Below are positions 1 to 64,000 of a stretch of DNA of 64,000 nt, piece after piece (positions within the stretch are counted from its first letter, which is position 1; each line of letters starts with the position of its first letter). The DNA is from a virus: positions 32,001 to 96,000 of IMG/VR virus record IMGVR_UViG_3300033233_000015; one strand, written 5' to 3'. A model generated the notes under the pieces. The model was not told where the DNA came from, did not search any database, and saw only the letters and a program-made list of their open reading frames with translations. The translations under genes were made by a program, and so were the position numbers.

Positions 1-84
1 CGTCCTCGGTGCGCAGGACCTCGCCGCGTTCGCCGTGTTCGCCGCGAAGGTAAGTAAGATTCGTGATCGGTAGAAAAACCTCTT

Positions 85-336
85 TCATCGCGCACGCCGA
101 GACTTGAGGACCAAGGGCGGATCGGCCTGCTTCGTCTGCTCTCTGAGTCGCCTCGCCTGCTCCTCGTTCGCGGTGCGAAGAACATGGATCTCGGACTTCA
201 ACCGATCCACCGACGATGATTTCATCATCTCGTCGGTCAACTTCTGCTCGAGTTCTTCCGCCTGCTTCTCGCTGCGTTGGAGCTGCTCGCAGAGCACCTC
301 GATGAGAGCGACGGCCGCGCGTTCGAGCTTCGTCAT
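85..336 (-). CDS. hypothetical coiled-coil protein
   Basis: ATG at 336 (MTKLERAAVAL...) overlaps the stop of the upstream ORF; heptad-like helical sequence. Confidence 0.55.
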   Translation of the reverse strand: MTKLERAAVALIEVLCEQLQRSEKQAEELEQKLTDEMMKSSSVDRLKSEIHVLRTANEEQARRLREQTKQADPPLVLKSRRAR

Positions 337-617
337 TTCGGATCCGATTCGGGTTCGCCGCCGTAGTAGACGCGCGTACTGGCCAACGCTTCGTGGTCCT
401 GCCACATGACTTCCTCAAGCTCGCTGCGCGAGTTGCCGATCTCGTGAAGCGCGCGCGAGAGCGCCTTTTCTGCACGTTTCTGCCGTTTGCTTCGGCTTGA
501 GTTCGCCACCTCGATGAAGAGGGTTTGGATCTCGTTCCGCATGGTCCGCAACAGTCGACCGATCTGCTCATGTCGCTCGAACGGTATCGTCGGATGCTTC
601 ATCTTTCTGGTGGCCAT
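333..617 (-). CDS. hypothetical protein
   Basis: MATRKMKHPTIPF... start abuts the stop of the 617..796 ORF. Confidence 0.55.
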   Translation of the reverse strand: MATRKMKHPTIPFERHEQIGRLLRTMRNEIQTLFIEVANSSRSKRQKRAEKALSRALHEIGNSRSELEEVMWQDHEALASTRVYYGGEPESDPK

Positions 618-796
618 CAGCGTTTTCTCTTCCCGTTCGAGTCGAGCCCGCGCTCGACGAGCAGCCGAACGACGTCGCTCATGCTCGGCTCGATGCCCGT
701 CAGGCTCAGGATTTCCTGCTGACGTTTGAGAATCCGATCGTGGAGCGTTTTGGAGATGCGGGCGGCGATTTGCACGTCTTGGTTTTCGGTTGTCAC
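617..796 (-). CDS. ribbon-helix-helix (Arc/CopG-like) transcription regulator
   Basis: DVQIAARISKTLHDRI...SMSDVVRLLVERGL strand-helix-helix pattern; divergent from the main operon. Confidence 0.6.
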   Translation of the reverse strand: MTTENQDVQIAARISKTLHDRILKRQQEILSLTGIEPSMSDVVRLLVERGLDSNGKRKR

Positions 797-825
797 GCAT
801 TCGATACTAGCGGATCGTTTCAAAG

Positions 826-853
826 TTGACAACAGGAACAGAGAGCGTAGTGT
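826..853 (+). promoter_or_regulatory. sigma70-like promoter for the early operon
   Basis: TTGACA (826-831), 16-nt spacer, TAGTGT (848-853); GAGGAGGAGG RBS before ATG 891. Confidence 0.55.
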
Positions 854-890
854 CGCGCGTTAGAGAGTTGGTTGGTGGCTGAGGAGGAGG

Positions 891-1595
891 ATGTTCATGA
901 GCGATGCGATTCGCATTCGTAGGGCGTGTATTCTCGACACGGAGACGACGGCGCTGGATCCCGCCCAAGCGCAGTGCATCGAGGTGGCCGTCTGCCTCTA
1001 CGACCTCGAGCACGCGCAACCGATCTCGAGTTTCGCGAGTCTGATCCGCATCGACGGGAACGACGAGTGGGGCATGCCCGCGAATCCCGCTGAGCACATC
1101 AACGGCATCAAGCCCGCGATGTTGAAGGATGCGCGACCCGCCGACGAGGTATGGCGTGCGGTGAAGTGGATGATCGCGTCGGCGGACGTCATCGTCGCGC
1201 ATCGCGCGGAGTTCGATCGCAAGTTCGTCCCCGATTTTCAGAAGCCTTGGGCTTGTTCGAAGATCGACATCCAGTGGCCCGACCGCGCGCGTGGCGACTC
1301 ACTCGTGCAGCTTGCGCTCGGCCTCGGACTCGGCGTTGCGAGCGCGCATCGGGCGATGGCCGACGTCGACACGCTCGCGCGCATCTTCACGCGCGTCGCC
1401 GAGAAGGGGCACTCGCTCGAGGCGATGCTCGTGCGAGCCATGCGTCCGAAGGTGAAGTACGTCTCGCTCGCGCCGTTCGAGGAGCGAGAGATCGTCAAGT
1501 CGCACGGCTTCCTTTGGGAACCGTCTGCGAAGGAGTGGTATCGCTTCATGCCGCCCGAAGACGTCGGCGAGCTCCCGTTCAAGGTGCGGACGTGA
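891..1595 (+). CDS. DEDDh 3'-5' exonuclease (DnaQ/PolIII epsilon-like)
   Basis: ExoI ILDTETT, ExoII HRAEFD, ExoIII HRAMADV. Confidence 0.9.
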   Translation: MFMSDAIRIRRACILDTETTALDPAQAQCIEVAVCLYDLEHAQPISSFASLIRIDGNDEWGMPANPAEHINGIKPAMLKDARPADEVWRAVKWMIASADVIVAHRAEFDRKFVPDFQKPWACSKIDIQWPDRARGDSLVQLALGLGLGVASAHRAMADVDTLARIFTRVAEKGHSLEAMLVRAMRPKVKYVSLAPFEEREIVKSHGFLWEPSAKEWYRFMPPEDVGELPFKVRT

Positions 1596-2008
1596 GCGCG
1601 CATATTGGAACGGTCGGCACGCAGGGTTATCGCTTCAGCGTGCGCGTCTCGGCATCGACGGGCGGCGTCGAGGTGGCGGAGGTGTTCGGCGACGATCGCG
1701 ATCGGGATGACGTTCGCCTCGATCCGATCCAGGCCCGAAACCTCGCCGCGCTTCTCGTGCGGGCGTCGGAAGAGGTTGAGCGGATGCGTGCTCCTGCGGA
1801 TCGGGAACGGTCACGGATAAGAGTCGGCGATGCTCTGCTCGGAATGCGCGTGCGTTTGGACGGGGAGAAAGGCGAGGGCGAGATCGTTCAAATTCACTTC
1901 GGCGCCGTCGAAGTCGATTGGGGAGATGGCCGCATCACCACGGTGAAGCAAAATTCGGTAGGGAACCTTGGGGGACTGCTGCGCTCAGCGGTGAGGTCGC
2001 GCCAATGA
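1592..2008 (+). CDS. hypothetical protein (C-terminal SH3-like beta domain)
   Basis: GTG overlapping previous stop; GMRVRLDGEKGEGEIVQIHFGAVEVDW. Confidence 0.5.
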   Translation: MSAHIGTVGTQGYRFSVRVSASTGGVEVAEVFGDDRDRDDVRLDPIQARNLAALLVRASEEVERMRAPADRERSRIRVGDALLGMRVRLDGEKGEGEIVQIHFGAVEVDWGDGRITTVKQNSVGNLGGLLRSAVRSRQ

Positions 2009-2508
2009 TCTCGCCCAAGTGCGCGAATCCATCGACGTGCGAGATTCATGGACCGCACTGCGAGTGCGGCCATCCGTACGCGCGCCACGGGTTGTCACCC
2101 GTCGGGCGGCGTGACGTGCACTCCAAGTGCGCCGACTGCGACTGCGTGAAGGTTCTTCCCGTTTCCGTGGTCGTCGTCGAGACCGACGAAAGCCGCGCGC
2201 GTCGTCAAGCCTTCCTCGACGCGCAGCCACCGATTCACGTCGAAGAACTCGATGTCGATCACGCAGCGCATCTCGTTACGAAGGCCGAGAAACTCGCGAA
2301 GACATTCCTGAACGCGCTCTCGCCGTCTTTCGACACAAGCGACAACAGGCTCGCGCTCGTTCGACTTCTGCTCGAGTTCGCGCGCGACGAGCGCGTCCGC
2401 ATGGCCGATCTGCTCGACGCTCGCGCCGCTCGAGAGCGAGCGAGCGGAGATGACATGAGTGACCCGCAGGGCATTGCGAATTGGATTCGCGACGGAGGGA
2501 ACCCGTGA
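2005..2508 (+). CDS. hypothetical protein with Cys/His zinc-binding N-terminus
   Basis: coupled start; CECGH...CADCDC. Confidence 0.5.
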   Translation: MISPKCANPSTCEIHGPHCECGHPYARHGLSPVGRRDVHSKCADCDCVKVLPVSVVVVETDESRARRQAFLDAQPPIHVEELDVDHAAHLVTKAEKLAKTFLNALSPSFDTSDNRLALVRLLLEFARDERVRMADLLDARAARERASGDDMSDPQGIANWIRDGGNP

Positions 2509-2843
2509 AGCGCGAGACCGTCACGTACGAGTGCGATGCCTGCAAGAAGGCGATCGAGTGCTCCCCTGGAAAACTGGAAGAGCAGACCGGGGGAGAGTGG
2601 CGCATCTTGCGCGTTCACGTCTCTAGGATGAACGGACAGACGGTGTCTGAGGGACACGGCCACGCCTGCTCGAGCGTGTGCGCCGAAAAAGTGGTCGCGT
2701 CGCTGGCGATGGCGAAAAGAGGGAAGAGCACCCCTGACAAGCAGACGCCGGCGTCCATCAAGCAGTGGATCACCGATCAGAGGGTGGCTCAGGAGAAGCG
2801 ATCGAATCGACGGACGCGCACGAAGAAGGGGGCCGCACGATGA
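2505..2843 (+). CDS. hypothetical zinc-ribbon protein
   Basis: CDAC ... HACSSVC; coupled start. Confidence 0.5.
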   Translation: MKRETVTYECDACKKAIECSPGKLEEQTGGEWRILRVHVSRMNGQTVSEGHGHACSSVCAEKVVASLAMAKRGKSTPDKQTPASIKQWITDQRVAQEKRSNRRTRTKKGAAR

Positions 2844-3181
2844 GCGATTGGGAACCAGAAGAGTACGCGGACGATCCGAAGGTCAACGCGATGCTCAACA
2901 TTGCTGCTGGCATTTTCGCCCTTGCGCGCGCGACCGACGGTCTTCTGTACGCGCTGAAATACAGCAAGGGAGAAGGCATGAGTGTCGCGGAAGCGATCGA
3001 GGTCGGCGCGAAAAACATCGCAGAAGCGATTCAACTCAGCGATCCCGAACCTGTCGAACCCGTAGACGTCGATCCAATCGTTGAGGCGATTTCTGACATG
3101 AAGATCGAACTGTCGACGGAACTGTCGCGCCTGTCGGCGGAACTGTCGGAAGCGATCTCCAAGTCATCGGACGAGCGATGA
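2840..3181 (+). CDS. hypothetical acidic protein
   Basis: coupled ATGA start and stop. Confidence 0.55.
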   Translation: MSDWEPEEYADDPKVNAMLNIAAGIFALARATDGLLYALKYSKGEGMSVAEAIEVGAKNIAEAIQLSDPEPVEPVDVDPIVEAISDMKIELSTELSRLSAELSEAISKSSDER

Positions 3182-4266
3182 CCTCGCGCGTCTATCTTTG
3201 GGAGACAAAAACTACGTCTGAGGACATTTCGAACGGGTCGACGTTTTTTCTGAGAACCATTCTCGATCCGCAGCTCTCTCTCTACATACCCGCGCTGCGC
3301 ACGATGGGATTCGACCCGATCGGCGCCATCTACGACGTGCTACGCAAGCCGGGACAGTTGCCGTCGAACATTCCGCTCAAGGATGCGGACGGAGTGAAGA
3401 TCGTCTTCGACGCAGCAGGCCGGCGCGCGCGCACCAAGGACGGCAAGAAGTGGCGTGAGACGGGCGGCGACGGTCTCTTCTTGCAGACGCGACCCGAGAC
3501 TCCTGAGGAGTACGGCAAGCGTTGTCTCGGCGCCATCGCTGAGGATCCGAATAGGTACTACGCGCGGGCGAAGGTCGTGCGGCTCGAGGCCGACGAGCGC
3601 GAGGCTGCGGCGGACGTGTGGAACACGGCCACGCAGATGCGCGACGCGCGAAGACTGAAGGTGTTTGCGCGGAATCCTGATGCGTGCATGTCTTGGTCTC
3701 GTGAGTGCGACTACTTGCGCGTCTGCGCTGGGCAGGCCGACATCATGGATCCGATTCTGTTCAGGAACGAGGAGGCGCACGTCGAGTTGAAGTTGGAGAA
3801 CGAAGAGAGCGGAACCAATCTGCTCACGCAGAGCGCGATGCGTTCGTACCGTTCGTGCCCGCGCAAGTTCTACTATCGCTACGAGCTTCGTCAGCGACCG
3901 CTCAGCAAAGCGGAGGCGCTGACCACTGGCAACTCGGTACACGAGGCGCTCGACGTCTTCCGTCGCACCTGTTCGCTCGATGCGGCGCTGGTGGCGCTCA
4001 CGACCGACGATCTCTACGTGCGCGCGAAGGAGGCGGCGATGCTCGTCGGCTACGCCGCGCGCTGGCCGACTCCGCGAGGCGTCATCGCAATCGAAAAGCA
4101 GTTCCGCATCCCGCTCATCAACCCCGCTACCTGCGCACCGAGCAAGACGTTCGAACTTGGCGGAAAGGTCGACGCGATCGTTGAGGAGGAGGCCGCGCTC
4201 GCGTCGCTTGAACCGAGTTTGGAGTACGTGCTCGAAGGTTCGTTGAAGGAGGAGGCTGTTCCGTGA
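3178..4266 (+). CDS. PD-(D/E)XK RecB/Cas4-like exonuclease, circularly permuted motif order
   Basis: ETK, QLSLY and C-x6-C-x5-C precede SYRSCPRKFYY, GNSVHEAL, IEKQF and GKVD. Confidence 0.75.
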   Translation: MTSRVYLWETKTTSEDISNGSTFFLRTILDPQLSLYIPALRTMGFDPIGAIYDVLRKPGQLPSNIPLKDADGVKIVFDAAGRRARTKDGKKWRETGGDGLFLQTRPETPEEYGKRCLGAIAEDPNRYYARAKVVRLEADEREAAADVWNTATQMRDARRLKVFARNPDACMSWSRECDYLRVCAGQADIMDPILFRNEEAHVELKLENEESGTNLLTQSAMRSYRSCPRKFYYRYELRQRPLSKAEALTTGNSVHEALDVFRRTCSLDAALVALTTDDLYVRAKEAAMLVGYAARWPTPRGVIAIEKQFRIPLINPATCAPSKTFELGGKVDAIVEEEAALASLEPSLEYVLEGSLKEEAVP

Positions 4267-4814
4267 GCTACGGCGGAACGCATCGACGCAACGATCTGAC
4301 TGGCGAAGTCTTTGGACGCTGGACTGTCGTTCGTCGCGTTGAGAATCGCCAGAGGCCGAGCGGAGTGATGGCGATGTACGAATGCCTATGTGTCTGCGGC
4401 GTCGTGAAGACGGTCCTCGCTCAAACGCTTCGATCCAGCAGTTCGCGCTCGTGCGGGTGTTTGCTGAAAGACGTCGCGGCGGAAATGTGCCGCGCACGAT
4501 CGACGCACGGTCATTCGCGCGGTGGAAAATTGACGCCGACGTTTCGTTCGTGGATTTCAATGCATGACCGCGTCCGATCAAATAATCCGAACAGCAAGCC
4601 GTATTACAAGGATCTTGGCATTCGCGTCTGCGACCGTTGGTCCGACTTCGAGAATTTCTTGAAAGACATGGGCGACAGGCCGTCGCTTCTCCATTCGCTC
4701 GATCGGTTCCCGAATGGCGATGGCAACTACGAGCCAGGCAATGTGCGTTGGGCGACCAGCGTGGAGCAGACCTTCAATCGCAAGAAGAGGAAACTTCCGA
4801 AAGGATCAACATGA
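4263..4814 (+). CDS. HNH homing endonuclease
   Basis: DLTGEVFGRWTV, CLCVCG, SCGC, VCDRWSDFENFLKDMG, SLDR...GNYEPGNVRWAT. Confidence 0.85.
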   Translation: MSYGGTHRRNDLTGEVFGRWTVVRRVENRQRPSGVMAMYECLCVCGVVKTVLAQTLRSSSSRSCGCLLKDVAAEMCRARSTHGHSRGGKLTPTFRSWISMHDRVRSNNPNSKPYYKDLGIRVCDRWSDFENFLKDMGDRPSLLHSLDRFPNGDGNYEPGNVRWATSVEQTFNRKKRKLPKGST

Positions 4815-5716
4815 TCGATCTGAAACGAATCACCGAAGGCAAGCAACAGCGCGAGCCGCGCGTCCTGATCTACTCCGCCGACGGCGTCGGTAAGACGCGA
4901 TTCGCGGCGGGTGCGCCCGATCCGTTCTTCATTGACGTCAATCGAGGCAGCTTCCAGTACGACGTCAAGCGCGTCGTGCCGGAGACGTGGAGCGAAGTGC
5001 TCGAATGGGTCGGCGCCGTCGAGCGCGGCGACATCAAGTGCAAGACGCTCGTCATCGACTCGATCAGTGACCTCGAGCACATCGGCAACGCGGAATTTTT
5101 TCCAAACACGACCATCGACAAATGGGACGGCGGATATGGACGCGGAACGGGCTACGCGGTGACGCGCTGGCGCGAGTTCGTCTCCGCCCTTGAGCGCGTT
5201 TGGAACGCCGGCAAGTCGATAGTCCTGATCGGCCACATGCAGGTGAAGCGGTTCGACGACCCGACCGGAGTCGGTTACGAGCGGTATCAGATCGCTGCTC
5301 GCGAACAACTCGCAGGTCTCCTTCGTCAATGGGTAGACTTCGTTCTCTTCGCGAATCTCGAGGTCGCGCAGCAGAAGGTCGGCGGCGACGTCAAGATGGT
5401 GACGAACGGCACGCGATGGATCCACACGCAGCGATCCCCCGCCTTCGACGCCAAGAGTCGAGGCACGACGCTCTTCCCCGAGAAGGTGCTCCTGTCGTGG
5501 GACGAGTTCGCCAAGGCGCGCGCGGCCGACACTGCGCGCGCGGAGGAGTTGAAGCGAGAGATCGAGTCGATGCTCAAAGAGATCGGCGACAAGAAGCTCG
5601 ACGAGATCGTCAAGGAGTACCTGCGCGCGAACCCCGGCATGGTGGTCGAGGCGCGCAACCGCGTGGCGTCGAAGTTGGAAGAGAAGAGAGCGAGTTCGAA
5701 GGAGAACGACAAATGA
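4811..5716 (+). CDS. AAA_24 / Sak4-like ATPase (recombination)
   Basis: Walker A SADGVGKT, Walker B LVIDS, IVLIGH, AKSR; next to nuclease and SSB-like gene. Confidence 0.85.
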   Translation: MIDLKRITEGKQQREPRVLIYSADGVGKTRFAAGAPDPFFIDVNRGSFQYDVKRVVPETWSEVLEWVGAVERGDIKCKTLVIDSISDLEHIGNAEFFPNTTIDKWDGGYGRGTGYAVTRWREFVSALERVWNAGKSIVLIGHMQVKRFDDPTGVGYERYQIAAREQLAGLLRQWVDFVLFANLEVAQQKVGGDVKMVTNGTRWIHTQRSPAFDAKSRGTTLFPEKVLLSWDEFAKARAADTARAEELKREIESMLKEIGDKKLDEIVKEYLRANPGMVVEARNRVASKLEEKRASSKENDK

Positions 5717-6231
5717 TCAGTCCGGGGAATTACAAGGCCAAGGCAGTCAAGAGCAGCGTGCAGTTCGGCGAGACCGAGCGAGGCAATCTCCAGATCGCGG
5801 TCGATCTGGACATCAAGAACGAGAAGGGGGAGTCGCTCGGCACGATGACGACGTTCCTCTTCTTCACCGACGCCTCGCAGAGCTACTCGTACGAGCGACT
5901 GCGCGCGCTCGGGTGGCAGGGCAAAGGTCCCGAAGAGGTCGACAACATGGAGGGCATCGACGCGAACGAGGTCGAAGTTCGCGTCACGCAGCCAGAGTCG
6001 TACAAGGCGCCCGACGGCACGATGAAGATGGGACAGAGCAAGGTCGAGATCACGACGGGTGCCGGAAAGGTCGTGCTCGCGAAGACGGTCGACGCCTCGA
6101 CGTTCAAGGCTCGATTGAAAGCGCTCGGCGGCGGCGGTGCAGCTCCGTCGGGCGGCAGCAGCGGCGGAGCAGCGGCGCCGCCGTTCATCTTCAACACGAT
6201 CGAGGCGGACGAGCCGTGGTGGAGGGGCTGA
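5713..6231 (+). CDS. single-stranded DNA-binding-like protein (DUF669-like)
   Basis: PGNYKAK start, beta-rich core, Gly-rich linker and acidic/aromatic tail; follows Sak4-like gene. Confidence 0.6.
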   Translation: MISPGNYKAKAVKSSVQFGETERGNLQIAVDLDIKNEKGESLGTMTTFLFFTDASQSYSYERLRALGWQGKGPEEVDNMEGIDANEVEVRVTQPESYKAPDGTMKMGQSKVEITTGAGKVVLAKTVDASTFKARLKALGGGGAAPSGGSSGGAAAPPFIFNTIEADEPWWRG

Positions 6232-6656
6232 AGCAGTGCTTCAAGTGCGGCAAGCATTTGCCGAGACAGGCGTTCTACCGTCATTCAAAGATGGCGGACG
6301 GCCTTCTCGGCAAATGCAAGTCGTGCACGAAAAACGACGCAATCAACCATCGGATGAAGAATCCGGAGCGTATGCGTGAATCCGAACGTGCCCGAAGACA
6401 GACGCCGAAGCGACGCGCGTGGGCGAAGCAATACGAGAACACTCCGGCTAGAAAACGAATCTCGTTTGCCCACCACAAGGTGTGTCAGGCGATCATCGAC
6501 GGAAAACTGGTCAAGAAGCCCTGCGAAGTATGCGGAGACAAGGCCAATGCTCATCACGATGACTACAGCAAGCCGCTCGACGTTCGATGGTTGTGCACCA
6601 CTCACCACGTAGAGCATCACCGAATGATGAGGAAAAAGGCAGAGGACGCAGGGTAG
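6216..6656 (+). CDS. HNH endonuclease with N-terminal zinc finger
   Basis: KQCFKC...CKSC; CEVCG..AHHDDYSKPLDVRWLCTTHH. Confidence 0.85.
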   Translation: MVEGLKQCFKCGKHLPRQAFYRHSKMADGLLGKCKSCTKNDAINHRMKNPERMRESERARRQTPKRRAWAKQYENTPARKRISFAHHKVCQAIIDGKLVKKPCEVCGDKANAHHDDYSKPLDVRWLCTTHHVEHHRMMRKKAEDAG

Positions 6657-6876
6657 GGATCGGCGGTTGAGGGCCGCGCATCGGGTGAAGCAAAGGAGAA
6701 GCGCAGGATCGAGGAGGTCGATTCGTTTTTCGATAAGACCTCGGTAGGCCGCGCGCTTCGAGGAACGTACGGAGATCAAATCTCCCGCAGAGACCCAAGG
6801 TAGCCACTCGGGCTCACGCATCCAGAGGCGCGCAAGCCTCGAACGCCCGGTGCTCGGCTGCTCAGCCGCCGATCCC
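6656..6876 (+). ncRNA. candidate structured non-coding RNA (~220 nt)
   Basis: intergenic; ends pair over ~31 bp (6656-6687 with 6844-6876, several G-U pairs) enclosing 3-4 internal helices. Confidence 0.6.
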
Positions 6877-6896
6877 AACACGACACGGAGGAAGAC

Positions 6897-7253
6897 ATGG
6901 ACGAGATCGAATTGAAGAAGGTCTGCGACGAAATCTTGGTGATCTCGGACTTCCTGAACGCGACGACCGAGGAGACTAACGAGCGCAACGAGGACAACTC
7001 GTACGTCGCCGAGAAGAATCCGACCGATCCGATCCGAGAGCCCGGTGAGCAGTTCGACATCCGTGTTCAGCGCGAACACGGCAAGGCGTGGCAGGCACGG
7101 GTGACGCGATCGGTTCGCCAACGGAACGCCGTAGTTGTCACCGTCGCACGCGGTCTTGTGTCCCTCAGTCCAGCAGCGGCGCTCCTGTCGCTGCTCGACG
7201 TACTGAAGGTGGATCTTCGTCACCGTCGGGATGCGGCGGCGAGGTTCATCTAA
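6897..7253 (+). CDS. hypothetical protein
   Basis: GGAGG RBS before ATG. Confidence 0.55.
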   Translation: MDEIELKKVCDEILVISDFLNATTEETNERNEDNSYVAEKNPTDPIREPGEQFDIRVQREHGKAWQARVTRSVRQRNAVVVTVARGLVSLSPAAALLSLLDVLKVDLRHRRDAAARFI

Positions 7254-7384
7254 GAGTCTCGGGGAGCGTCTTCCTTTCGTTCCTTTCGGAAGTCGCTACG
7301 AGCATCGACGCGCGGCCGATGCCCCGATGATCCGTGCACCTGTCGCCGTGGCGTGGCACGGCAATTTCGACTTCGGAGAGGGCG

Positions 7385-7930
7385 ATGTCAAAGAAACGCG
7401 CGTACTGCTCCCACTGCAAGCACGATGATCACAAGGGCCGCAAGTGCGGCTACGGTGAGGGCATCGGTACGACCGTCGCGGTGTGCGTCTGCGAGACCGA
7501 CAAGCGAGGCCGAGTCGTCACGCCCGCGAGCGTGGAGTTCGTGAATCGCGAGACGCTCTTCGCGAAGGCGCTCGACGATGCGGCGAAGGCCGCCCACGCG
7601 ATGGGCGACGCGCTTGCGCGCGCGCACGAGGATGCTCGTCGCGAAGGGATCGAACGAGCTGTCTTCGGAGATCGCGAATGCACTGGCGGGGGGATCGTGA
7701 AGACCAGCGACCGTAAAACGCAGCGAGATCATCAGATCGAGATCAAGCTCAGCGCCAGTGAACGCCTTCTCTTCAAGGCGGTCACGAAACGACGCGGCTT
7801 CCGAAACATTTCGGAGATGGTTCGATACGTCGTACGCGCGTACGAGGAGGACACCCGCGAGGGGCGACCAGTCTGCACGGGGCAACTCGTTCACGACGCA
7901 TTCAATTCTTGCCCGGTGCACGACGCATGA
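7385..7930 (+). CDS. hypothetical protein with Cys/His N-terminus and RHH-like C-terminus
   Basis: GGAG RBS; QIEIKLSASERLLFKAVTKRRGFRNISEMVR. Confidence 0.5.
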   Translation: MSKKRAYCSHCKHDDHKGRKCGYGEGIGTTVAVCVCETDKRGRVVTPASVEFVNRETLFAKALDDAAKAAHAMGDALARAHEDARREGIERAVFGDRECTGGGIVKTSDRKTQRDHQIEIKLSASERLLFKAVTKRRGFRNISEMVRYVVRAYEEDTREGRPVCTGQLVHDAFNSCPVHDA

Positions 7931-8445
7931 CGACGATGCCTCTCTTGCCCGGCGTCAGCGGCACCGCTCGCTTCAGCGAGGACGGTCGCTACCGCTACAT
8001 GCTCCGTCGCTGGTGGCAGGGCGGTGGCCGTGCCGCCATCTTCATCGGTCTCAACCCGAGCAAGGCGGGCTCGGACGTAGACGATCTCACGATCCGCAAG
8101 TGCATCGGCTTCGCGACCACTTGGGGATGCAGCGAGATCGTCATGCTGAACCTCTTCGGTCTCATCGCGACGGATCCCGAGGAGCTCTTCACCTCGCTCG
8201 ATCCGGTCGGTCGAGAGAACGAGTATTGGGTCGACCAGACGCTCGCGCTGTACGGCGACGACGCCAAATTGATCGCCGCGTGGGGCGCGCATCCGATGGC
8301 GGAGACGCGCGGCTGCAAGCTCGAGTACGCGCTTCGGCCGCGCAAGATGATGTGCCTCGGTAAGACCAAGGACGGATCACCGCGGCACCCGTCACGAATC
8401 GCGTACGCGACTGCGCTCGAGCCGTTTCGCGGAGGTTCGCTTTGA
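7927..8445 (+). CDS. DUF1643 family protein
   Basis: RYRYMLRRWW, GLNPSKA, DDLTIRKC, AWG, TKDGSPRHP. Confidence 0.85.
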   Translation: MTTMPLLPGVSGTARFSEDGRYRYMLRRWWQGGGRAAIFIGLNPSKAGSDVDDLTIRKCIGFATTWGCSEIVMLNLFGLIATDPEELFTSLDPVGRENEYWVDQTLALYGDDAKLIAAWGAHPMAETRGCKLEYALRPRKMMCLGKTKDGSPRHPSRIAYATALEPFRGGSL

Positions 8446-8768
8446 GTCGCAGAAAGCAGTGCGCGAAGTGCCCGTGGCGCGTGGATGTCGATCCGAACGA
8501 CATCCCGAACGGCTACTCGCGCGAGCTTCACGCGGGGCTCGCGTGCACGATCGCGGAGCCAGGCGCGATTCGCGTCGGTGCTCTTCGCATGATGGCGTGC
8601 CACGAGTCGAAGGTCGGCAAAGAGAAACCGTGCGTCGGATGGCTCGCGAACCAACTCGGTCCAGGGAACAACATCGCGCTTCGCATCTGCGCGCTGCGCG
8701 ACAAGAGCCTTGCGAACTTCCGTCTCGTGGGTGAGCAGCACGAGCGGTTCGAGGACACGTTGCCATGA
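8442..8768 (+). CDS. DUF6283-like Cys-rich protein
   Basis: CAKCPWR, ACHES, CVGWL. Confidence 0.55.
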   Translation: MSRRKQCAKCPWRVDVDPNDIPNGYSRELHAGLACTIAEPGAIRVGALRMMACHESKVGKEKPCVGWLANQLGPGNNIALRICALRDKSLANFRLVGEQHERFEDTLP

Positions 8769-9007
8769 GCGTCAGCGACGAGAAGAAGACATACGCCGCC
8801 GACATCCTCGACGAACTTCGGAGTGGGGGTCGGGACGTCGCGGGCGTTGTCGTCATCGTGGTCACCGAGCACGGCAGCGATCTGCGTGTGTCGGTTGCCG
8901 ACGGGTTTTCTAAGAATCTTGTGCTCGACAGCGCGCAGGAGACGATCGCTTCGATTCCGCGCGAGCGCTGGAAGATCGAAGTGGAGATCAAGGGGTACGG
9001 GGTATGA
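8765..9007 (+). CDS. hypothetical protein
   Basis: coupled start and stop. Confidence 0.5.
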   Translation: MSVSDEKKTYAADILDELRSGGRDVAGVVVIVVTEHGSDLRVSVADGFSKNLVLDSAQETIASIPRERWKIEVEIKGYGV

Positions 9008-9246
9008 AAATATCGACCGTTGGGAATGGCCAAGCAAGATGGATGTCCACGCGAACCGCTGTACGCGAGACGCTCTACGAGGCGAAACGATCCATGACGA
9101 TCGAGGAGTTGGTGGAAGAGACGGAGGGAGCAGCATCGACCATTCGTAGTCACCTCGCTGATCTCGTATGGGACGGGCGTGTTGTTCGGATCGAAGATCA
9201 CCCCGTTCGTTACATTCATTCGTTTTGGGCCAAACAACGCACATGA
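9004..9246 (+). CDS. winged-helix DNA-binding protein
   Basis: MTIEELVEETEGAASTIRSHLADLVWDGRV. Confidence 0.65.
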   Translation: MKISTVGNGQARWMSTRTAVRETLYEAKRSMTIEELVEETEGAASTIRSHLADLVWDGRVVRIEDHPVRYIHSFWAKQRT

Positions 9247-9659
9247 AAGCCCTATCCCTCCGCCAGCCGTGGGCCGCGCTCGTCGTGCACTTCGGCAAGC
9301 ACATCGAGAATCGGCGCTGGAACACCTCGTTCCGTGGCGAGTTCCTCATCCACGCGGCCAAGGGCATGACGAATCGCGAGTTCGAGGAAGCGATGGACTT
9401 CGCGTTTGAGTTGATCGGCGACAAGTGCCCGACCGAAGCGCAGCTCCGATCGATGCTCATGTTCGGTGGCATCGTCGGTCGCGCGAATCTTGTCGATGTG
9501 ATTCCCCCGCGATCGATGTTCTATCCGTCGGGCGTCGAGCGCGGGTGGCACATGCCCGAGCAGTACGGCTTCGTCCTCGAGAGCGTCGCGCCGCTGACGT
9601 TCGAACCGATGCGCGGCGAGCTCGGGTTCTTCGAGGTTCGGAAGGTGGCCAATGTCTGA
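9243..9659 (+). CDS. ASCH domain protein
   Basis: KALSLRQPWA...GKHIENRRW..RGEFLIHA. Confidence 0.9.
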   Translation: MKALSLRQPWAALVVHFGKHIENRRWNTSFRGEFLIHAAKGMTNREFEEAMDFAFELIGDKCPTEAQLRSMLMFGGIVGRANLVDVIPPRSMFYPSGVERGWHMPEQYGFVLESVAPLTFEPMRGELGFFEVRKVANV

Positions 9660-12270
9660 CTACCGCATCCTCCAAGGCGACGCGCTCGAGCGTCTTCGCG
9701 AACTGCCGTCCGACTCGTTCGACGCGATGCTCTGCGATCCGCCGGCCGGAATTTCGTTCATGAACAAAAAGTGGGATGGCGATAAGGGCGGACGCGATCA
9801 GTGGATCGCGTGGCTCGCCGACGTCATGCGCGAGGCGAGGCGATGTTTGAAGCCTGGCGCGTACGCGCTCGTGTGGGCGCTTCCCCGCACGTCGCACTGG
9901 ACCGCGATGGCGATCGAGAACGCGGGCTTCGAGGTGCGCGATGTCGTCACGCATGTCTTCGGGTGTCTGAGCGATGACACCGAAATACTGCTCGATTCAG
10001 GGTGGACCCGCTACCGTAATATCGACGAAGGTGATCTCGCACTTTGCTACGATGCGGAGCATGACGAGTTCCGATGGCAGCGCGTCGAGGAAGTCGTCTC
10101 CTACGCCTACGCGGATACCGCCTTCCGTATTCGCTCGGATCGTACAGACCAGCTCGTCTCCCGCGAGCACCGCTGCCTCGTTGAACGAGATGGAGGCTAC
10201 GCTTTCGCGCGAGCAGACTCACTGGAACGCGAAGCGCGTGTACCCGTTCTGGAAGACGTGCACGAACTGCTCGCAGCCCTTCCCGTGCCATACGAGGGAA
10301 CAGGCGGTTCGGAACGCATCGTGTGCGGGGTGTCACGGATCGCTCATCTCGAAGGCGAAAAAGGGTGTCTACCGAACGCCCGCAGCGACATGCCTGCATT
10401 GTCGCAAGACGTTCCGTCGTCATCGAGGTCAGCCGACATCGCGCGCGAAATACTGCACCAAAAAATGTTGGGGAGCTGCACGGTCAGCGGACCCGAAGTT
10501 CGCGGCGAAGATGCGGAAGATCGGGGCATTGGGTCGGTCGGGATGGACGGCCGCGAGCGCGGACTCGTATCGGGAGAAGATGAGCGGAGCGAAGAATCCG
10601 GCCTGGCGGGGCGGAGTCACTTTCAAGCGGAACAAGGGGAACTACATCGGGCCGAAGTACGTGAGATGTCCGAAGGTGTTCGCCAAGATGTCGCGCAAGG
10701 ACGGCTACGTGATGGAGCATCGACTAGTCGTCGCTCAGCAGATCGGTCGCTCGCTGACGCGCACGGAGTCAGTGCACCACGAAGACCACAACACGCGGAA
10801 CAACTCACCATCGAACCTTCTGCTCTTCGCGACGAACCGAGATCACAAGCTGTACGAGGCGCACGGTTCACCCGCACCGATCTGGCGACTGTAGAGCCCG
10901 TTCTGTACGAGGGCATCGTCTGGTGCGTTCGGGTGCCGACGGGGGCGTTCGTCGCGCGTCGTAACGGCAAGGCGTTCGTCACGGGTAATTCTGGTTTCCC
11001 GAAGTCGCTCGATCTGTCGAAAGCGATCGACGCGCACTTCGGCGCCGAGCGCGAGGTCGTCGGCACGCGAACGCTGACGGGCAACGCAGCGGTCTCGACG
11101 AAGGAGAAGGGCGGCACGTACGGTGTGCAAGTCGGCACCGCGCCGGCGAAAGAGGTCGATGTGACGACGGCGGCGACGCCAGAGGCCGCTGCGTACGACG
11201 GCTACGGCACGGCGCTGAAGCCCGCCTCCGAGCACTGGATCCTCGCGCGCAAGCCGCTCGAGGGGACGTACGCGGAGAACGCGTTGAAGTGGGGGACGGG
11301 AGGGATCGCGATCGATGCGTGCCGCATCGGATACGCCAGCGAGGGCGATCAAGCAGCAGCAGCGCAACGAGCGTGCCACGATCAGAACGCGGGTCGCACG
11401 GCCTACGGCGACTTCAACAACGGCGCAGCGTCGCTGCCTGGCTACTTCGAGAAGCAGGCGCTCGGCCGATGGCCCGCGAACCTCATGCTGTCGCACGCGG
11501 ACGGGTGCGAGCGGACCGGCTCGTCGACGTCGATACGATCCGTACCGCGCGGCGTCTCGGTGCGAAATAACAAGAACGCGATCTACGGCCCTGGCCTCGG
11601 CGGTCGGCCGGAAAAGGTCGAAGAGGTCGAAGAGGTCGAAGAGGTCGAAGAGGTCTTCTCGTGCGTCTCGGGATGCCCTGTCAAGCTCCTCGACGAACAG
11701 AGCGGCGATCGTCCCGGCATGTCCGGCGGCGGCGCGCACCACTCGGAGTACGAGGGCGGCATGTTCGGCGCGATCGACTCGACGTCGACGGCGCGCGCGG
11801 ACACGGGCGGCGCGTCGCGCTTCTTCTACGTCGCCAAGGCCAGCCGCTTCGAGCGCGAGCTCGGATGCGAACATCTTCCGAAGAAGTCGGCGGGCGAGAT
11901 GGTCGATCGCGAGGACGAGAGCGACGGTATGAAGAGCCCACGCGCTGGCGCGGGCCGCACGGGCGGAGCGCGCAACCATCACCCCACGATCAAGAGCGTC
12001 GCGCTCGCGACGTACCTGGCAAAGCTCATCAAGCCGCCGAAGTCCGCGAGGCTGCTCAATCCGTTTGCCGGATCGGGCACCGAGGGCATCGGCGCGATGC
12101 GCGCGGGCTTCGACGAGATCGTCTGCATCGAACTAGAGCCCGAGTACGTCGCCATCGCCGAAGCTCGCTTCGCGCGATGGTCGGAGATCCCCACGCACGT
12201 CAACCCGCAGGAGTCCAAACCCGCGAAGGTGGACGAGCGGCAGGCGTCGCTCTTCGGAGGTTCGCGATGA
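9652..12270 (+). CDS. N4-cytosine/N6-adenine DNA methyltransferase (beta class) containing an intein
   Basis: DPPAGISFM, GFPKS, ALKPASEHW, HPTIKS, NPFAGSGT. Confidence 0.85.
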   Translation: MSDYRILQGDALERLRELPSDSFDAMLCDPPAGISFMNKKWDGDKGGRDQWIAWLADVMREARRCLKPGAYALVWALPRTSHWTAMAIENAGFEVRDVVTHVFGCLSDDTEILLDSGWTRYRNIDEGDLALCYDAEHDEFRWQRVEEVVSYAYADTAFRIRSDRTDQLVSREHRCLVERDGGYAFARADSLEREARVPVLEDVHELLAALPVPYEGTGGSERIVCGVSRIAHLEGEKGCLPNARSDMPALSQDVPSSSRSADIAREILHQKMLGSCTVSGPEVRGEDAEDRGIGSVGMDGRERGLVSGEDERSEESGLAGRSHFQAEQGELHRAEVREMSEGVRQDVAQGRLRDGASTSRRSADRSLADAHGVSAPRRPQHAEQLTIEPSALRDEPRSQAVRGARFTRTDLATVEPVLYEGIVWCVRVPTGAFVARRNGKAFVTGNSGFPKSLDLSKAIDAHFGAEREVVGTRTLTGNAAVSTKEKGGTYGVQVGTAPAKEVDVTTAATPEAAAYDGYGTALKPASEHWILARKPLEGTYAENALKWGTGGIAIDACRIGYASEGDQAAAAQRACHDQNAGRTAYGDFNNGAASLPGYFEKQALGRWPANLMLSHADGCERTGSSTSIRSVPRGVSVRNNKNAIYGPGLGGRPEKVEEVEEVEEVEEVFSCVSGCPVKLLDEQSGDRPGMSGGGAHHSEYEGGMFGAIDSTSTARADTGGASRFFYVAKASRFERELGCEHLPKKSAGEMVDREDESDGMKSPRAGAGRTGGARNHHPTIKSVALATYLAKLIKPPKSARLLNPFAGSGTEGIGAMRAGFDEIVCIELEPEYVAIAEARFARWSEIPTHVNPQESKPAKVDERQASLFGGSR
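9964..10989 (+). mobile_element. intein (342 aa) in the DNA methylase
   Basis: FG|CLSDDTEIL N-junction; block B SREHRC; VWCVRVPTGAFVARRNGKAFVTGN|S C-junction; splicing restores HVFG-SGFPKS. Confidence 0.9.
10190..10894 (+). CDS. HNH endonuclease with zinc fingers, in the +1 frame inside the intein
   Basis: CTNC, CAGC, CLHC..YCTKKC, NPAWRGG, GYVMEHRLV, VHHEDHNTRNNSPSNL. Confidence 0.85.
   Translation: MEATLSREQTHWNAKRVYPFWKTCTNCSQPFPCHTREQAVRNASCAGCHGSLISKAKKGVYRTPAATCLHCRKTFRRHRGQPTSRAKYCTKKCWGAARSADPKFAAKMRKIGALGRSGWTAASADSYREKMSGAKNPAWRGGVTFKRNKGNYIGPKYVRCPKVFAKMSRKDGYVMEHRLVVAQQIGRSLTRTESVHHEDHNTRNNSPSNLLLFATNRDHKLYEAHGSPAPIWRL
11611..11655 (+). repeat. in-frame 9-nt tandem repeat (GAAGAGGTC x4 plus one variant)
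   Basis: encodes EKV-EEV-EEV-EEV-EEV within the methylase. Confidence 0.9.
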
Positions 12271-12686
12271 CCGACCAGCGCCCCAAAGTGGTGACCGACC
12301 AGCCCGCCACCCGCACCTACAACGAGATCACTCCGTCGATGCGCGCGTTCATCGGGACGCGCGAGGTGCTTCGCCGCATCGGCTACAGAGCCGACGATCT
12401 CTACTGCATGACGGCGCGCAGCGCGAAGCTGCGCGGCGCGATCAGCGCGTTCTGCGTTCTGAGGACGCAGGGCAAGGAGTTCTCGGTCGAGCTCGGAGCC
12501 ATCGACAGCGAGCCGAAGTTCGCCGACGAGTACAAGATCATCGCGTACGTCGTCAACGCGGGCGGGATCCCGAAGCCCGATCTCGATCGCATGTATAACG
12601 AGTGCGAGGCGCGACAGAACGTCGTCGATCTGGTGATGGCGATTCAGGCAAAGGGGATCCTTCTCCCGAGCGAGATGCTTCGATGA
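12267..12686 (+). CDS. hypothetical protein
   Basis: GGAGG RBS, coupled start. Confidence 0.6.
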   Translation: MTDQRPKVVTDQPATRTYNEITPSMRAFIGTREVLRRIGYRADDLYCMTARSAKLRGAISAFCVLRTQGKEFSVELGAIDSEPKFADEYKIIAYVVNAGGIPKPDLDRMYNECEARQNVVDLVMAIQAKGILLPSEMLR

Positions 12687-13186
12687 AGTCGCCGTGGACC
12701 ATCTCGTGGAGAGCGGACCCGCGCGCGCGTGCGATCGCCGACCGCCACTACAACAGACAGAACCCTGGCTCACCGCAGTTCGTGCCGCCTGGAAAGCCGC
12801 TCGTTCTTCTGACCGACGACGCGCGCGCGCTCTGGATCTCGCACTGGCCGATCGCCGAGTACGTGAAGCACGAGTGGGCGGGCGCGTGGATGTGCACCTG
12901 CTTCCGAAACGAAGCGCGCGAGGTCTACCTGTCGAGCGATCTCATTCGCGCTGCGGTGGCGGCGACGATCGCGGAGTGGGGCACACCTCCCGAGCTCGGG
13001 ATGGTGACGTTCGTCGATCCCGAGAAGACGCACAAGAAGCGCGATCCGGGTCGCTGCTTTCGGAAAGCGGGCTTCCGCGTCGTCGGCCGCACCAAGGACA
13101 AGAACCTCGTCGCGTTGCAACTCTTGCCGTCGGAGATGCCCGAACCACTCGCGCCTCTCTCGACGCAGATCGGACTATTCGCATGA
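12683..13186 (+). CDS. putative Mom-like/GNAT-type DNA modification protein
   Basis: ADRHYNRQ, CTCFRNE, TFVDP, PGRCFRKAGF (GxxY/FxAAG-like acyl-CoA motif); inside the modification cluster. Confidence 0.5.
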   Translation: MKSPWTISWRADPRARAIADRHYNRQNPGSPQFVPPGKPLVLLTDDARALWISHWPIAEYVKHEWAGAWMCTCFRNEAREVYLSSDLIRAAVAATIAEWGTPPELGMVTFVDPEKTHKKRDPGRCFRKAGFRVVGRTKDKNLVALQLLPSEMPEPLAPLSTQIGLFA

Positions 13187-13358
13187 TGACGCCCGAACAG
13201 AACCGAGATCGAATCCTGGCGCGGATCGACGCGATCATGAACCAACCGTACAAGGCTCCCGAGCGCATCAAGTCGGAGCTCTACGCCTTCATGATCGAAG
13301 AGTTCCGCGCGTGCTCGGAAGCGACGCTGCGGGCGGTTCGTGACGGGAAGGTCAAGCC

Positions 13359-14036
13359 GTGAACAATCCGAACGCGGTCGTTCTTCTCTCGGGAGGCATG
13401 GACTCGGTGGCGGCGCTCTATTGGGCGCGGACGCGGTACGACCGCGTCTTCGCCGTGTCGTTCGACTATGGTCAGCCGAACCGCGACGCCGAACTGTACG
13501 TAGCGGGGACGTGCGCGAAGGGGCTCGACATCAAGTGGGATCGGCTCGTCCTGGCGGGGCTTCCTCGAGCGGGGCTCCTCGATCACATCGAGCCGCACAA
13601 CGACGCGAAACCGATCAACGCCGCGTTCGTGCCCGGCCGGAACCTCGTCTTCCTCACGCTGGCGGCGGGCCGTGCGACGTCTCTCTGCCCGAACGGCAAC
13701 ATCGATCTCGTCATCGGAGCGTGCGTCGACGACGCGCGCGGGTTCCCCGACTGCCGCGCGACGACGCTGGCGAAGCTCGGCGAGGCGCTGCGTGCGGGCA
13801 TGGCGAGGGAGATCCAAATCGTCTCGCCGTGGATCGATCGCACCAAGACGCAGATCCTCGACTCGCTCGACGGAGCTGCGCGTATCGCCGTCGCACGATC
13901 GTGGTCGTGCTACCGAGGCACGGGGCCGTGCGGCGAATGCTCGGCCTGCGTCGCACGCGCACGCGCGTTCGCCGCTGCGCATCTTCGCGATGAATCCTCG
14001 ATGCCCATCATGACGGGCGGGGACGGTGCGCGATGA
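13359..14036 (+). CDS. queC: 7-cyano-7-deazaguanine synthase
   Basis: LLSGGMDS, FDYGQ, VPGRN, FPDC, SWSCY, CGECSAC. Confidence 0.9.
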   Translation: MNNPNAVVLLSGGMDSVAALYWARTRYDRVFAVSFDYGQPNRDAELYVAGTCAKGLDIKWDRLVLAGLPRAGLLDHIEPHNDAKPINAAFVPGRNLVFLTLAAGRATSLCPNGNIDLVIGACVDDARGFPDCRATTLAKLGEALRAGMAREIQIVSPWIDRTKTQILDSLDGAARIAVARSWSCYRGTGPCGECSACVARARAFAAAHLRDESSMPIMTGGDGAR

Positions 14037-14758
14037 AGGCGTTCTTCGCGATCGGTGATGCGCACACGGGGATCAAGTTCCTGTCGGACAAGCGCGTCCT
14101 CTTCAGTTTCGCGTACGTCGGAACCAACTGGCTCCCGAATCACAAGCTCGCGGAGGTCTGCGCGGGCTCGCCTGAGGTGATGATCGATTCTGGCGTGTTC
14201 ACGGCCTGGAAGCAGGGGAAGACCATCGAGCTCGAAACGTACGTCGATTGGCTCAAGAACACCGCGCCAGCGTTTCGGTGGTGCATGGCGCTCGACGTCA
14301 TCACGGACGCGAAGGCGTCGCTCGCGCAGTGGCGCAAGATGATCTCCTCGGCGCCGACGCTCGCCTCCAGCATCGTGCCGGTGTGGCACGAAGGCGATCC
14401 GCTCGACATCCTCGACGAGTACGTCTCGCTCTCGGAGCTCGTCGCTCTCGGCCGCATCGAGGGTCGCCGATCGGAGCAGAAGACGTACGAGTTCTACGAC
14501 GCGGCGTTCAATGCCTACCCTGAGGGCAGGTTTCACGCGCTCGGTCAAGCGAACCCCGTGCACCTAGAGCCGTATCCGTTCGCGTCGTTCGACTCGACGG
14601 GATGGCAGCGCGACGCAGCGTACTCGAACGCGGCGAGGTGGCCGTTCAACCGCTGCTCGAAGGAGACGCGGCTTCGCGCGTACATCGAGGCCATCGAAAC
14701 GATCGAGCACAAGCCGCCGAAGCAGTTGAGCCTCGCGATGGGGAGGAGGACGGCGTGA
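14033..14758 (+). CDS. TGT-fold / DpdA-like guanine transglycosylase
   Basis: IDSGVFT, LDVI, VPVWH, FHALG, SFDSTGW; coupled to queC. Confidence 0.7.
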   Translation: MKAFFAIGDAHTGIKFLSDKRVLFSFAYVGTNWLPNHKLAEVCAGSPEVMIDSGVFTAWKQGKTIELETYVDWLKNTAPAFRWCMALDVITDAKASLAQWRKMISSAPTLASSIVPVWHEGDPLDILDEYVSLSELVALGRIEGRRSEQKTYEFYDAAFNAYPEGRFHALGQANPVHLEPYPFASFDSTGWQRDAAYSNAARWPFNRCSKETRLRAYIEAIETIEHKPPKQLSLAMGRRTA

Positions 14759-15126
14759 GCAAGCACGAAGAACGCGCGCGGCGGGTGAACGCATCGACTT
14801 GTCCCGCTCAGGAGAGCAACGATCCGAAGGATTGCAACTGCGTCGAAACACTCGTTGCCGAGTTCGACGCGGTAGAGGCGGAGGCGAAGTCCGCCGAGCC
14901 TGGCGGAGTAGATCGCATCGTGCCGCTGTCGAACGGCGACATCGAAGTATGGAGCGACGGGCACGCGCATACTTACTCGCCGACCTCACGACTCGTCGCT
15001 GCTGAGGATGATGTAGCGCGGTTGCGAACTGCGCTGACGAACATGCTGGAGACGCAACTCTCGAAGTCGAGCGAGGGTGATCGGCATCGGGACCAGGCGC
15101 GCGACGTGATGAGGAGGACCGCGTGA
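14755..15126 (+). CDS. hypothetical protein
   Basis: GGAGGA RBS, coupled GTG start. Confidence 0.45.
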   Translation: MSKHEERARRVNASTCPAQESNDPKDCNCVETLVAEFDAVEAEAKSAEPGGVDRIVPLSNGDIEVWSDGHAHTYSPTSRLVAAEDDVARLRTALTNMLETQLSKSSEGDRHRDQARDVMRRTA

Positions 15127-15304
15127 AAGATCGAGTGAGAGGCGCGCTCGTCATCGCTCTCGTGGTCGCGTACTGCATCGCGATCATGCACGACTTCTAC
15201 TATCTGCGCACCGCGCGTCCGCACGAGATCGGGTGGTGTCTGCAATGATGATCATTGGCATCGGGGGCTTGACATCGTCGACCGTTCCGTGGCATTGGTG
15301 GTTG

Positions 15305-15754
15305 GTGCCGCGCGGAGCGAAGCCAAAAATCTACGACAAGGGTCTCGTTGCGCGCGTAACCGATTTGTACGCGGGTGGGATGACGCAGACCGAAGTGGCC
15401 GCTGCGGTCGGGCTCACGCAGAAGGTCGTGTGGAAGTTGATGCTTCGTCACGGAATCAAGGCGCGCGTCGCGGCGAAACGAGATCAGCGAGGTCCGAAAA
15501 ATTCCACATGGAAAGGTGGGCAGGCTCGATATGCAGCCCTGCATCTTCGGGTCGCGACCGTTCGCGGTAAGCCGAAGCGATGCGGGGACTGCGGGACCAC
15601 GAAGGCGAAACGATACGAGTGGGCAAACCTGACGGGTCGCTACGACGACGTGAACGATTACAGACGGCTATGCGTTTCCTGTCATCACAAGATGGACGGA
15701 ACCGTCCGCAACCTTGGGGCGCACACCAAGAGAAAGGGTACTCGCCCGAGATGA
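15305..15754 (+). CDS. HNH endonuclease with N-terminal HTH
   Basis: MTQTEVAAAV HTH; WKGG, CGDCG, WANL..RRLCVSCHHKMD. Confidence 0.8.
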   Translation: MPRGAKPKIYDKGLVARVTDLYAGGMTQTEVAAAVGLTQKVVWKLMLRHGIKARVAAKRDQRGPKNSTWKGGQARYAALHLRVATVRGKPKRCGDCGTTKAKRYEWANLTGRYDDVNDYRRLCVSCHHKMDGTVRNLGAHTKRKGTRPR

Positions 15755-17152
15755 TGACGATTGGTTCATTGTTCTCGGGCATAAGTAGGCGGCCTCGAGT
15801 TGGGGCTTGAGCGCTCGGGCTTCGGCCCCGTCGTCTTCCAGTGCGAGATCGATCCGTTCTGCCGCAGCGTGCTCGCAAAGCACTGGCCCGACGCAAAGAG
15901 GTATGAGGATGTCCGATCCATTGACGAGTCCGCTCCACGAGTCGACGTCCTCTGCGGAGGATTCCCTTGCACGGACATCAGCGTCGCTGGAAGGGGAGCG
16001 GGACTCGAGGGAGAGCACTCCGGGCTCTGGTTCGAGTTCGCTCGCATCATTCGCGTTCTACGACCGCGGATCGTTGTTGCCGAAAACGTGGCAGCTCTCC
16101 TTGGTAGGGGAATCGATCGTATACTCGGAGACCTTTCCTCGCTCGGGTACGATGCGGAGTGGTCGACTCTACGAGCGAGCGACTTGGGCGCGCCGCACCT
16201 CAGGGATCGCGTCTTCATCATCGCGTGGAGGGTGGCCGACGCCGACGGCGAACGACTGGAAGGGGCCGAACCTCAGCGGGAGCGGGACGGCGAGCTCGAA
16301 CTCGCTGTCGACGAAGGTAGCGTTGTGGCCGACGCCGAACGCAGCGAGGGGGCAGACGCTCCCCGAGGAAGCGTCGGACACGGGAGCGATGCCCGACGGC
16401 TCGAAGCGTCAGTTCGGTCTTCGCGAAGCGGTGAAGCGATCGACATGGCCGACGCCACGAGCTCACGATGCGGAGTCGCCGGGCGGATTCGATCGAGCGA
16501 CGGAGGGCGGCCCGAGCTTGGCGACGGCGGTGCGATTGTGGCCGACGCCCGACGCTTCGATGGTGACGGGCGGTCGGACGCTGCCGTCGGACTGCTCGGA
16601 TACGGGGCGCATGCCCGACGGGACGAAGAGACAGATGGGGCTGCGCGAGGCGGTGAAGCGCTCGACGTGGCCGACGCCGACAGCGGGCGATGCGAAATCA
16701 TCGGGATCGAGGAACCTCGAAGGCTCGGATGCACATCAGGGGATCTCGCTGACGGATCTGGTGCTGCACGGAGGCTCGACGATCGGCCGCCGTGGGACGA
16801 CGACGTGGCCGACACCGAGCGCGACGCCGTACGGATCGAGTCAGAACGGGGTGAACAGCGACAGACCGAGTGCGGGGACTCCGTCGCTCGAGACGAGCGC
16901 GAAGAAGGAGGGCGGCGTCCTGAATCCGTCGTGGGTCGAGTGCCTGATGGGATTTCCGATCGGGTACACCGATGGCCTGCCGGTCCCGACGAAGAGCAGT
17001 ACGAGTGGGAGCCGCCGCGCGCGCTCCCCAAAGGCCGACACCCCAACCGAGCCGCACGACTGAAGGCGCTCGGCAACGCGGTCGTGCCGCAGCAGGGCGA
17101 GGTTGTCGGTCGAGAGGTGCATCGGATTCTTGCTGAGCGAGGTGTGATGTGA
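15751..17152 (+). pseudogene. C5 cytosine DNA methyltransferase alpha chain with a 4-nt insertion in motif I
   Basis: MTIGSLFSGI + [AGTA 15784-15787] + GGLELGLE; GGFPCTD, ENV, RDRVF, RLKALGNAVVPQ. Confidence 0.75.
15807..17063 (+). CDS. overlapping +1-frame methyltransferase beta chain (WPTP repeats, motif IX-like); start uncertain
   Basis: six WPTP units and LNPSWVECLMGFPIGYTD. Confidence 0.7.
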   Translation: MSARASAPSSSSARSIRSAAACSQSTGPTQRGMRMSDPLTSPLHESTSSAEDSLARTSASLEGERDSRESTPGSGSSSLASFAFYDRGSLLPKTWQLSLVGESIVYSETFPRSGTMRSGRLYERATWARRTSGIASSSSRGGWPTPTANDWKGPNLSGSGTASSNSLSTKVALWPTPNAARGQTLPEEASDTGAMPDGSKRQFGLREAVKRSTWPTPRAHDAESPGGFDRATEGGPSLATAVRLWPTPDASMVTGGRTLPSDCSDTGRMPDGTKRQMGLREAVKRSTWPTPTAGDAKSSGSRNLEGSDAHQGISLTDLVLHGGSTIGRRGTTTWPTPSATPYGSSQNGVNSDRPSAGTPSLETSAKKEGGVLNPSWVECLMGFPIGYTDGLPVPTKSSTSGSRRARSPKADTPTEPHD

Positions 17153-17895
17153 TCGCGCTGTTCAGGCGGGGCACCCTCAAGCTCGAAATGTATCTCGTGG
17201 ACGCCTTCGGAAATAGGCTTCCAACGAACCAAGGAATCGCCGTCGCTGGCTATTTCCCGAGTCTTCCGCCGACACCAGCGCCGACGGGGATCCCCGTCTT
17301 GTCGCCAGGCAGGCGTCTCTGCTCTGGCTGCCAGCAGGTTCGACCCCTCGCCGAGTTCGGTTACGGCGGTCACGACGGCCACGCGCGCGCCGCGCGATGC
17401 GCGTCGTGTCGCCGCGCGAATCCGTACGCTCGCATGGGTGAACGCGAGTGCGAACGATGTGGATGTCGAACCGACGCCGCTGGTGGCGTCTGTCGATTCT
17501 GTCAGGAACGAGAAGGTCAGAAGGAGAACGATCATGGATAAGAAAGAGTTGTGGCTCAGGTTTGCGTGTGCGGCTTTGGCGAACCTCGAGACGGGAGACG
17601 ACATCGACGACGACGCGGAAGACGTCGCGAAGCTCGCCGACGCGATGGTCGAGGAGTACGAAGAGCGGTTCGCCACCCCCCGTCGGCGCCGCGGCAAAGA
17701 AGGAGACTGATCGATGGCTCAGTTCTTCGTGCCGATCGACGTCGCGATCGAAGCTCGTGATCGCGAAGACGCCTTTCGTCAGGCGAGCAGCGTCCAAGCG
17801 CTCGTGAAGAACCCCTTCGTCCGAGGTCAACTCGAGAACGAGGGGGTTCAGGTCAAGAAGATCACCGTCTTCATGCCGCAAGAGAAACCGAGGGT

Positions 17896-18765
17896 GTGAC
17901 CATGGGAACGAAAGATACTCGCGCGGCACACGGGGCTTCGGGCAAGAGGGACGTCCTCTTGTTCGATCCCGACGACTTGGTGCTCGTCACCGATCCGAGC
18001 CACCCGCTCTACCAGCCGTCGGTCAACGCTCCGCCCGAAGAGGCCGACGTGCTCAACATCATGCACTACGGCATCATCGAACCGATCGTCGTGCGCAAGA
18101 ATCCCGAGACGGGCGAGACCGAGGTCGTCGCGGGACGGACGCGAACCAAGGCGCTTCGCGAGGCGAACCGCCGCCTCAAGGCGCGAGGCGACAAGCCGCA
18201 CATGATGCCAGCCATCGCCAAGCGCGGTGAGATTTCGATGCTCGCGGGCGTCATGGTGAGCGAGAACGCCATCCGACGCACGTACTCCCCCATGGAGCGC
18301 GCGAACGAGATGAAGAAGCTCGCCGACATGAACTTCTCGGACGAGGACATCGCCGTCACGTTCGGGCTGAAATCGGTCACGAGCGTCAAGACGGCGATGG
18401 CGGTCCTCGACGCGACCAAGACGGTGCGTGACGCCGTCGACTCGGGCAAGGTCACGTTCGCGCAGGCCGCGAAGCTGGCGTCACTGCCGCCCGACGATCA
18501 GCGCGCGAAGATCGAGGAGATCGACAAGATCGGCGCCGTCAACGGCAAGCGCAACGGCAGCGCGCGACAGCGAGCTCAGTTCGTCAACGATGGCCCCGTC
18601 GCTCGCGGCAAGCGAGAAGTCGAGAAGAAACTCGAAGCGCTCAAGGGAGAAGACGTTCCCGCGAAACTCGACGCTCACCGAGTTCGGCACTGGCGAGAGG
18701 CGCTTGAGTGGTATCTCGGCGAGGAGAACGCGCTCTGTTCGGTGGTGGCGAGCGATGGCGACTAG
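17896..18765 (+). CDS. ParB/Srx-like nuclease-domain protein with HTH
   Basis: GIIEPIVVR, VAGRTRTKA, ENAIRRTYSPMERA. Confidence 0.8.
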   Translation: MTMGTKDTRAAHGASGKRDVLLFDPDDLVLVTDPSHPLYQPSVNAPPEEADVLNIMHYGIIEPIVVRKNPETGETEVVAGRTRTKALREANRRLKARGDKPHMMPAIAKRGEISMLAGVMVSENAIRRTYSPMERANEMKKLADMNFSDEDIAVTFGLKSVTSVKTAMAVLDATKTVRDAVDSGKVTFAQAAKLASLPPDDQRAKIEEIDKIGAVNGKRNGSARQRAQFVNDGPVARGKREVEKKLEALKGEDVPAKLDAHRVRHWREALEWYLGEENALCSVVASDGD

Positions 18766-19138
18766 GCGCAAACCGTACGTCGCGCCGAAGATCGTCATCC
18801 TGCCGACGACGATGGTGGTTTCTCGTCCGCGCTGGAAGGAGTTCCTCTCTCGCATGGAGGGGAAAGAGGGCTGCAACTTCCGCGAGGATCCGAAGAAGCT
18901 AGAGACCCGCAAGGAGAGCGCGCGGTTCGGCAAGCCTCGGATCGTTTGGAACTGCGAGCACACCCTGAATATCGCCTCGCGACTGCTTCGAAAGATGGGC
19001 TTCGATGTCGAATCGTCGCTCACTTACTTCCGCAGCCGCGGCGGCTACTGCGACTGCGAAGTGCTCTTCAACGTGCCGCGTCGACGTCGTCGCGGGCGAC
19101 AGCGACGGCGCATTCGGAAGAAGGGATCACCGTCATGA
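18755..19138 (+). CDS. DUF2695-like protein
   Basis: YFRSRGGYCDCEVLFN. Confidence 0.7.
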   Translation: MATRRKPYVAPKIVILPTTMVVSRPRWKEFLSRMEGKEGCNFREDPKKLETRKESARFGKPRIVWNCEHTLNIASRLLRKMGFDVESSLTYFRSRGGYCDCEVLFNVPRRRRRGRQRRRIRKKGSPS

Positions 19139-19603
19139 CGCGGCACTTTTCGTTCTGGTGCGAGTCATGCCCGACGCGCGTTCTGGTGGAGACGGAGGTG
19201 TCCGCAGCTTCCTGCTATCCCGATCCTGAGTACGTGGGCGCGATGGACGGAGTGGCCACCGCACGTATCCGTCCGCCTGTAGAACACGATGACGGGCTTG
19301 AGATCGCTGATCTCTGCCCCGCGGACGGCGGGCAGCTGCACTGCCTCGACGAACTGATCGGTCGAGGCCTCATCCCGCATCACGACGACATCGACTCTCC
19401 GAATCTGCACGCAGGTTGGATCGAGAAAAGAAAGGCGAGTGCGTGAACTCGCGTCGCCCGTGCCCCGACTGCGGCGAACCGGTCGAGGTTCGCCGCTCGG
19501 AGTCGGAGGGGAACTATCCAGGCGCGATGGTGATCTTGGGCTTCGAGATCAAGTGCGGTCCCGAACACGAACGACGATGCCGATACTACAAGGAGAAGAC
19601 ATC

Positions 19604-19891
19604 ATGAGCGCTCGAGGCAAGGCAAGGAAGTTGGTCCGTCTCGCTACGGACAAGGGGACACCGGACAACGAAGCGATGGCCGCCGCGATGACGGCATGCA
19701 GGATCATCAACGAGAACGATCTGCTCGACGACGAAGGCGAGGGTGGTATCGGATCGATCATCAGCGGCGCTGGTCTCGACGAAGATCAGGTCGAAGCCGC
19801 CACATCGATCTTCAAGAAGCTCTCCGATCCCGAGTTCGTCTCGTCGGTGAAGAAGATCGCGCGTTCGCTCATGCGGGGGAGGCGGAGGTGA
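19604..19891 (+). CDS. DUF2786-like protein
   Basis: KARKLVRLATDKGTPDNEAMAA. Confidence 0.5.
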   Translation: MSARGKARKLVRLATDKGTPDNEAMAAAMTACRIINENDLLDDEGEGGIGSIISGAGLDEDQVEAATSIFKKLSDPEFVSSVKKIARSLMRGRRR

Positions 19892-20290
19892 ACCGCGACA
19901 CGCGACGACGTGCCGAGCGTCGCGCTGAAGGCGTCTGTATTCGGTGCGGCAAATGGGAGATCGCGCGCGAGCGATCACGATCACGGTGCGGCGACTGCCT
20001 CGAATACCAACGGACACGAAACGAGCGAGCGAGGAGACGATGAGCTGGCACGCGCGATGGGGAAAACCCGATCCGTTCAAGAAGCCGGTCAAGGTCGGCG
20101 AGCGAATCGGACCATGGGAGGTGCTCGGCGAAGTTCGCGCGCACGCGCACTACGGTGTTCAAATCAAGGCGCGATGCATCGTCTGCGGGGTCACGCGCAT
20201 CCACGTTCAGACGCGCTTGCGGTACGCGGCGAAGAAGGCGAAGCGCGGTGGCGTCGCGCTCGGTCACAAGGGATGCGGAAAGACGAAGCG

Positions 20291-20818
20291 ATGATCTCCA
20301 CCACATGCATCGTGTGCGGCGGGTTCGCGACCGAGTGGTGTGCTCGGCTCGAGCATCGCGCGTTCGCGTCGAGCATCACGCCGAAGATGGAGCCGCACTG
20401 CCGCGAGCACGGGATGGTGAGATTCTTAGACGACTCGAAGCGTGTCGATTGGGCCGCGCGTCTCGCCGTCGTCAAGAGCGACTGGTATCGCGTGCTCAAG
20501 TTCTGCAGCATCGAGCCCGCCTTCAACGACTCGATGACGGATTCGCTCGCGGTCGAACGGTACATCAAGGAGCTTCAGATCGCCCTCGACCTCGCGGGCA
20601 CCGTCATGTGTCTCATGTGCACGCGCACCGATCACACGACAGCCGAGCACGAGCGGCTCGCGGAGATGAGCCCGCAGCCCTCTGGCGGCATCGAGGCGAT
20701 GCGCAAGGGCGAGTTGAAGAAACTTCGCAAGATCGCAGAGGCGGCCCGAGACGTCGTCGATTCGACGGAGGACGTCTTCGCCGAGCTCAACGAACTGCTC
20801 CGAGAGGCTGGCTACTAG
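20291..20818 (+). CDS. hypothetical protein with Cys/His motifs
   Basis: CIVCG, CREH, CLMC; coupled start. Confidence 0.5.
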   Translation: MISTTCIVCGGFATEWCARLEHRAFASSITPKMEPHCREHGMVRFLDDSKRVDWAARLAVVKSDWYRVLKFCSIEPAFNDSMTDSLAVERYIKELQIALDLAGTVMCLMCTRTDHTTAEHERLAEMSPQPSGGIEAMRKGELKKLRKIAEAARDVVDSTEDVFAELNELLREAGY

Positions 20819-21275
20819 TGGGCGCCGTAGATATCTTCTCCGCGACGGAGCCGTGCGAGTATGAGGGCTCGCGCAAGGTGATCTCGCGCGACGGACACGC
20901 TTCACCGCTGCTCTGCGTCGCGCATGCGGAGGAGTGGTTCAAGAACGTGCCCGGCTGCACGCACATCGCGCGTCCGAGGCTCCTTCCGGGCGAGGGAGAA
21001 TCGCACCCCTGCCAAGCGAACTGGCCGTTCACGGGGGCTGTACCAGGATGAAGAAAGGATCGGATCATGACGCCTAGAGAATTGGGTGGAGCAATCACGC
21101 GCGCGGAGGACGTGTTCGTTTGGGTGGGGTACACCCGAGACAAGGGGGTGTTCATTCGCGTCCCGAAGCCGGCGGCGAGAGAGATTGTGGACGAGGCGAA
21201 AGCCGAAGAGGTGACGAACGTCGAGGCGCACGCCTCCGGCAACGAAGTCTTCATTGGCCATTCGCCGCCGTACTG

Positions 21276-22163
21276 ATGCTCTCCCTACCTTCCGAACTCG
21301 CAGGTCTTCCGCTCGTCGCGTCCGTGAGCGGAGGCAAGGATTCGACGGCGCTCATCCTCGCGCTGCTCGAGGCGGGGCTCGTGACGCGCTACGTCTTCGC
21401 CGACACGGGATGGGAAGCGCCAGAGACGTACACGTACCTCGACACGCTCCGCACGAAGCTCGGGATCGTGATCGACGTAGTGGGCGTGCCAGGAGGGATG
21501 CTCGCCATCGCGACGAAGAAGGCGGGCTTCCCTCAGCGCAAGGGGCGGTGGTGCACCGAGAAGCTCAAGATGATTCCGATCCGCGAATACCACCGCGCGA
21601 TCGGCGCCGACGTCGTCAACGTGGTCGGCGTCCGCGCGGAAGAGAGCGCGAAGCGGGCGGCGATGTCGGAACTCGAGGACGACGCCGAATGGGGCGGGTG
21701 GGTGTGGAGACCGCTGCTTCGATGGAGCGTCGCGGAGGTGCTGGCGATCCACCATCGACACGGCGTCCCCGTGAACCCGCTCTACAAGCGCGGTCACAAC
21801 CGCGTCGGCTGCTACCCGTGCATCAACGCCGACAAGGAAGAGATCCGCCTCGTCGCCGAACACTCGCCCGAGCGCATCGACGAGATTCGGGCGCACGAGC
21901 TGGCGCAGAGCACCGAGCGCGCGCGCCGCAACACGAGCGGCGAAGGAAACTTCAAGCATCTGACCTCGACGTACTTCAGTGCGCGTGAGTCGCTCGGACC
22001 GCGCGGCATCGACGAGGTCGTGGAGTGGTCGCGCACCGACCACGGCGGCAAGCAGCTGCCGCTCCTCGCTTCCGTTCCGAGCGGCGGATGTATGCGATGG
22101 GGTCTCTGCGAACCGCCGACGACGGAAGGAGAAGGAGAAGACGATGCAGCACAAGGAAATTGA
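21276..22163 (+). CDS. PAPS reductase family protein
   Basis: SVSGGKDS, DTGWE, RWCTEKLK, GVRAEES, RVGCYPC. Confidence 0.9.
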   Translation: MLSLPSELAGLPLVASVSGGKDSTALILALLEAGLVTRYVFADTGWEAPETYTYLDTLRTKLGIVIDVVGVPGGMLAIATKKAGFPQRKGRWCTEKLKMIPIREYHRAIGADVVNVVGVRAEESAKRAAMSELEDDAEWGGWVWRPLLRWSVAEVLAIHHRHGVPVNPLYKRGHNRVGCYPCINADKEEIRLVAEHSPERIDEIRAHELAQSTERARRNTSGEGNFKHLTSTYFSARESLGPRGIDEVVEWSRTDHGGKQLPLLASVPSGGCMRWGLCEPPTTEGEGEDDAAQGN

Positions 22164-22819
22164 CTCGATGCCTACGGGGGTGGCTCACCCCGACGGCCGC
22201 ACGTACAGCAACGCGACGCCCGACGACAAGAAGCCGATCGACAAGGACACCCCAAAGTGCGTCGGCTGCGGAAGCTGGCATGGGGGTGTAGGGGCAGAGC
22301 ATCTCTGCATGCAGGCGGAGATCCTCCGCCTACGAACGGAGAACCACGCACTGAGGCTGCGATGACAGACGACGATCCGTTTTTCCCTACGACGATGACC
22401 ACCGCAGCGAAGGCCGATCTCGAGCTGCTCGATCGCATCCTCGATCCGCGAAACGATCCCGAACTGTCACCCGCCGAGCGGCGCGCGTTCCACGACATGC
22501 GGTGCACGATTCGCGCGGGAGACCAGGGCAGGCTCACCGCGAAACAAGCGGCGTGGGCGAACGAGGTCAATGCGCGGCTCAGGCCGATCGATCTCAGTAC
22601 GGTGCCTGGGCTGACGGGTCGCGTTCCAACGATGTCCGTGCTCGCGGCGCCGCTACCGAAAAGGCCACCCGGACGATGAAAACGTGCGAGGTGTGCGGGT
22701 GCCAGGTTCCCGATCGCAGTCACCAGGACGCGACCGCGCGGACTTGCTCTCCGACGTGCGCGTCGACGCTGTTCAAGCGCGAACATCCCGACTGGTCTCG
22801 TCGTCTTCTCGTTGCGGAC

Positions 22820-22945
22820 GAGGATCACCCGATGCTCGGGCTTCGGATAGTACGGCGCGAGCGTCCACTTCCCACCGAAGTAGGAGAAGAACGGCCTGAG
22901 CGGCGCGCTGAATCCGAAGCCGAGCTGTCGGGTTGGCTCTCTCAT
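22820..22945 (-). pseudogene. N-terminal remnant of a Dam/D12-class adenine methylase
   Basis: PLRPFFSYFGGKWTLAPYYPKPEHRVI, then no EPFxG motif. Confidence 0.55.
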
Positions 22946-23499
22946 TGGTCGTCCTGCTTGCGGGACGAGTACGACGGACGTGGCGGCCGGCGGAGAGGCG
23001 AGGACGGCATGAACGAATGGGAAAAATTGCCAGCGGACACGTCTAAGACGTGCGGGTATTCCGAACTGCCGTTTCACGGCGGGACCATCGTGGTGTGGAC
23101 CTCGAACGAAGATGCTTCAGGTCGATGCGGTAAGAAGGCAACGACGGCACGCATCTCTAGATGCGGATGCGGCAGGCGCGACATGTCCACCTTCTGTTGC
23201 GACAAGCATCGGAAACACGCGGGTTCGTGATCCGATGAGCAGGGGCGCCCAACGCGACGAGACGATCCTTCTCCAGCAGATGGTCGACGCCATCCGCGAG
23301 TCGCGAGGCCAACCTCCTCTCTACGCGACCGATCGCGAGACGTACCACGTGTACCCCGATCCAACCGCGAGCCGAGATTTTCTTCCGTCCGGCATGAAGC
23401 GCAGTCGCGTCTATCAGTGACGAGCCCACACCCACGCGAGCGCGATGACGACCGCGATCGATCCCAAGATGACGATCGCGACGAGGACCACGCCCTCCT

Positions 23500-24471
23500 T
23501 CACGAGAAGGCTCGGCGGAAGAAGTCGACGACACCGCCCACGACAGCGCCAACGAGGGCGCCGACGGGACCTCCGATCGCAGCTCCGACCGCTACGCCTC
23601 CCGCGATGATCGCCACGTCGCTAGCGCCCGATCCTTTCGTAGCGACCATCGGCGAACGAAGACCTGCCGTGCACATCATGCCGACCTTCGTCTGCACAGC
23701 GACGCAGTTGTACGGCGCGATTCCTGGCTGACGACCGACGAGCAGTGGCTTGCCGTCATGAACCATGAGACCGCAGAGCTCGGGATCGCTCATCACATCG
23801 ACCGTGTCTCTTGGGGTGCCGTCCACGATGCAGTAGCGACTGAGGAGTCCCTGCGCGATCCCCACATAGTCGTCCTGATCGGTGCCGTGAAACGGGGGCC
23901 ACCAGTAGCCTTGGATGACTCCGATGCTCGGTTCGCTCACCGTCTTCGCGACCTTGACCCCGAGCCAGGTCGTCCCTCCGGGCTGCGGCACGTACTGGCC
24001 GTAGTTCTCGGCCTTGCCAGGATAGCTGGCGAGCTGGTTGTCGATGATCCACGGCTTGCCGGGACCGAAGAAGAGCCCACCCGAGTAGCCCGCCTTCACG
24101 AGCGCGTCGTCGAGCATCTTCGAGTTCGTTCGCATCGTCGAAACGAACATCATCTCGTTCGTCGTGAGATGCATCATTCCGAGCGTGATCGGCGTCACCG
24201 TCACCGCGCGTTGCATGTACGCGAGGTCCGAGAGACGCGCGGTGAGGAACGTGCACTCAAGGATGTCCGCCACCCGCTGCATGATGCGTGCGCCCATGCC
24301 CGGATAGAAGCCGTCGATCTTGATCGGCGTCGAGGTCACGTAGAACGTCGCGGTGTGGTTCTTGTACGAGCTCGTGATGGGCGTGAACGTGACCTGAGCC
24401 TGCCCGTTCTTCACGGCGTCGAGGACGAGAGCTTCGTAGGCGGGATCGCTTGCTGACTTGGGCCAGTTCAT
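23500..24471 (-). CDS. hypothetical protein with C-terminal Gly-zipper membrane anchor
   Basis: start MNWPKSASDP coupled to the upstream stop; C-terminal IIAGGVAVGAAIGGPVGALVGAVVGG. Confidence 0.7.
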   Translation of the reverse strand: MNWPKSASDPAYEALVLDAVKNGQAQVTFTPITSSYKNHTATFYVTSTPIKIDGFYPGMGARIMQRVADILECTFLTARLSDLAYMQRAVTVTPITLGMMHLTTNEMMFVSTMRTNSKMLDDALVKAGYSGGLFFGPGKPWIIDNQLASYPGKAENYGQYVPQPGGTTWLGVKVAKTVSEPSIGVIQGYWWPPFHGTDQDDYVGIAQGLLSRYCIVDGTPRDTVDVMSDPELCGLMVHDGKPLLVGRQPGIAPYNCVAVQTKVGMMCTAGLRSPMVATKGSGASDVAIIAGGVAVGAAIGGPVGALVGAVVGGVVDFFRRAFS

Positions 24472-24887
24472 TTTTGCATCAACTCCCATCCCGTAAACGC
24501 GAGGCCAGCACTGAGCGACACGATGGTGAGCACCGCAGCGGTCTTCGACAAGCTCGACATCTGCTGTACGGGCGGCGTCGGTTCTACGCCGCCCGTCGGA
24601 ACGTACGCGCCGCACGCGTGGAAGCATCCCTCAAGGGGGTTGCCCTGCCGATCGCGCGTCCATGTGTGCGGCTCGACGAGGAGAAGCGCGGTCACTCCGG
24701 GCAGAGGGAAGCTCTCGGTTACGCCGAGCGGAATCGCCAGATCGTTCGCCAGGGCGTTCGCTCGAGCGACGAGCGCTGCAGGGATGGGGCCGTCTTCGCC
24801 CTCATTCCAGTAGCGGTATCCGCTCGGAATGACTCCGCGCGGGCACTTGGCGGCGTAGCCCGCTCCTGCTCCGTACGAGACAGACAT
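24468..24887 (-). CDS. hypothetical tail-anchored membrane protein
   Basis: C-terminal AAVLTIVSLSAGLAFTGW. Confidence 0.65.
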   Translation of the reverse strand: MSVSYGAGAGYAAKCPRGVIPSGYRYWNEGEDGPIPAALVARANALANDLAIPLGVTESFPLPGVTALLLVEPHTWTRDRQGNPLEGCFHACGAYVPTGGVEPTPPVQQMSSLSKTAAVLTIVSLSAGLAFTGWELMQK

Positions 24888-24903
24888 CGCTCAGGAGCGT
24901 AAC

Positions 24904-25932
24904 ATGCGGGGCATGTACGTGCGCGACGGCTTCGAGGACGTGGCCTTCAACGGAAGGCGAGTCACGAGTCTCGGATACGGTCTCGGGTTCGATCTCAGCG
25001 ACGTGGGCGACGCGGTTATGGATGTTGTTGACGCCGCCATCGATGCGGTCGCGTACTTTGGAAAGCACCTCGACTCGGTTGCCGAAATTGCGATCGTGGC
25101 CGGTCTCGTGATGGCGACTGGCGGCGGGGTCTTGCTCGCGAAGGGCGCGGTAGGTGCCGCAACACTCATCGCGGTGGGTGGTGCGCTGAGTTCTGCGGGG
25201 TACGCGATCGATCGGTTGGAAAAACAGTACGGACCGCAAATCAAGGCCGCGATCGATTGGGCTCAGACGGGAACTCACTCCGCGACCGACGCGCTCCGCA
25301 AAGCGATGCACGACATGCCTCCGAAGGAGCAGGCCGATCTCATCGCGTCGCAGGACTACCGTATCGCGATCAATCTGCTCAACGACTACGGGGCTCACCC
25401 CGAACGCACTGCGGGAATGCCTGAGCCGACGTTTCGCGATCCGGATGTTGATGTGGCTGCGATCTTGAAGAAGGTCAGCGCGAACGAGCTGACGGGACGC
25501 GAAGCGTACGAAGCGTTCGCGAACAGCGGTCGCATGGCCGAGAGCGCGATCGAGCGTGCGAAGTGGGAGAACAGCCTTCGCTATTCACCGATCGGGGCGC
25601 TCATCCTCGCTGGCATCGCCGAGAACAGCAAGTCGGCTGTCGTGATGCTCGGCACGGCTCGAGATTTGGAGAACGCGGCAGCCGCACATCCATCCAACGA
25701 GTCGGAGCTCCTCGGTCTCGCGAAGACGTTGAGGGAACGTGCGAAGCAGACGGCTCGCGCTGCCGCTGGAGCGGGGGTCGCGAGCGCGGGGGTCGCGAGC
25801 ACGAGCGGCAAGAAAAAACTCGTCGTCGGCACCGTCGTCGCGGGCGGCGCTGCGGCGGGCGGGCTCGCGTGGTACGCGAGCAAGCACGGCCTCACGATGA
25901 TGCAGGCGCTTCGTCGGATCTTCGGTCATTGA
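24904..25932 (+). CDS. membrane protein with GRxV..GLG leader
   Basis: AGGAG RBS; FNGRRVTSLGYGLG; internal and C-terminal TM segments. Confidence 0.7.
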   Translation: MRGMYVRDGFEDVAFNGRRVTSLGYGLGFDLSDVGDAVMDVVDAAIDAVAYFGKHLDSVAEIAIVAGLVMATGGGVLLAKGAVGAATLIAVGGALSSAGYAIDRLEKQYGPQIKAAIDWAQTGTHSATDALRKAMHDMPPKEQADLIASQDYRIAINLLNDYGAHPERTAGMPEPTFRDPDVDVAAILKKVSANELTGREAYEAFANSGRMAESAIERAKWENSLRYSPIGALILAGIAENSKSAVVMLGTARDLENAAAAHPSNESELLGLAKTLRERAKQTARAAAGAGVASAGVASTSGKKKLVVGTVVAGGAAAGGLAWYASKHGLTMMQALRRIFGH

Positions 25933-25957
25933 CGAGCGAGCGACTCACGCTTAGGCT
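25929..25957 (+). promoter_or_regulatory. sigma70-like promoter, possibly leaderless
   Basis: TTGACG-N17-TAGGCT, 6 nt before GTG 25964. Confidence 0.45.
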
Positions 25958-25963
25958 ACTTCC

Positions 25964-26152
25964 GTGATCCCGAAGCTCACCGAGGTTTTCCACTTCAAGG
26001 CCACTCCCGAGCAGGCTCGCGCGATCAAGAGGATGGCCAAAGCCCGACGCATGCATGTCGGAGCGTGGCTCCGATCGGTCGTCGTCGCTGCGTCTGCTCC
26101 TCTCTCAAGCAACGGGTCGATGAATCTCGACACGCCGAGGCTACCGAAATGA
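25964..26152 (+). CDS. ribbon-helix-helix regulator
   Basis: VFHFKATPEQARAIKRMAKARRMHVGAWLRSVV. Confidence 0.6.
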   Translation: MIPKLTEVFHFKATPEQARAIKRMAKARRMHVGAWLRSVVVAASAPLSSNGSMNLDTPRLPK

Positions 26153-26631
26153 GCTCGCCCCAGGATCAGATTCTCGGCTTCCAGCCGGAATCCAAGGTTT
26201 CGATCGACGCCCGGCATTGGGAGTCTCTCAAGCGCATCGTGTGGCGCATGAAGACGTCGTGGGGCTTCGTCGAGAGCGAGTGCCGCGACCTCATCGCTTC
26301 GTGCCAGCACGCTGAGGGATGTTTGGGAGCCGACGACATTCGAGAGCCGTGCCTGTCGTCGTGTCCCGACAGGCAGACCCGCCTCTCGGCGCTCGTCATC
26401 TACGCCAACGCGCGCGAGTTCATCTCCGTGAACGCGCCCAAGCCCACCTCGATCGAGGGCGGCGGATACATCCCGCCGACGCGTGAGTTCTTCGATCTCG
26501 TTCTGAGCGAGCTCGTCGTCGCGCACGCCGAGCTCGACGACATGAAGAAGTTGATTCAGGAATCGGGCGCGACTCTTCCGCCCACCGTCAGTCCGCCCGT
26601 CCTCCCCCCAAAATCGGAGCCTCAACCGTGA
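26149..26631 (+). CDS. hypothetical protein
   Basis: coupled start and stop. Confidence 0.6.
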   Translation: MSSPQDQILGFQPESKVSIDARHWESLKRIVWRMKTSWGFVESECRDLIASCQHAEGCLGADDIREPCLSSCPDRQTRLSALVIYANAREFISVNAPKPTSIEGGGYIPPTREFFDLVLSELVVAHAELDDMKKLIQESGATLPPTVSPPVLPPKSEPQP

Positions 26632-26984
26632 ACATCGAGCTCGATCCGCAAGCCAACATCATCATCGCCCGCCTCATCGACATGCAGCGCACCGAGAGCG
26701 GCATCATCATGCCCGACACGCAGATCAAGGGCGTCACCGTCTTCGCGCTCGTCGAGCGAATCGGTCCCGACGTCAAGCGATGCAAGCCCGGCGATGTCAT
26801 CCTTCCTCGAGCGGTGGAGCACTGCTGGCTTCGGGGTGGTACATTCCATCGCGCGCTCATTCAGGACGAGCACGTCGTCGCGATCGTCAAGAACGGCTTC
26901 AACCGCGAGCACATGAAGTTCGTGGACGAGCGCATCGCGGCGGGCGACGACGGCGGTGGTAAAGAAAAGAGGCTGGTCACGTGA
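26628..26984 (+). CDS. GroES-like co-chaperonin
   Basis: RTESGIIMPDT, VERIGPDV..CKPGDVIL, LIQDEHVVAIV. Confidence 0.75.
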   Translation: MNIELDPQANIIIARLIDMQRTESGIIMPDTQIKGVTVFALVERIGPDVKRCKPGDVILPRAVEHCWLRGGTFHRALIQDEHVVAIVKNGFNREHMKFVDERIAAGDDGGGKEKRLVT

Positions 26985-28123
26985 AACTCGAAGCGGTGTA
27001 CGAACGTCGCAGAGAAGTTCGCCGGCCACGCCGCGCAGCGTCGCCGTGCGGATGTGGATGCGCAGCGTCACCGCGAGGAGTCGTTCCGCCGCCAGCGCCG
27101 CGCGCGCGCGAGGTCCGACGAGAGGTTCGCGATTTCGGTTCGATGCTCGACGCGCTCGAGGCTGCGAAGGCTCAGGGCGCGACACATGCGCTGCAGAGCG
27201 GATACGCCGTCTACTTCCCGATCTCCGCTGCGGCGGGGTACGACCACTGCGCCATCTATCAGAGACTCGGCAAGTGGCACATCGAAGCGCCAGGCAAGAA
27301 GAGCAGAGGTCCGCTTCCCACGCTTGCGGTCCCGATCGGTGATCTGATCTTCTCTCTTCAAGGGCGCGGCGCGAGAGAGGCCGATCCGCCAGGCGGTCCA
27401 GTTCTGCGAGTCGGATCGACCATCGTTCTGCCCGCTGGACATCGCGTCGGTATGGGTCGTCTTCGCAAGGACACGACGGTTCGGATCGATCGAATCGAGA
27501 ACGACTCCGAGGGAGCCCCGATCTACGGGTTCTCTTGGATGGATGAGAGAGGCAAGGCCCGAAGCGGGTGGCTCTCGCAGAGCGAAGCGCTTCAATACGT
27601 TCGACGTGGCGGTTTCTCTCACGAGTCACCCTCGCGCGAGATCGAGTCGGAGTGCCGTCCGTACCTGAAGATCGAGCGCGACGAGAAGCGTTTCCGTGCG
27701 TGCCAAGCGATCGCCGATCGCATCGGGCCAATCGACTCGACCGAGAAGTCGTACGAGGTGCTTCGGCAGGCGGTTGGTCACGAACTCGCCGAGCGGTTCG
27801 GTGTGATGACGATGGACACGCACTTGAAGCTCCGCGACATCGCCGAGACCGGGGCAGGCGAGACGGACGCCGTGATGGCGCCGAAGGTGCCGACGCTTCA
27901 GGCCGCTCTCCTCTCGTCGCCGACGTACGCGATCATCTATCACGTGCATCCCGCCGCGAGCGAGAGGCCGAGCGATGCGGATGTCGAAGTGACCAAGGAC
28001 TTCGCGAAAGCGTTCGCGGAGGTCGGTGTGCCGCTACTCGATCACATCATCATCTCGACGGGATCGAAGAAGGGGCACTACTCGTTCGCCGAGTCGAAAC
28101 CGAAGACGCTTCAAGTGGAGTGA
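26981..28123 (+). CDS. multidomain protein with C-terminal RadC-like JAB domain
   Basis: E...HVHPAASERPSDADVEVT...LLDHIII. Confidence 0.85.
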   Translation: MKLEAVYERRREVRRPRRAASPCGCGCAASPRGVVPPPAPRAREVRREVRDFGSMLDALEAAKAQGATHALQSGYAVYFPISAAAGYDHCAIYQRLGKWHIEAPGKKSRGPLPTLAVPIGDLIFSLQGRGAREADPPGGPVLRVGSTIVLPAGHRVGMGRLRKDTTVRIDRIENDSEGAPIYGFSWMDERGKARSGWLSQSEALQYVRRGGFSHESPSREIESECRPYLKIERDEKRFRACQAIADRIGPIDSTEKSYEVLRQAVGHELAERFGVMTMDTHLKLRDIAETGAGETDAVMAPKVPTLQAALLSSPTYAIIYHVHPAASERPSDADVEVTKDFAKAFAEVGVPLLDHIIISTGSKKGHYSFAESKPKTLQVE

Positions 28124-28126
28124 TCG

Positions 28127-28573
28127 ATGTCGAACCAACAGCAGCAGCAGACCAAGACGCTCGAGATTCCGAAGGCCGAGTATCCGATCGTCAACAGGGT
28201 TATCACCGATCATCCGTTTCCGACGGAACCCGTACAGGGAGTGCCCGTCGATCCTCATCGCCCGGCAGCGCTGATCTGGAATCTAGGGTCACCGCATCCG
28301 ATCGTGAACAACCTCAAGATCGTGCGCATGTACGTGGTGCCCGGAATCAGTGCAGAGATTTACAGCGCGAGCGAGGACGGGAAAATGGGCGTGCGCAACG
28401 CGATCCCGTGGCCGCAAATTCGCGTCGTAGAAGAGGTGTGCGACGCCGAGTCGTTCGTCGCGGAGATTGTCGCGGCCGAGCGGGACGACGACGACGACGA
28501 CGATCCCGATCCCGAGCCTGCGCCCACTCCGCTCGTGGCTCTTCAACCAATGCCGAACGGTGGAGTTTCCTGA
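28127..28573 (+). CDS. hypothetical protein with acidic tail
   Basis: GGAG RBS, typical codon usage. Confidence 0.65.
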   Translation: MSNQQQQQTKTLEIPKAEYPIVNRVITDHPFPTEPVQGVPVDPHRPAALIWNLGSPHPIVNNLKIVRMYVVPGISAEIYSASEDGKMGVRNAIPWPQIRVVEEVCDAESFVAEIVAAERDDDDDDDPDPEPAPTPLVALQPMPNGGVS

Positions 28574-28911
28574 TGCCTCCCACGACCGCGACGCTCGTCT
28601 ATAGAGTGACGCCGACGAACGTCCTTCCGACCGCGACGATGCAGGCGAAGATGGCGGCAGTTCCGCTCTACGCAAGCGCGCTGACCGACCCGGTGCTCAA
28701 GACGCTGTTCGACTGCACGGTGGCATCCGATGCGACCGCGCCCGCAGGACCGAACATCGATCGCACCATCGTGCTCAACTTGGGCGCGGGGTTCTTCTCT
28801 CTCTTCCCGACCGCTGCCGATTGGGCAACGGCGTTCAACGATCTCTTCGGCAGAACGCTCGCTCTTCTTCTTCCGGCGCAGGTGAAGAGCCTTCCGGTGG
28901 TGTTCGCATGA
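28573..28911 (+). CDS. hypothetical protein
   Basis: TGATG coupling. Confidence 0.6.
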   Translation: MPPTTATLVYRVTPTNVLPTATMQAKMAAVPLYASALTDPVLKTLFDCTVASDATAPAGPNIDRTIVLNLGAGFFSLFPTAADWATAFNDLFGRTLALLLPAQVKSLPVVFA

Positions 28912-30344
28912 GCGGTGACGGCAGACGTGACGGCAGACGACACCGCGGCGTGGCCGCTCCTCCCGAGCACGAAATCGTCGACGAACTCTCCGAAGAGATC
29001 GAGGACAACGGAGAGACGCGCGCGGTCGCAAACGAGGAGACCGTCAAGCGCGAAGGTGCGCTCAACGCGGAAGCGGTGCAAAGCAACCGCCGGCGGAAGT
29101 CCATCGAGAACAAGAAGAGGGGTGGTGCCGGGACAGTTCCCTGGAACGAGTCTCGAGCGCCGCTTCTCTACGACGACATCATCGCGCTCTACCCGCCGAA
29201 CACGTTGATGATCTACGTCGAGCGTCTCTCGGGCACGCTCGCGAGCTGGTACTTGTACGGACAGCCGAAGAGCGGTCACGAGCTCTATCAGGCGATCCTC
29301 AAGCAGTGTCACGGGCGAAAAGAGGAGACCGAGTACCGCGTCGTCTTCCGCGATGCGCAGCGGAAGTTCGAACGAGGCATCGGTCGGCTCACGCTTCCGT
29401 CGACGCTCGACGACGCTACGCTCCCCGTGCAGCCTCAGGGAATGGGGATGCCGAACGGCGTGCCGCCCGCGAACTACGGGCAGCAAAACGGCTACGGTCA
29501 GCCGAACGGATATCCGCCGCAACAGCCGCCGCAGAACAACGGCTACCCGCAACAGCAGCAGCCTCCGCCGCAGAACTATCCGCAGCAAGCACCGCAGTTC
29601 GCGCAGCAACCGATGCAGCCGATGCAGCCGCAGTACGCGGGTCACTCACCGCAGGAGACGCAGGTGCTCCTCGACATGCAGCGGCAGATCGCCGAGATGA
29701 GCGGGCGAGTGACCGCGTACCTGACGCAGCAACCGATGCAGACGCCGCCTCAGCAAGATCAGCATCGACCGATCTACGATCGGCCGTCGCCGCGCTACAA
29801 CGGAAGCGTCGTACCGCCCGCTCCTCAGCCTCCGCCGCAACAGGCCATGCAGCCTCCGCCGGGGATGTACCACGTCCCCGGATTCGGCTTCGTCCCCACC
29901 GCGAAGCTCATGGAAGCGATGGGAGTCGTCGGGCCTCAGCAGCAGCAGGCTCCAGCAGCTCCTCCGCAGCCCCCGAGGAACGCTGCCGACGAGTTCCGAA
30001 GCGCGATCGGTCTCATGACCACGGTCGCCGATGCCGCGCGCACCGTGCAGTCGATTTTCCCTAGCGCAGCAAGCGCGCCCGCGGCGCCGGCCGCTAGAGA
30101 AGACGACGATCTGCCGATGAAGACGATCAAGTACGGCGACTTCAACACGGTCGTGAACAAGGAAGACGGCAGCCTGCGGATTCCAGACACGATCGCCGCG
30201 AACGGCGAGAAGATCCTCGGTTGGATCGAGAAGCAGCGCAAAGACATCCAAGCCCAACGCCAGCAACCTCAGTCGATACCCGAGCAACCGCCTCAGAACG
30301 GCATGATGCCGATGCCGCAGTATCCCGGAGAACAGCAGCGATGA
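28908..30344 (+). CDS. Gln/Pro-rich low-complexity protein
   Basis: globular N-terminus followed by Q/P/N/Y/M-rich disordered tracts. Confidence 0.75.
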   Translation: MSGDGRRDGRRHRGVAAPPEHEIVDELSEEIEDNGETRAVANEETVKREGALNAEAVQSNRRRKSIENKKRGGAGTVPWNESRAPLLYDDIIALYPPNTLMIYVERLSGTLASWYLYGQPKSGHELYQAILKQCHGRKEETEYRVVFRDAQRKFERGIGRLTLPSTLDDATLPVQPQGMGMPNGVPPANYGQQNGYGQPNGYPPQQPPQNNGYPQQQQPPPQNYPQQAPQFAQQPMQPMQPQYAGHSPQETQVLLDMQRQIAEMSGRVTAYLTQQPMQTPPQQDQHRPIYDRPSPRYNGSVVPPAPQPPPQQAMQPPPGMYHVPGFGFVPTAKLMEAMGVVGPQQQQAPAAPPQPPRNAADEFRSAIGLMTTVADAARTVQSIFPSAASAPAAPAAREDDDLPMKTIKYGDFNTVVNKEDGSLRIPDTIAANGEKILGWIEKQRKDIQAQRQQPQSIPEQPPQNGMMPMPQYPGEQQR

Positions 30345-30796
30345 AGGCGAACGTCACGATCGAATTTACCGACGAGGAGTTGAAGGACTACGGGTGGGGT
30401 CTTCTCGTCCGCGGGATCCAGTCTCTCGGCAAGATCAAGGTGTTCGACGATCCGCAGTCGGTGAGCATGATCCAAGGCATGATCAACCAGCTCATCAACG
30501 GTGCGAACGCCGCGAGATCGGGTACGCGCGTCCCGCCCGCGTGGGGTCCTCAGCCACCGATCGGATACGGACCGATGCCCACGCAACAAGCGCGCGTCGT
30601 TCCGATTCAACCGCAGATCGTTCACGACAAGTGCTTCGTGATCGAGGAGACGCGTGCGAACGAAGCAGGAATCGGGTGTCACGTCTGCGCGTCGTTCAAC
30701 GCTGCGGGACGAACCGTGTGTCGTCACTGCGGTCACGAGCTCTGCTGCGATATCCCCGGTCCCGTGATCACTCCGCCACCGAAAACACAAATGTGA
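30341..30796 (+). CDS. hypothetical protein with C-terminal zinc ribbon
   Basis: CHVCASFN..CRHCG. Confidence 0.65.
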   Translation: MKANVTIEFTDEELKDYGWGLLVRGIQSLGKIKVFDDPQSVSMIQGMINQLINGANAARSGTRVPPAWGPQPPIGYGPMPTQQARVVPIQPQIVHDKCFVIEETRANEAGIGCHVCASFNAAGRTVCRHCGHELCCDIPGPVITPPPKTQM

Positions 30797-30827
30797 CGAC
30801 CGCGCGCGCATCGCGTACGATGCGCTC

Positions 30828-31385
30828 ATGCGGGTCTACAACGTGCAGCCCGGCGACAGCCCGGCGTCGATCGCAATTTCGTACGCTGGATGCCCAAAAT
30901 GTTCGATCGATCTCGTCTCCGTGAATCCGCACAAGCCGACCGTTCGCTATCCGAACGGCTACGTGACGTTCAAGGATCTGCGCGCGGGTGAGCGGCTCTG
31001 GCTCCCCGACAAGTGGTTCAGCGGCGCGCTCGATGATTTGCCGAGCGAATATTTCGCATCGCTGCCGAGCGCCGACGGATTTCTGGCCGATCCACGGCCG
31101 AACCTGCCGCCGCCGCAAAAGGGGCCGTCCGGTCCTCCGGACTATCCGAAACCTCCTCCTCTGATCATCTCGCCCGTGGCACCGTATCGGCCGCCGCCCT
31201 TGGCGCCGGTGCCCGATCCGTCCAAGCAGAAGCCGCCGAACGCTGGTGGCGGAGGATCGGCGGGCGGCGGAACCCCAGGAGAGACGACGCCGTCGGAGTC
31301 GGGCATGAGCACCGGAGCGAAGGTCGCCATCGGATTCGCAGTCGCCGCAGCAGGAGGGTTCGCACTATGGACTTTGGCGAAGTAA
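30828..31385 (+). CDS. LysM-domain, Pro-rich, tail-anchored membrane protein
   Basis: YNVQPGDSPASIA...LRAGERLWLP; C-terminal TM. Confidence 0.8.
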   Translation: MRVYNVQPGDSPASIAISYAGCPKCSIDLVSVNPHKPTVRYPNGYVTFKDLRAGERLWLPDKWFSGALDDLPSEYFASLPSADGFLADPRPNLPPPQKGPSGPPDYPKPPPLIISPVAPYRPPPLAPVPDPSKQKPPNAGGGGSAGGGTPGETTPSESGMSTGAKVAIGFAVAAAGGFALWTLAK

Positions 31386-31585
31386 GCATCCACGGTCGTT
31401 CGGTCGCCGAGCTCGGAATGCTCGGTGCTGACGTCAACGTCACGAACTGCCCCGCCTGCTCGTGCAGCGGGTATTTTTGGGCGGGCATGTTCCTCGGAGC
31501 GGGCACGCTCTACATCACGACCGCAGTGCTCGGCGCTGCTGCGATCTTCGGATCGACGGTCGCGTACAAGCGGATGAATCCGTGA
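31367..31585 (+). CDS. small membrane protein with GRSV..LG leader
   Basis: MDFGEVSIHGRSVAELGMLG, then TM. Confidence 0.6.
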   Translation: MDFGEVSIHGRSVAELGMLGADVNVTNCPACSCSGYFWAGMFLGAGTLYITTAVLGAAAIFGSTVAYKRMNP

Positions 31586-31589
31586 GCTC

Positions 31590-32234
31590 GTGATGGACTT
31601 CGGGAGCGAACTCTCTTTCGGTGGTCGTTCCGTCGAAGGATTCGGGCTCGGCACGTTTCTTCGCCAGCCGTCCGTCGAGGATCTTCGCAACCTCATCAAC
31701 GCCAAAGACTACGAGCTGAATCAAATCTACAAGCACTACATGGCCTTCTGGCAGATGTGGGAGACCGTAGATTTGCCGGCCAAGCTCGATTGGGCCAACG
31801 ACTGGAACGCGCTTCTCGCAAGATACAAGAAGGCAAAGGAGACCGCGCAGTGGGCGTTCGACAAGGCGGCGGGGCAGCCGTGGCCGGACTCGGTCATCCT
31901 GGCTCCCGACGAATGGAACACCGTGCTTCGAGCGCTGAGAAAAAATTGGGACGGCAAGACGGGGGGTACGCTGGAGAAGGGTGATGAGGCCGATCTCGAA
32001 TTTCGCCTTTCGGCTGCGAGCCACAAGAGCAGCGACTTCTCGCACGAGCCGCAACCGACGGGCGACGTCGATCTCGAGATTTTCAAAGCCGCCGACAAGG
32101 CGACCAAGGGGATCGAAACCGTCGCGGGTAAAATCGCCAACTACGTCCCGATCGGACTCGCCATCGGGGCAGGCATCTTGGTGCTCGTAGCGGGGGCCTA
32201 CGTCATCGCTCTCTTGCCCAAGTCGAGATCATGA
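31590..32234 (+). CDS. tail-anchored membrane protein with GGRSVEGFGLG leader
   Basis: helical body, C-terminal TM. Confidence 0.7.
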   Translation: MMDFGSELSFGGRSVEGFGLGTFLRQPSVEDLRNLINAKDYELNQIYKHYMAFWQMWETVDLPAKLDWANDWNALLARYKKAKETAQWAFDKAAGQPWPDSVILAPDEWNTVLRALRKNWDGKTGGTLEKGDEADLEFRLSAASHKSSDFSHEPQPTGDVDLEIFKAADKATKGIETVAGKIANYVPIGLAIGAGILVLVAGAYVIALLPKSRS

Positions 32235-32578
32235 AGTCCAGCACGAAGACCCTCATCGCGGCCGGCGCGGGCGCGGCGATCGTCGGATTGATCGCGGTGA
32301 TCGCTTCTCCGAAGTCGAACGCCAGCTCGGGACAGGTTCAAGTCCTGCACGGTCACCGATACCGACTCTCGCACGTGTACCCATCGGGAACGCAGCCTCC
32401 GAGCGTCGCGGTGATGCAGCAGAAGATCGATGTTCTGATGCCGAACACGTGGAGAGTTGTCTCCTCGTCGTTCGACATAGACAGATCGGTCGGGACGTTC
32501 ATCGCCGACATGATCGGTCAGACGCACTACGAAATGACGGTCGGCGGATCGATCGAAGACATGGGGCCGACGCCATGA
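32231..32578 (+). CDS. N-terminally anchored membrane protein
   Basis: LIAAGAGAAIVGLIAVIA. Confidence 0.65.
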   Translation: MKSSTKTLIAAGAGAAIVGLIAVIASPKSNASSGQVQVLHGHRYRLSHVYPSGTQPPSVAVMQQKIDVLMPNTWRVVSSSFDIDRSVGTFIADMIGQTHYEMTVGGSIEDMGPTP

Positions 32579-33279
32579 CCATTTTTTTCGGAGGTAGACC
32601 CGTACGCGGCTTCGGTCTCGAGGATTCGGGACCGACACCGATCCCTCTCTGCGGTTTTCCGAACACGCCCGACTGCGACAGGTTCACGCTCAAGACGGGC
32701 CACCGCTACGTCGCTGGAGGCATCTTCCTCTATCGCTACAAGCCCGACTTCCCGATGGCGGAGGAAGAGAAGCAGGATTTCATCTCGAGCTTCGGCGGCG
32801 CGATGATGGTCGATTGGGTGAAAGCGCTTGGGCCGCCGAACGATCTCGGTGCAGCAGCGCCTCAGGGATTTCAGTGGGCTCTTTCGGTGATCTTCCAGGG
32901 CTACGCCAAGCGCGATCAGATCCTCATCAACGGACAGACGGAGACGTGGCTCGTTGCTGCGCAGGTGCCCGACAACGTCACGCCTCCGCCCGAACCTCCT
33001 GCGCCGACACCGCCGAGCGTCACGGAGCACCGAGGCGTGAAGATCATCTACCAGCTGGTGCCTGGTGGCGGATGCGTCGCTGCGTTCGTTACGCAGCAGG
33101 GGAGCTTCGACGTGCAAGACGTCGACTGCGACGGTGCCATCGCGAAGGCGAAGGCGAAACTCGACTCGATGATGGGCGGCGGCGCGAGCCCCTCTTCCTC
33201 GAGCCACACCGGCATCATCGTCGGCATCGCGGCGGGCGTCGTCCTCGCGGGAGCTGCCCTGATCGCAACATCGAGATGA
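32575..33279 (+). CDS. tail-anchored membrane protein with GGRPVRGFGL leader
   Basis: C-terminal GIIVGIAAGVVLAGAALIA. Confidence 0.7.
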   Translation: MTIFFGGRPVRGFGLEDSGPTPIPLCGFPNTPDCDRFTLKTGHRYVAGGIFLYRYKPDFPMAEEEKQDFISSFGGAMMVDWVKALGPPNDLGAAAPQGFQWALSVIFQGYAKRDQILINGQTETWLVAAQVPDNVTPPPEPPAPTPPSVTEHRGVKIIYQLVPGGGCVAAFVTQQGSFDVQDVDCDGAIAKAKAKLDSMMGGGASPSSSSHTGIIVGIAAGVVLAGAALIATSR

Positions 33280-33953
33280 AGCGTGCATGGATCGTCGCCG
33301 GCGGAGCGGGAATCGCCATCGCGACGGTAGCGATCGTGAGGTCTCGACACGCGCGCGCGCAGTCGAGACCAGACTTCAATCGCTCCGTGCTTGCTCGAGC
33401 CGAAAGCGATCTCGGTGTCATCGAGACGTCACCCAACAGCGGGCCACGCGTGGACGAGATGCTGAGATCGGTCGGGATCAACGTACCCGCCAACTGGTGC
33501 GCGGCGGCCGTGTCGACATGGGTTCGGGAAGCAGCGCGCGAGCTCGGCGTTGGCGTGCCCATCGCGGGGTCTGCGAGCGTGCTTTCGATCGTTCAAGAGA
33601 TGCGCGATCCGAACAACCCAAAGGTCGGATGGATCGAAACAACAGACCTGCGCGCGCATCCTGAGCGCGTGCGGCCAGGGATGATCGTGGCGTGGACGCG
33701 CGGTCTGCCTGGCAGCGGCTTGGGACACATCGGTATCGTCGAGAGCAGCGACAGCCGAGGCGCGTTCGTACACATCGACGGCAACGCGGGCGCTAACGCT
33801 GATCGCGTCGCCAAAGGCACAAGCGATCTCTCGAGCGCGTCGCTGATCGGGATGGGGTTCTTCCGCGACATCGCTGTCGGACTCGGCGACTACAACTTCG
33901 CGCTCGGCTACTACAACGATCCGCCGGGGGCTCTCCTTTTTCCGCTATCCTGA
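33276..33953 (+). CDS. CHAP/NlpC-type peptidoglycan amidase with N-terminal anchor
   Basis: NWCAAAVS, GHIGIV, HIDGN. Confidence 0.8.
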   Translation: MKRAWIVAGGAGIAIATVAIVRSRHARAQSRPDFNRSVLARAESDLGVIETSPNSGPRVDEMLRSVGINVPANWCAAAVSTWVREAARELGVGVPIAGSASVLSIVQEMRDPNNPKVGWIETTDLRAHPERVRPGMIVAWTRGLPGSGLGHIGIVESSDSRGAFVHIDGNAGANADRVAKGTSDLSSASLIGMGFFRDIAVGLGDYNFALGYYNDPPGALLFPLS

Positions 33954-33958
33954 AGATC

Positions 33959-34618
33959 ATGATCGAGAAGCCCGTACCTGGCGTCCTCGCGAGACCTCAC
34001 CCCGGCGGCAAACGCGGAGCGATGATCTCGCTCGACGAGACCGCGAAAGGCGCGTGGCGCGATCGGATGTCGCCGCGGCTTCGCGCGTGGGCTACGCAGC
34101 AGCTCGACAAGTGTGGCCGTCCCACGGGGAAACGCGCACGCGTGCAGTGCCTCCTCGACGCCTTCCGCAAGAAGGTGCCCTATCTGGCCGATCCGAAGTG
34201 GGGTGAGTTCATCGCGAGCTCCGACCAGCTTCTCTGCGTGGACGAAGACAAGAACCTCTGCTTCATCGGCGCCGACTGCGAAGAGCACGCTCGAGCGATG
34301 GCGGCCCTCTGTCTCTGCATCGGGATTGACGCGATGATCGTGGGCCAGTCGTCACGAGATCCCGCCGACGTCCCCACGCACGTCTACTTCGCGTTCAAAG
34401 ACGATCTCGATTCGTGGGTCCGAGGCGACTCGACGACGACGTATCCGGTGGGCAGGGTCGCTCCGTACCTTCGCGAGTGGTGGGTCGATCCGTCCGAGGG
34501 TGTCGCTGAGGCGGGGCTCGGCGACATCGTCGTGATGGGCGCCACGGATGGTTTGCAGGATGCACCTAAAAATGGTGCGGTCTACACGGGTCGATACGCG
34601 GGGCTGTTCTCGAAATGA
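33959..34618 (+). CDS. transglutaminase-like Cys-His-Asp enzyme
   Basis: GADCEEHA, THVYF, WVRGDST. Confidence 0.7.
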   Translation: MIEKPVPGVLARPHPGGKRGAMISLDETAKGAWRDRMSPRLRAWATQQLDKCGRPTGKRARVQCLLDAFRKKVPYLADPKWGEFIASSDQLLCVDEDKNLCFIGADCEEHARAMAALCLCIGIDAMIVGQSSRDPADVPTHVYFAFKDDLDSWVRGDSTTTYPVGRVAPYLREWWVDPSEGVAEAGLGDIVVMGATDGLQDAPKNGAVYTGRYAGLFSK

Positions 34619-35049
34619 GCCGTTCGCGGCGAAGAGTGAAAATTCTCGGTGACGACGTCGCTCTGTCGATTGTCGATCGTGAGCCGTTGGTGTTCCCTAA
34701 GGATCACGTACTCATCTTCGATCCGAGTGGGCGATCGATCGGGAAATGCTGCCTCGTCATCGGCCCCGCGCGCTTCACCAACGATCCGATTTCTAATTTT
34801 TCCAAATTCGATCGCGGTTGGTACGGCGACGACTACGAACGTCGATTGGCTTTCGTTGACGTTCCCGAAGATCACTGGCACTCTTTCGATCGCGTGGACG
34901 AGATCACCTACTTCCGATACGGAGAGCTCGAGGGAGATTTCACGCATCCCTTCCGCGAACCGCAGCAGCTCTTGAAGAGCAGGAAGTGGCACATGCTCGT
35001 CCTCTCGTCCGATTGCAGAATCACTCGTCGCGGGATCGAGGAACCGTGA
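34615..35049 (+). CDS. hypothetical protein
   Basis: coupled start. Confidence 0.6.
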   Translation: MSRSRRRVKILGDDVALSIVDREPLVFPKDHVLIFDPSGRSIGKCCLVIGPARFTNDPISNFSKFDRGWYGDDYERRLAFVDVPEDHWHSFDRVDEITYFRYGELEGDFTHPFREPQQLLKSRKWHMLVLSSDCRITRRGIEEP

Positions 35050-36468
35050 ATGGCGTCCTACGCGGATTGGCTCTCAGAGATGTCTCGACGGCGACCTCGC
35101 CGTCGTCGCGCTCGACGATCCGCCGCGCCCGTCGCCTCTTCCCGATCCTCTACATCCCGAACGTCGCCGAAGCGTCCTGCGAAAAAAAAGAAGACCAAGC
35201 AAACCGCCGGCTCCGGCGGACGTAAAACGAAACAAGGAGTGACCATGGCCCGTCGCCGTCGCCGAAAGCACGCCAAGAGCCCCGTCGCAGAGACCCGTCG
35301 TCGTCGCCGGCGAGCCGCAGCCCCGAAACGTCGTCGCCGTCGGGCGCGAGAAGCGGCGGTGGCGCAAGCTCCGCGTCGGCGTCGTCGCGCGCGTCGTCGC
35401 GCGGCACGGTCGTGGTTCGGCAACGCCCCCGGACATCGTCGAGCCGCGAAGAAGGGCTGGCGTAAGAAACGCAGCAGCGGTCGTCGGCGTCGAAGCCGCG
35501 AGGTGAGCGAGGCTCCGCGCCGCCGCCGCCCGAGCCGTCGTCGGGGTCGTCACTACCGAGAGGCCGCGCACGAGGCGCGTCGCGGCGGGTACTCCCGACG
35601 TCGGCGCCACGCGCGCAACAACCCGGCGATGAACGGAGGCGAGCTCGCCATCGCGTTCATCGCGGGCGGTCTCGGCTTCACGCTCGCCGACTTCGCCGAT
35701 CGGTACTTCGCCACGTACGATCCGTCGGCGACGGGCGAACTGCCGAAGGACAAGTTCACGGGCGGCAACGGCACGATGGCGAACACGCTCAACATCGCCG
35801 CGCCGCCAGGCTTCCTTCGAATCGGCGTCGGCGTCGCGCTGACGGCTCTTCCGGGGGTCGGCGCGTACCTCGTCAAGAACTCGATGGCGAAGGCCGCGCT
35901 CCACGGCATGATGATCGGCGCGGGCATCAAGCTCTTCTCGACGCTCTTCAATGCGTTCGTGATGGGCAACCTGCTCAAGCCGGGACCGCAGGACGATCCG
36001 AAGAAGTCGCTCGGAGCGCGCCTCTACCCGGCCGAGATCACCGCGGCGCAGAACATGTCGAACAGCCCCGCGACGATGGCCTCGCCGTTCAACCCCGGCC
36101 TCGCGGCTCGTCCTCAGCAACGCGACGTCGGACCCTTCGCACTCGCGCAGGATCCGAGCGCGTTCGCTCCCGCACCGAGCGCGCCGCCCGTGAACGTCGC
36201 GCCGAGCCCTCCGCCCGTGAACGTGGACAGACCGCCATCGAACGGCGGCGGTCCGCCCGTGAACGTGGACAGACCGCCATCGAACGGCGGCGGTCCGCCC
36301 GTCGTCATGAGCCCGCCCATGGGTCCGCCGCCCTCGAGCGGACCGCCCGCGCGATCGGGCGGATCCTGCCCCGCCTGCAAAGGCGAGAGCGGGGCGTGCG
36401 GCTGCCTCGGATCGCAACCTCAAGCGCAGACGAACTACGCCTACCTCGGCGTCATCAACGAATCGTGA
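35050..36468 (+). CDS. Arg-rich (protamine-like) membrane protein, putative DNA-condensing core protein; alternative start 35245
   Basis: poly-Arg N-terminus, three hydrophobic segments, Pro-rich tail; AAGGAG RBS before ATG 35245. Confidence 0.7.
   Translation: MASYADWLSEMSRRRPRRRRARRSAAPVASSRSSTSRTSPKRPAKKKKTKQTAGSGGRKTKQGVTMARRRRRKHAKSPVAETRRRRRRAAAPKRRRRRAREAAVAQAPRRRRRARRRAARSWFGNAPGHRRAAKKGWRKKRSSGRRRRSREVSEAPRRRRPSRRRGRHYREAAHEARRGGYSRRRRHARNNPAMNGGELAIAFIAGGLGFTLADFADRYFATYDPSATGELPKDKFTGGNGTMANTLNIAAPPGFLRIGVGVALTALPGVGAYLVKNSMAKAALHGMMIGAGIKLFSTLFNAFVMGNLLKPGPQDDPKKSLGARLYPAEITAAQNMSNSPATMASPFNPGLAARPQQRDVGPFALAQDPSAFAPAPSAPPVNVAPSPPPVNVDRPPSNGGGPPVNVDRPPSNGGGPPVVMSPPMGPPPSSGPPARSGGSCPACKGESGACGCLGSQPQAQTNYAYLGVINES
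36211..36302 (+). repeat. perfect 42-nt tandem duplication (PPVNVDRPPSNGGG x2)
   Basis: 36211-36252 is identical to 36253-36294. Confidence 0.95.
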
Positions 36469-36524
36469 TGGAGAGAGCCTGCGGCTGACCGACTGAAACG
36501 GCAGGCTCGGAAAGAAAGACGACC

Positions 36525-37775
36525 ATGGAAGCTCAAGTGAAGAAGTCGATGACGAAAGCTCGGTTCGGCCAGGACCGCGATCGGGTGAAGCGCGTTCCCT
36601 TCGGTCTCGGCGACGCGCCAAGCTCCGACGCGCTCAACAAGACGCTCCGTTGCTCCTTCGGCAACGTGCCCGTCATCGAGGAGGTCGTTTGGACGATTCC
36701 TCTCCCGCTCTCCGAAGCGGAAGCGCAGAGCACGTTCGGCGACATCATCAACGTGCTCACCTCGCAGGCGAACGTGCCGGGTGTCGCGTCGATCGACTCG
36801 ACGTTCCTGCTCAACGGCATCCTGCAGACGGACCTCTACACGCAGGGCGTCGGCGTGCACGTCTTCTGCGAGCCGATGCAGCTCGCGACGATCGGCAACG
36901 CTTGGACGTCGCCGCCCACGGCCGGCGCCGTTCCGCCGCCGTCCCCCGACGTCTTCACGCTGAACGATGTCGCCGGCGGCGCGCTCGGTCTCGCGCAAGG
37001 CACCACGATGGTGCCCGCCGCCTTCGATTGGGGCGGCGAGGTGTGGCGCGCGGGCTGGAACTTCATCAACGCGTACCAGTTCCAGTGGAAGACGAGCCAG
37101 CGCGAGCTCGTCTTGAACGAGCTGGCGGCCGACGTCTCGTACTTCGGCAGCTTCGCGGACGCGGAGGCGGCGGGCACCAGCGAGTTCCCGATCGCGGAGC
37201 TCGTCGCGCGCACGAACGCCGTCTACCGCTCGAAGGCGTCGGGGTTCACCTTCCTCCCCGTGAACTTCCGCCGCGTCGGAAGCGTCACGGTGGCGGCGGC
37301 CAACGTCGGCATCTTCCACCCGACGCGCGACTTCGACCTCGCGCCCGTCACCTGGGGCGGTCTCCGCTGGCAGGGGTACGGCTGCAAGGGTCAGATGTAC
37401 CGGATGATCGAGAACCCGTGCTTCCTCGAGCGCGCGATTCCGATCGGCATGCAGTTCATCGTGCAGGATCCGGTGCACCAGGCCGCGATGCTCGAAGCGC
37501 TCACGATGGACAACTCGCTGCTCGGGACGAACATCAGCCCCGACACGAACATCAGCTGCGCGAACACGACGACGGGCGCGAACGTCATGCTCGAGCAGAC
37601 GCTCGACTCGCCGCCCGTGAACACGCCGCAGCAGGTGACGCTCTGCCGTCAGGTCTTCAAGGGCGGCATCCTCAAGATCGGCATCAAGCTCAAGGGGTGG
37701 GAGTTCCCCGCTCCGTGGCGTCTCTGGTGCCAGCAGAACGCGCCGCAGCTCGTCTCCTGCCCCGCGCAGAGCTGA
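36525..37775 (+). CDS. candidate major capsid / major structural protein
   Basis: 416 aa, beta-rich, strongly biased codons, follows the Arg-rich protein and is followed by a strong hairpin; no HK97 motifs recognised. Confidence 0.45.
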   Translation: MEAQVKKSMTKARFGQDRDRVKRVPFGLGDAPSSDALNKTLRCSFGNVPVIEEVVWTIPLPLSEAEAQSTFGDIINVLTSQANVPGVASIDSTFLLNGILQTDLYTQGVGVHVFCEPMQLATIGNAWTSPPTAGAVPPPSPDVFTLNDVAGGALGLAQGTTMVPAAFDWGGEVWRAGWNFINAYQFQWKTSQRELVLNELAADVSYFGSFADAEAAGTSEFPIAELVARTNAVYRSKASGFTFLPVNFRRVGSVTVAAANVGIFHPTRDFDLAPVTWGGLRWQGYGCKGQMYRMIENPCFLERAIPIGMQFIVQDPVHQAAMLEALTMDNSLLGTNISPDTNISCANTTTGANVMLEQTLDSPPVNTPQQVTLCRQVFKGGILKIGIKLKGWEFPAPWRLWCQQNAPQLVSCPAQS

Positions 37776-37796
37776 GCCAAGCAGCGTGACTAGACC

Positions 37797-37838
37797 GCGA
37801 CGGGCGGCGCGGATTTCTGCGCCGCCCGTTGCCGTTTC
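37797..37838 (+). terminator. GC-rich hairpin (terminator/attenuator or mRNA stabiliser)
   Basis: ACGGGCGGCGC (37800-37810) / GCGCCGCCCGT (37819-37829), short T tract. Confidence 0.65.
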
Positions 37839-37849
37839 AGGAGAGCCCG

Positions 37850-38536
37850 ATGCTGCCGCGTGACCTCCAGATAAAGAATCTCGCTTGGATCTCCCCCAAG
37901 ATCGCCTACGGTCTCGTGGCGCAGGTTCCCCGTGTGCCGTTCGTCGGTCCCATCACGACGAACCCCGGCGTTCCGTCGCCCGTCGTACCGATTCAGTTCA
38001 CCGCGAACTGGCTCGCTCCGCCCGCGCTGCCTCCGGGCAATCCGCCGAACAACATCGGCATCAACCCGATCATCCAAGGCACGCTTCAGAACAACGTGAC
38101 GCAGGACACGCTGATCGAGCGCATCGTGTACTCGCTCTGGCAACCGAACGCGTTCTCGACGCCGCCGTCTCCGTTCCAGACGCTATACCTGTCGCAGCTC
38201 AAGAGCTCCACGGGCGTCGATGTCCTGCTCGATGTCTACGGAAGCCCGAAGTACCGCGTGTGCGACTTCTTGCCGCTCGAGAACCTCGCTGACGTGCTCG
38301 CCGTCACGTGGCCCAACGGATGGCCGCTGCGCAAGCAGGAGAACGTCAAAGTGCAGGCCGTGCTCACCAGACCGCAGCCCGGAACGGTCGAAGCCCCCGT
38401 CGGCATCCCGTACTTCGTGAACATGGCGCTCGTCGGATGGCAGTTCGTCGGGAAGGAGATCGACGACATGTCCGACGACGAGGCGCGTCGGCGTCTCAAA
38501 GCGATGGGGATCGAAGTCCCTGAGGTGCCGCGATGA
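37850..38536 (+). CDS. putative structural protein, paralogue A
   Basis: AGGAG RBS; aligns end to end with 38533..39156. Confidence 0.7.
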   Translation: MLPRDLQIKNLAWISPKIAYGLVAQVPRVPFVGPITTNPGVPSPVVPIQFTANWLAPPALPPGNPPNNIGINPIIQGTLQNNVTQDTLIERIVYSLWQPNAFSTPPSPFQTLYLSQLKSSTGVDVLLDVYGSPKYRVCDFLPLENLADVLAVTWPNGWPLRKQENVKVQAVLTRPQPGTVEAPVGIPYFVNMALVGWQFVGKEIDDMSDDEARRRLKAMGIEVPEVPR

Positions 38537-39156
38537 TCGACCGCGACTACAACGTGAAGAACTTGGCGCTCTACGCGCCGCGCGTCGCGTGGGCGATGAT
38601 CGCGGGCATTCCGCGCGTCGCGTTCGCGGTGGACGTGCCGATTCAGTTCTCGTCGGCGACCGTCAACGCTCCCCCCGTCGTCGGGAGCTTTCAGAACTCG
38701 CTCACGCAGGACACCGTCATCGAACGTGTCTCGTTCTCGCTCTTCCAGCAGAACACGTTTCCGGGCTCTCCCTTCCAGACGCTCTACTTCGCGATGGCGA
38801 AGGCGATCAGTGGCGTCGGCGTGCAGATGAGCGTCTACGGGGGGCCGAAGTACAACGTGAACGACACGTTCACGGCGCTAGAGAACATGGCCGACGTGCT
38901 CGCGATCACGTGGCCGAGCGGATGGCCGCTCTACAAGGGCAGCAACGTCAAGGTGACGGCGGCGCTCCTCCAGACGCCGTTCTCGACGCCGTACGACGTG
39001 AACCTCACGTTCCTTGGCTGGCAGTTTCTCGACGCCGAGCTCGACGCGATGAGCGACTCGGAAGCTCGTCGTCGTTTGCGGGCGCTCGGACTCGAGTCAC
39101 CCGATCTCGCATCGCTCATCGGATCAGGGGGCGCGACGGCGCCACACAAGGAGTGA
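38533..39156 (+). CDS. putative structural protein, paralogue B
   Basis: shares KNLA, TQDT.IER, EN.ADVLA.TWP.GWPL, GWQF, MSD.EARRRL. Confidence 0.7.
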   Translation: MIDRDYNVKNLALYAPRVAWAMIAGIPRVAFAVDVPIQFSSATVNAPPVVGSFQNSLTQDTVIERVSFSLFQQNTFPGSPFQTLYFAMAKAISGVGVQMSVYGGPKYNVNDTFTALENMADVLAITWPSGWPLYKGSNVKVTAALLQTPFSTPYDVNLTFLGWQFLDAELDAMSDSEARRRLRALGLESPDLASLIGSGGATAPHKE

Positions 39157-39159
39157 GTC

Positions 39160-39642
39160 ATGGCATTTCGAATCGGTAGAAAGCACGCGCAGCACACGTA
39201 CCCGGAGCCGAACAGGGGCAGCCAGGCGTTGTCGCTGGCACATGGGTGGGCGGACAACCCGACCGACGTAGCGATCGGGGTGGGAAATACCACCGTCGCG
39301 AGCGTGCCCGTAACCCCCAAAGTCACCGGCAAGTTTCGTGTGACGGCGACGTTCACGCCGACGAACACGGACACGGGCGTGCCGCACAACATCGTGCCGC
39401 TTCTGCGCCACGCGGGAGCACCGCCCGTCACCGACTACACGCCGGGGACGCCTACGCGCCTCGAAGTGGCGGCCGCGGGCAACGAGGCCATCGCGACGGG
39501 CGCGTTCACGTTCGAGTACACCGTCGCGTTTCCGGTAGGTCAACCGGTCACGCTTCTCCTCACGCTCTCGGACGCGGCCTCGCCTGGGGTGACGGTCTTC
39601 GCGCACTCCGCGCAGCTCCTCGTCGAAGAAGTGGGGAACTGA
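39160..39642 (+). CDS. beta-rich putative virion protein
   Basis: AAGGAG RBS; IGRKHAQHTYP N-terminal motif. Confidence 0.65.
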   Translation: MAFRIGRKHAQHTYPEPNRGSQALSLAHGWADNPTDVAIGVGNTTVASVPVTPKVTGKFRVTATFTPTNTDTGVPHNIVPLLRHAGAPPVTDYTPGTPTRLEVAAAGNEAIATGAFTFEYTVAFPVGQPVTLLLTLSDAASPGVTVFAHSAQLLVEEVGN

Positions 39643-39655
39643 GGTCCACGCTCGC

Positions 39656-40534
39656 ATGAACAACGTCATTCGCCTTCAAGACAAGCGCGGCGGTGTGGGG
39701 ACGAACCTCCCCGGCGCGGCGGTGTGTCGAGGGCGATACGAAATCGTGTCCGCGTCGCTCGATCCCGATCTCGCGTTCATCGGAAGCGATCCGTACAACA
39801 CGAGCGACTTCACGGGCGTCATCGTTCCTGCGGTGCCGTCGTCCTTTCTTGGCACCGGTCAGCGCTATCTCTTCATGCTCGCGCGCGCGCAGTTCAGTTC
39901 GGGACAAGAGGGGGTTCATCTAGTTGGTGTCCGCCTCTACGCTGATCTCGTCGCGCGCGTTCCGCAAGAGGACGCTCCCACGCTCGTCTTTCACAAGGAG
40001 ATCACGCACCCGATGTTCCATCCACCCGATGGCAACATCTCGTTCCATGTGATGGTCCTCGACAAGACGTGGCGCGACAGAAGGAACGCGTTCAACGCAG
40101 ACACGAGGACGTTCCAAGACAGCTTCTCTCCATCGCTGCTCTTTCAGACGCCCGAAGCTGCGGGCTACACGCCGCCGAACGGCGGACGAGCCTGGGGAAC
40201 TCCGCTCGACGCCTCACTCGGCAACATCCACGAGCTCCGATGGCCGTGGCGAGACAGCAAGATCGAGCACACCCTGCGCGTGCCCATCCCCATCCCGAGC
40301 GACATCGCCATCTTCGCGTCGGTCAGGCAGAACGATCCCGCTATGAACCCGAGCGCGGCCGGGTTGTCCGCGCAGCAGTTCGCGGCGCTCGATCCTGAGG
40401 AGCAGTTCCTCACTTCGTTCTTTACGGTCGCGCAGTACGGGCGCATCTCCGCATCGCTCGTCTTCGAGGGGGATTCGTTTTTGTACGGCAGCGAGGGATG
40501 CAAGTCCGAGGACTCGCGGGAGAAGTGCCGATGA
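39656..40534 (+). CDS. hypothetical (putative virion) protein
   Basis: GAGG RBS, long ORF within the operon. Confidence 0.65.
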   Translation: MNNVIRLQDKRGGVGTNLPGAAVCRGRYEIVSASLDPDLAFIGSDPYNTSDFTGVIVPAVPSSFLGTGQRYLFMLARAQFSSGQEGVHLVGVRLYADLVARVPQEDAPTLVFHKEITHPMFHPPDGNISFHVMVLDKTWRDRRNAFNADTRTFQDSFSPSLLFQTPEAAGYTPPNGGRAWGTPLDASLGNIHELRWPWRDSKIEHTLRVPIPIPSDIAIFASVRQNDPAMNPSAAGLSAQQFAALDPEEQFLTSFFTVAQYGRISASLVFEGDSFLYGSEGCKSEDSREKCR

Positions 40535-41163
40535 GGTGCCCGTACGTGCAGAACATGGTGACGGGGCAGGTCGAGAGCGAACCTGCTGGACCCAATGATG
40601 CGGGCATCGAGCGTTCGCTCCGATGTTTCGCCGAGTACATCAACAGCATGGGGCTCGGAGACGGAGGAAACATGATTTCGTACGGTGGACGCCCCGTAGC
40701 GGGCTTCGGTGTGCTCGACAACCTCGGCCTCTCGGGTGCCGACATCTACAACGCTCTGTCCAGCGATCAGCGGACGTGGCTCGCCTCGGCGATGCAGACG
40801 TTCGAAGGAGCTCGCAGGGACGCTGGCGCGTCGGCGTGCCCGGAGTGGCCGCAGACGTTTCAGACGGTCGCGGACTTCCAGGCAGCCGTCGCGTGCACGC
40901 AGGCGTGGATCAACGCCGGCAACCCCGGCCTTCTTCGCACCGACGGCGTCATGGACGAATCCACGCTCTGCGCGATCCAGTTCGAGGCGTACAAGATGCC
41001 CCCCTACGCGCAGAACAGATTCCCCGATCCGTCGGGCAAGTTCTGCAAGTCGATGACGACGACGGAGAAGAAGTCGAACACCGTCTACTACGTCGCTGGC
41101 GGCGTCGCGGCGGCGCTGGCCGTCGGCGCGGCGATCGTCTACTCGAGAAAGCGAGCTGCGTGA
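40531..41163 (+). CDS. tail-anchored protein with GGRPVAGFG motif and PG-binding-like motif; possible internal start 40672
   Basis: GGAGG before ATG 40672; LRTDGVMDESTL; C-terminal TM + RKR. Confidence 0.65.
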   Translation: MRCPYVQNMVTGQVESEPAGPNDAGIERSLRCFAEYINSMGLGDGGNMISYGGRPVAGFGVLDNLGLSGADIYNALSSDQRTWLASAMQTFEGARRDAGASACPEWPQTFQTVADFQAAVACTQAWINAGNPGLLRTDGVMDESTLCAIQFEAYKMPPYAQNRFPDPSGKFCKSMTTTEKKSNTVYYVAGGVAAALAVGAAIVYSRKRAA

Positions 41164-42314
41164 TGCTCGACTACAAGGTCCGTCATGGCGACTCGCCCGC
41201 CGCCATCGCGCGCCGCTACGGCGTGTCGGTGACCTCGCTCGTCGGGGCGAACCCGCAGAAGCACACGACCGTCGTCGCGGGTCAGCAGACGTGGCGCTCC
41301 TTGCACATCGGAGAGGTCGTGCGCGTTCCGTCGGCTCGAGTCGGGCTCGCGGGACAGACTTCGGTGGACGTCGGTGCGTCACCCATCGGATCGAAGACGC
41401 CGACGATCACCGCGTTCATTACGAACTCGGATCAAGCAACCATCGGCGGCGACGTGCAGTTCTTCGTGGACGGGAACTTCGTTGGCGCCGCTTCGGTCAT
41501 CCCTCAAGGCGGCGGCAGTTCGACCGCAAGCGTGACCCTCGCCGACGAGCTCTCGCCCGGTAACCACACGTTCGATGCCGCGTACTCGGGAGATCCTTCG
41601 AACGACGCGGGCCGAGGATCGGTGACGTTCTCGGTCGCAGGCGGCGGTGGCGGAGGCGGCGGAGGTCGCTACTCGAGCACGATCGTCGCTGCCGCGCAGG
41701 CGCTCGACGCGCAACTCGTCGCGAAAGGCTGCTGCGGCTGCGGCGATGCGGCGTCTGCCCTCAGCGCAGTGGTCATGGCCTTCAAGAGATCGATCCTCAC
41801 GAACCCCTCGCAGTGGGGCGTCCCTGGCATCGGAAACGCTGCCACCGTGACGGGCAGCACGATCGACGTCTCGAACGATCAGTGTCAGCACGCGTTCGGC
41901 AACGGCACGATCAACGATCTGCGTGCCGTGCTCGGATCGGGCATGCGGTACTCAGGCGGTCCGTGCGCGACGTGGAACGGAGCAGGTAACTGCCCGTGCA
42001 CGAACACGGGCTCGAACTGCGGACAGCAGCCGCCTTCGCAGACGTTCCCGTGTCCGGCAGGAACCGTCAAAGAGGGTCAGCAGGTCGCGAACATCCTCAC
42101 CGACTGCGGCGGCCCGAAGCAGCCTCCGCGCGGCTGCTCGACGAACAACCCCTGCCCGTCAGGTCAGCAGTGCCAAAGCGGCCAGTGCATCACGCCTCCG
42201 AGCTCGGGCGGAGGCGGCGGAAGCGCGGGCGCGCTTCTCGCTGGCGTCCTGCTCGTTGGCGGCGGCATCGCAGCCACCACGATCGCCATGAAGAGAAAGA
42301 AGCGTCACCCGTGA
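41163..42314 (+). CDS. LysM + Ig-like + Cys-rich tail-anchored protein
   Basis: YKVRHGDSPAAIARRYG; GDVQFFVDG..GNHTFDAAYSGD; C-terminal TM + KRKKR. Confidence 0.8.
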   Translation: MLDYKVRHGDSPAAIARRYGVSVTSLVGANPQKHTTVVAGQQTWRSLHIGEVVRVPSARVGLAGQTSVDVGASPIGSKTPTITAFITNSDQATIGGDVQFFVDGNFVGAASVIPQGGGSSTASVTLADELSPGNHTFDAAYSGDPSNDAGRGSVTFSVAGGGGGGGGGRYSSTIVAAAQALDAQLVAKGCCGCGDAASALSAVVMAFKRSILTNPSQWGVPGIGNAATVTGSTIDVSNDQCQHAFGNGTINDLRAVLGSGMRYSGGPCATWNGAGNCPCTNTGSNCGQQPPSQTFPCPAGTVKEGQQVANILTDCGGPKQPPRGCSTNNPCPSGQQCQSGQCITPPSSGGGGGSAGALLAGVLLVGGGIAATTIAMKRKKRHP

Positions 42315-42523
42315 AGAAGACCGTTCACGAAGAGACGATCTGCTGCAACTCGAAGCGTTGCCCAACGCTTCGCGTCTTCGAAGATGGATCGATCGAGATC
42401 CGCGACAACGACGCAGAGAACGAGTCAGTCGGCGTGGTGAAGTTTGATCGCGAGCAGGCGCTTCTGCTCGCGAAACGGATCGTGGAGAAGAGCGGATGAC
42501 GTACGAAGTAAGGAGATCCTGAG

Positions 42524-42847
42524 ATGACGTACGTCGCGCTCATCGGTCTCGTGCTCGTCCTCGTGCGGAGCTCGATCTTCAATCGGCTCAGGCCGAAGCT
42601 GAAGATTCTCGCATGCGCGCAATGCACCGGATGGTGGGTGGGCCTCTTCGCGTGGAAACTGGTCCCGTCCGTCTCGGACATCTCGTTCATGGGTGTGCGT
42701 TACGTCGACGCCCTCGTGAGCGCGTTCTCGATGAGCGCGATGGCCTTCCTAGCGAACTCGGTTCTCACGCATCTCGTGGGTGAGGTGCTGACCGTCTCAG
42801 AAGCGGAGAAGAAACATGCGACGCAAGCTGACAACGCTCAGAAGTAA
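42524..42847 (+). CDS. DUF1360-like membrane protein
   Basis: TM segments and CAQCTGWW. Confidence 0.5.
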   Translation: MTYVALIGLVLVLVRSSIFNRLRPKLKILACAQCTGWWVGLFAWKLVPSVSDISFMGVRYVDALVSAFSMSAMAFLANSVLTHLVGEVLTVSEAEKKHATQADNAQK

Positions 42848-43050
42848 GCAGGGGCACTCGCAGAACGGAGCTCCGCGGACGCTCATCGACCTCGCGCTCT
42901 ACCGAGAGCATCGCGCGGCGATCAATTTTTTGATCTTCCCCCCGAGGCGTTACGACTCGGAGTATTCGGGGTGGAGCAACGCCTCACGTCCTCGAGATCA
43001 GGCGATCAGTCTTCGGGGCACGTTCCCGAACCAAGGGTGAGGCATAGGCC

Positions 43051-44412
43051 ATGAGGGGAAACGCGGTCCCGTTCGCGGCGCAGACATATCCTCAAGCGAG
43101 ACCGGGATCTCCGCTCACGCCCAACATCCTTTCGCAGCCGTCGATCTTCATCGATCGCGTCAATGGCAGCGACTCGAACGGAGGCACAACAGCGCTCACG
43201 CCGTTGAAGACGTGGCGCGAATACTGGAAGCGGATGTCGCTTGCAGCGGTGCCATTTCTAGCGATCTTCTTGCAAGCCGATCAGGCGGTGCAGTACCTCG
43301 ACACGCTCACTGCCGCCGACGCGCGCGTGACGTCCGATCCTGTCTTTCTATCTGGCTACTGCATCAACAATCAGCGCTTGCTCACGATTCGTGGGACGTT
43401 CAAGGAAGAGCGCGCGAGCACGTTCACCGCAGCGACGCAGCACGTGCTCGGTGGCAACGTCCCCTTCCAAGCAACGGATCCGACCGTCGTCAGTTGGGCT
43501 ACGGACGTCGGAAAGATCGTGCTCCAAGCAGGGCCTAAAGCCTTCCTCGTCGACAAGGATCTCGGGGCGGGTGCTGCACGCTTCTCGCAACCGATGACCG
43601 ACGCCGACGTCTTCTTCGCGGCGCTCACCACGATCACGGTCGGCGCCTACCAGATGGGCACGTACACGTCGATCATCACGAGCGATCTTTGCGTCAGCGG
43701 TGGCGGCCAAGCGTTCGCAGGTGAAGTGCGCTTCGACAAGTTCGCGTTCGGCGACGGCTCCAACGAGGTCGCGCCGACTGTAAACGCGCCACTGTCGGGC
43801 GTCATCACGTTCACGCAATGCATCTTTCACGACTACGTGTCCGCGGGTCACGACGTATGGATGCAGAACTGTTGGTTCGGGCTTGGTTTCGGCTCCGTGT
43901 TCGCAGCCTCGTCCGACAATGCGATCATCCTTGGCGGCTCGCACGATCCGGCCGGCTTCTTCACGCTCTCGGGCGGCATCATCGTGGACGGCAACTTCTA
44001 TCTGAAGAGCCCCACCAGTGTGTTCACGATCATCCCGGCGCGCATTGGCCTCCTCGCGCTGCTCGACAACGCGGCGCTCAATCTTCAGTTCGGCACCACG
44101 ATGCTCTTCAAAATCTACGCCTTCGGTGCGCGATCGATTTGGGGCAACACCGCTGCTGCGAGCGTGTTCATCAGTAACAACGGATCGTCGTTCATTTGGG
44201 GTGGCGCCGGCTTCGTGGTCGCCGACTGCCCGATCGTTGGCGCGCAGGTGTCGAACGACAAGTTCGGCGCGACGTCGTTTCCGTTCGATCCGGCTGGTCC
44301 GGGGTTCGCGGCGGCAGCAGCGACGACGCTCGCGAACATCGCCGCCGCTCCTCCGGGGGGCTACGGCGGCACGCTCGCGGACCCTCGTCTGAACAGCAGC
44401 TTCGGAGACTGA
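43051..44412 (+). CDS. beta-helix-like spike / receptor-binding protein candidate
   Basis: FIDRVNGSDSNGGTTALTPLKTW motif typical of beta-helix proteins; G/S/F-rich body. Confidence 0.55.
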   Translation: MRGNAVPFAAQTYPQARPGSPLTPNILSQPSIFIDRVNGSDSNGGTTALTPLKTWREYWKRMSLAAVPFLAIFLQADQAVQYLDTLTAADARVTSDPVFLSGYCINNQRLLTIRGTFKEERASTFTAATQHVLGGNVPFQATDPTVVSWATDVGKIVLQAGPKAFLVDKDLGAGAARFSQPMTDADVFFAALTTITVGAYQMGTYTSIITSDLCVSGGGQAFAGEVRFDKFAFGDGSNEVAPTVNAPLSGVITFTQCIFHDYVSAGHDVWMQNCWFGLGFGSVFAASSDNAIILGGSHDPAGFFTLSGGIIVDGNFYLKSPTSVFTIIPARIGLLALLDNAALNLQFGTTMLFKIYAFGARSIWGNTAAASVFISNNGSSFIWGGAGFVVADCPIVGAQVSNDKFGATSFPFDPAGPGFAAAAATTLANIAAAPPGGYGGTLADPRLNSSFGD

Positions 44413-44415
44413 TCG

Positions 44416-44742
44416 ATGAACCCCGACAAGCGATTTCAACTCGTGTGCCGCGGCCATATCGTCGACAGCGAAGACGAGCTCGAGGTCGCGGAATCGAATC
44501 TCGCGCACCGCAAGGAGTTCGGCTGCACCGCAGTGGAAGCGGAAGCGCGGGCCGAGCGCATTGCCTCACGGTCGCAAGACCCCGAAGATCACGAGGTCAT
44601 CCTCGCACGACTTCTCGAACAGCTCCGCGAAGAGACTAAGTTCGACGAGCGCCGCATTAGTCGTTTACGCAAGGATGATCCGTGGACGATCGTGGACGCG
44701 ATGACCAACGAGATCGTTTTTCCCGCAAGCCTTCAGGAGTAA
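44416..44742 (+). CDS. hypothetical protein
   Basis: GGAG RBS. Confidence 0.6.
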   Translation: MNPDKRFQLVCRGHIVDSEDELEVAESNLAHRKEFGCTAVEAEARAERIASRSQDPEDHEVILARLLEQLREETKFDERRISRLRKDDPWTIVDAMTNEIVFPASLQE

Positions 44743-44748
44743 CGAACC

Positions 44749-44982
44749 ATGGGATCCATCATCGGTCGAGGCAGATACGCACGCGAGACGTACCCCCAGG
44801 TGCCCACGTCGGGGTCTCCGCTGACGCCGAGCATCCTGACGCAAGCGGCCCTCTTCTTGAAGCCGCAGACAGGGAGCGACGCGGCAGACGGCCTCACGCC
44901 CGCTACGGCGATCAAGACCTGGCGCGAATACTGGCGCCGCATGTGCGTCGCGCCGAACGCCATCACGGTGCCTGGTAGTTGA
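44749..44982 (+). CDS. short paralogue of the N-terminus of 43051..44412
   Basis: TYPQ..GSPLTP.IL.Q...GSD..G.T..T..KTWREYW.RM shared. Confidence 0.7.
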   Translation: MGSIIGRGRYARETYPQVPTSGSPLTPSILTQAALFLKPQTGSDAADGLTPATAIKTWREYWRRMCVAPNAITVPGS

Positions 44983-45004
44983 GTTACAATCAGGGAGAAC
45001 GCGC

Positions 45005-46261
45005 ATGAAGTCGAGCCTCGAAGAAGCGCACTACAGCGAACTGCTCTATCTCGTTCAGATGGCGCTCGCGCGCGCGTCATCCGCCAGCGGGCTCTTGCTG
45101 GCCGGCAACGTCGTCGGGCCGCTCGGAGCAAACCGCGTCGTCGAGCTGAGTGGCGACTCGATCACGAAGCTCGTCGCGCTCGATTCGGGAGCTACGATCA
45201 GGCAAATGCAAACCGGGACAGCGGCAGCCCCCTCGACGGAAGTGCCACTCGTCCTTCAGCCGCGCCTGACGACGGACGGCTTAGCGAAGTCGCCGTTCGT
45301 GATGGAGATGGCTTCGTATCTGTTCGCGACAACCTACGATGAGGTCGTCGACTTCGGCTGGAACATGAACAGCGCAGAGCCGACGCTCCCAACGATCCGT
45401 GATAGCTGGGAAACCGACTACGAGATTTTCCCCGGCATTCATCAAGCCGAGATGCACAAGCAGTTCAGTCGGCTCGGTGGTGGTGGTGGCGACACGTACC
45501 GCTGGATCACCTCCGGTTTTCGATACGCCTCGCATCGTGGAACGTCTGCTCTTCAGTGGCGCGACGGTACGGGCGGCACCGATCCCGATGGCGGCGACGC
45601 TGGCTACACCAACATTGGTGAAGTCACCGGCAACCCGACGATGACGTTCGCGACCGCTGGAATCACGACGAACACGAAGAACATCAACTTCCTCGCGGTA
45701 GGGACGTGGCTGCTCGACGGCGGGACGAAGACCGACAACATCGCCGCCCCCAACAGCATGGTCTTCAAGCCGCAAGCCCCGTTCGCGGGCGCCACGCTCG
45801 GGAATCGGAATCCAGGCAACTACGAGATCGACCTGGCCGTTCCCATCGCGGGAGGGAGCGAAGCGAACGTCATCGTCCGGCGAGGCGTCAACATCATCTA
45901 CGAGCTGTCAGCGGGATCGACGACGTGGGCGGACGCGACCGGAGCGTCTTACTTCGAGATCGTTCTTTCTGGCGTCTCGACTCAACTCGTCGGCCTTTCG
46001 CCAGGCACGATGTACGTGTCAAACAATGCTGGCGCTCTGCAACTCACGGCGACGACCGGCGTCTATCTCCTCGCGGGCGCGGGGGACCAGTGTCACTTTT
46101 ACGTAGCCGGTGTAGAGCTGGCGCAAGTGGCCGCTAACGGCGTCGCGAATCAGACGTCGCTCGTCGTGGCATGCGACGCTGCAAACACGTTGAGCCGAGT
46201 GACACTGGGTGCGGCCAACTCGGGCGGCGCTGGGTTCCGCGTACTTCGTGTCCCGAACTGA
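45005..46261 (+). CDS. fibre-like virion protein
   Basis: LAGNVVGPLGANRV; C-terminal RVTLGAANSGGAGFRVLRVPN; beta-rich. Confidence 0.55.
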   Translation: MKSSLEEAHYSELLYLVQMALARASSASGLLLAGNVVGPLGANRVVELSGDSITKLVALDSGATIRQMQTGTAAAPSTEVPLVLQPRLTTDGLAKSPFVMEMASYLFATTYDEVVDFGWNMNSAEPTLPTIRDSWETDYEIFPGIHQAEMHKQFSRLGGGGGDTYRWITSGFRYASHRGTSALQWRDGTGGTDPDGGDAGYTNIGEVTGNPTMTFATAGITTNTKNINFLAVGTWLLDGGTKTDNIAAPNSMVFKPQAPFAGATLGNRNPGNYEIDLAVPIAGGSEANVIVRRGVNIIYELSAGSTTWADATGASYFEIVLSGVSTQLVGLSPGTMYVSNNAGALQLTATTGVYLLAGAGDQCHFYVAGVELAQVAANGVANQTSLVVACDAANTLSRVTLGAANSGGAGFRVLRVPN

Positions 46262-46492
46262 GGAGAGATCGGTGTCTAGCAAAAAGTCTGCGGCGCAAAT
46301 CGAACACGAGAAGGCTTCAGCGAGGCTCGCGCAAGCGCACGGGGCGACCAGCAAGGCGCACAAGGCTTGGCAAGATGCCGTGAGTGCCGAGCAAGCGGCC
46401 GATCACGCGCTCCGCGACGCGAAAAAAGCTGCGTCCGACGAGAGGCGCCGACAGATGCCGAAAGATCACGCCGCCGAGATCGAGATCAAGTC

Positions 46493-46828
46493 GTGACCGA
46501 CATCAAGCTCACGCAGAAAGAAGCCGACGAACTTCGTACGCGCCAGCAGATGCTCAACGAAGCAACGCTGCGCGTGGGCCAGATCGACCTCGCGATGGCC
46601 GAGCTCGAAGGGCAGCGTCATCAGGCGCGCACGGAAGCGATGCGCCAGACGCAGGAACTTCGATCAGCAGCCGAGCGCGCGGGGACGGCACACGGCATCG
46701 TCAACCCGATTGGGTGGAAGCTGGACATTCAAGAGGGCGTCCTGCGCTCAAACGCGCCGTCGTCTTCGGCGACCGTCACGCCCATTCGTCCCAACGGGAA
46801 GAAGAACGGGCATCCGCAACCAAGGTGA
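46493..46828 (+). CDS. coiled-coil hypothetical protein
   Basis: coupled GTG start. Confidence 0.55.
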   Translation: MTDIKLTQKEADELRTRQQMLNEATLRVGQIDLAMAELEGQRHQARTEAMRQTQELRSAAERAGTAHGIVNPIGWKLDIQEGVLRSNAPSSSATVTPIRPNGKKNGHPQPR

Positions 46829-46831
46829 AGT

Positions 46832-47248
46832 TCACCGCCGCGGCGGATCGCTCGTCGGCGACGTCACGCGCGGGATGCCTCCAGACGGATACCGCTGCAT
46901 CGCTTGAAGGATCTGCGCGAGCTGCGCGCGCACGCTCTGCATCGCAGCGTCGAACAGATCGCGCGTCACGACCGTGCGCTTGATCTCGGCCACGTCTTCC
47001 GAGAGCGCATCGTGGTTCGCCTTGACGCCGTTCACTTCGCCCTGAAGCCGCGTCGTTGCCACTTCGTCGGCGTGGAGTTGCTCTCGCAAGATGTCGCGAC
47101 TCGCCTCGAGAAGCGCGATGCGTCGCTCGAGCTCGCGCTTGTCGTTGCCGTAGGCGTACCGAGAAACCACGAAGAGCACGCCGAGGAGCGCCGAGAGGAT
47201 CGCCGTTCCCACCGATACGACCAGCGACAGCGGCACCTGCGTCTCCAC
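46832..47248 (-). CDS. TM + coiled-coil protein (holin/spanin-like)
   Basis: N-terminal TM followed by heptads. Confidence 0.55.
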   Translation of the reverse strand: METQVPLSLVVSVGTAILSALLGVLFVVSRYAYGNDKRELERRIALLEASRDILREQLHADEVATTRLQGEVNGVKANHDALSEDVAEIKRTVVTRDLFDAAMQSVRAQLAQILQAMQRYPSGGIPRVTSPTSDPPRR

Positions 47249-47439
47249 GGCTACAACTCGTCGAGGTGTTCAGCGTGAAGCGGAATCGACCACCCATCCT
47301 CTTCGTCGACGGTCGGCGGCCACTCTTCGGGCACGTCGTAGTCCACCTGCGTCACATCGGAGAAGAACGGGGAAGGGGCGGGGATCGTGTCGCGGGGATG
47401 CACTCGGCAAGCATACCACCGTGAGGTAGACTGATCCCG

Positions 47440-47673
47440 ATGATCGATGAGGCGGAATTGAAGGAGCGCGCGAACGCGGCCCTCGCCGGCAAGAGCAAGA
47501 ACTACGTCGACGATGTGACGTACTTCGCTCGCGCCATCGAAGAACTTCTCGGAGAGCGTGCTTCTCTGAATCTGGAAAACAAGACGCTCAATGACAACGT
47601 GACCGCGTTGCAGATCGCCGGCACCGCGCTCGTGCGCGAGAACCGTCGCCTGAAGGGAATCGAGGACACATGA
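47440..47673 (+). CDS. small coiled-coil protein, paralogue of 60758..60982
   Basis: DEAEL.ERA...GKSKNYVDD. Confidence 0.6.
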   Translation: MIDEAELKERANAALAGKSKNYVDDVTYFARAIEELLGERASLNLENKTLNDNVTALQIAGTALVRENRRLKGIEDT

Positions 47674-48338
47674 TCGCAAAGACCGTCGGGCCCGGCTTGT
47701 GGGCTGATACGAGTGAAACGCTCACGCTCGCGCACTACCAGTTTCTCGCGAAGGCGGGCTACCGCGGCGTCTTCCGCTACGTGCCGCTTGCTGGAGGAGG
47801 CGGAGGCATCAAGCTCGCCGAGCTCCAACTCGCGCTCAGCGTGACGTGCCCCGACGGATCTCCGTTCGGGATTCAGTTCGTGCAGTTCGCGCGATCGAAC
47901 GGCATCAACGCCGCGAACGGCGCTGCCGACGGGCAAGCCGCAGCCGACTACGTGCTCAAGACGCTCGGCGTTCCGAACAACGTGTGCGTGTGGCAAGACC
48001 TTGCGCCCGGTCCGAAACAAGCGTGCATCGACTACTCGAACGCGAACTACGCCGCGATGCAGGCACACGGCATCGCCTCGAGCGCACCAGGCATGTACGC
48101 CGAGCCCGGCTACCCGCTCACGGCTGACGAACGCTACGCGCTGCTCCACCTCCACCGCTATTGGGCGACGGCCGCGAACGATCCGCAGAAGTTTCCCGCT
48201 CACCGCGGTTGCCAAGTGATCCAGCTTTGGGAGAGCTCGCAGGGGCAGTTCTTCCCCGAGCCTGGATTGGTGATCGATGCTGACGCGATCCAGCGCGATT
48301 ACTTCGGCGACTTCCCTGTCGCGGTCGTGGCGGGATGA
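47670..48338 (+). CDS. DUF1906/GH25-like glycoside hydrolase (endolysin candidate)
   Basis: AGYRGVFRYV, GAADGQAA..LGVP..VCVWQDL. Confidence 0.7.
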   Translation: MIAKTVGPGLWADTSETLTLAHYQFLAKAGYRGVFRYVPLAGGGGGIKLAELQLALSVTCPDGSPFGIQFVQFARSNGINAANGAADGQAAADYVLKTLGVPNNVCVWQDLAPGPKQACIDYSNANYAAMQAHGIASSAPGMYAEPGYPLTADERYALLHLHRYWATAANDPQKFPAHRGCQVIQLWESSQGQFFPEPGLVIDADAIQRDYFGDFPVAVVAG

Positions 48339-48579
48339 GCGACGACACCCCCAGGCAGTCAGGCAGCCTCGCCGTCTTCGAGACGACGTGCGAGGAAGCC
48401 ATCTCGAGGCTCTCGGGACGCGATTCCGTCGAAGCCGACGAGCTCCGTCACGAAGCGCGCGAACTGATTTCGACCTTGCGCTCATGGAAGATCATCCCTC
48501 CGTCGACTGATGACAGATCGCTCGTCGCGGCGCGTGTGCTTGCTCTGCATCGGGCGTCGCTCGAGTTGGTGTCCTCCTC

Positions 48580-49137
48580 ATGAAGCCCTGGCTGAAAGCG
48601 GCATCCGCGCTCTTCGGCGTCGGCGCCGTCGCGCTCACGCTGACCGCAGCGTCGCGCGCGTCGAAGTCCTCAGCAGCTCCACGCCACTCGCGCATCGCTC
48701 TCATCGGTGACTCGTACGCGGTAGGTCTTGGTCCCGAGCTCGCCAAACTCCTGCCTGACTTCAAGGCTGAGGGCCACGTCGGAACGAACACATCGCAGTG
48801 GGCTCATCACGATCGTGCGTGCGGAACGTGCGGAGACTGGCTGACGGCGTTCGCGCCCACCCTCGTGCTCGTATCGCTCGGCGTCAACGACGACGGATCC
48901 CCACACATCGAGAACTACCAAGCCATCGTGCGCGCGCTGCACGGAATCGGTGCGCGTGTCGTGTGGATCGAGCCGCCGGCGAACGTGACGGTGAACGTGG
49001 CAGCGGTACGGAGGATCATCGCGTCGCTCGGCGTCGAGACGGTGCCGGCGACGCAGACCGCGCTGAGCTCGGATGGAGTGCATCCTCAGAGCTACGCTCC
49101 GTGGGCGCGGGAGGTGGCGGGGCATGTTGTGGCCTGA
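48580..49137 (+). CDS. SGNH/GDSL hydrolase with N-terminal anchor
   Basis: IGDSYA, SLGVND, DGVHP. Confidence 0.85.
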   Translation: MKPWLKAASALFGVGAVALTLTAASRASKSSAAPRHSRIALIGDSYAVGLGPELAKLLPDFKAEGHVGTNTSQWAHHDRACGTCGDWLTAFAPTLVLVSLGVNDDGSPHIENYQAIVRALHGIGARVVWIEPPANVTVNVAAVRRIIASLGVETVPATQTALSSDGVHPQSYAPWAREVAGHVVA

Positions 49138-49990
49138 CAAGCGAGAGAAGAAGATCCGCTTCACCATCTACCTCCATCGCAACCGAGTCACCGGCAAGCC
49201 GTACGTCGGGCAGACGAAGAAGACGATGCAGAGACGATGGAGCGACCACGTAAGCGACGCCAAAAAGAATCGCGGTTGCCGTCTTCTCGGCGCCGCCATT
49301 CGCAAGTACGGATCCGACGCATTCGATCACGAAGTCCTCGACGTCGTGACCTCGCAGAGCGGAGCTGACATCGCTGAGGCGGTGTGGATCAAGCAGCGGC
49401 GGGCGCTCACTCCGGACGGGTACAACCTGGACTCAGGTCGCTACCAGGGCGCAGAGAGATCGTTTTCGCATAGCGAAGAGACGAAGCGGCTGATGAGCGA
49501 GAAGGCGAAGGCGCGCGAGGTGCGGATGACGCCTGAAGAGAGAAGCGCGCGAAGGCTCGGGACGTCCACGCAGGAAGATCGAAACGAAGTCGCGCGAAAT
49601 AGATGGGCGTCGTACACACCCGAGAAGCGGGCAGACATTGCGAAGAGGGTGAGCGAATCTCTGTCTGCTTCGGAGAAGAACACTGCTGCGATTCGGGCTC
49701 GATGGGCGAAGACGACGCCAGAGCAGCGGAGCGACATCGCGCGCAAAGTTCATGAAGCGCAGACACCTGAGCAGCGAAGCGAACGGCAGCGCAAATCGTG
49801 GAACTCGATACCGATCGATCGACGCATCGAGATGATCGCGACCCTCGCAGCAGCAAGGCGAAAACCTCGTGGCCCGAACGGAAGGAAGATCGGGTGCTCA
49901 AGGTGCGGAGCCGACGTGGAGGTATCATCGGGATCTTGGTGTAAAAACTGTCGTCGCGAATACAGCAGGAATTGTCGCCATGGCACTTGA
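49124..49990 (+). CDS. GIY-YIG homing endonuclease with NUMOD3-like and helical repeats
   Basis: TIYLHRN..KPYVGQT..RRWSDH; HSEETKRLMSEK; TPEQRS repeats. Confidence 0.85.
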   Translation: MLWPDKREKKIRFTIYLHRNRVTGKPYVGQTKKTMQRRWSDHVSDAKKNRGCRLLGAAIRKYGSDAFDHEVLDVVTSQSGADIAEAVWIKQRRALTPDGYNLDSGRYQGAERSFSHSEETKRLMSEKAKAREVRMTPEERSARRLGTSTQEDRNEVARNRWASYTPEKRADIAKRVSESLSASEKNTAAIRARWAKTTPEQRSDIARKVHEAQTPEQRSERQRKSWNSIPIDRRIEMIATLAAARRKPRGPNGRKIGCSRCGADVEVSSGSWCKNCRREYSRNCRHGT

Positions 49991-50663
49991 TTGGCCCGCA
50001 TTCGGCGATGCGCTCTGGAAGGTCTACGACCAGACGGGCATTCGTCCCGAGTGGCAGATCCCCGTGATGTCGCTCGAGACGGGCGGCACGTTCGATCCGG
50101 CGATCTGCAATCCATCGAATTGTTGCGGACTTAACCAGTTCTGCGGCTCCACGTACACGCACTACGTCCACGTCCCCATCAGCGAGTACCGCACGTGGCT
50201 GGCGAGTCAGCAGCTCGCCGGTCCGGTGCTCGCGTACTGGAAGGACGCGCTCAACTTCGGCAAGATCCGCTCGAGCGCCCGCCTCATGGTCGCGCAGCTC
50301 GGTCAAGGGCTCCTCCGAACCCCCGCGAGCCTCGAGCGCGTCGTCTTCCGATCGCCTAGCATCGAGTACAAGAGCAACTCGGGCTTCGACACGCAGAAGA
50401 AAGGGACCATCACCGAGCAGGACATCGCGAACTCGATGGCGCGGCAGGTGCCGCGCGCTTCGGTGAAGGACGCCATCGCGAAGGCGTACGCGATGCGTCC
50501 TGGCGAAGTGGTGCGCGATCCCGTGTACGGCGAAGACTACGGAGGAGGCGGCGTCACACCCCCCGTGCGTCGCGCCGCGAGCTCGACGTCGTGGATCGCT
50601 CCCGTGCTCGTCGTCGGGACGCTTCTTGGCGGCGGCGCGGCCCTCGCGTACGTTTGGAAATAG
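49980..50663 (+). CDS. lysozyme/lytic transglycosylase-like protein, tail-anchored
   Basis: VMSLETGGTFDP..CGLNQF; C-terminal TM. Confidence 0.7.
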   Translation: MALDWPAFGDALWKVYDQTGIRPEWQIPVMSLETGGTFDPAICNPSNCCGLNQFCGSTYTHYVHVPISEYRTWLASQQLAGPVLAYWKDALNFGKIRSSARLMVAQLGQGLLRTPASLERVVFRSPSIEYKSNSGFDTQKKGTITEQDIANSMARQVPRASVKDAIAKAYAMRPGEVVRDPVYGEDYGGGGVTPPVRRAASSTSWIAPVLVVGTLLGGGAALAYVWK

Positions 50664-51009
50664 ATGTCGGCCGCGCTCCGATACCAAGACTTCGATCACC
50701 TCGCAGTATCGGTGCGCGAACTCCTCGAGCAAACCGATGCGTTCACAAGAACGATGTCGGCTCGCGATCAGATGCTCGTGCATCTCGGCCTCGAGAGCGC
50801 GCACGCGGAGGAAGCCATCTCTCAAGGTGATCTCTCACGCGCGGAGATCCACCTGACGACGCTCTCGAAAATCGTAGACGCACTCGGAGGTTCGAGATGA
50901 ATAAGATGATCTTGCTGGCCGCTATCGCGGCGTGCGGCGCCGCGCTCGTGGGGGAGGACGGAACCGCGCGCGCGATCTGCACGCACTGCTTCATCGCGCA
51001 GGTCGCTTC

Positions 51010-51186
51010 GTGAACTGGCTCACGAACAACCGAGCCGTCGGGCTCGTGCTCATTCTCGCGACGCTGGCCGTCGACGTCGTGCTCACCCTATACGGACACG
51101 CGATCCCCGCGACCATCGCGTCGATCACGGTGGCTGGCGTTGGCCTCGTCACGAGGTCGATTGTAAAGTCCAAACCGAAGGGGTAG
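51010..51186 (+). CDS. small two-TM protein (holin-like)
   Basis: two hydrophobic segments and a basic tail. Confidence 0.45.
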   Translation: MNWLTNNRAVGLVLILATLAVDVVLTLYGHAIPATIASITVAGVGLVTRSIVKSKPKG

Positions 51187-51194
51187 GCTGAATC

Positions 51195-51563
51195 GTGTCC
51201 AGCGACGTCCTGCCCGAGTGTCGCGCGCGAGATCGCAAAGGCGCGATCCACACGCCGAACGGATGGTTCGTCCCCGTCTACTGCGCCAACTGCGGCAAGA
51301 TCGCTGGCATGGTGCCCGAGAGCCACATCACGCACGTATTCGCGCTCTGCGACAACGGATGCGCGGGGAAATACGGCGACACTGCGCATGAGTACGTAGA
51401 CCCCGATGCCATCTACCGCGAACGCGCGACCGCGGAAGCGTTGAAGAAGTACGGTCGCGCGCTCACGCCTGCGGAGGTCGAGCGCGAGCTCGACAACGTG
51501 TCGTCACCCATCGCCAAGATCGCCAAGGAATGGCAGGATCGCGTTCGCAAGGAGAGTCGATAG
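51195..51563 (+). CDS. hypothetical zinc-binding protein
   Basis: CANCG, CDNGC. Confidence 0.6.
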   Translation: MSSDVLPECRARDRKGAIHTPNGWFVPVYCANCGKIAGMVPESHITHVFALCDNGCAGKYGDTAHEYVDPDAIYRERATAEALKKYGRALTPAEVERELDNVSSPIAKIAKEWQDRVRKESR

Positions 51564-51824
51564 ATGCCCGCTCCGAAACTCGTTCCCGCTCAATGCGACG
51601 TCCCCGGATGCGGGATGCCCGCGATCATGTCCACCGACGGCACCGAGAAGGACATCGCCAAGAAGCGCGTCACCAACAAGGACGGTGACACGCGCGATGA
51701 GCTCCTCAACCGACCCGCCGCCAAAGACGTCAACGTGTGCGACCGCCATCGCAACTGGCCGCACTCCGACGACGCGCACCGATTCGTCGCGAGCGACGAC
51801 TTCAAGAAGCAGAAGCGAGGCTAA
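51564..51824 (+). CDS. hypothetical protein
   Basis: CDVPGC..CDRH. Confidence 0.55.
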   Translation: MPAPKLVPAQCDVPGCGMPAIMSTDGTEKDIAKKRVTNKDGDTRDELLNRPAAKDVNVCDRHRNWPHSDDAHRFVASDDFKKQKRG

Positions 51825-51827
51825 GCC

Positions 51828-52319
51828 GTGCTCTACTACACCGACGTCCCCGGCGCGACGATCACCACGAACGCGGCGATCAATACCGCCAACGACTGCA
51901 CCTTCATCAAGTCGGGATCTGCGCGCACCTGCTGGCTCAACGCGATCTATCCCCAAGGACGCGGCGCGCTCCTCACGTCGATCAGCGGCATCAGCTACCG
52001 ACTCGAGAAGTGGACGACGACAGCGAGCTCTGGCGGAAGCGCGATCACGCCGAGCCCTGACGATCCTGGTTTTCAGGCCGCGAAGCACACGGCGGGATTC
52101 TCGGCCACCACCGTCACAAGCGGTACGGGCGGCCCCACGCTGATGATCTCGATCGGATCGGGGACCACGAGCCCCGGCAACTGGCTCGCTGCTGACAGCA
52201 ACGGTCCGAACAGCATGGGGTACTCGCTCGAAGCGGGTGCCAACCAATCGCTCGACATCTTCAACATCGCGAGCGCGACGGCGCTCACGTTCGAAATCAG
52301 CTGGGGCGTCGCCGAGTGA
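51828..52319 (+). CDS. beta-rich putative virion protein
   Basis: S/T/G-rich composition. Confidence 0.6.
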   Translation: MLYYTDVPGATITTNAAINTANDCTFIKSGSARTCWLNAIYPQGRGALLTSISGISYRLEKWTTTASSGGSAITPSPDDPGFQAAKHTAGFSATTVTSGTGGPTLMISIGSGTTSPGNWLAADSNGPNSMGYSLEAGANQSLDIFNIASATALTFEISWGVAE

Positions 52320-52545
52320 TGATCAAGCAGAACCCGAAAGATCCAATCTGGCTCGTCGTCTTGCAGGTTCGTTGCTCCAACGAGCCAAGCCGCATCGTCG
52401 GCGCGGACGGTCGCTCAGCGATGCTGAGCGCGACGTACGAAGAGCCGAGTGAGATCACGGTTCACGCGCCCGATGAATCGACCGCGAAGGCGTACGTCGA
52501 ACAGCAAAACCCCGGCGCGAAAGTCGCCTCCGCGGAGATGGTCAA

Positions 52546-52860
52546 GTGACCCAACCGGCCGAGAGCTTCATCCCCGTATCGCCGAGCGTCGATACGACGG
52601 CGCCGAAGGTGCGGCAGCTTCTCGTCTTCGAGTTTCAGCCAGCAACGCAGACGTACGTGCAGGTCCAGACAGAGGTCGTGGCGCTAGCCGATCCGCTCAC
52701 CGGACTAACCGTGCGCGCCGCGAGCGAAGAGTCGTTGGATAGCATCGCTCTTCTTTTGCGTGCGAATCTACGAGCGCTAACGGCCATCGCCAACGAGCTT
52801 GGCGGACGCGAGCGCAGCTACGACGTGGACGAGTTTTACACCGACGCGCAAGAGGACTAG
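52546..52860 (+). CDS. hypothetical protein
   Basis: coupled GTG start. Confidence 0.55.
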   Translation: MTQPAESFIPVSPSVDTTAPKVRQLLVFEFQPATQTYVQVQTEVVALADPLTGLTVRAASEESLDSIALLLRANLRALTAIANELGGRERSYDVDEFYTDAQED

Positions 52861-52863
52861 CCG

Positions 52864-53583
52864 ATGGCCGATCTCGTTCTCAAAGGCGGAGCCCCCAACT
52901 CCACAACGATCGGTGTCCCGTTCACGCCCTTGATGGTGGACGCGACATACAACGCCGCTCGCGTCACGTTGAAGCCGGACGAGTACAACTTCGGATCGTT
53001 CAACGGGGGTCACTACCGTACCGCGCAAGTATCAGGCGCGCTGACTGGCGTAGGCGCAGCGGGTGCCGTCTTCTCGATGCGGTGGGCGAACACGAACGGT
53101 CTCTTTCTTCTGAAGCGCCTCCTCGTCGGCTACGCGATCACGACCGCGTTTACCGCGGGGCAGCTCGTAGACTTCGATGTCGTGCGCGACAGCGCGTTCA
53201 CTGCGGCCGACACGGGCGGAACGGCGCTCACGCCGTTCATCGGAAACAACGCGAAGAAGCGCTCCTCCACCATGGCTACGAGCCAGGTAGCTGACATGCG
53301 TATCTCTTCAACCGCAGCGCTCGGAGCGGGCACGAAGACCGCGGACACGAATCCGTTCGGATACGCGACGACCGCTCCGACCAATCTCGCTGTCCCTACA
53401 GCCACCGTCGCTGGCGGCTTCATGCAGCTCACGGAGATGTACGTTCAGGACGCGAACGCGGCCCACCCTGAGATGTTCGGCGCGAACGAGGGCTTCAACA
53501 TCCGTAACGTGACCGCGATGGGTGCTGCAGGTGTCATCAAGCTCTACGTCGTCTGCGATTGGGCCGAGGTGCCGGGCCTGTAG
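52864..53583 (+). CDS. beta-rich putative virion protein
   Basis: GAGGA RBS; A/T/G-rich. Confidence 0.65.
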   Translation: MADLVLKGGAPNSTTIGVPFTPLMVDATYNAARVTLKPDEYNFGSFNGGHYRTAQVSGALTGVGAAGAVFSMRWANTNGLFLLKRLLVGYAITTAFTAGQLVDFDVVRDSAFTAADTGGTALTPFIGNNAKKRSSTMATSQVADMRISSTAALGAGTKTADTNPFGYATTAPTNLAVPTATVAGGFMQLTEMYVQDANAAHPEMFGANEGFNIRNVTAMGAAGVIKLYVVCDWAEVPGL

Positions 53584-53603
53584 TCGGCTCGGCGTAGCGC
53601 GCC

Positions 53604-55796
53604 GTGCTCGACAATCTACTCGGCGGAATAGGACTCGAAGAAGTCGGCCAACCGCCGACGACGCTTCGATCGCAAAGACCCGTAGCGCCGTCGAGCGGTG
53701 AGGACTTCGTAGGATCTCTCCCGCCGCTTGAGGAGCAGTCGACACCGACGCGCGTGTGGAAATCGCGCGCGCAGCTGCCGGCAAATCGTGACGAAGACTT
53801 CGTCTCCACGACTGTCGTTGCTCTCGACGAGGATCCCGCACTGGCCCGATCCAGGGCTCGAGCGATCGTCTCGATCGTCACAAGAGGAGAAGACTTCGCA
53901 GGATCGCTTCCGCTAGAGGAAGATCCCTCTCGAGTCACGCAGCGCCGTCGACAACCGGTGATCGCTTTCGCTCGAGAGGAGGAGTTCGGGCTTCCGCACC
54001 CCGTCGATGAGTCGGCGCTCATCGCGCGCGCGCGCCCTCGTTCGCCAGCCCCGATCACTTCTCGTGGAGAGGACTTCGCAGGCAGCCTCCCGCTCGAGGA
54101 GATCGGCACGCTCGCGGCAGTTCGGCGTCGATCGGCATCGATCGCGGTATCGCGTGACGAGGAGTTCGGCGCGACGCATCCATCGGAAGACTCTCCACTG
54201 CTCGCGCGGTTGGCCCGCCGAGCGCTGCGATGGGTGCTTGGTCAGAGCGAAGACTTCGCGGGCAGTTTGCCCCTGGAGGAGCTCGCCCCGCCTGTTCAGA
54301 TCACGGCTCGCAAGCGATCGATCGTCTGGACGGTCGGCGAAGACTTCGCGGGAAGCCTGCCGCTCGAAGAGGACGCAGCGAGATCGCTGATCACGCCGCG
54401 CAAGCGCTGGATCAGCTGGACGGTCGGTGAAGATTTCGCCGGATCGTTGCCTCTCGAAGAGTTCTCACCGATCGTTCGCGGAGGCTCTCCGCGTCGCCAC
54501 GCGACGACGATCGTCGCAGAGGATTTCGCGGGATCTCTTCCGCTAGAAGAGCTCAGTTCGTTCTCATCGACACCGACGACGAAGCGCACGCACTCGCCGA
54601 CCTTCGGGCACGAAGACTTCGCGGGATCGCTTCCGTTCGAGGAATCGTCTTCCGTCGTTCGTCGGGAGACGTTGCGTCGATTTTCGCTACCGACCTTCGG
54701 GGAGGACTTCGCCGGCGCGTTGCCGACAGAAGATCCCGTACCTGGGGCGGTAGTTCGAGCTCGACAACGGATTCCGCCGATCTCTACGGACGAAGAGTTT
54801 GGGGCTTCGCACCCAATAGAGGATCAGCCATCGAGCGCGATTGTTCTGTCGCTCGCGCGCGCAAGGGGCCGTGCACCTATCGTCGAGGATTTCGCAGGAT
54901 CGCTTCCGCTAGAGGAAGAGACCACGAGCGCGCGAGTGATCGCCAGGGTGAGGATTTCGACCGTAGAGTCGATCGGCGAAGAGTTCGGCTCCGCTCATCC
55001 GATCGAAGAAGAGGCCGCGCCGCCCATCTCCCGCCGCATCCGTCGGTGGTTCACGATCACGGTCGAGGAGCATTTCGCTCCCGCGCCCCCACCACCGCCT
55101 CCGCCACCGCCTCCGCCCCCGACACCATCTCAACTGAGCGGCGGAGGTACGGGATGGTTTGGGCCGCGCGAGCTCCCTCCGATTCCGTACTGCCCTCCCG
55201 GATGGCTGCCGAAGCCCATCAACGAGTACGAGTACGAGTGCGAGGCTGATCTCGCGATCCTGCACGAACAAGGGGCCATCGTCCGCGCGTTCGCGGACGG
55301 CATCGTCGAATCGTTCGTCGATGACAAGGGCCGCACTACGATGGTGCTCACGGACGACGGAGGCACCCGCTACTGGTACGCCGACATCGGGGAGAAGATC
55401 GCCAAAGATGGCGCGCGCGTGAAGAGCGGGCAGATCATCGCTCGCGTCAGGCCGAACGCGGCAACCGCGCCAGCGATCACTCCGCGCACTGCATCGCGCG
55501 CGCTGCCTTCTGCCACGTCGATCTCGGAGCCTGAACCAAAGCCGAAGCCCGTTCAGATCGTGTTCGTAGAGCCGCCGCATCCGCCGATTTCAAACTTCGT
55601 GATTCGGATGCCATCGACACCGCCGCCTCTACCGATTCCGCCACCAGCGCCGCCTAGACCGAACGAGTGGGGCGTGCAGTCGCCGACGCTGCGCCGCGGT
55701 CAAGAGACCGAGATCGTTCGGGCGGTCGTTTACATCGGAGGGGTGGCCGCTCTTCTCTACGCGCTCACGCTGCTCGATCCATCGAGACGGAAGTAA
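53604..55796 (+). CDS. repeat protein (~15 x 30 aa) + degenerate M23-like domain + C-terminal TM
   Basis: xEDFAGSLPLEE / xEEFGxxHPxEE repeats; VRAFADGIV..YWYAD..GARVKSGQIIARV. Confidence 0.75.
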   Translation: MLDNLLGGIGLEEVGQPPTTLRSQRPVAPSSGEDFVGSLPPLEEQSTPTRVWKSRAQLPANRDEDFVSTTVVALDEDPALARSRARAIVSIVTRGEDFAGSLPLEEDPSRVTQRRRQPVIAFAREEEFGLPHPVDESALIARARPRSPAPITSRGEDFAGSLPLEEIGTLAAVRRRSASIAVSRDEEFGATHPSEDSPLLARLARRALRWVLGQSEDFAGSLPLEELAPPVQITARKRSIVWTVGEDFAGSLPLEEDAARSLITPRKRWISWTVGEDFAGSLPLEEFSPIVRGGSPRRHATTIVAEDFAGSLPLEELSSFSSTPTTKRTHSPTFGHEDFAGSLPFEESSSVVRRETLRRFSLPTFGEDFAGALPTEDPVPGAVVRARQRIPPISTDEEFGASHPIEDQPSSAIVLSLARARGRAPIVEDFAGSLPLEEETTSARVIARVRISTVESIGEEFGSAHPIEEEAAPPISRRIRRWFTITVEEHFAPAPPPPPPPPPPPPTPSQLSGGGTGWFGPRELPPIPYCPPGWLPKPINEYEYECEADLAILHEQGAIVRAFADGIVESFVDDKGRTTMVLTDDGGTRYWYADIGEKIAKDGARVKSGQIIARVRPNAATAPAITPRTASRALPSATSISEPEPKPKPVQIVFVEPPHPPISNFVIRMPSTPPPLPIPPPAPPRPNEWGVQSPTLRRGQETEIVRAVVYIGGVAALLYALTLLDPSRRK
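53697..55076 (+). repeat. protein-level repeat array, ~90-nt period
   Basis: conserved 12-aa motif with synonymous DNA variation and unique 18-19-aa spacers. Confidence 0.9.
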
Positions 55797-56148
55797 GGCT
55801 TCTTCTCCCTCCGTAATATTTCTTCTCCTCGATCGCGTGCTAACCGCGCGACTTCGCATGCGTGCGCGATGGCCGCGCTCTTGCGATGAGGCCAGGCATG
55901 CTGCGCGAATACGAGTGGGAGCCGAACGGTCGCTGCGACGGGTGCCGCAAGAAGATCGAGGTCGTCCTCGGTCCGATGTTCAACCGCACCGCGCGCGGGT
56001 GGGACAACTGGATCCCACGCGTTCGCGCTCAGGAGCTCGCGCGCGAGGGCGTCTGTCCGTGGTGCGGACAGCGAACGACTACGCCGTCGCGCACGCTGCT
56101 CGGACGGTTCGAGCGCATCTTGCGTGCGTACGAGAGGGAGTCCTGCTC

Positions 56149-56442
56149 ATGATCCAGGCCGAGTACGACTGGCTAGTCAATGTGATCGCCGAGTGGAACG
56201 GCTTCGACGCGCGTGCTGTCCGTGAGCGCATCGAGCGCGCTCTTTGGGAGGGCGACGTCGACACGCTCTTCGATTTGGCGCCGTGTCGATGTTGCTGCCA
56301 CGAGCACACGTTCGAAGACTGCTTCGCGCGGATCTGGAACGACTGCCGCGGCCAGTACACGATGACGCGCGCTGAGATCGAATCGTGGGCGTCGCACTAC
56401 GAACGGTTCCACGGAATGACGCGCGACGAGTTCTACGGGTGA
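56149..56442 (+). CDS. hypothetical Cys-rich protein
   Basis: coupled start; PCRCCCHEH. Confidence 0.5.
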   Translation: MIQAEYDWLVNVIAEWNGFDARAVRERIERALWEGDVDTLFDLAPCRCCCHEHTFEDCFARIWNDCRGQYTMTRAEIESWASHYERFHGMTRDEFYG

Positions 56443-57049
56443 GGGTAGAATCGCAAGCATGTTCGGGAACTACACGAGACCCCCGTATCGTCGATGACGA
56501 ACCTGAGTCCCTATTACGACGATTACGTCGACCACGATCACTCCTTCTACCGCACGCGCAAATCCGCGCCATCGCTGTCACCGTGGCCTCAATTCGAACG
56601 CTTGGCACCCGACGAAGGGTACGTCCCGAAGCTCGGCAGTCGTCCGCAGCCGCCGCCGTGTCCCATCGAGCTCGCGATGATCGACGTCTTGCGTGAGCGC
56701 ATCGCCGTGTCCGACGTGCAGCCGTCGTCGACGTTTCTCGCGTGGGCGCAGAGCGGAGCTCGGGAGCGCAAGTCGCGTCGACGTCGCGCGCGGCCGAGCG
56801 GGTTCGAGGAGCGCAACTATCGCCCCTCGTCGATCTCGATCTCGCGCTTGTTGCGCCCGCATCCGAGGCAGCGCCCTCTGAGCTTGCCGTGACGACTGCA
56901 ATCGTACTGCCGCGTGATGCTCAGACCGTCGCTCACGCCGCCGCCAGTGCCGAGCAGCTCCTCGACTTGCACGAACGCTCCGTCACCCGATCGTCTCGCG
57001 AACTTCGGGCCGTTCCTCCAAAGCTGATCTCGCTTCACGTCGTCGTCCA

Positions 57050-57646
57050 TCACGCCACCTTCCTCTTGAGATCGTCGATGAACGCCAGGAGATCGGGCGT
57101 CGCACGGAACCATTCGCCCCTGATGCGCGCGTGGGCGAAGCGCTTGTGCAGCGCGCTCTCTACTTCTCGGTTGCCCTCGATGATTGCTAGCACCGACAGA
57201 AGATGCGGGGTGCCGACCACCATGGCTTTCACGCGCCTGTCGACGTTCTTCGCGGTGCCGATCTTGATCGCGTGCATGCCGCTCTCTTGAACGAAGTAGA
57301 CCTTGTGAACGCCGAATGCCCGAAGCGTGAGCTGGCGACATGGCGCCACCGAAATCGGACGCGACCGAACCGAGCGCGAATCGGTGCGCCCCGTGTTCGG
57401 ATCAACCTCGTGAAGAAAGCACCAATCCCTCGCGCATTCGAAGACCGAGTCTTCGCGCGGTGACCAGAGTCCCCACGCGGGATCCAGCCAGACCTGCCCC
57501 TGACGATCGCTGCCAATCGCAATTTGGCGACGCATCATTAGATCGTTGATGATGCTGACGCGCGCAGCGCAAGCGGCGACGGGACCACCGAGAAGGGCGG
57601 CTCGCTGCGCTTTGAGCCATGCGAGGGTCTTCGTTTCTTGATTCAC
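57050..57646 (-). CDS. GIY-YIG T5orf172/Mug113-type nuclease
   Basis: VYFVQ..IKIGTA..RR..LHKRF..RIRGEWF. Confidence 0.8.
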   Translation of the reverse strand: MNQETKTLAWLKAQRAALLGGPVAACAARVSIINDLMMRRQIAIGSDRQGQVWLDPAWGLWSPREDSVFECARDWCFLHEVDPNTGRTDSRSVRSRPISVAPCRQLTLRAFGVHKVYFVQESGMHAIKIGTAKNVDRRVKAMVVGTPHLLSVLAIIEGNREVESALHKRFAHARIRGEWFRATPDLLAFIDDLKRKVA

Positions 57647-58803
57647 CGAAAATCTCCTTGCAGCACCTTCAGCCAGTCGTCGAACGTACGCTCCGAGCTC
57701 TCAGCCTTCGGTGTCGCGGGTCGCGCGGGCCGCATCGCGAGCGCTTCGTCGATCGCGCCCTTCGCGACAGACTCTTCGACCAACTCCGCACGACGGATGT
57801 ACCCCAACACCTCGCGCGCATTGCGATGCCCGGACGCTTCCATGATGTCGGGGATCTTGCGGCCCATCTTGTACATCGTGGTGATGAACCCGCTTCTCAG
57901 GGAGTGGCCCCCGAAGTCGCTTGGATCGAGGCTTGGATCGATCTTCGCGAGCTTCGCGACGTAGTGCTGGATGCGCAGCGAGACCCCTTTCGCCATCAGC
58001 GCCCCGTCCATGACGGCGAGTCCGTTGGGGGAGATGCCTCGGAAGACGGGTCCGCTCGAGATGTGCGAAGCCGAGAGCCACGCGCGCAGCGCGCGCACGG
58101 GGCAGTAGCGCACGTCTTCACCGAGCGTGATGGGGACGTCGAGTCCCTTGCCCGTCTGATCGGCTTTGCTGCGCGGGATCTTCCACCGAAAGTGGCCGCC
58201 AGCCAGAGGCGCAAAGTGTTCGACGCGAGCAGCGACGATCTCGCTGCGGCGCCGACCACCCCCCTGCCATCCGACGAGGAGCATCGCGCGGTCGCGTACG
58301 CCGCGCAGATCGTCCTCTATCGCGTCGCACACGCGGAACAGCAGCGATTCCGCCGCGCCAAGGTCGCGCTTCTGCTTTTTCGGTCCCGTCCCCTTCTCCC
58401 GAGCGAGCGTGTCGCGATCGACAATGATAAGTGGATGATTCCAGACGCTTGCGCGCCCTGAGGTGATTTCGCTCGTACAGATGGCCGCGAGAGCGCGCAT
58501 GAGCGCACTGAACCCGAGCGGCCCCTTAGGTCGGCCGCTTGGGACATCGTCGGTGTGACGTCCCGAGTCGGCGAGCTCGCGCAGGTACAAGCGGACGAGC
58601 TTTGGTTCTACAGGCGCGGCTCGAGCCCCGTGGCGGGTGCACCAAGAGGCAAAGCAGGCCAATTCGAACTCGTACGCCCGCCGCGTGTTCGGCGGTACGG
58701 CCGCGTCCGCTGCTTTCTCCGCGCGCGCGTTGAGCGCAAGCAGCTCCGTGCGCGCGGTCTCGATGGCGACGGGCAATGTAGGCATAGGTAGTAGAGAACG
58801 CAT
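57643..58803 (-). CDS. tyrosine recombinase/integrase (Cre-like)
   Basis: NTRRAY N-domain; RDRAMLL..RRSE, KADQ, GHSLRSG, GHR..Y; start 58803 or 58785. Confidence 0.9.
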   Translation of the reverse strand: MRSLLPMPTLPVAIETARTELLALNARAEKAADAAVPPNTRRAYEFELACFASWCTRHGARAAPVEPKLVRLYLRELADSGRHTDDVPSGRPKGPLGFSALMRALAAICTSEITSGRASVWNHPLIIVDRDTLAREKGTGPKKQKRDLGAAESLLFRVCDAIEDDLRGVRDRAMLLVGWQGGGRRRSEIVAARVEHFAPLAGGHFRWKIPRSKADQTGKGLDVPITLGEDVRYCPVRALRAWLSASHISSGPVFRGISPNGLAVMDGALMAKGVSLRIQHYVAKLAKIDPSLDPSDFGGHSLRSGFITTMYKMGRKIPDIMEASGHRNAREVLGYIRRAELVEESVAKGAIDEALAMRPARPATPKAESSERTFDDWLKVLQGDFR

Positions 58804-59133
58804 TGGCCGATAACGACACCTTATCACCCACGCTCTGGACTTGTCCAGAAGTCGTCGATCGCGACGCGCGGCGCCGGCCGCGCGCGCGTCGAGTTCGCGA
58901 AATCGCGAAAATCGCGCTGCGCACCCATGTTTCCCCGCTGCGCGCGGCCTCTGCGCAGGGGGTTCCTGGGCGGTTCGCGCGGCGGGTACGCCCCCACCCA
59001 CTGGATCGCGCCGTTCGTTACGATTTCGCTCGAAATTCGCTCCGCGTTCGCTCCCGACCGTGTAGCGCGTCGATTTTTTGCCCCGAGCGGCATCGATGGC
59101 TACGCTCTCCACCTTCAACGGAGGTCCGGTCCA

Positions 59134-59943
59134 ATGGCAACGACGCAAAAGTGGGTGCTCCTCAACATCGATGGCGTTCCGCTCGACCCGAGCGACGCGC
59201 AGAAGCTCGTCGACGCGCTCAACGAGGACAACGGCGAGTGCGGTCCGTTCGCTCAGGCGACAGGTCGATCGGCCAGCGTGCGACTCGGCGCGAGCTCCGA
59301 CGATCGGCAGGTGGACGAGTACGCGATGAACATCCGCCACTCGATCCCTGAAGCGCCCGGCGCGCTCGCTTACCACTACGTCACCAACGGCGTCCCCGAC
59401 ATCGAGCTCGGATGGGACCTATTCGACGGCGTGATCGACGGCCCCGACCCGTTCAGCGTCGGCGTGGACCATGAGCTGAAAGAGGCTCTGCGCGATCCCG
59501 GTGCGAACGGGTGGAAGGACGGCGTCAACTCGAACGGCAAAGCGAGCGCCGACGAAGCCTGCGACAAGGTGCAGAACACCTTCCGCAAGGCGAGCAACGG
59601 CGTCACGCTGTCGAACTTCCTCCTCGAGTCGGCGTTCATTCCGGGAGCTGCCGCGCCGTACGACGCGCTCGGCGTGATGACATCGCAGGACGATCTCTCG
59701 AACGGCTACGACATCGAGGCCGACGTCGAGAACGTGACGCAGGTGCATAGCGACGCGGATACGGACGGATCACGGGCGCTGATCGCGATCGAGAAGCACG
59801 CGACGAAGCGCAAGGTCACGATGCGCAACGCGACGAACCTCACACCGAAGCAGCTCAAGAGGAAGACGCACCCATGGAGCCGCGCGCACCGTCGCGGGTT
59901 TCGGCACTTTCACGAATCCGCCAGCGAAGGCGGTGAGGTGTGA
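59134..59943 (+). CDS. zincin-like metalloprotease-fold protein
   Basis: GGAGG RBS; LAYHY, HELKEALRDP, EACDKV. Confidence 0.55.
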   Translation: MATTQKWVLLNIDGVPLDPSDAQKLVDALNEDNGECGPFAQATGRSASVRLGASSDDRQVDEYAMNIRHSIPEAPGALAYHYVTNGVPDIELGWDLFDGVIDGPDPFSVGVDHELKEALRDPGANGWKDGVNSNGKASADEACDKVQNTFRKASNGVTLSNFLLESAFIPGAAAPYDALGVMTSQDDLSNGYDIEADVENVTQVHSDADTDGSRALIAIEKHATKRKVTMRNATNLTPKQLKRKTHPWSRAHRRGFRHFHESASEGGEV

Positions 59944-60761
59944 TGACGCGCGAGCACTGGCGCCGCGCGACGATCGGAGAATGGTTTCAGATCGTTCTGC
60001 TCACCGTCGTCTTCGCGGTCGCGGCGGTGCAATACTCGCCGATCGCTACCGCGCTCGACAGCGTTGCGGCGTCCGCGTCGGTCGCTGCTGCGGCACTGCC
60101 CGAGCCAAGCGCGTCTGCGACAGCAGATCCTCCTCCCGCACCTCGGGTGGCGGTATCCGCCAACCTCGCGGCGTACGTGCTCGAGGCGTTCACCGCATGG
60201 AAGAAGCCGGGACGCGACGCGGTGTCGTACATCGATGTCGCGAACGACATCGCTGAAGCGTGCCTCGCGACCGAACCGCTATGGCCGAACGACGCGAGGG
60301 GCGCGCGTTGCGCGATCTTGCTCGCATCGCTCGCCTACTACGAAGGCGCTCTACTCGCGTACGTCGACGACGGCCGCGTGAACGACGGCAAGTGGCGCGA
60401 GCGGGAGTTCAAGAAGGGCCTCATCTGGAGCCCGAACATCTCCGACGACGGAGAGGCGTACTCGCTCTGGCAGATCCACCCCGAGAAGGGGATCGTGCTC
60501 ACGAGCGATGGCGAGTGGAAGCACTCCGAGGGTGCCGTCACCGACACGCAGGGCAATCGAAAGTCGGGCGTCATCATCGGCTCGGACCTCACGAAGAATC
60601 GGAAGCTCGCCGTGCGCGTCGCCATCGCGTTCATCCGCAAGAGCCTGCGCGTGACACACTCGCTCGTCGGTTACACGGGCGAGACGGCGGCAACGGGCTA
60701 CGGCAAGGCGCGCTCGCGCGAGCTCTTCGCGTCGAATTGGGTGAAGCGTCACCCGCTCTAG
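59940..60761 (+). CDS. membrane-anchored lysozyme/transglycosylase-like protein
   Basis: N-terminal TM; LAYYEG...DDGEAYSLWQIH. Confidence 0.5.
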   Translation: MMTREHWRRATIGEWFQIVLLTVVFAVAAVQYSPIATALDSVAASASVAAAALPEPSASATADPPPAPRVAVSANLAAYVLEAFTAWKKPGRDAVSYIDVANDIAEACLATEPLWPNDARGARCAILLASLAYYEGALLAYVDDGRVNDGKWREREFKKGLIWSPNISDDGEAYSLWQIHPEKGIVLTSDGEWKHSEGAVTDTQGNRKSGVIIGSDLTKNRKLAVRVAIAFIRKSLRVTHSLVGYTGETAATGYGKARSRELFASNWVKRHPL

Positions 60762-60982
60762 GGATCGAGCGCGGCGGCTCGGTCCGCTCGGATCTCGTTC
60801 AGCAGATCGGTGCATCGCTTCTGCACGCTGGTGAGGTTCTCGTTGAGAAGTCGTCGATCCTCTACGAGCTCGACGACCGCTTTCGCAAGCGTCTTGGCGT
60901 CGTCCACGTAGCTTCGGCTCTTTCCGTCGAGACACGCTTGTGCGCGTTGGAGCAACCCCGCTTCGTCGGACGCTGTGATCAT
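60758..60982 (-). CDS. small coiled-coil protein, paralogue of 47440..47673
   Basis: DEAGL.QRA...GKSRSYVDD. Confidence 0.6.
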   Translation of the reverse strand: MITASDEAGLLQRAQACLDGKSRSYVDDAKTLAKAVVELVEDRRLLNENLTSVQKRCTDLLNEIRADRAAALDP

Positions 60983-61033
60983 AGCTGGAGTATACTTCAG
61001 GCGTCAGAAGATGAGCCGCGAGGGCGTTTCGAG

Positions 61034-61372
61034 ATGGTGAACACCTACCACTGGCTGATGCACCAAGACCCGAGCTCGGGCGCGTGGGACACGCTCTACC
61101 AGGGATGGGAGACGTGGCGAGTTCTCGCGATCACCGAAGAGCGCAAGTACCGCAACGAGAACATCGGCGAGTTCACGATCACCGATGAGCCAGGCGCGCA
61201 CTGGCAACCGTTTCACTTTCTCGTCATGCGAGGCGGCACCAACGACTATGGCGACGTGACGCCACCGCAGCCGACCTCTTCTCCGGGCTCAGGGAGTCAC
61301 GGCGGCGCGATCATGTTGGGCGTCGCGGCGGTCGCTGCGGTCGGTCTCGTCTTCGTAGCGGTATCGCGATGA
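61034..61372 (+). CDS. tail-anchored membrane protein
   Basis: C-terminal AIMLGVAAVAAVGLVFVAV. Confidence 0.6.
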   Translation: MVNTYHWLMHQDPSSGAWDTLYQGWETWRVLAITEERKYRNENIGEFTITDEPGAHWQPFHFLVMRGGTNDYGDVTPPQPTSSPGSGSHGGAIMLGVAAVAAVGLVFVAVSR

Positions 61373-61594
61373 GCCGTCGCGATCGCCGAGCTGCCGCGGC
61401 GCGGAAGCGCCGCGAGAAGCATCCGAAGATCGACTTCAAGTGCCCGTTCTGCGGTCTCGCCGTCAGCGCTGATGCGGGCCGCATGTCCGTCGCGCACGCC
61501 GAGCCGACCTGCGAGACGTTCAAGGGCCTCAATCCGCTTGCGTTTATGCAGGCCGTCCGCGAGAGAGTTGCGCCCGAAGCCGAAGGCTAGGACA

Positions 61595-61933
61595 ATGCTC
61601 GCGATGGATGAGGCCGACGAGGCGGAGGAAGCGGAGGACGCGGCGATGGACGACGACGAGACGAGCGAAGAGATCCACCCCGATGTCGAGTTCGCGGTCG
61701 ACGACGCCTCTGGTCGAGAACGCATCTTCAAGACCTTCGACGAGGCGGCGGGGTTCGCGGTTTCCCTCGCAGCATCAGGTCGCGAGTCGGCGATCGACGT
61801 GCTCATCTGGAGCGAAGAGGGAGCCGAAGCGTACGGCGGCGACGATGCGGTGGAGCAGTATCTCGAAGATCCCGACGCGAGCGTCTTCGAACGGCTCGAG
61901 ATCAAGGTCAACAACGCGGGGAGCGTGCCGTGA
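61595..61933 (+). CDS. highly acidic hypothetical protein
   Basis: D/E-rich throughout. Confidence 0.6.
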   Translation: MLAMDEADEAEEAEDAAMDDDETSEEIHPDVEFAVDDASGRERIFKTFDEAAGFAVSLAASGRESAIDVLIWSEEGAEAYGGDDAVEQYLEDPDASVFERLEIKVNNAGSVP

Positions 61934-62886
61934 AGCGGCGTCACCCGAACCGATCGCACGGAGAAGTCCAGGGGACAGTCCGCTCGAACGAGCACAAGCA
62001 GATCGGCACGATCGGCGACGTGAACTTCCCTGAGTACGATGGCGGTCCCGTCTACGATCGGGGCGACGGCACGTACTACATGGAGTACGTCGAGATCCCG
62101 TCCGACGATCTCGACTTCGGTGATCCGAACGCACGCTGGACCGTATACGGCGTCGAACTCGACCCCGGCGTTCCCTCGTGGGGCAGCCTGAAGGACGTTG
62201 CGCGCACCGTCGGCGCCGATCCGAAGGAGTTGAAGGCCGCCTTCGAGAGCGACGATCCGATGGCGCGCGCGGGCGCGTACATGGATTGGGCTGGTCACTA
62301 CGGCTGGCACGAGTTCGACTCCTATCCGCTCACGCTCACGTGCGCGGAGACCGCGAAGCGGTACGACACCGATCTCGGCTGCTTCAACAAGATTCACGAA
62401 GCGATCGAGGAGATCGTTCAGGAGGAAAGCATGCGACGACGACCGACGATGGCTGCTCGACGACGAATCCCCGCACCGCCTCCACCCCCTCCTCCTCCGC
62501 CCGAACCCGCACGCGTTCGCAAGCCGATCGCGGACATGATCGAGGAGCTGCGCTCTTGGATCCCCAACTACGATCGCGGCGAGAAGGAGTTCCCGACGCT
62601 GCTCTTCCGCGTGATCGCGAGCCTGCCGGGCGGCGATCGCCTCGAAGACATGGGGTACGAGACGTTCAATCTCGGATGGCAGGAGGCCGACATGCTCGGC
62701 CGCACGCTCGAGGCGATTCAGGACACGCGCGACGTCGAAGACCTCGTGAACGGCCTGATGGACGAGGAGGAAGAGGGCGCGGGCGAGGCGAGGAGAGCAC
62801 ACGCGAACGCTCCGCTCGACCGCAACGCGCAACCGATGCGTCGCAACGTCGCCACGCCGCCGAGGCGACGCTCAAGGAAACGCTGA
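61930..62886 (+). CDS. two-module acidic protein with basic linkers
   Basis: acidic domains separated by an RRRP/poly-Pro linker. Confidence 0.65.
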   Translation: MKRRHPNRSHGEVQGTVRSNEHKQIGTIGDVNFPEYDGGPVYDRGDGTYYMEYVEIPSDDLDFGDPNARWTVYGVELDPGVPSWGSLKDVARTVGADPKELKAAFESDDPMARAGAYMDWAGHYGWHEFDSYPLTLTCAETAKRYDTDLGCFNKIHEAIEEIVQEESMRRRPTMAARRRIPAPPPPPPPPPEPARVRKPIADMIEELRSWIPNYDRGEKEFPTLLFRVIASLPGGDRLEDMGYETFNLGWQEADMLGRTLEAIQDTRDVEDLVNGLMDEEEEGAGEARRAHANAPLDRNAQPMRRNVATPPRRRSRKR

Positions 62887-64000
62887 TGGCTCGCCGTCGC
62901 GCTCTCGACGTGATGAAGCTCGCGGCCGATCTGTCGAAGGCCGTCGGCGGAACAACGCCCGCGGCGATCGCCGGTGGCTTTCGATGGAGTGATCGAAACG
63001 AGGCCGCGAAGTTCACTACGTACAGCCCTGAGCACAATCAGAAGGTCGTCGTCGTCGTCGCTGTCTTCGAAGACGGGAATGTGTCGGTCGACTTCTTCTC
63101 CGACGAGCACCTGTCGGGCAGGTTCGAGAACATCGGGAACTTCCTCTACGGACCCGACGGATACACGTCGCGAAAGATCGACGTGAACGAGATGAAGGGT
63201 GACGTCGAGTGGGTCTGGAAGACCGTCGACGGGTACGCCGCTAGCTGGCAGCAGGATGATGATCAGGTCGACGAACGCGCCCACGAAGCGCGCGGCGGAT
63301 CGATCCGCGAACGGTTCGATCGATTGCGCGCTTCCTGCCTGAAGACCTACGAAGAGAGATCGCAGATCAGGCGCGACATGCACGTGAAGTACGGTCCCGA
63401 GTTTCAAACGCGATGGGCCTCACGAGGTGAACAGACGAAGTTGGAGAAGGCTCGGGCGCGGCAAAACAAGGCCGACGACGCCATGTTTGCCTTCATCCAA
63501 GAGATTTCCCCTCGCGATTGGAGCGGCGGTGTTCCCGTGGGTTGGGTGGTGCGGGAACTGACGTTCGAGGATGCCGTGCGCCCCAAGGGCGAACCACTGT
63601 CGGTCGTCCCTCCGCTGTCGTACGGCGCCACACGCCCTCTCGCGGCGCCGCGCGAATCTCGCGTCGTGCACTCGACCGCGATGGACCACTTCATCAACGG
63701 CTACTTTGACGCAGCTCTTTGGGCCGAGACCGACGACAACGATCAACCGTTCGACAAGAACTACAGTTCGGACGACATCGACGAAGCCACCGCCGACAAG
63801 ATGCAGAAGGACTGCGAAGACTTCGTTCGCCGCTTCGGCAGTCTGATCGACGACGACGAGCCCACGCACGGCGGCGGATTCGACAGGTGGGAGGTCGCTG
63901 GCCACGACTTCTGGCTTACGCGCAACGGTCACGGCGCTGGATTTTGGGACGGCGACTGGCCGAAGCACGGTGACGAGCTCACGAAGGCGTCGAAGGAGTA
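62886..64000 (+). CDS. polyvalent-type phage protein, 3' end outside the window
   Basis: open frame MARRRALDV... to the window end; contains AGHDFWLTRNGHGAGFWD, a motif recurrent in phage proteins. Confidence 0.7.
   Translation, partial: MARRRALDVMKLAADLSKAVGGTTPAAIAGGFRWSDRNEAAKFTTYSPEHNQKVVVVVAVFEDGNVSVDFFSDEHLSGRFENIGNFLYGPDGYTSRKIDVNEMKGDVEWVWKTVDGYAASWQQDDDQVDERAHEARGGSIRERFDRLRASCLKTYEERSQIRRDMHVKYGPEFQTRWASRGEQTKLEKARARQNKADDAMFAFIQEISPRDWSGGVPVGWVVRELTFEDAVRPKGEPLSVVPPLSYGATRPLAAPRESRVVHSTAMDHFINGYFDAALWAETDDNDQPFDKNYSSDDIDEATADKMQKDCEDFVRRFGSLIDDDEPTHGGGFDRWEVAGHDFWLTRNGHGAGFWDGDWPKHGDELTKASKE

Follow-up and report, generated by a model that had tools for sequence, protein, structure and literature searches.

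The 64,000-nucleotide stretch of DNA analysed here (the window) is part of a virus record of 110 kb. In it, a long block of rightward-reading structural and envelope genes ends with an open reading frame at 53604-55796 (+ strand), which encodes a protein of 730 amino acids. The gene is real, with a GTG start, an in-frame GC minimum at codon position 2 and an N-terminus that is conserved among relatives. The first 31 residues (MLDNLLGGIGLEE..., 53604-53696, +) form a leader without Sec, Tat or lipoprotein features; it is similar to the G-F-G-L-E-D leader of this virus's other C-terminally anchored proteins. Behind the leader lies a tandem array (53697-55067, +) of 15 full units of 30-31 amino acids, with a degenerate 16th unit that merges into a poly-Pro run. 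Each unit consists of an acidic 11-mer and a segment of 19-20 amino acids that is fixed in length and variable in sequence. A motif scan found 16 motif starts in the protein, spaced by 30 (ten times), 31 (four times) or 32 residues (once), in agreement with the initial annotation, which had read about 15 units with a period of about 30 residues. Two types of motif are present. Type A, EDFAGSLPLEE, had been counted about ten times, which is correct if near copies are included: only seven are exact, three have one or two changed residues, and one further unit is badly degenerate. Type B, the His variant EEFGxxHPxE[DE], is present in four copies, as first counted. Starting from unit 3, the units are ordered ABABAAAAAABAB.

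The seven identical 11-mers have a mean nucleotide identity of 77% (range 64-94%), with serine encoded by both TCN and AGY codons and leucine by four different codons. Whole units are 35-57% identical at the DNA level (73% for units 7 and 8), and Tandem Repeats Finder does not report a repeat of ~90 nt. Identical peptides are thus encoded by divergent codons at low DNA identity, which indicates that selection acts on the peptide, as had been suggested earlier from variation at synonymous sites.

By sequence comparison, the repeat is new relative to Pfam, NCBIfam, PHROGs and the PDB sequences searched. Residues 1-490 match no known repeat family in Pfam, PHROGs or NCBIfam, and PDB sequences compared with the whole protein and with a two-unit profile gave nothing relevant for the repeat; the known repeat family that could have undone the initial reading was found in none of these collections. 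The acidic motif is found nowhere else in the 110-kb genome. A search for homologues with comparison of unit numbers and spacers, as proposed initially, led to ~25 metagenomic relatives that have the same motifs, the same 30-amino-acid period and roughly 5 to 30 units. In this family at ~30% identity, 67 of the intervals are 30 amino acids long and 26 are 31, the remainder being near multiples. Motif positions E1, F3 and P8 are conserved at 100%, as is G5 in type A. Adjacent type B pairs were observed 3 times against 13.6 expected, a rarity that points to an ordered architecture.

The segments between the motifs had been described as non-repeating and Arg-rich. Non-repeating is mostly right (mean pairwise identity 23%, maximum 58%, against 17.5 +/- 0.9% in a shuffled control), but the spacers do share a positional pattern of a hydrophobic stretch, a polar turn and another hydrophobic stretch. 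Their basic character holds for this lineage but not for the family, where arrays are strongly acidic: the array carries a net charge of -0.04 per residue here, versus -0.15 to -0.20 in most relatives. By charge and hydropathy, the composition of the array classes as "folded", and its Pro content of 9-15% (9% here) is high for a regular beta-solenoid. AF2 predicts no secondary structure for residues 1-490 (pLDDT 30-45), but from a shallow alignment with the units out of register, and the result therefore neither shows disorder nor supports a folded rod.

The C-terminal core begins with the poly-Pro run (~aa 493-508; 55080-55127, +), which is conserved in the family alignment and is followed by a Gly-rich hinge (GGGTG). 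Next come a LytM/M23-fold domain (aa 547-660; 55242-55583, +), a Pro-rich linker recognised from sequence and family alignment (55584-55703, +), a transmembrane (TM) helix found both by hydropathy and in the AF2 model (aa 701-724; 55704-55775, +) and a basic tail, DPSRRK (55776-55793, +), which in relatives is 10-40 amino acids long and very Lys/Arg-rich. The helix at 701-724 is the sole TM segment, and no export signal, lipobox or N-terminal TM segment was found in the 730-aa protein. Poly-Pro, an M23-like domain and a C-terminal TM had all been noted initially and are confirmed. In the case of the domain, the PF01551 score of the 730-aa protein is 28.6 bits with a cut-off of 28.7 (29.0 for the relative P0015), the family profile matches lysostaphin at E 9.7e-6, and the AF2 model has the LytM/M23 beta-fold with pLDDT >90 for aa 555-625. 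VIA structure matches include StM23 (9gy1, Z 9.2), LytM (2b0p, 8.6), EnvC (8.5) and lysostaphin (4lxc, 7.7); against StM23, LytM, EnvC and DipM the domain model gives Z 8.0-9.2 over ~82 aligned residues with rmsd 2.2-2.7. The predicted fold lacks the catalytic residues. At the HxxxD zinc motif, His is changed to Glu and Asp is kept (E-x-E-A-D-L-A-I-L), and this is the same across the family alignment; the catalytic His is absent as well, with Y-A-D aligned to Y-M-H of lysostaphin and P-x-I-T to P-H-L-H. The initial annotation was therefore right that the Zn-ligand His is missing, but YAD replaces the His of Y-x-H, while the HxH site is separately His-free. In the bacterial and archaeal genomes searched, no prophage copies of the C-terminal module were found.

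As read from the sequences, the domain architecture, the conservation of the period and the modular distribution of array and core are clear. The core can occur alone, in proteins of ~200-340 amino acids, or behind unrelated repeat arrays (P0044, P0058), and family members without repeats have only ~40 residues before the poly-Pro run. The same acidic array is found on a different TM-anchored C-terminus in P0005/7/8/9. A search for longer fused forms gave only P0039, where ~700 beta-rich amino acids precede the array and give an Ig-like Pfam match below threshold (24.9 bits, cut-off 30). An array that can be absent, present, or swapped between C-termini behaves as an optional spacer module. 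Its length does not follow genome size, used here as a proxy for capsid size. By the strict-motif span, the 110-kb record has ~13 units (a direct count gives 15) and two records of 76-77 kb have 16-17; a 117-kb record has 0 units, although its capsid candidate is 65-68% identical.

The immediate neighbours of the repeat gene belong to no Pfam or PHROG family. A gene for a 239-aa beta-rich protein (52864-53583, +) ends 20 nt upstream, and in 6/6 lineages seen a beta-protein gene of 187-239 codons directly precedes the repeat gene. No sequence similarity is detectable among these proteins from different lineages, and the 239-aa protein has no match in phage GenBank records. Comparison of records also defines a cassette (51195-52319, +) that encodes two Cys/His-rich proteins of 122 and 86 amino acids and a beta-sandwich protein of 163. 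Every virus record with the array has this cassette, and the one with the repeat-less form lacks it; in three contigs, the 3.7-4.4 kb downstream of it contain no repeat gene. Identity of the 163-aa protein ranges from 51 to 78% between viruses whose capsid candidates are ~30% identical. Its AF2 model is poor (pLDDT 50), and the matches of the model, to generic jelly-roll sandwiches, do not rise above noise (Z up to 8.3; BFVD E of 1e-3 or higher) and so assign the protein to no family; a prophage search in bacterial and archaeal genomes did not find it. In two viruses the upstream beta-proteins are 95% identical and the repeat proteins 33%, and DNA homology between the two ends ~55 nt into the repeat gene, which shows that the spacers do not track the upstream beta-protein. 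The ruler or scaffold proposed in the initial annotation thus survives as a length-modular element with a conserved period, ~5-30 units and a constant upstream beta-protein gene. Its specifics fare worse: the spacers do not track the neighbour, the 163-aa gene also occurs without the repeat gene, and length and genome size are unrelated.

A lysis-like cluster lies 3-6 kb upstream (glycoside-hydrolase-like, SGNH esterase and lysozyme-like proteins and a small TM protein), and in relatives fibre/spike-like and wall-degrading genes flank the repeat gene. The record encodes many envelope-targeting proteins with a C-terminal anchor; within the structural block, at least six besides the repeat protein have a C-terminal TM helix, among them a LysM+Ig-like and a lysozyme-like one, and a protein with poly-Arg and a TM segment adjoins the capsid candidate (36525-37775). 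The latter has jelly-roll-like language-model features (score 0.85-0.88), which we treat as a lead only. No terminase, portal or HK97 capsid was recognisable among the proteins scanned, where divergent genes could escape detection, and three related records contain no PF03237 terminase. Tail-category PHROG matches exist elsewhere in the block, one of the lysozyme baseplate-hub type (49869-50663) and a weak one (45005-46261, E 3.7e-4). A Walker-A scan returned only primase-helicase and replication/repair proteins; a T4-like "QGKT" motif was considered and rejected, as it sits in a queuine tRNA-ribosyltransferase-like gene. The whole record has no tRNA in a tRNA scan and no terminal repeats. A protein with a transglutaminase core (papain-like) is encoded ~19 kb upstream of the repeat gene.

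The repeat array most likely forms a stalk of adjustable length or a docking rail; the evidence speaks against a capsid ruler, a classical tail tape measure and a polyprotein. We tentatively prefer the stalk, as part of a wall-binding entry or attachment component that may be anchored in the virion membrane. The protein would then be C-terminally (tail-) anchored in the virus's own lipid membrane, with its core running from a poly-Pro rod over a Gly hinge, a catalytically dead LytM domain, a Pro-rich linker and a TM helix to a basic tail that would face the packaged DNA. While the cell envelope is being penetrated, the LytM domain would bind peptidoglycan or partner a hydrolase, without catalysis of its own. 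In the N-terminal extension of 15 units, an acidic loop, E-[DE]-F-[AG]-G-[SA]-[LH]-P-x-E-E, would alternate with a 19-residue hairpin-like segment, and the resulting stalk may be either folded or stiffened via cations at the acidic/His loops. Array length would set the gap between the membrane/wall-binding core and the N-terminal end, at which some relatives carry an extensive beta-rich region that includes an Ig-like stretch below threshold. The virion-membrane location, the topology, the stalk function and the cation binding are what we infer from several lines of evidence. Linkers in disordered regions normally do not show such strict length conservation, so a strict period with free spacer sequence counts for a stalk, as do the two hydrophobic stretches split by a turn and the composition on the folded side. 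The other C-terminally TM-anchored proteins of the structural block, together with the missing export signal, count for the virion membrane, as do the poly-Arg protein beside the capsid candidate, the jelly-roll lead, and a protein scan without terminase, portal or HK97 capsid. The modular occurrence of array and core, the LytM fold, the fibre/spike-like and wall-degrading genes next to the repeat gene in relatives and the rarity of adjacent type B units also agree with the preferred reading. On the other side, it would be energetically awkward for a very basic tail to cross a membrane, an 11-mer that hardly changes between lineages at ~30% identity would sooner be expected of a binding motif than of a structural turn, and the Pro content speaks against a regular beta-solenoid.

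On a periodic docking rail (a non-helical tape measure), each 30-aa unit would bind one subunit of an upstream-encoded beta-sandwich protein (of 239 or 163 amino acids), and unit number would fix how many subunits are aligned on the membrane anchor. The invariant acidic motif and strict period agree with this, and so do the beta-protein gene immediately upstream in all six lineages, the 163-aa protein that is as conserved as the motif, the absence of the 122-, 163- and 239-aa genes from the repeat-less record, and hydrophobic strand-like spacers that would suit strand addition to a beta-sandwich. We nevertheless consider the rail somewhat unlikely, given the 95% identical beta-protein beside repeat proteins at 33%, the end of DNA homology just inside the repeat gene, the lack of detectable similarity among upstream beta-proteins, the contigs with cassette and no nearby repeat gene, and the array's occurrence on another C-terminal domain. 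A related idea, which appears unlikely, is a non-helical ruler in which the loop of each unit captures one jelly-roll subunit (the product of the gene at 51828 or 52864) and so programs the length of a membrane-rooted appendage; the virus would then represent an undescribed lineage of 75-117 kb tailless, membrane-containing bacterial viruses. Another possibility moves the protein to the host membrane, as a lysis or envelope-remodelling factor with an inner-membrane anchor, a dead LytM domain that binds peptidoglycan or activates amidases (EnvC/NlpD-like) and an array that spans the periplasm (spanin-like). EnvC, DipM and SpoIIQ do match the fold as well as active enzymes do, a basic tail after the TM helix agrees with "positive inside", and both the lysis-like cluster and the wall hydrolases adjoining the repeat gene in relatives fit. 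With no signal peptide or lipobox, however, there is no known route by which ~700 N-terminal residues could cross the membrane, and arrays behind a large beta-rich N-terminal region fit poorly, which makes this quite doubtful.

A long length module at the N-terminus, followed by an M23-fold domain and a TM segment, recalls tail tape measures such as T5 Pb2 or others whose far end carries a lytic domain and hydrophobic segments. Among the BFVD structural neighbours of the domain are tape measures, baseplate hubs and internal proteins of cyanophages. Such an analogue is improbable here: for aa 1-490, AF2 gives no helix and no alpha-helical or coiled-coil body; the protein scan turned up none of the tail, portal or terminase families; the domain no longer has its metal and catalytic residues; and repeat-less members have only ~40 residues before poly-Pro. 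Still less probable is a capsid-size ruler of a membrane-containing icosahedral virus. The capsid tape measures PRD1 P30 and PBCV-1 P2 are extended fibres bound under the capsid lattice, and in PBCV-1 ~460 extended residues serve a 190-nm capsid (PMC6344570). A membrane anchor is present here, and the extended, non-globular AF2 prediction is compatible with this role without being evidence for it, but a similar ~460 residues would be too long for a 110-kb genome, and unit numbers do not follow genome size across the 76-77, 110 and 117-kb records. Most improbable of all is a polyprotein or multi-core precursor from which cleavage at the constant 11-mers would release ~15 peptides. Constant flanks around variable cores of fixed length are formally like multi-core peptide precursors, F-A-G-S and F-G-G-A in the motifs look like possible AG-X / GG-X sites of adenain-like viral proteases, and the papain-like protein ~19 kb upstream could be counted in its favour. 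The diverse cationic peptides suggested initially are unsupported, however, as the cores are cationic in this lineage only and no protease or other processing enzyme was recognised among the adjacent genes. The motif is also confined to this gene within the genome, the array forms part of a membrane-anchored domain protein, and the hydrophobic pattern of the cores looks structural.

Several known systems resemble parts of this protein. EnvC, NlpD and DipM likewise have a LytM fold with the catalytic His missing, and LytM and lysostaphin have the same domain fold, in the latter case with homology at the profile level. Unlike EnvC, NlpD, DipM and SpoIIQ, the present protein is viral and has a C-terminal anchor instead of an N-terminal signal or TM segment, and poly-Pro and a novel array precede its domain in place of the coiled coil or LysM partner domains of EnvC-class factors. 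T5 Pb2 and the cyanophage M23 internal/ejection proteins (PDB 9k2v) share the sequence of long N-terminal module, M23 fold and hydrophobic segment, and their M23 domain is virion-associated. They are, however, helical or globular and belong to tail or ejectosome modules, whereas here no helices are predicted in the array, no tail genes were found in the scan, the domain is inactive by sequence and some family members lack the long module. PRD1 P30 and PBCV-1 P2 are comparable in having an extended, non-globular chain whose length could encode a dimension, and an internal membrane is probably present here too; they have no reported tandem repeats and no LytM domain, and differ in that length here does not scale with genome size and the array is optional.

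Gram-positive surface proteins are built from a head, tandem repeats, a Pro-rich wall-spanning region, a membrane helix and a basic tail. As an example, the repeats of FnBPA are acidic, unstructured alone, and bind beta-sandwich modules via strand addition (tandem beta-zipper). The module order is alike, but the viral protein has no signal peptide and no LPXTG, and its units are unrelated in sequence. In the RTX beta-roll and in choline-binding and CROP hairpin repeats, conserved loops bind a cation or ligand. The array shares with them a short Gly/acid-rich conserved loop, variable strands, a strict period and variable copy number; it has no sequence or profile similarity to them, and its unit is 30 amino acids long with high Pro.

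Viral proteins that set length or spacing are known as helical tail tape measures and extended capsid cement. The array differs from both in its strict 30-residue period, near-invariant acidic loop, hypervariable fill and free copy number, and it is combined with a membrane anchor and the inactive domain of a cell-wall enzyme. The soil-virus group that carries it looks unlike tailed phages. Should the repeat prove to be just an unstructured linker, what remains would be a new and otherwise ordinary family of LytM-domain virion or lysis proteins. If the stalk or the docking reading is true, the number of units would be a simple, countable handle on the architecture of uncultured soil viruses.

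The open reading frame at 53604-55796 (+ strand) encodes a protein of 730 aa, and its GC pattern over the codon positions fits coding in this frame. A motif scan of the product finds 16 motif starts that lie 30 (ten times), 31 (four times) or 32 (once) residues apart. They make up an array of 15 full units, of which unit 2 is degenerate, and a degenerate 16th unit that merges into a poly-Pro stretch. Each unit consists of an acidic 11-mer and a variable spacer. Type A 11-mers (EDFAGSLPLEE) are present in seven exact copies and three more with one or two changes, and type B 11-mers (EEFGxxHPxE[DE]) in four copies. This agrees with the initial annotation, which had described about 15 units with a period of about 30 aa, about ten A motifs and four B motifs. 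Its proposal that selection acts on the peptide is also borne out: nucleotide identity among the seven identical type A 11-mers is only 77%, and both serine codon families are in use. Whole units are 35–57% identical in DNA, and Tandem Repeats Finder does not detect them at the DNA level. These are old repeats, the constancy of which is maintained at the peptide level. The unit has no match in Pfam, PHROG, NCBIfam or the PDB sequences. For residues 1–490, AF2 gave no secondary structure (pLDDT 30–45), a result we treat as uninformative because the input alignment of 30 sequences was out of register across the repeats. In a charge-hydropathy comparison the array's composition plots with folded proteins; Pro content is 9–15%. 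At the very N-terminus (53604-53650), LLGGIGLEE resembles the G-F-G-L-E-D end of a 'GGRxVxGFG' leader common to several other C-terminally anchored proteins (31590, 32575, 40672); the shared leader may serve as a tag for docking or processing.

A word-indexed search for relatives returned 14 cluster representatives and an exhaustive HMMER search 74, all metagenomic and none with a name. Those with an array retain both motif types and the period (67 motif intervals of 30 aa and 26 of 31, the remainder near 60, 90 and so on), and have from about 5 to about 30 units. Two type B units hardly ever stand side by side, with 3 BB pairs observed versus 13.6 expected. Many matches are proteins of 200–340 aa that align only to residues 482–726. 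In these a short head rich in Trp, Phe and Asp leads into poly-Pro and a run of Gly; the M23-like domain comes next, and a Pro-rich linker joins it to a TM helix and a long tail of Lys and Arg. In the metagenome relatives P0044 and P0058, the core of poly-Pro, dead LytM domain and TM helix follows unrelated tandem-repeat arrays, the periods of which are roughly 45 and 37 aa; it seems that long, periodic extensions of the N-terminus arose more than once. Conversely, P0005/7/8/9 carry the acidic array on a different C-terminal domain, likewise terminated by a TM helix. Since the core occurs without the array or with other arrays, and the array on another C-terminus, the array is a module that is both optional and portable, and the constant part is the LytM/TM core.

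The spacers of the repeat protein are 19–20 aa long, with a mean pairwise identity of 23% (shuffled, 17.5 ± 0.9%) and a maximum of 58% between units 7 and 8. A common pattern was derived from 72 exact 30-aa units in 27 proteins: small or Pro residues at positions 12–14, hydrophobic residues at 15–19, a polar turn at about 20–23, hydrophobic residues at 24–27 and small residues at 28–30. The 'unique basic 18-mers' of the initial annotation thus hold only locally. The turn is indeed Arg-rich here and in a few relatives, but it is acidic in most, where the net charge of the array is -0.15 to -0.20 per residue (-0.04 here), so basic spacers are a feature of this lineage and do not define the family.

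In the C-terminal part, AF2 models residues 555–625 with pLDDT above 90 and a helix at 701–724. A Foldseek-independent structure search of 48,161 PDB chains gave LytM/M23 domains in all of the top 16 rows (Z scores: StM23 9.2, LytM 8.6, EnvC 8.5, DipM 8.2, SpoIIQ 7.7, lysostaphin 7.7), and the family profile matches lysostaphin with an E value of 9.7e-6. In the profile alignment, Y-A-D stands at the Y-M-H of lysostaphin and no histidine at its HLH position, while the HxxxD motif retains Asp but has Glu for His. An M23-like domain lacking zinc ligands had been noted before; the histidines are missing, although YAD replaces Y-M-H rather than HxH and the Asp is kept. With these losses the domain is classed as a degenerate LytM domain, not as an active M23 peptidase.

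The repeat gene is the last of a long rightward block. The gene for a 239-aa beta-rich protein (52864-53583) ends 20 nt upstream, and farther upstream (51195-52319) lies a cassette encoding Cys/His-rich proteins of 122 and 86 aa and a 163-aa beta-sandwich protein, for which neither a family nor a confident fold was obtained. The cassette occurs in soil metagenomes (12 contigs) and in 3 virus records, with the 163-aa protein 51–78% identical; between the virus records, the capsid candidate (36525-37775) is just 28–30% identical. At six loci (the window, L002, L014, L015, L017 and L020) the repeat gene follows one to four genes after the cassette, directly preceded by a gene for a 187–239-aa beta-protein. 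Three contigs have the cassette and no repeat gene within the next 3.7–4.4 kb. The closest virus record (117 kb, capsid candidate 65–68% identical) has a repeat-less 321-aa form and lacks the 122-, 163- and 239-aa genes; in L007, the closest related record, collagen-like fibre genes with G-P-T-G repeats (5434-8403 and 13517-14569) lie on both sides of the repeat-less LytM/TM gene. Between two records of 76–77 kb, the upstream 217-aa protein is 95% and a 160-aa protein 83% identical, but the repeat proteins only 33%. The related records L002 and L014 show a sharp mosaic boundary (L002:8528-8581, L014:7800-7857): DNA identity is 82% across the gene for the 217-aa protein and the first 55 nt or so of the repeat gene, and only motif codons match beyond. 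Array and core thus change, by evolution or by exchange, much more rapidly than the neighbouring genes.

Among the larger proteins scanned, there was no match to terminase, portal, HK97 capsid or tail tube, nor did a packaging-type Walker A turn up among the proteins scanned from the whole IMG/VR record. This record is 110,081 bp long, includes the window as its bases 32001-96000, and has neither terminal repeats nor tRNA genes. Searches of bacterial and archaeal genomes gave no host or prophage copy of the C-terminal module or the 163-aa protein. At 36525-39156 the capsid candidate, with 416 aa and a GC3 of 0.92, lies with two smaller related proteins, and none of the three has a match in Pfam, PHROG, NCBIfam or the PDB sequences; language-model features place the candidate near jelly-roll capsids (0.85–0.88), which is a lead only, and homologues occur in three other virus records (28–68% identity). 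Directly upstream of the candidate, a 472-aa protein (35050-36468) has poly-Arg blocks over about 190 aa, followed by hydrophobic segments and by a tail rich in Pro. At least seven structural-block proteins terminate in a TM helix, LysM+Ig-like and lysozyme-like proteins among them. At 40623-42314, 49869-50663 and 30828-33279, wall-targeting or uncharacterised proteins (LysM with Big_3_5, lysozyme-like, three others) have a single C-terminal TM helix and no signal peptide, a layout unusual among phage lysins. The block also contains, at 33276-34618, a CHAP-like protein, which at 23.9 bits misses its cut-off of 26, and adjoining it a transglutaminase-core protein, which at 29.4 bits passes its cut-off of 23. 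This inventory would be compatible with a large virus that lacks a tail and contains a membrane. A GIY-YIG homing-endonuclease-like gene (49073-49990) overlaps the SGNH esterase and lysozyme-like genes on either side. Elsewhere, a DNA-modification set (13359-14758, 15800-17152, 21120-22163) includes QueC-like, queuine tRNA-ribosyltransferase (DpdA-like), C5 methylase and PAPS-reductase-like proteins.

A serious if improbable reading is that the array is a rail on which the upstream beta-proteins dock. The invariant acidic loop and the co-occurrence of array and cassette speak for docking, but contigs with the cassette only, and an upstream protein that stays nearly constant while the repeat protein diverges, speak against it. 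A factor for lysis of the host membrane is unlikely, and a tail tape measure more so. The ruler or scaffold of the initial annotation fares differently by form: as a capsid ruler it is disfavoured, and very unlikely, because the arrays do not lengthen with genome size (compare PMC6344570). Least probable of all is a polyprotein.

The ruler idea fits best in the form of a stalk: the period is strict, the spacers have a hairpin-like pattern, and the array is optional and portable. In addition, the relative P0039 has a beta-rich region of about 700 aa ahead of its array, in which an Ig-like Pfam family matches below threshold. Tentatively, from architecture and context, the array could be a length-modular stalk seated on a membrane-anchored, wall-binding LytM/TM core, which would be part of the virion's entry or attachment apparatus.
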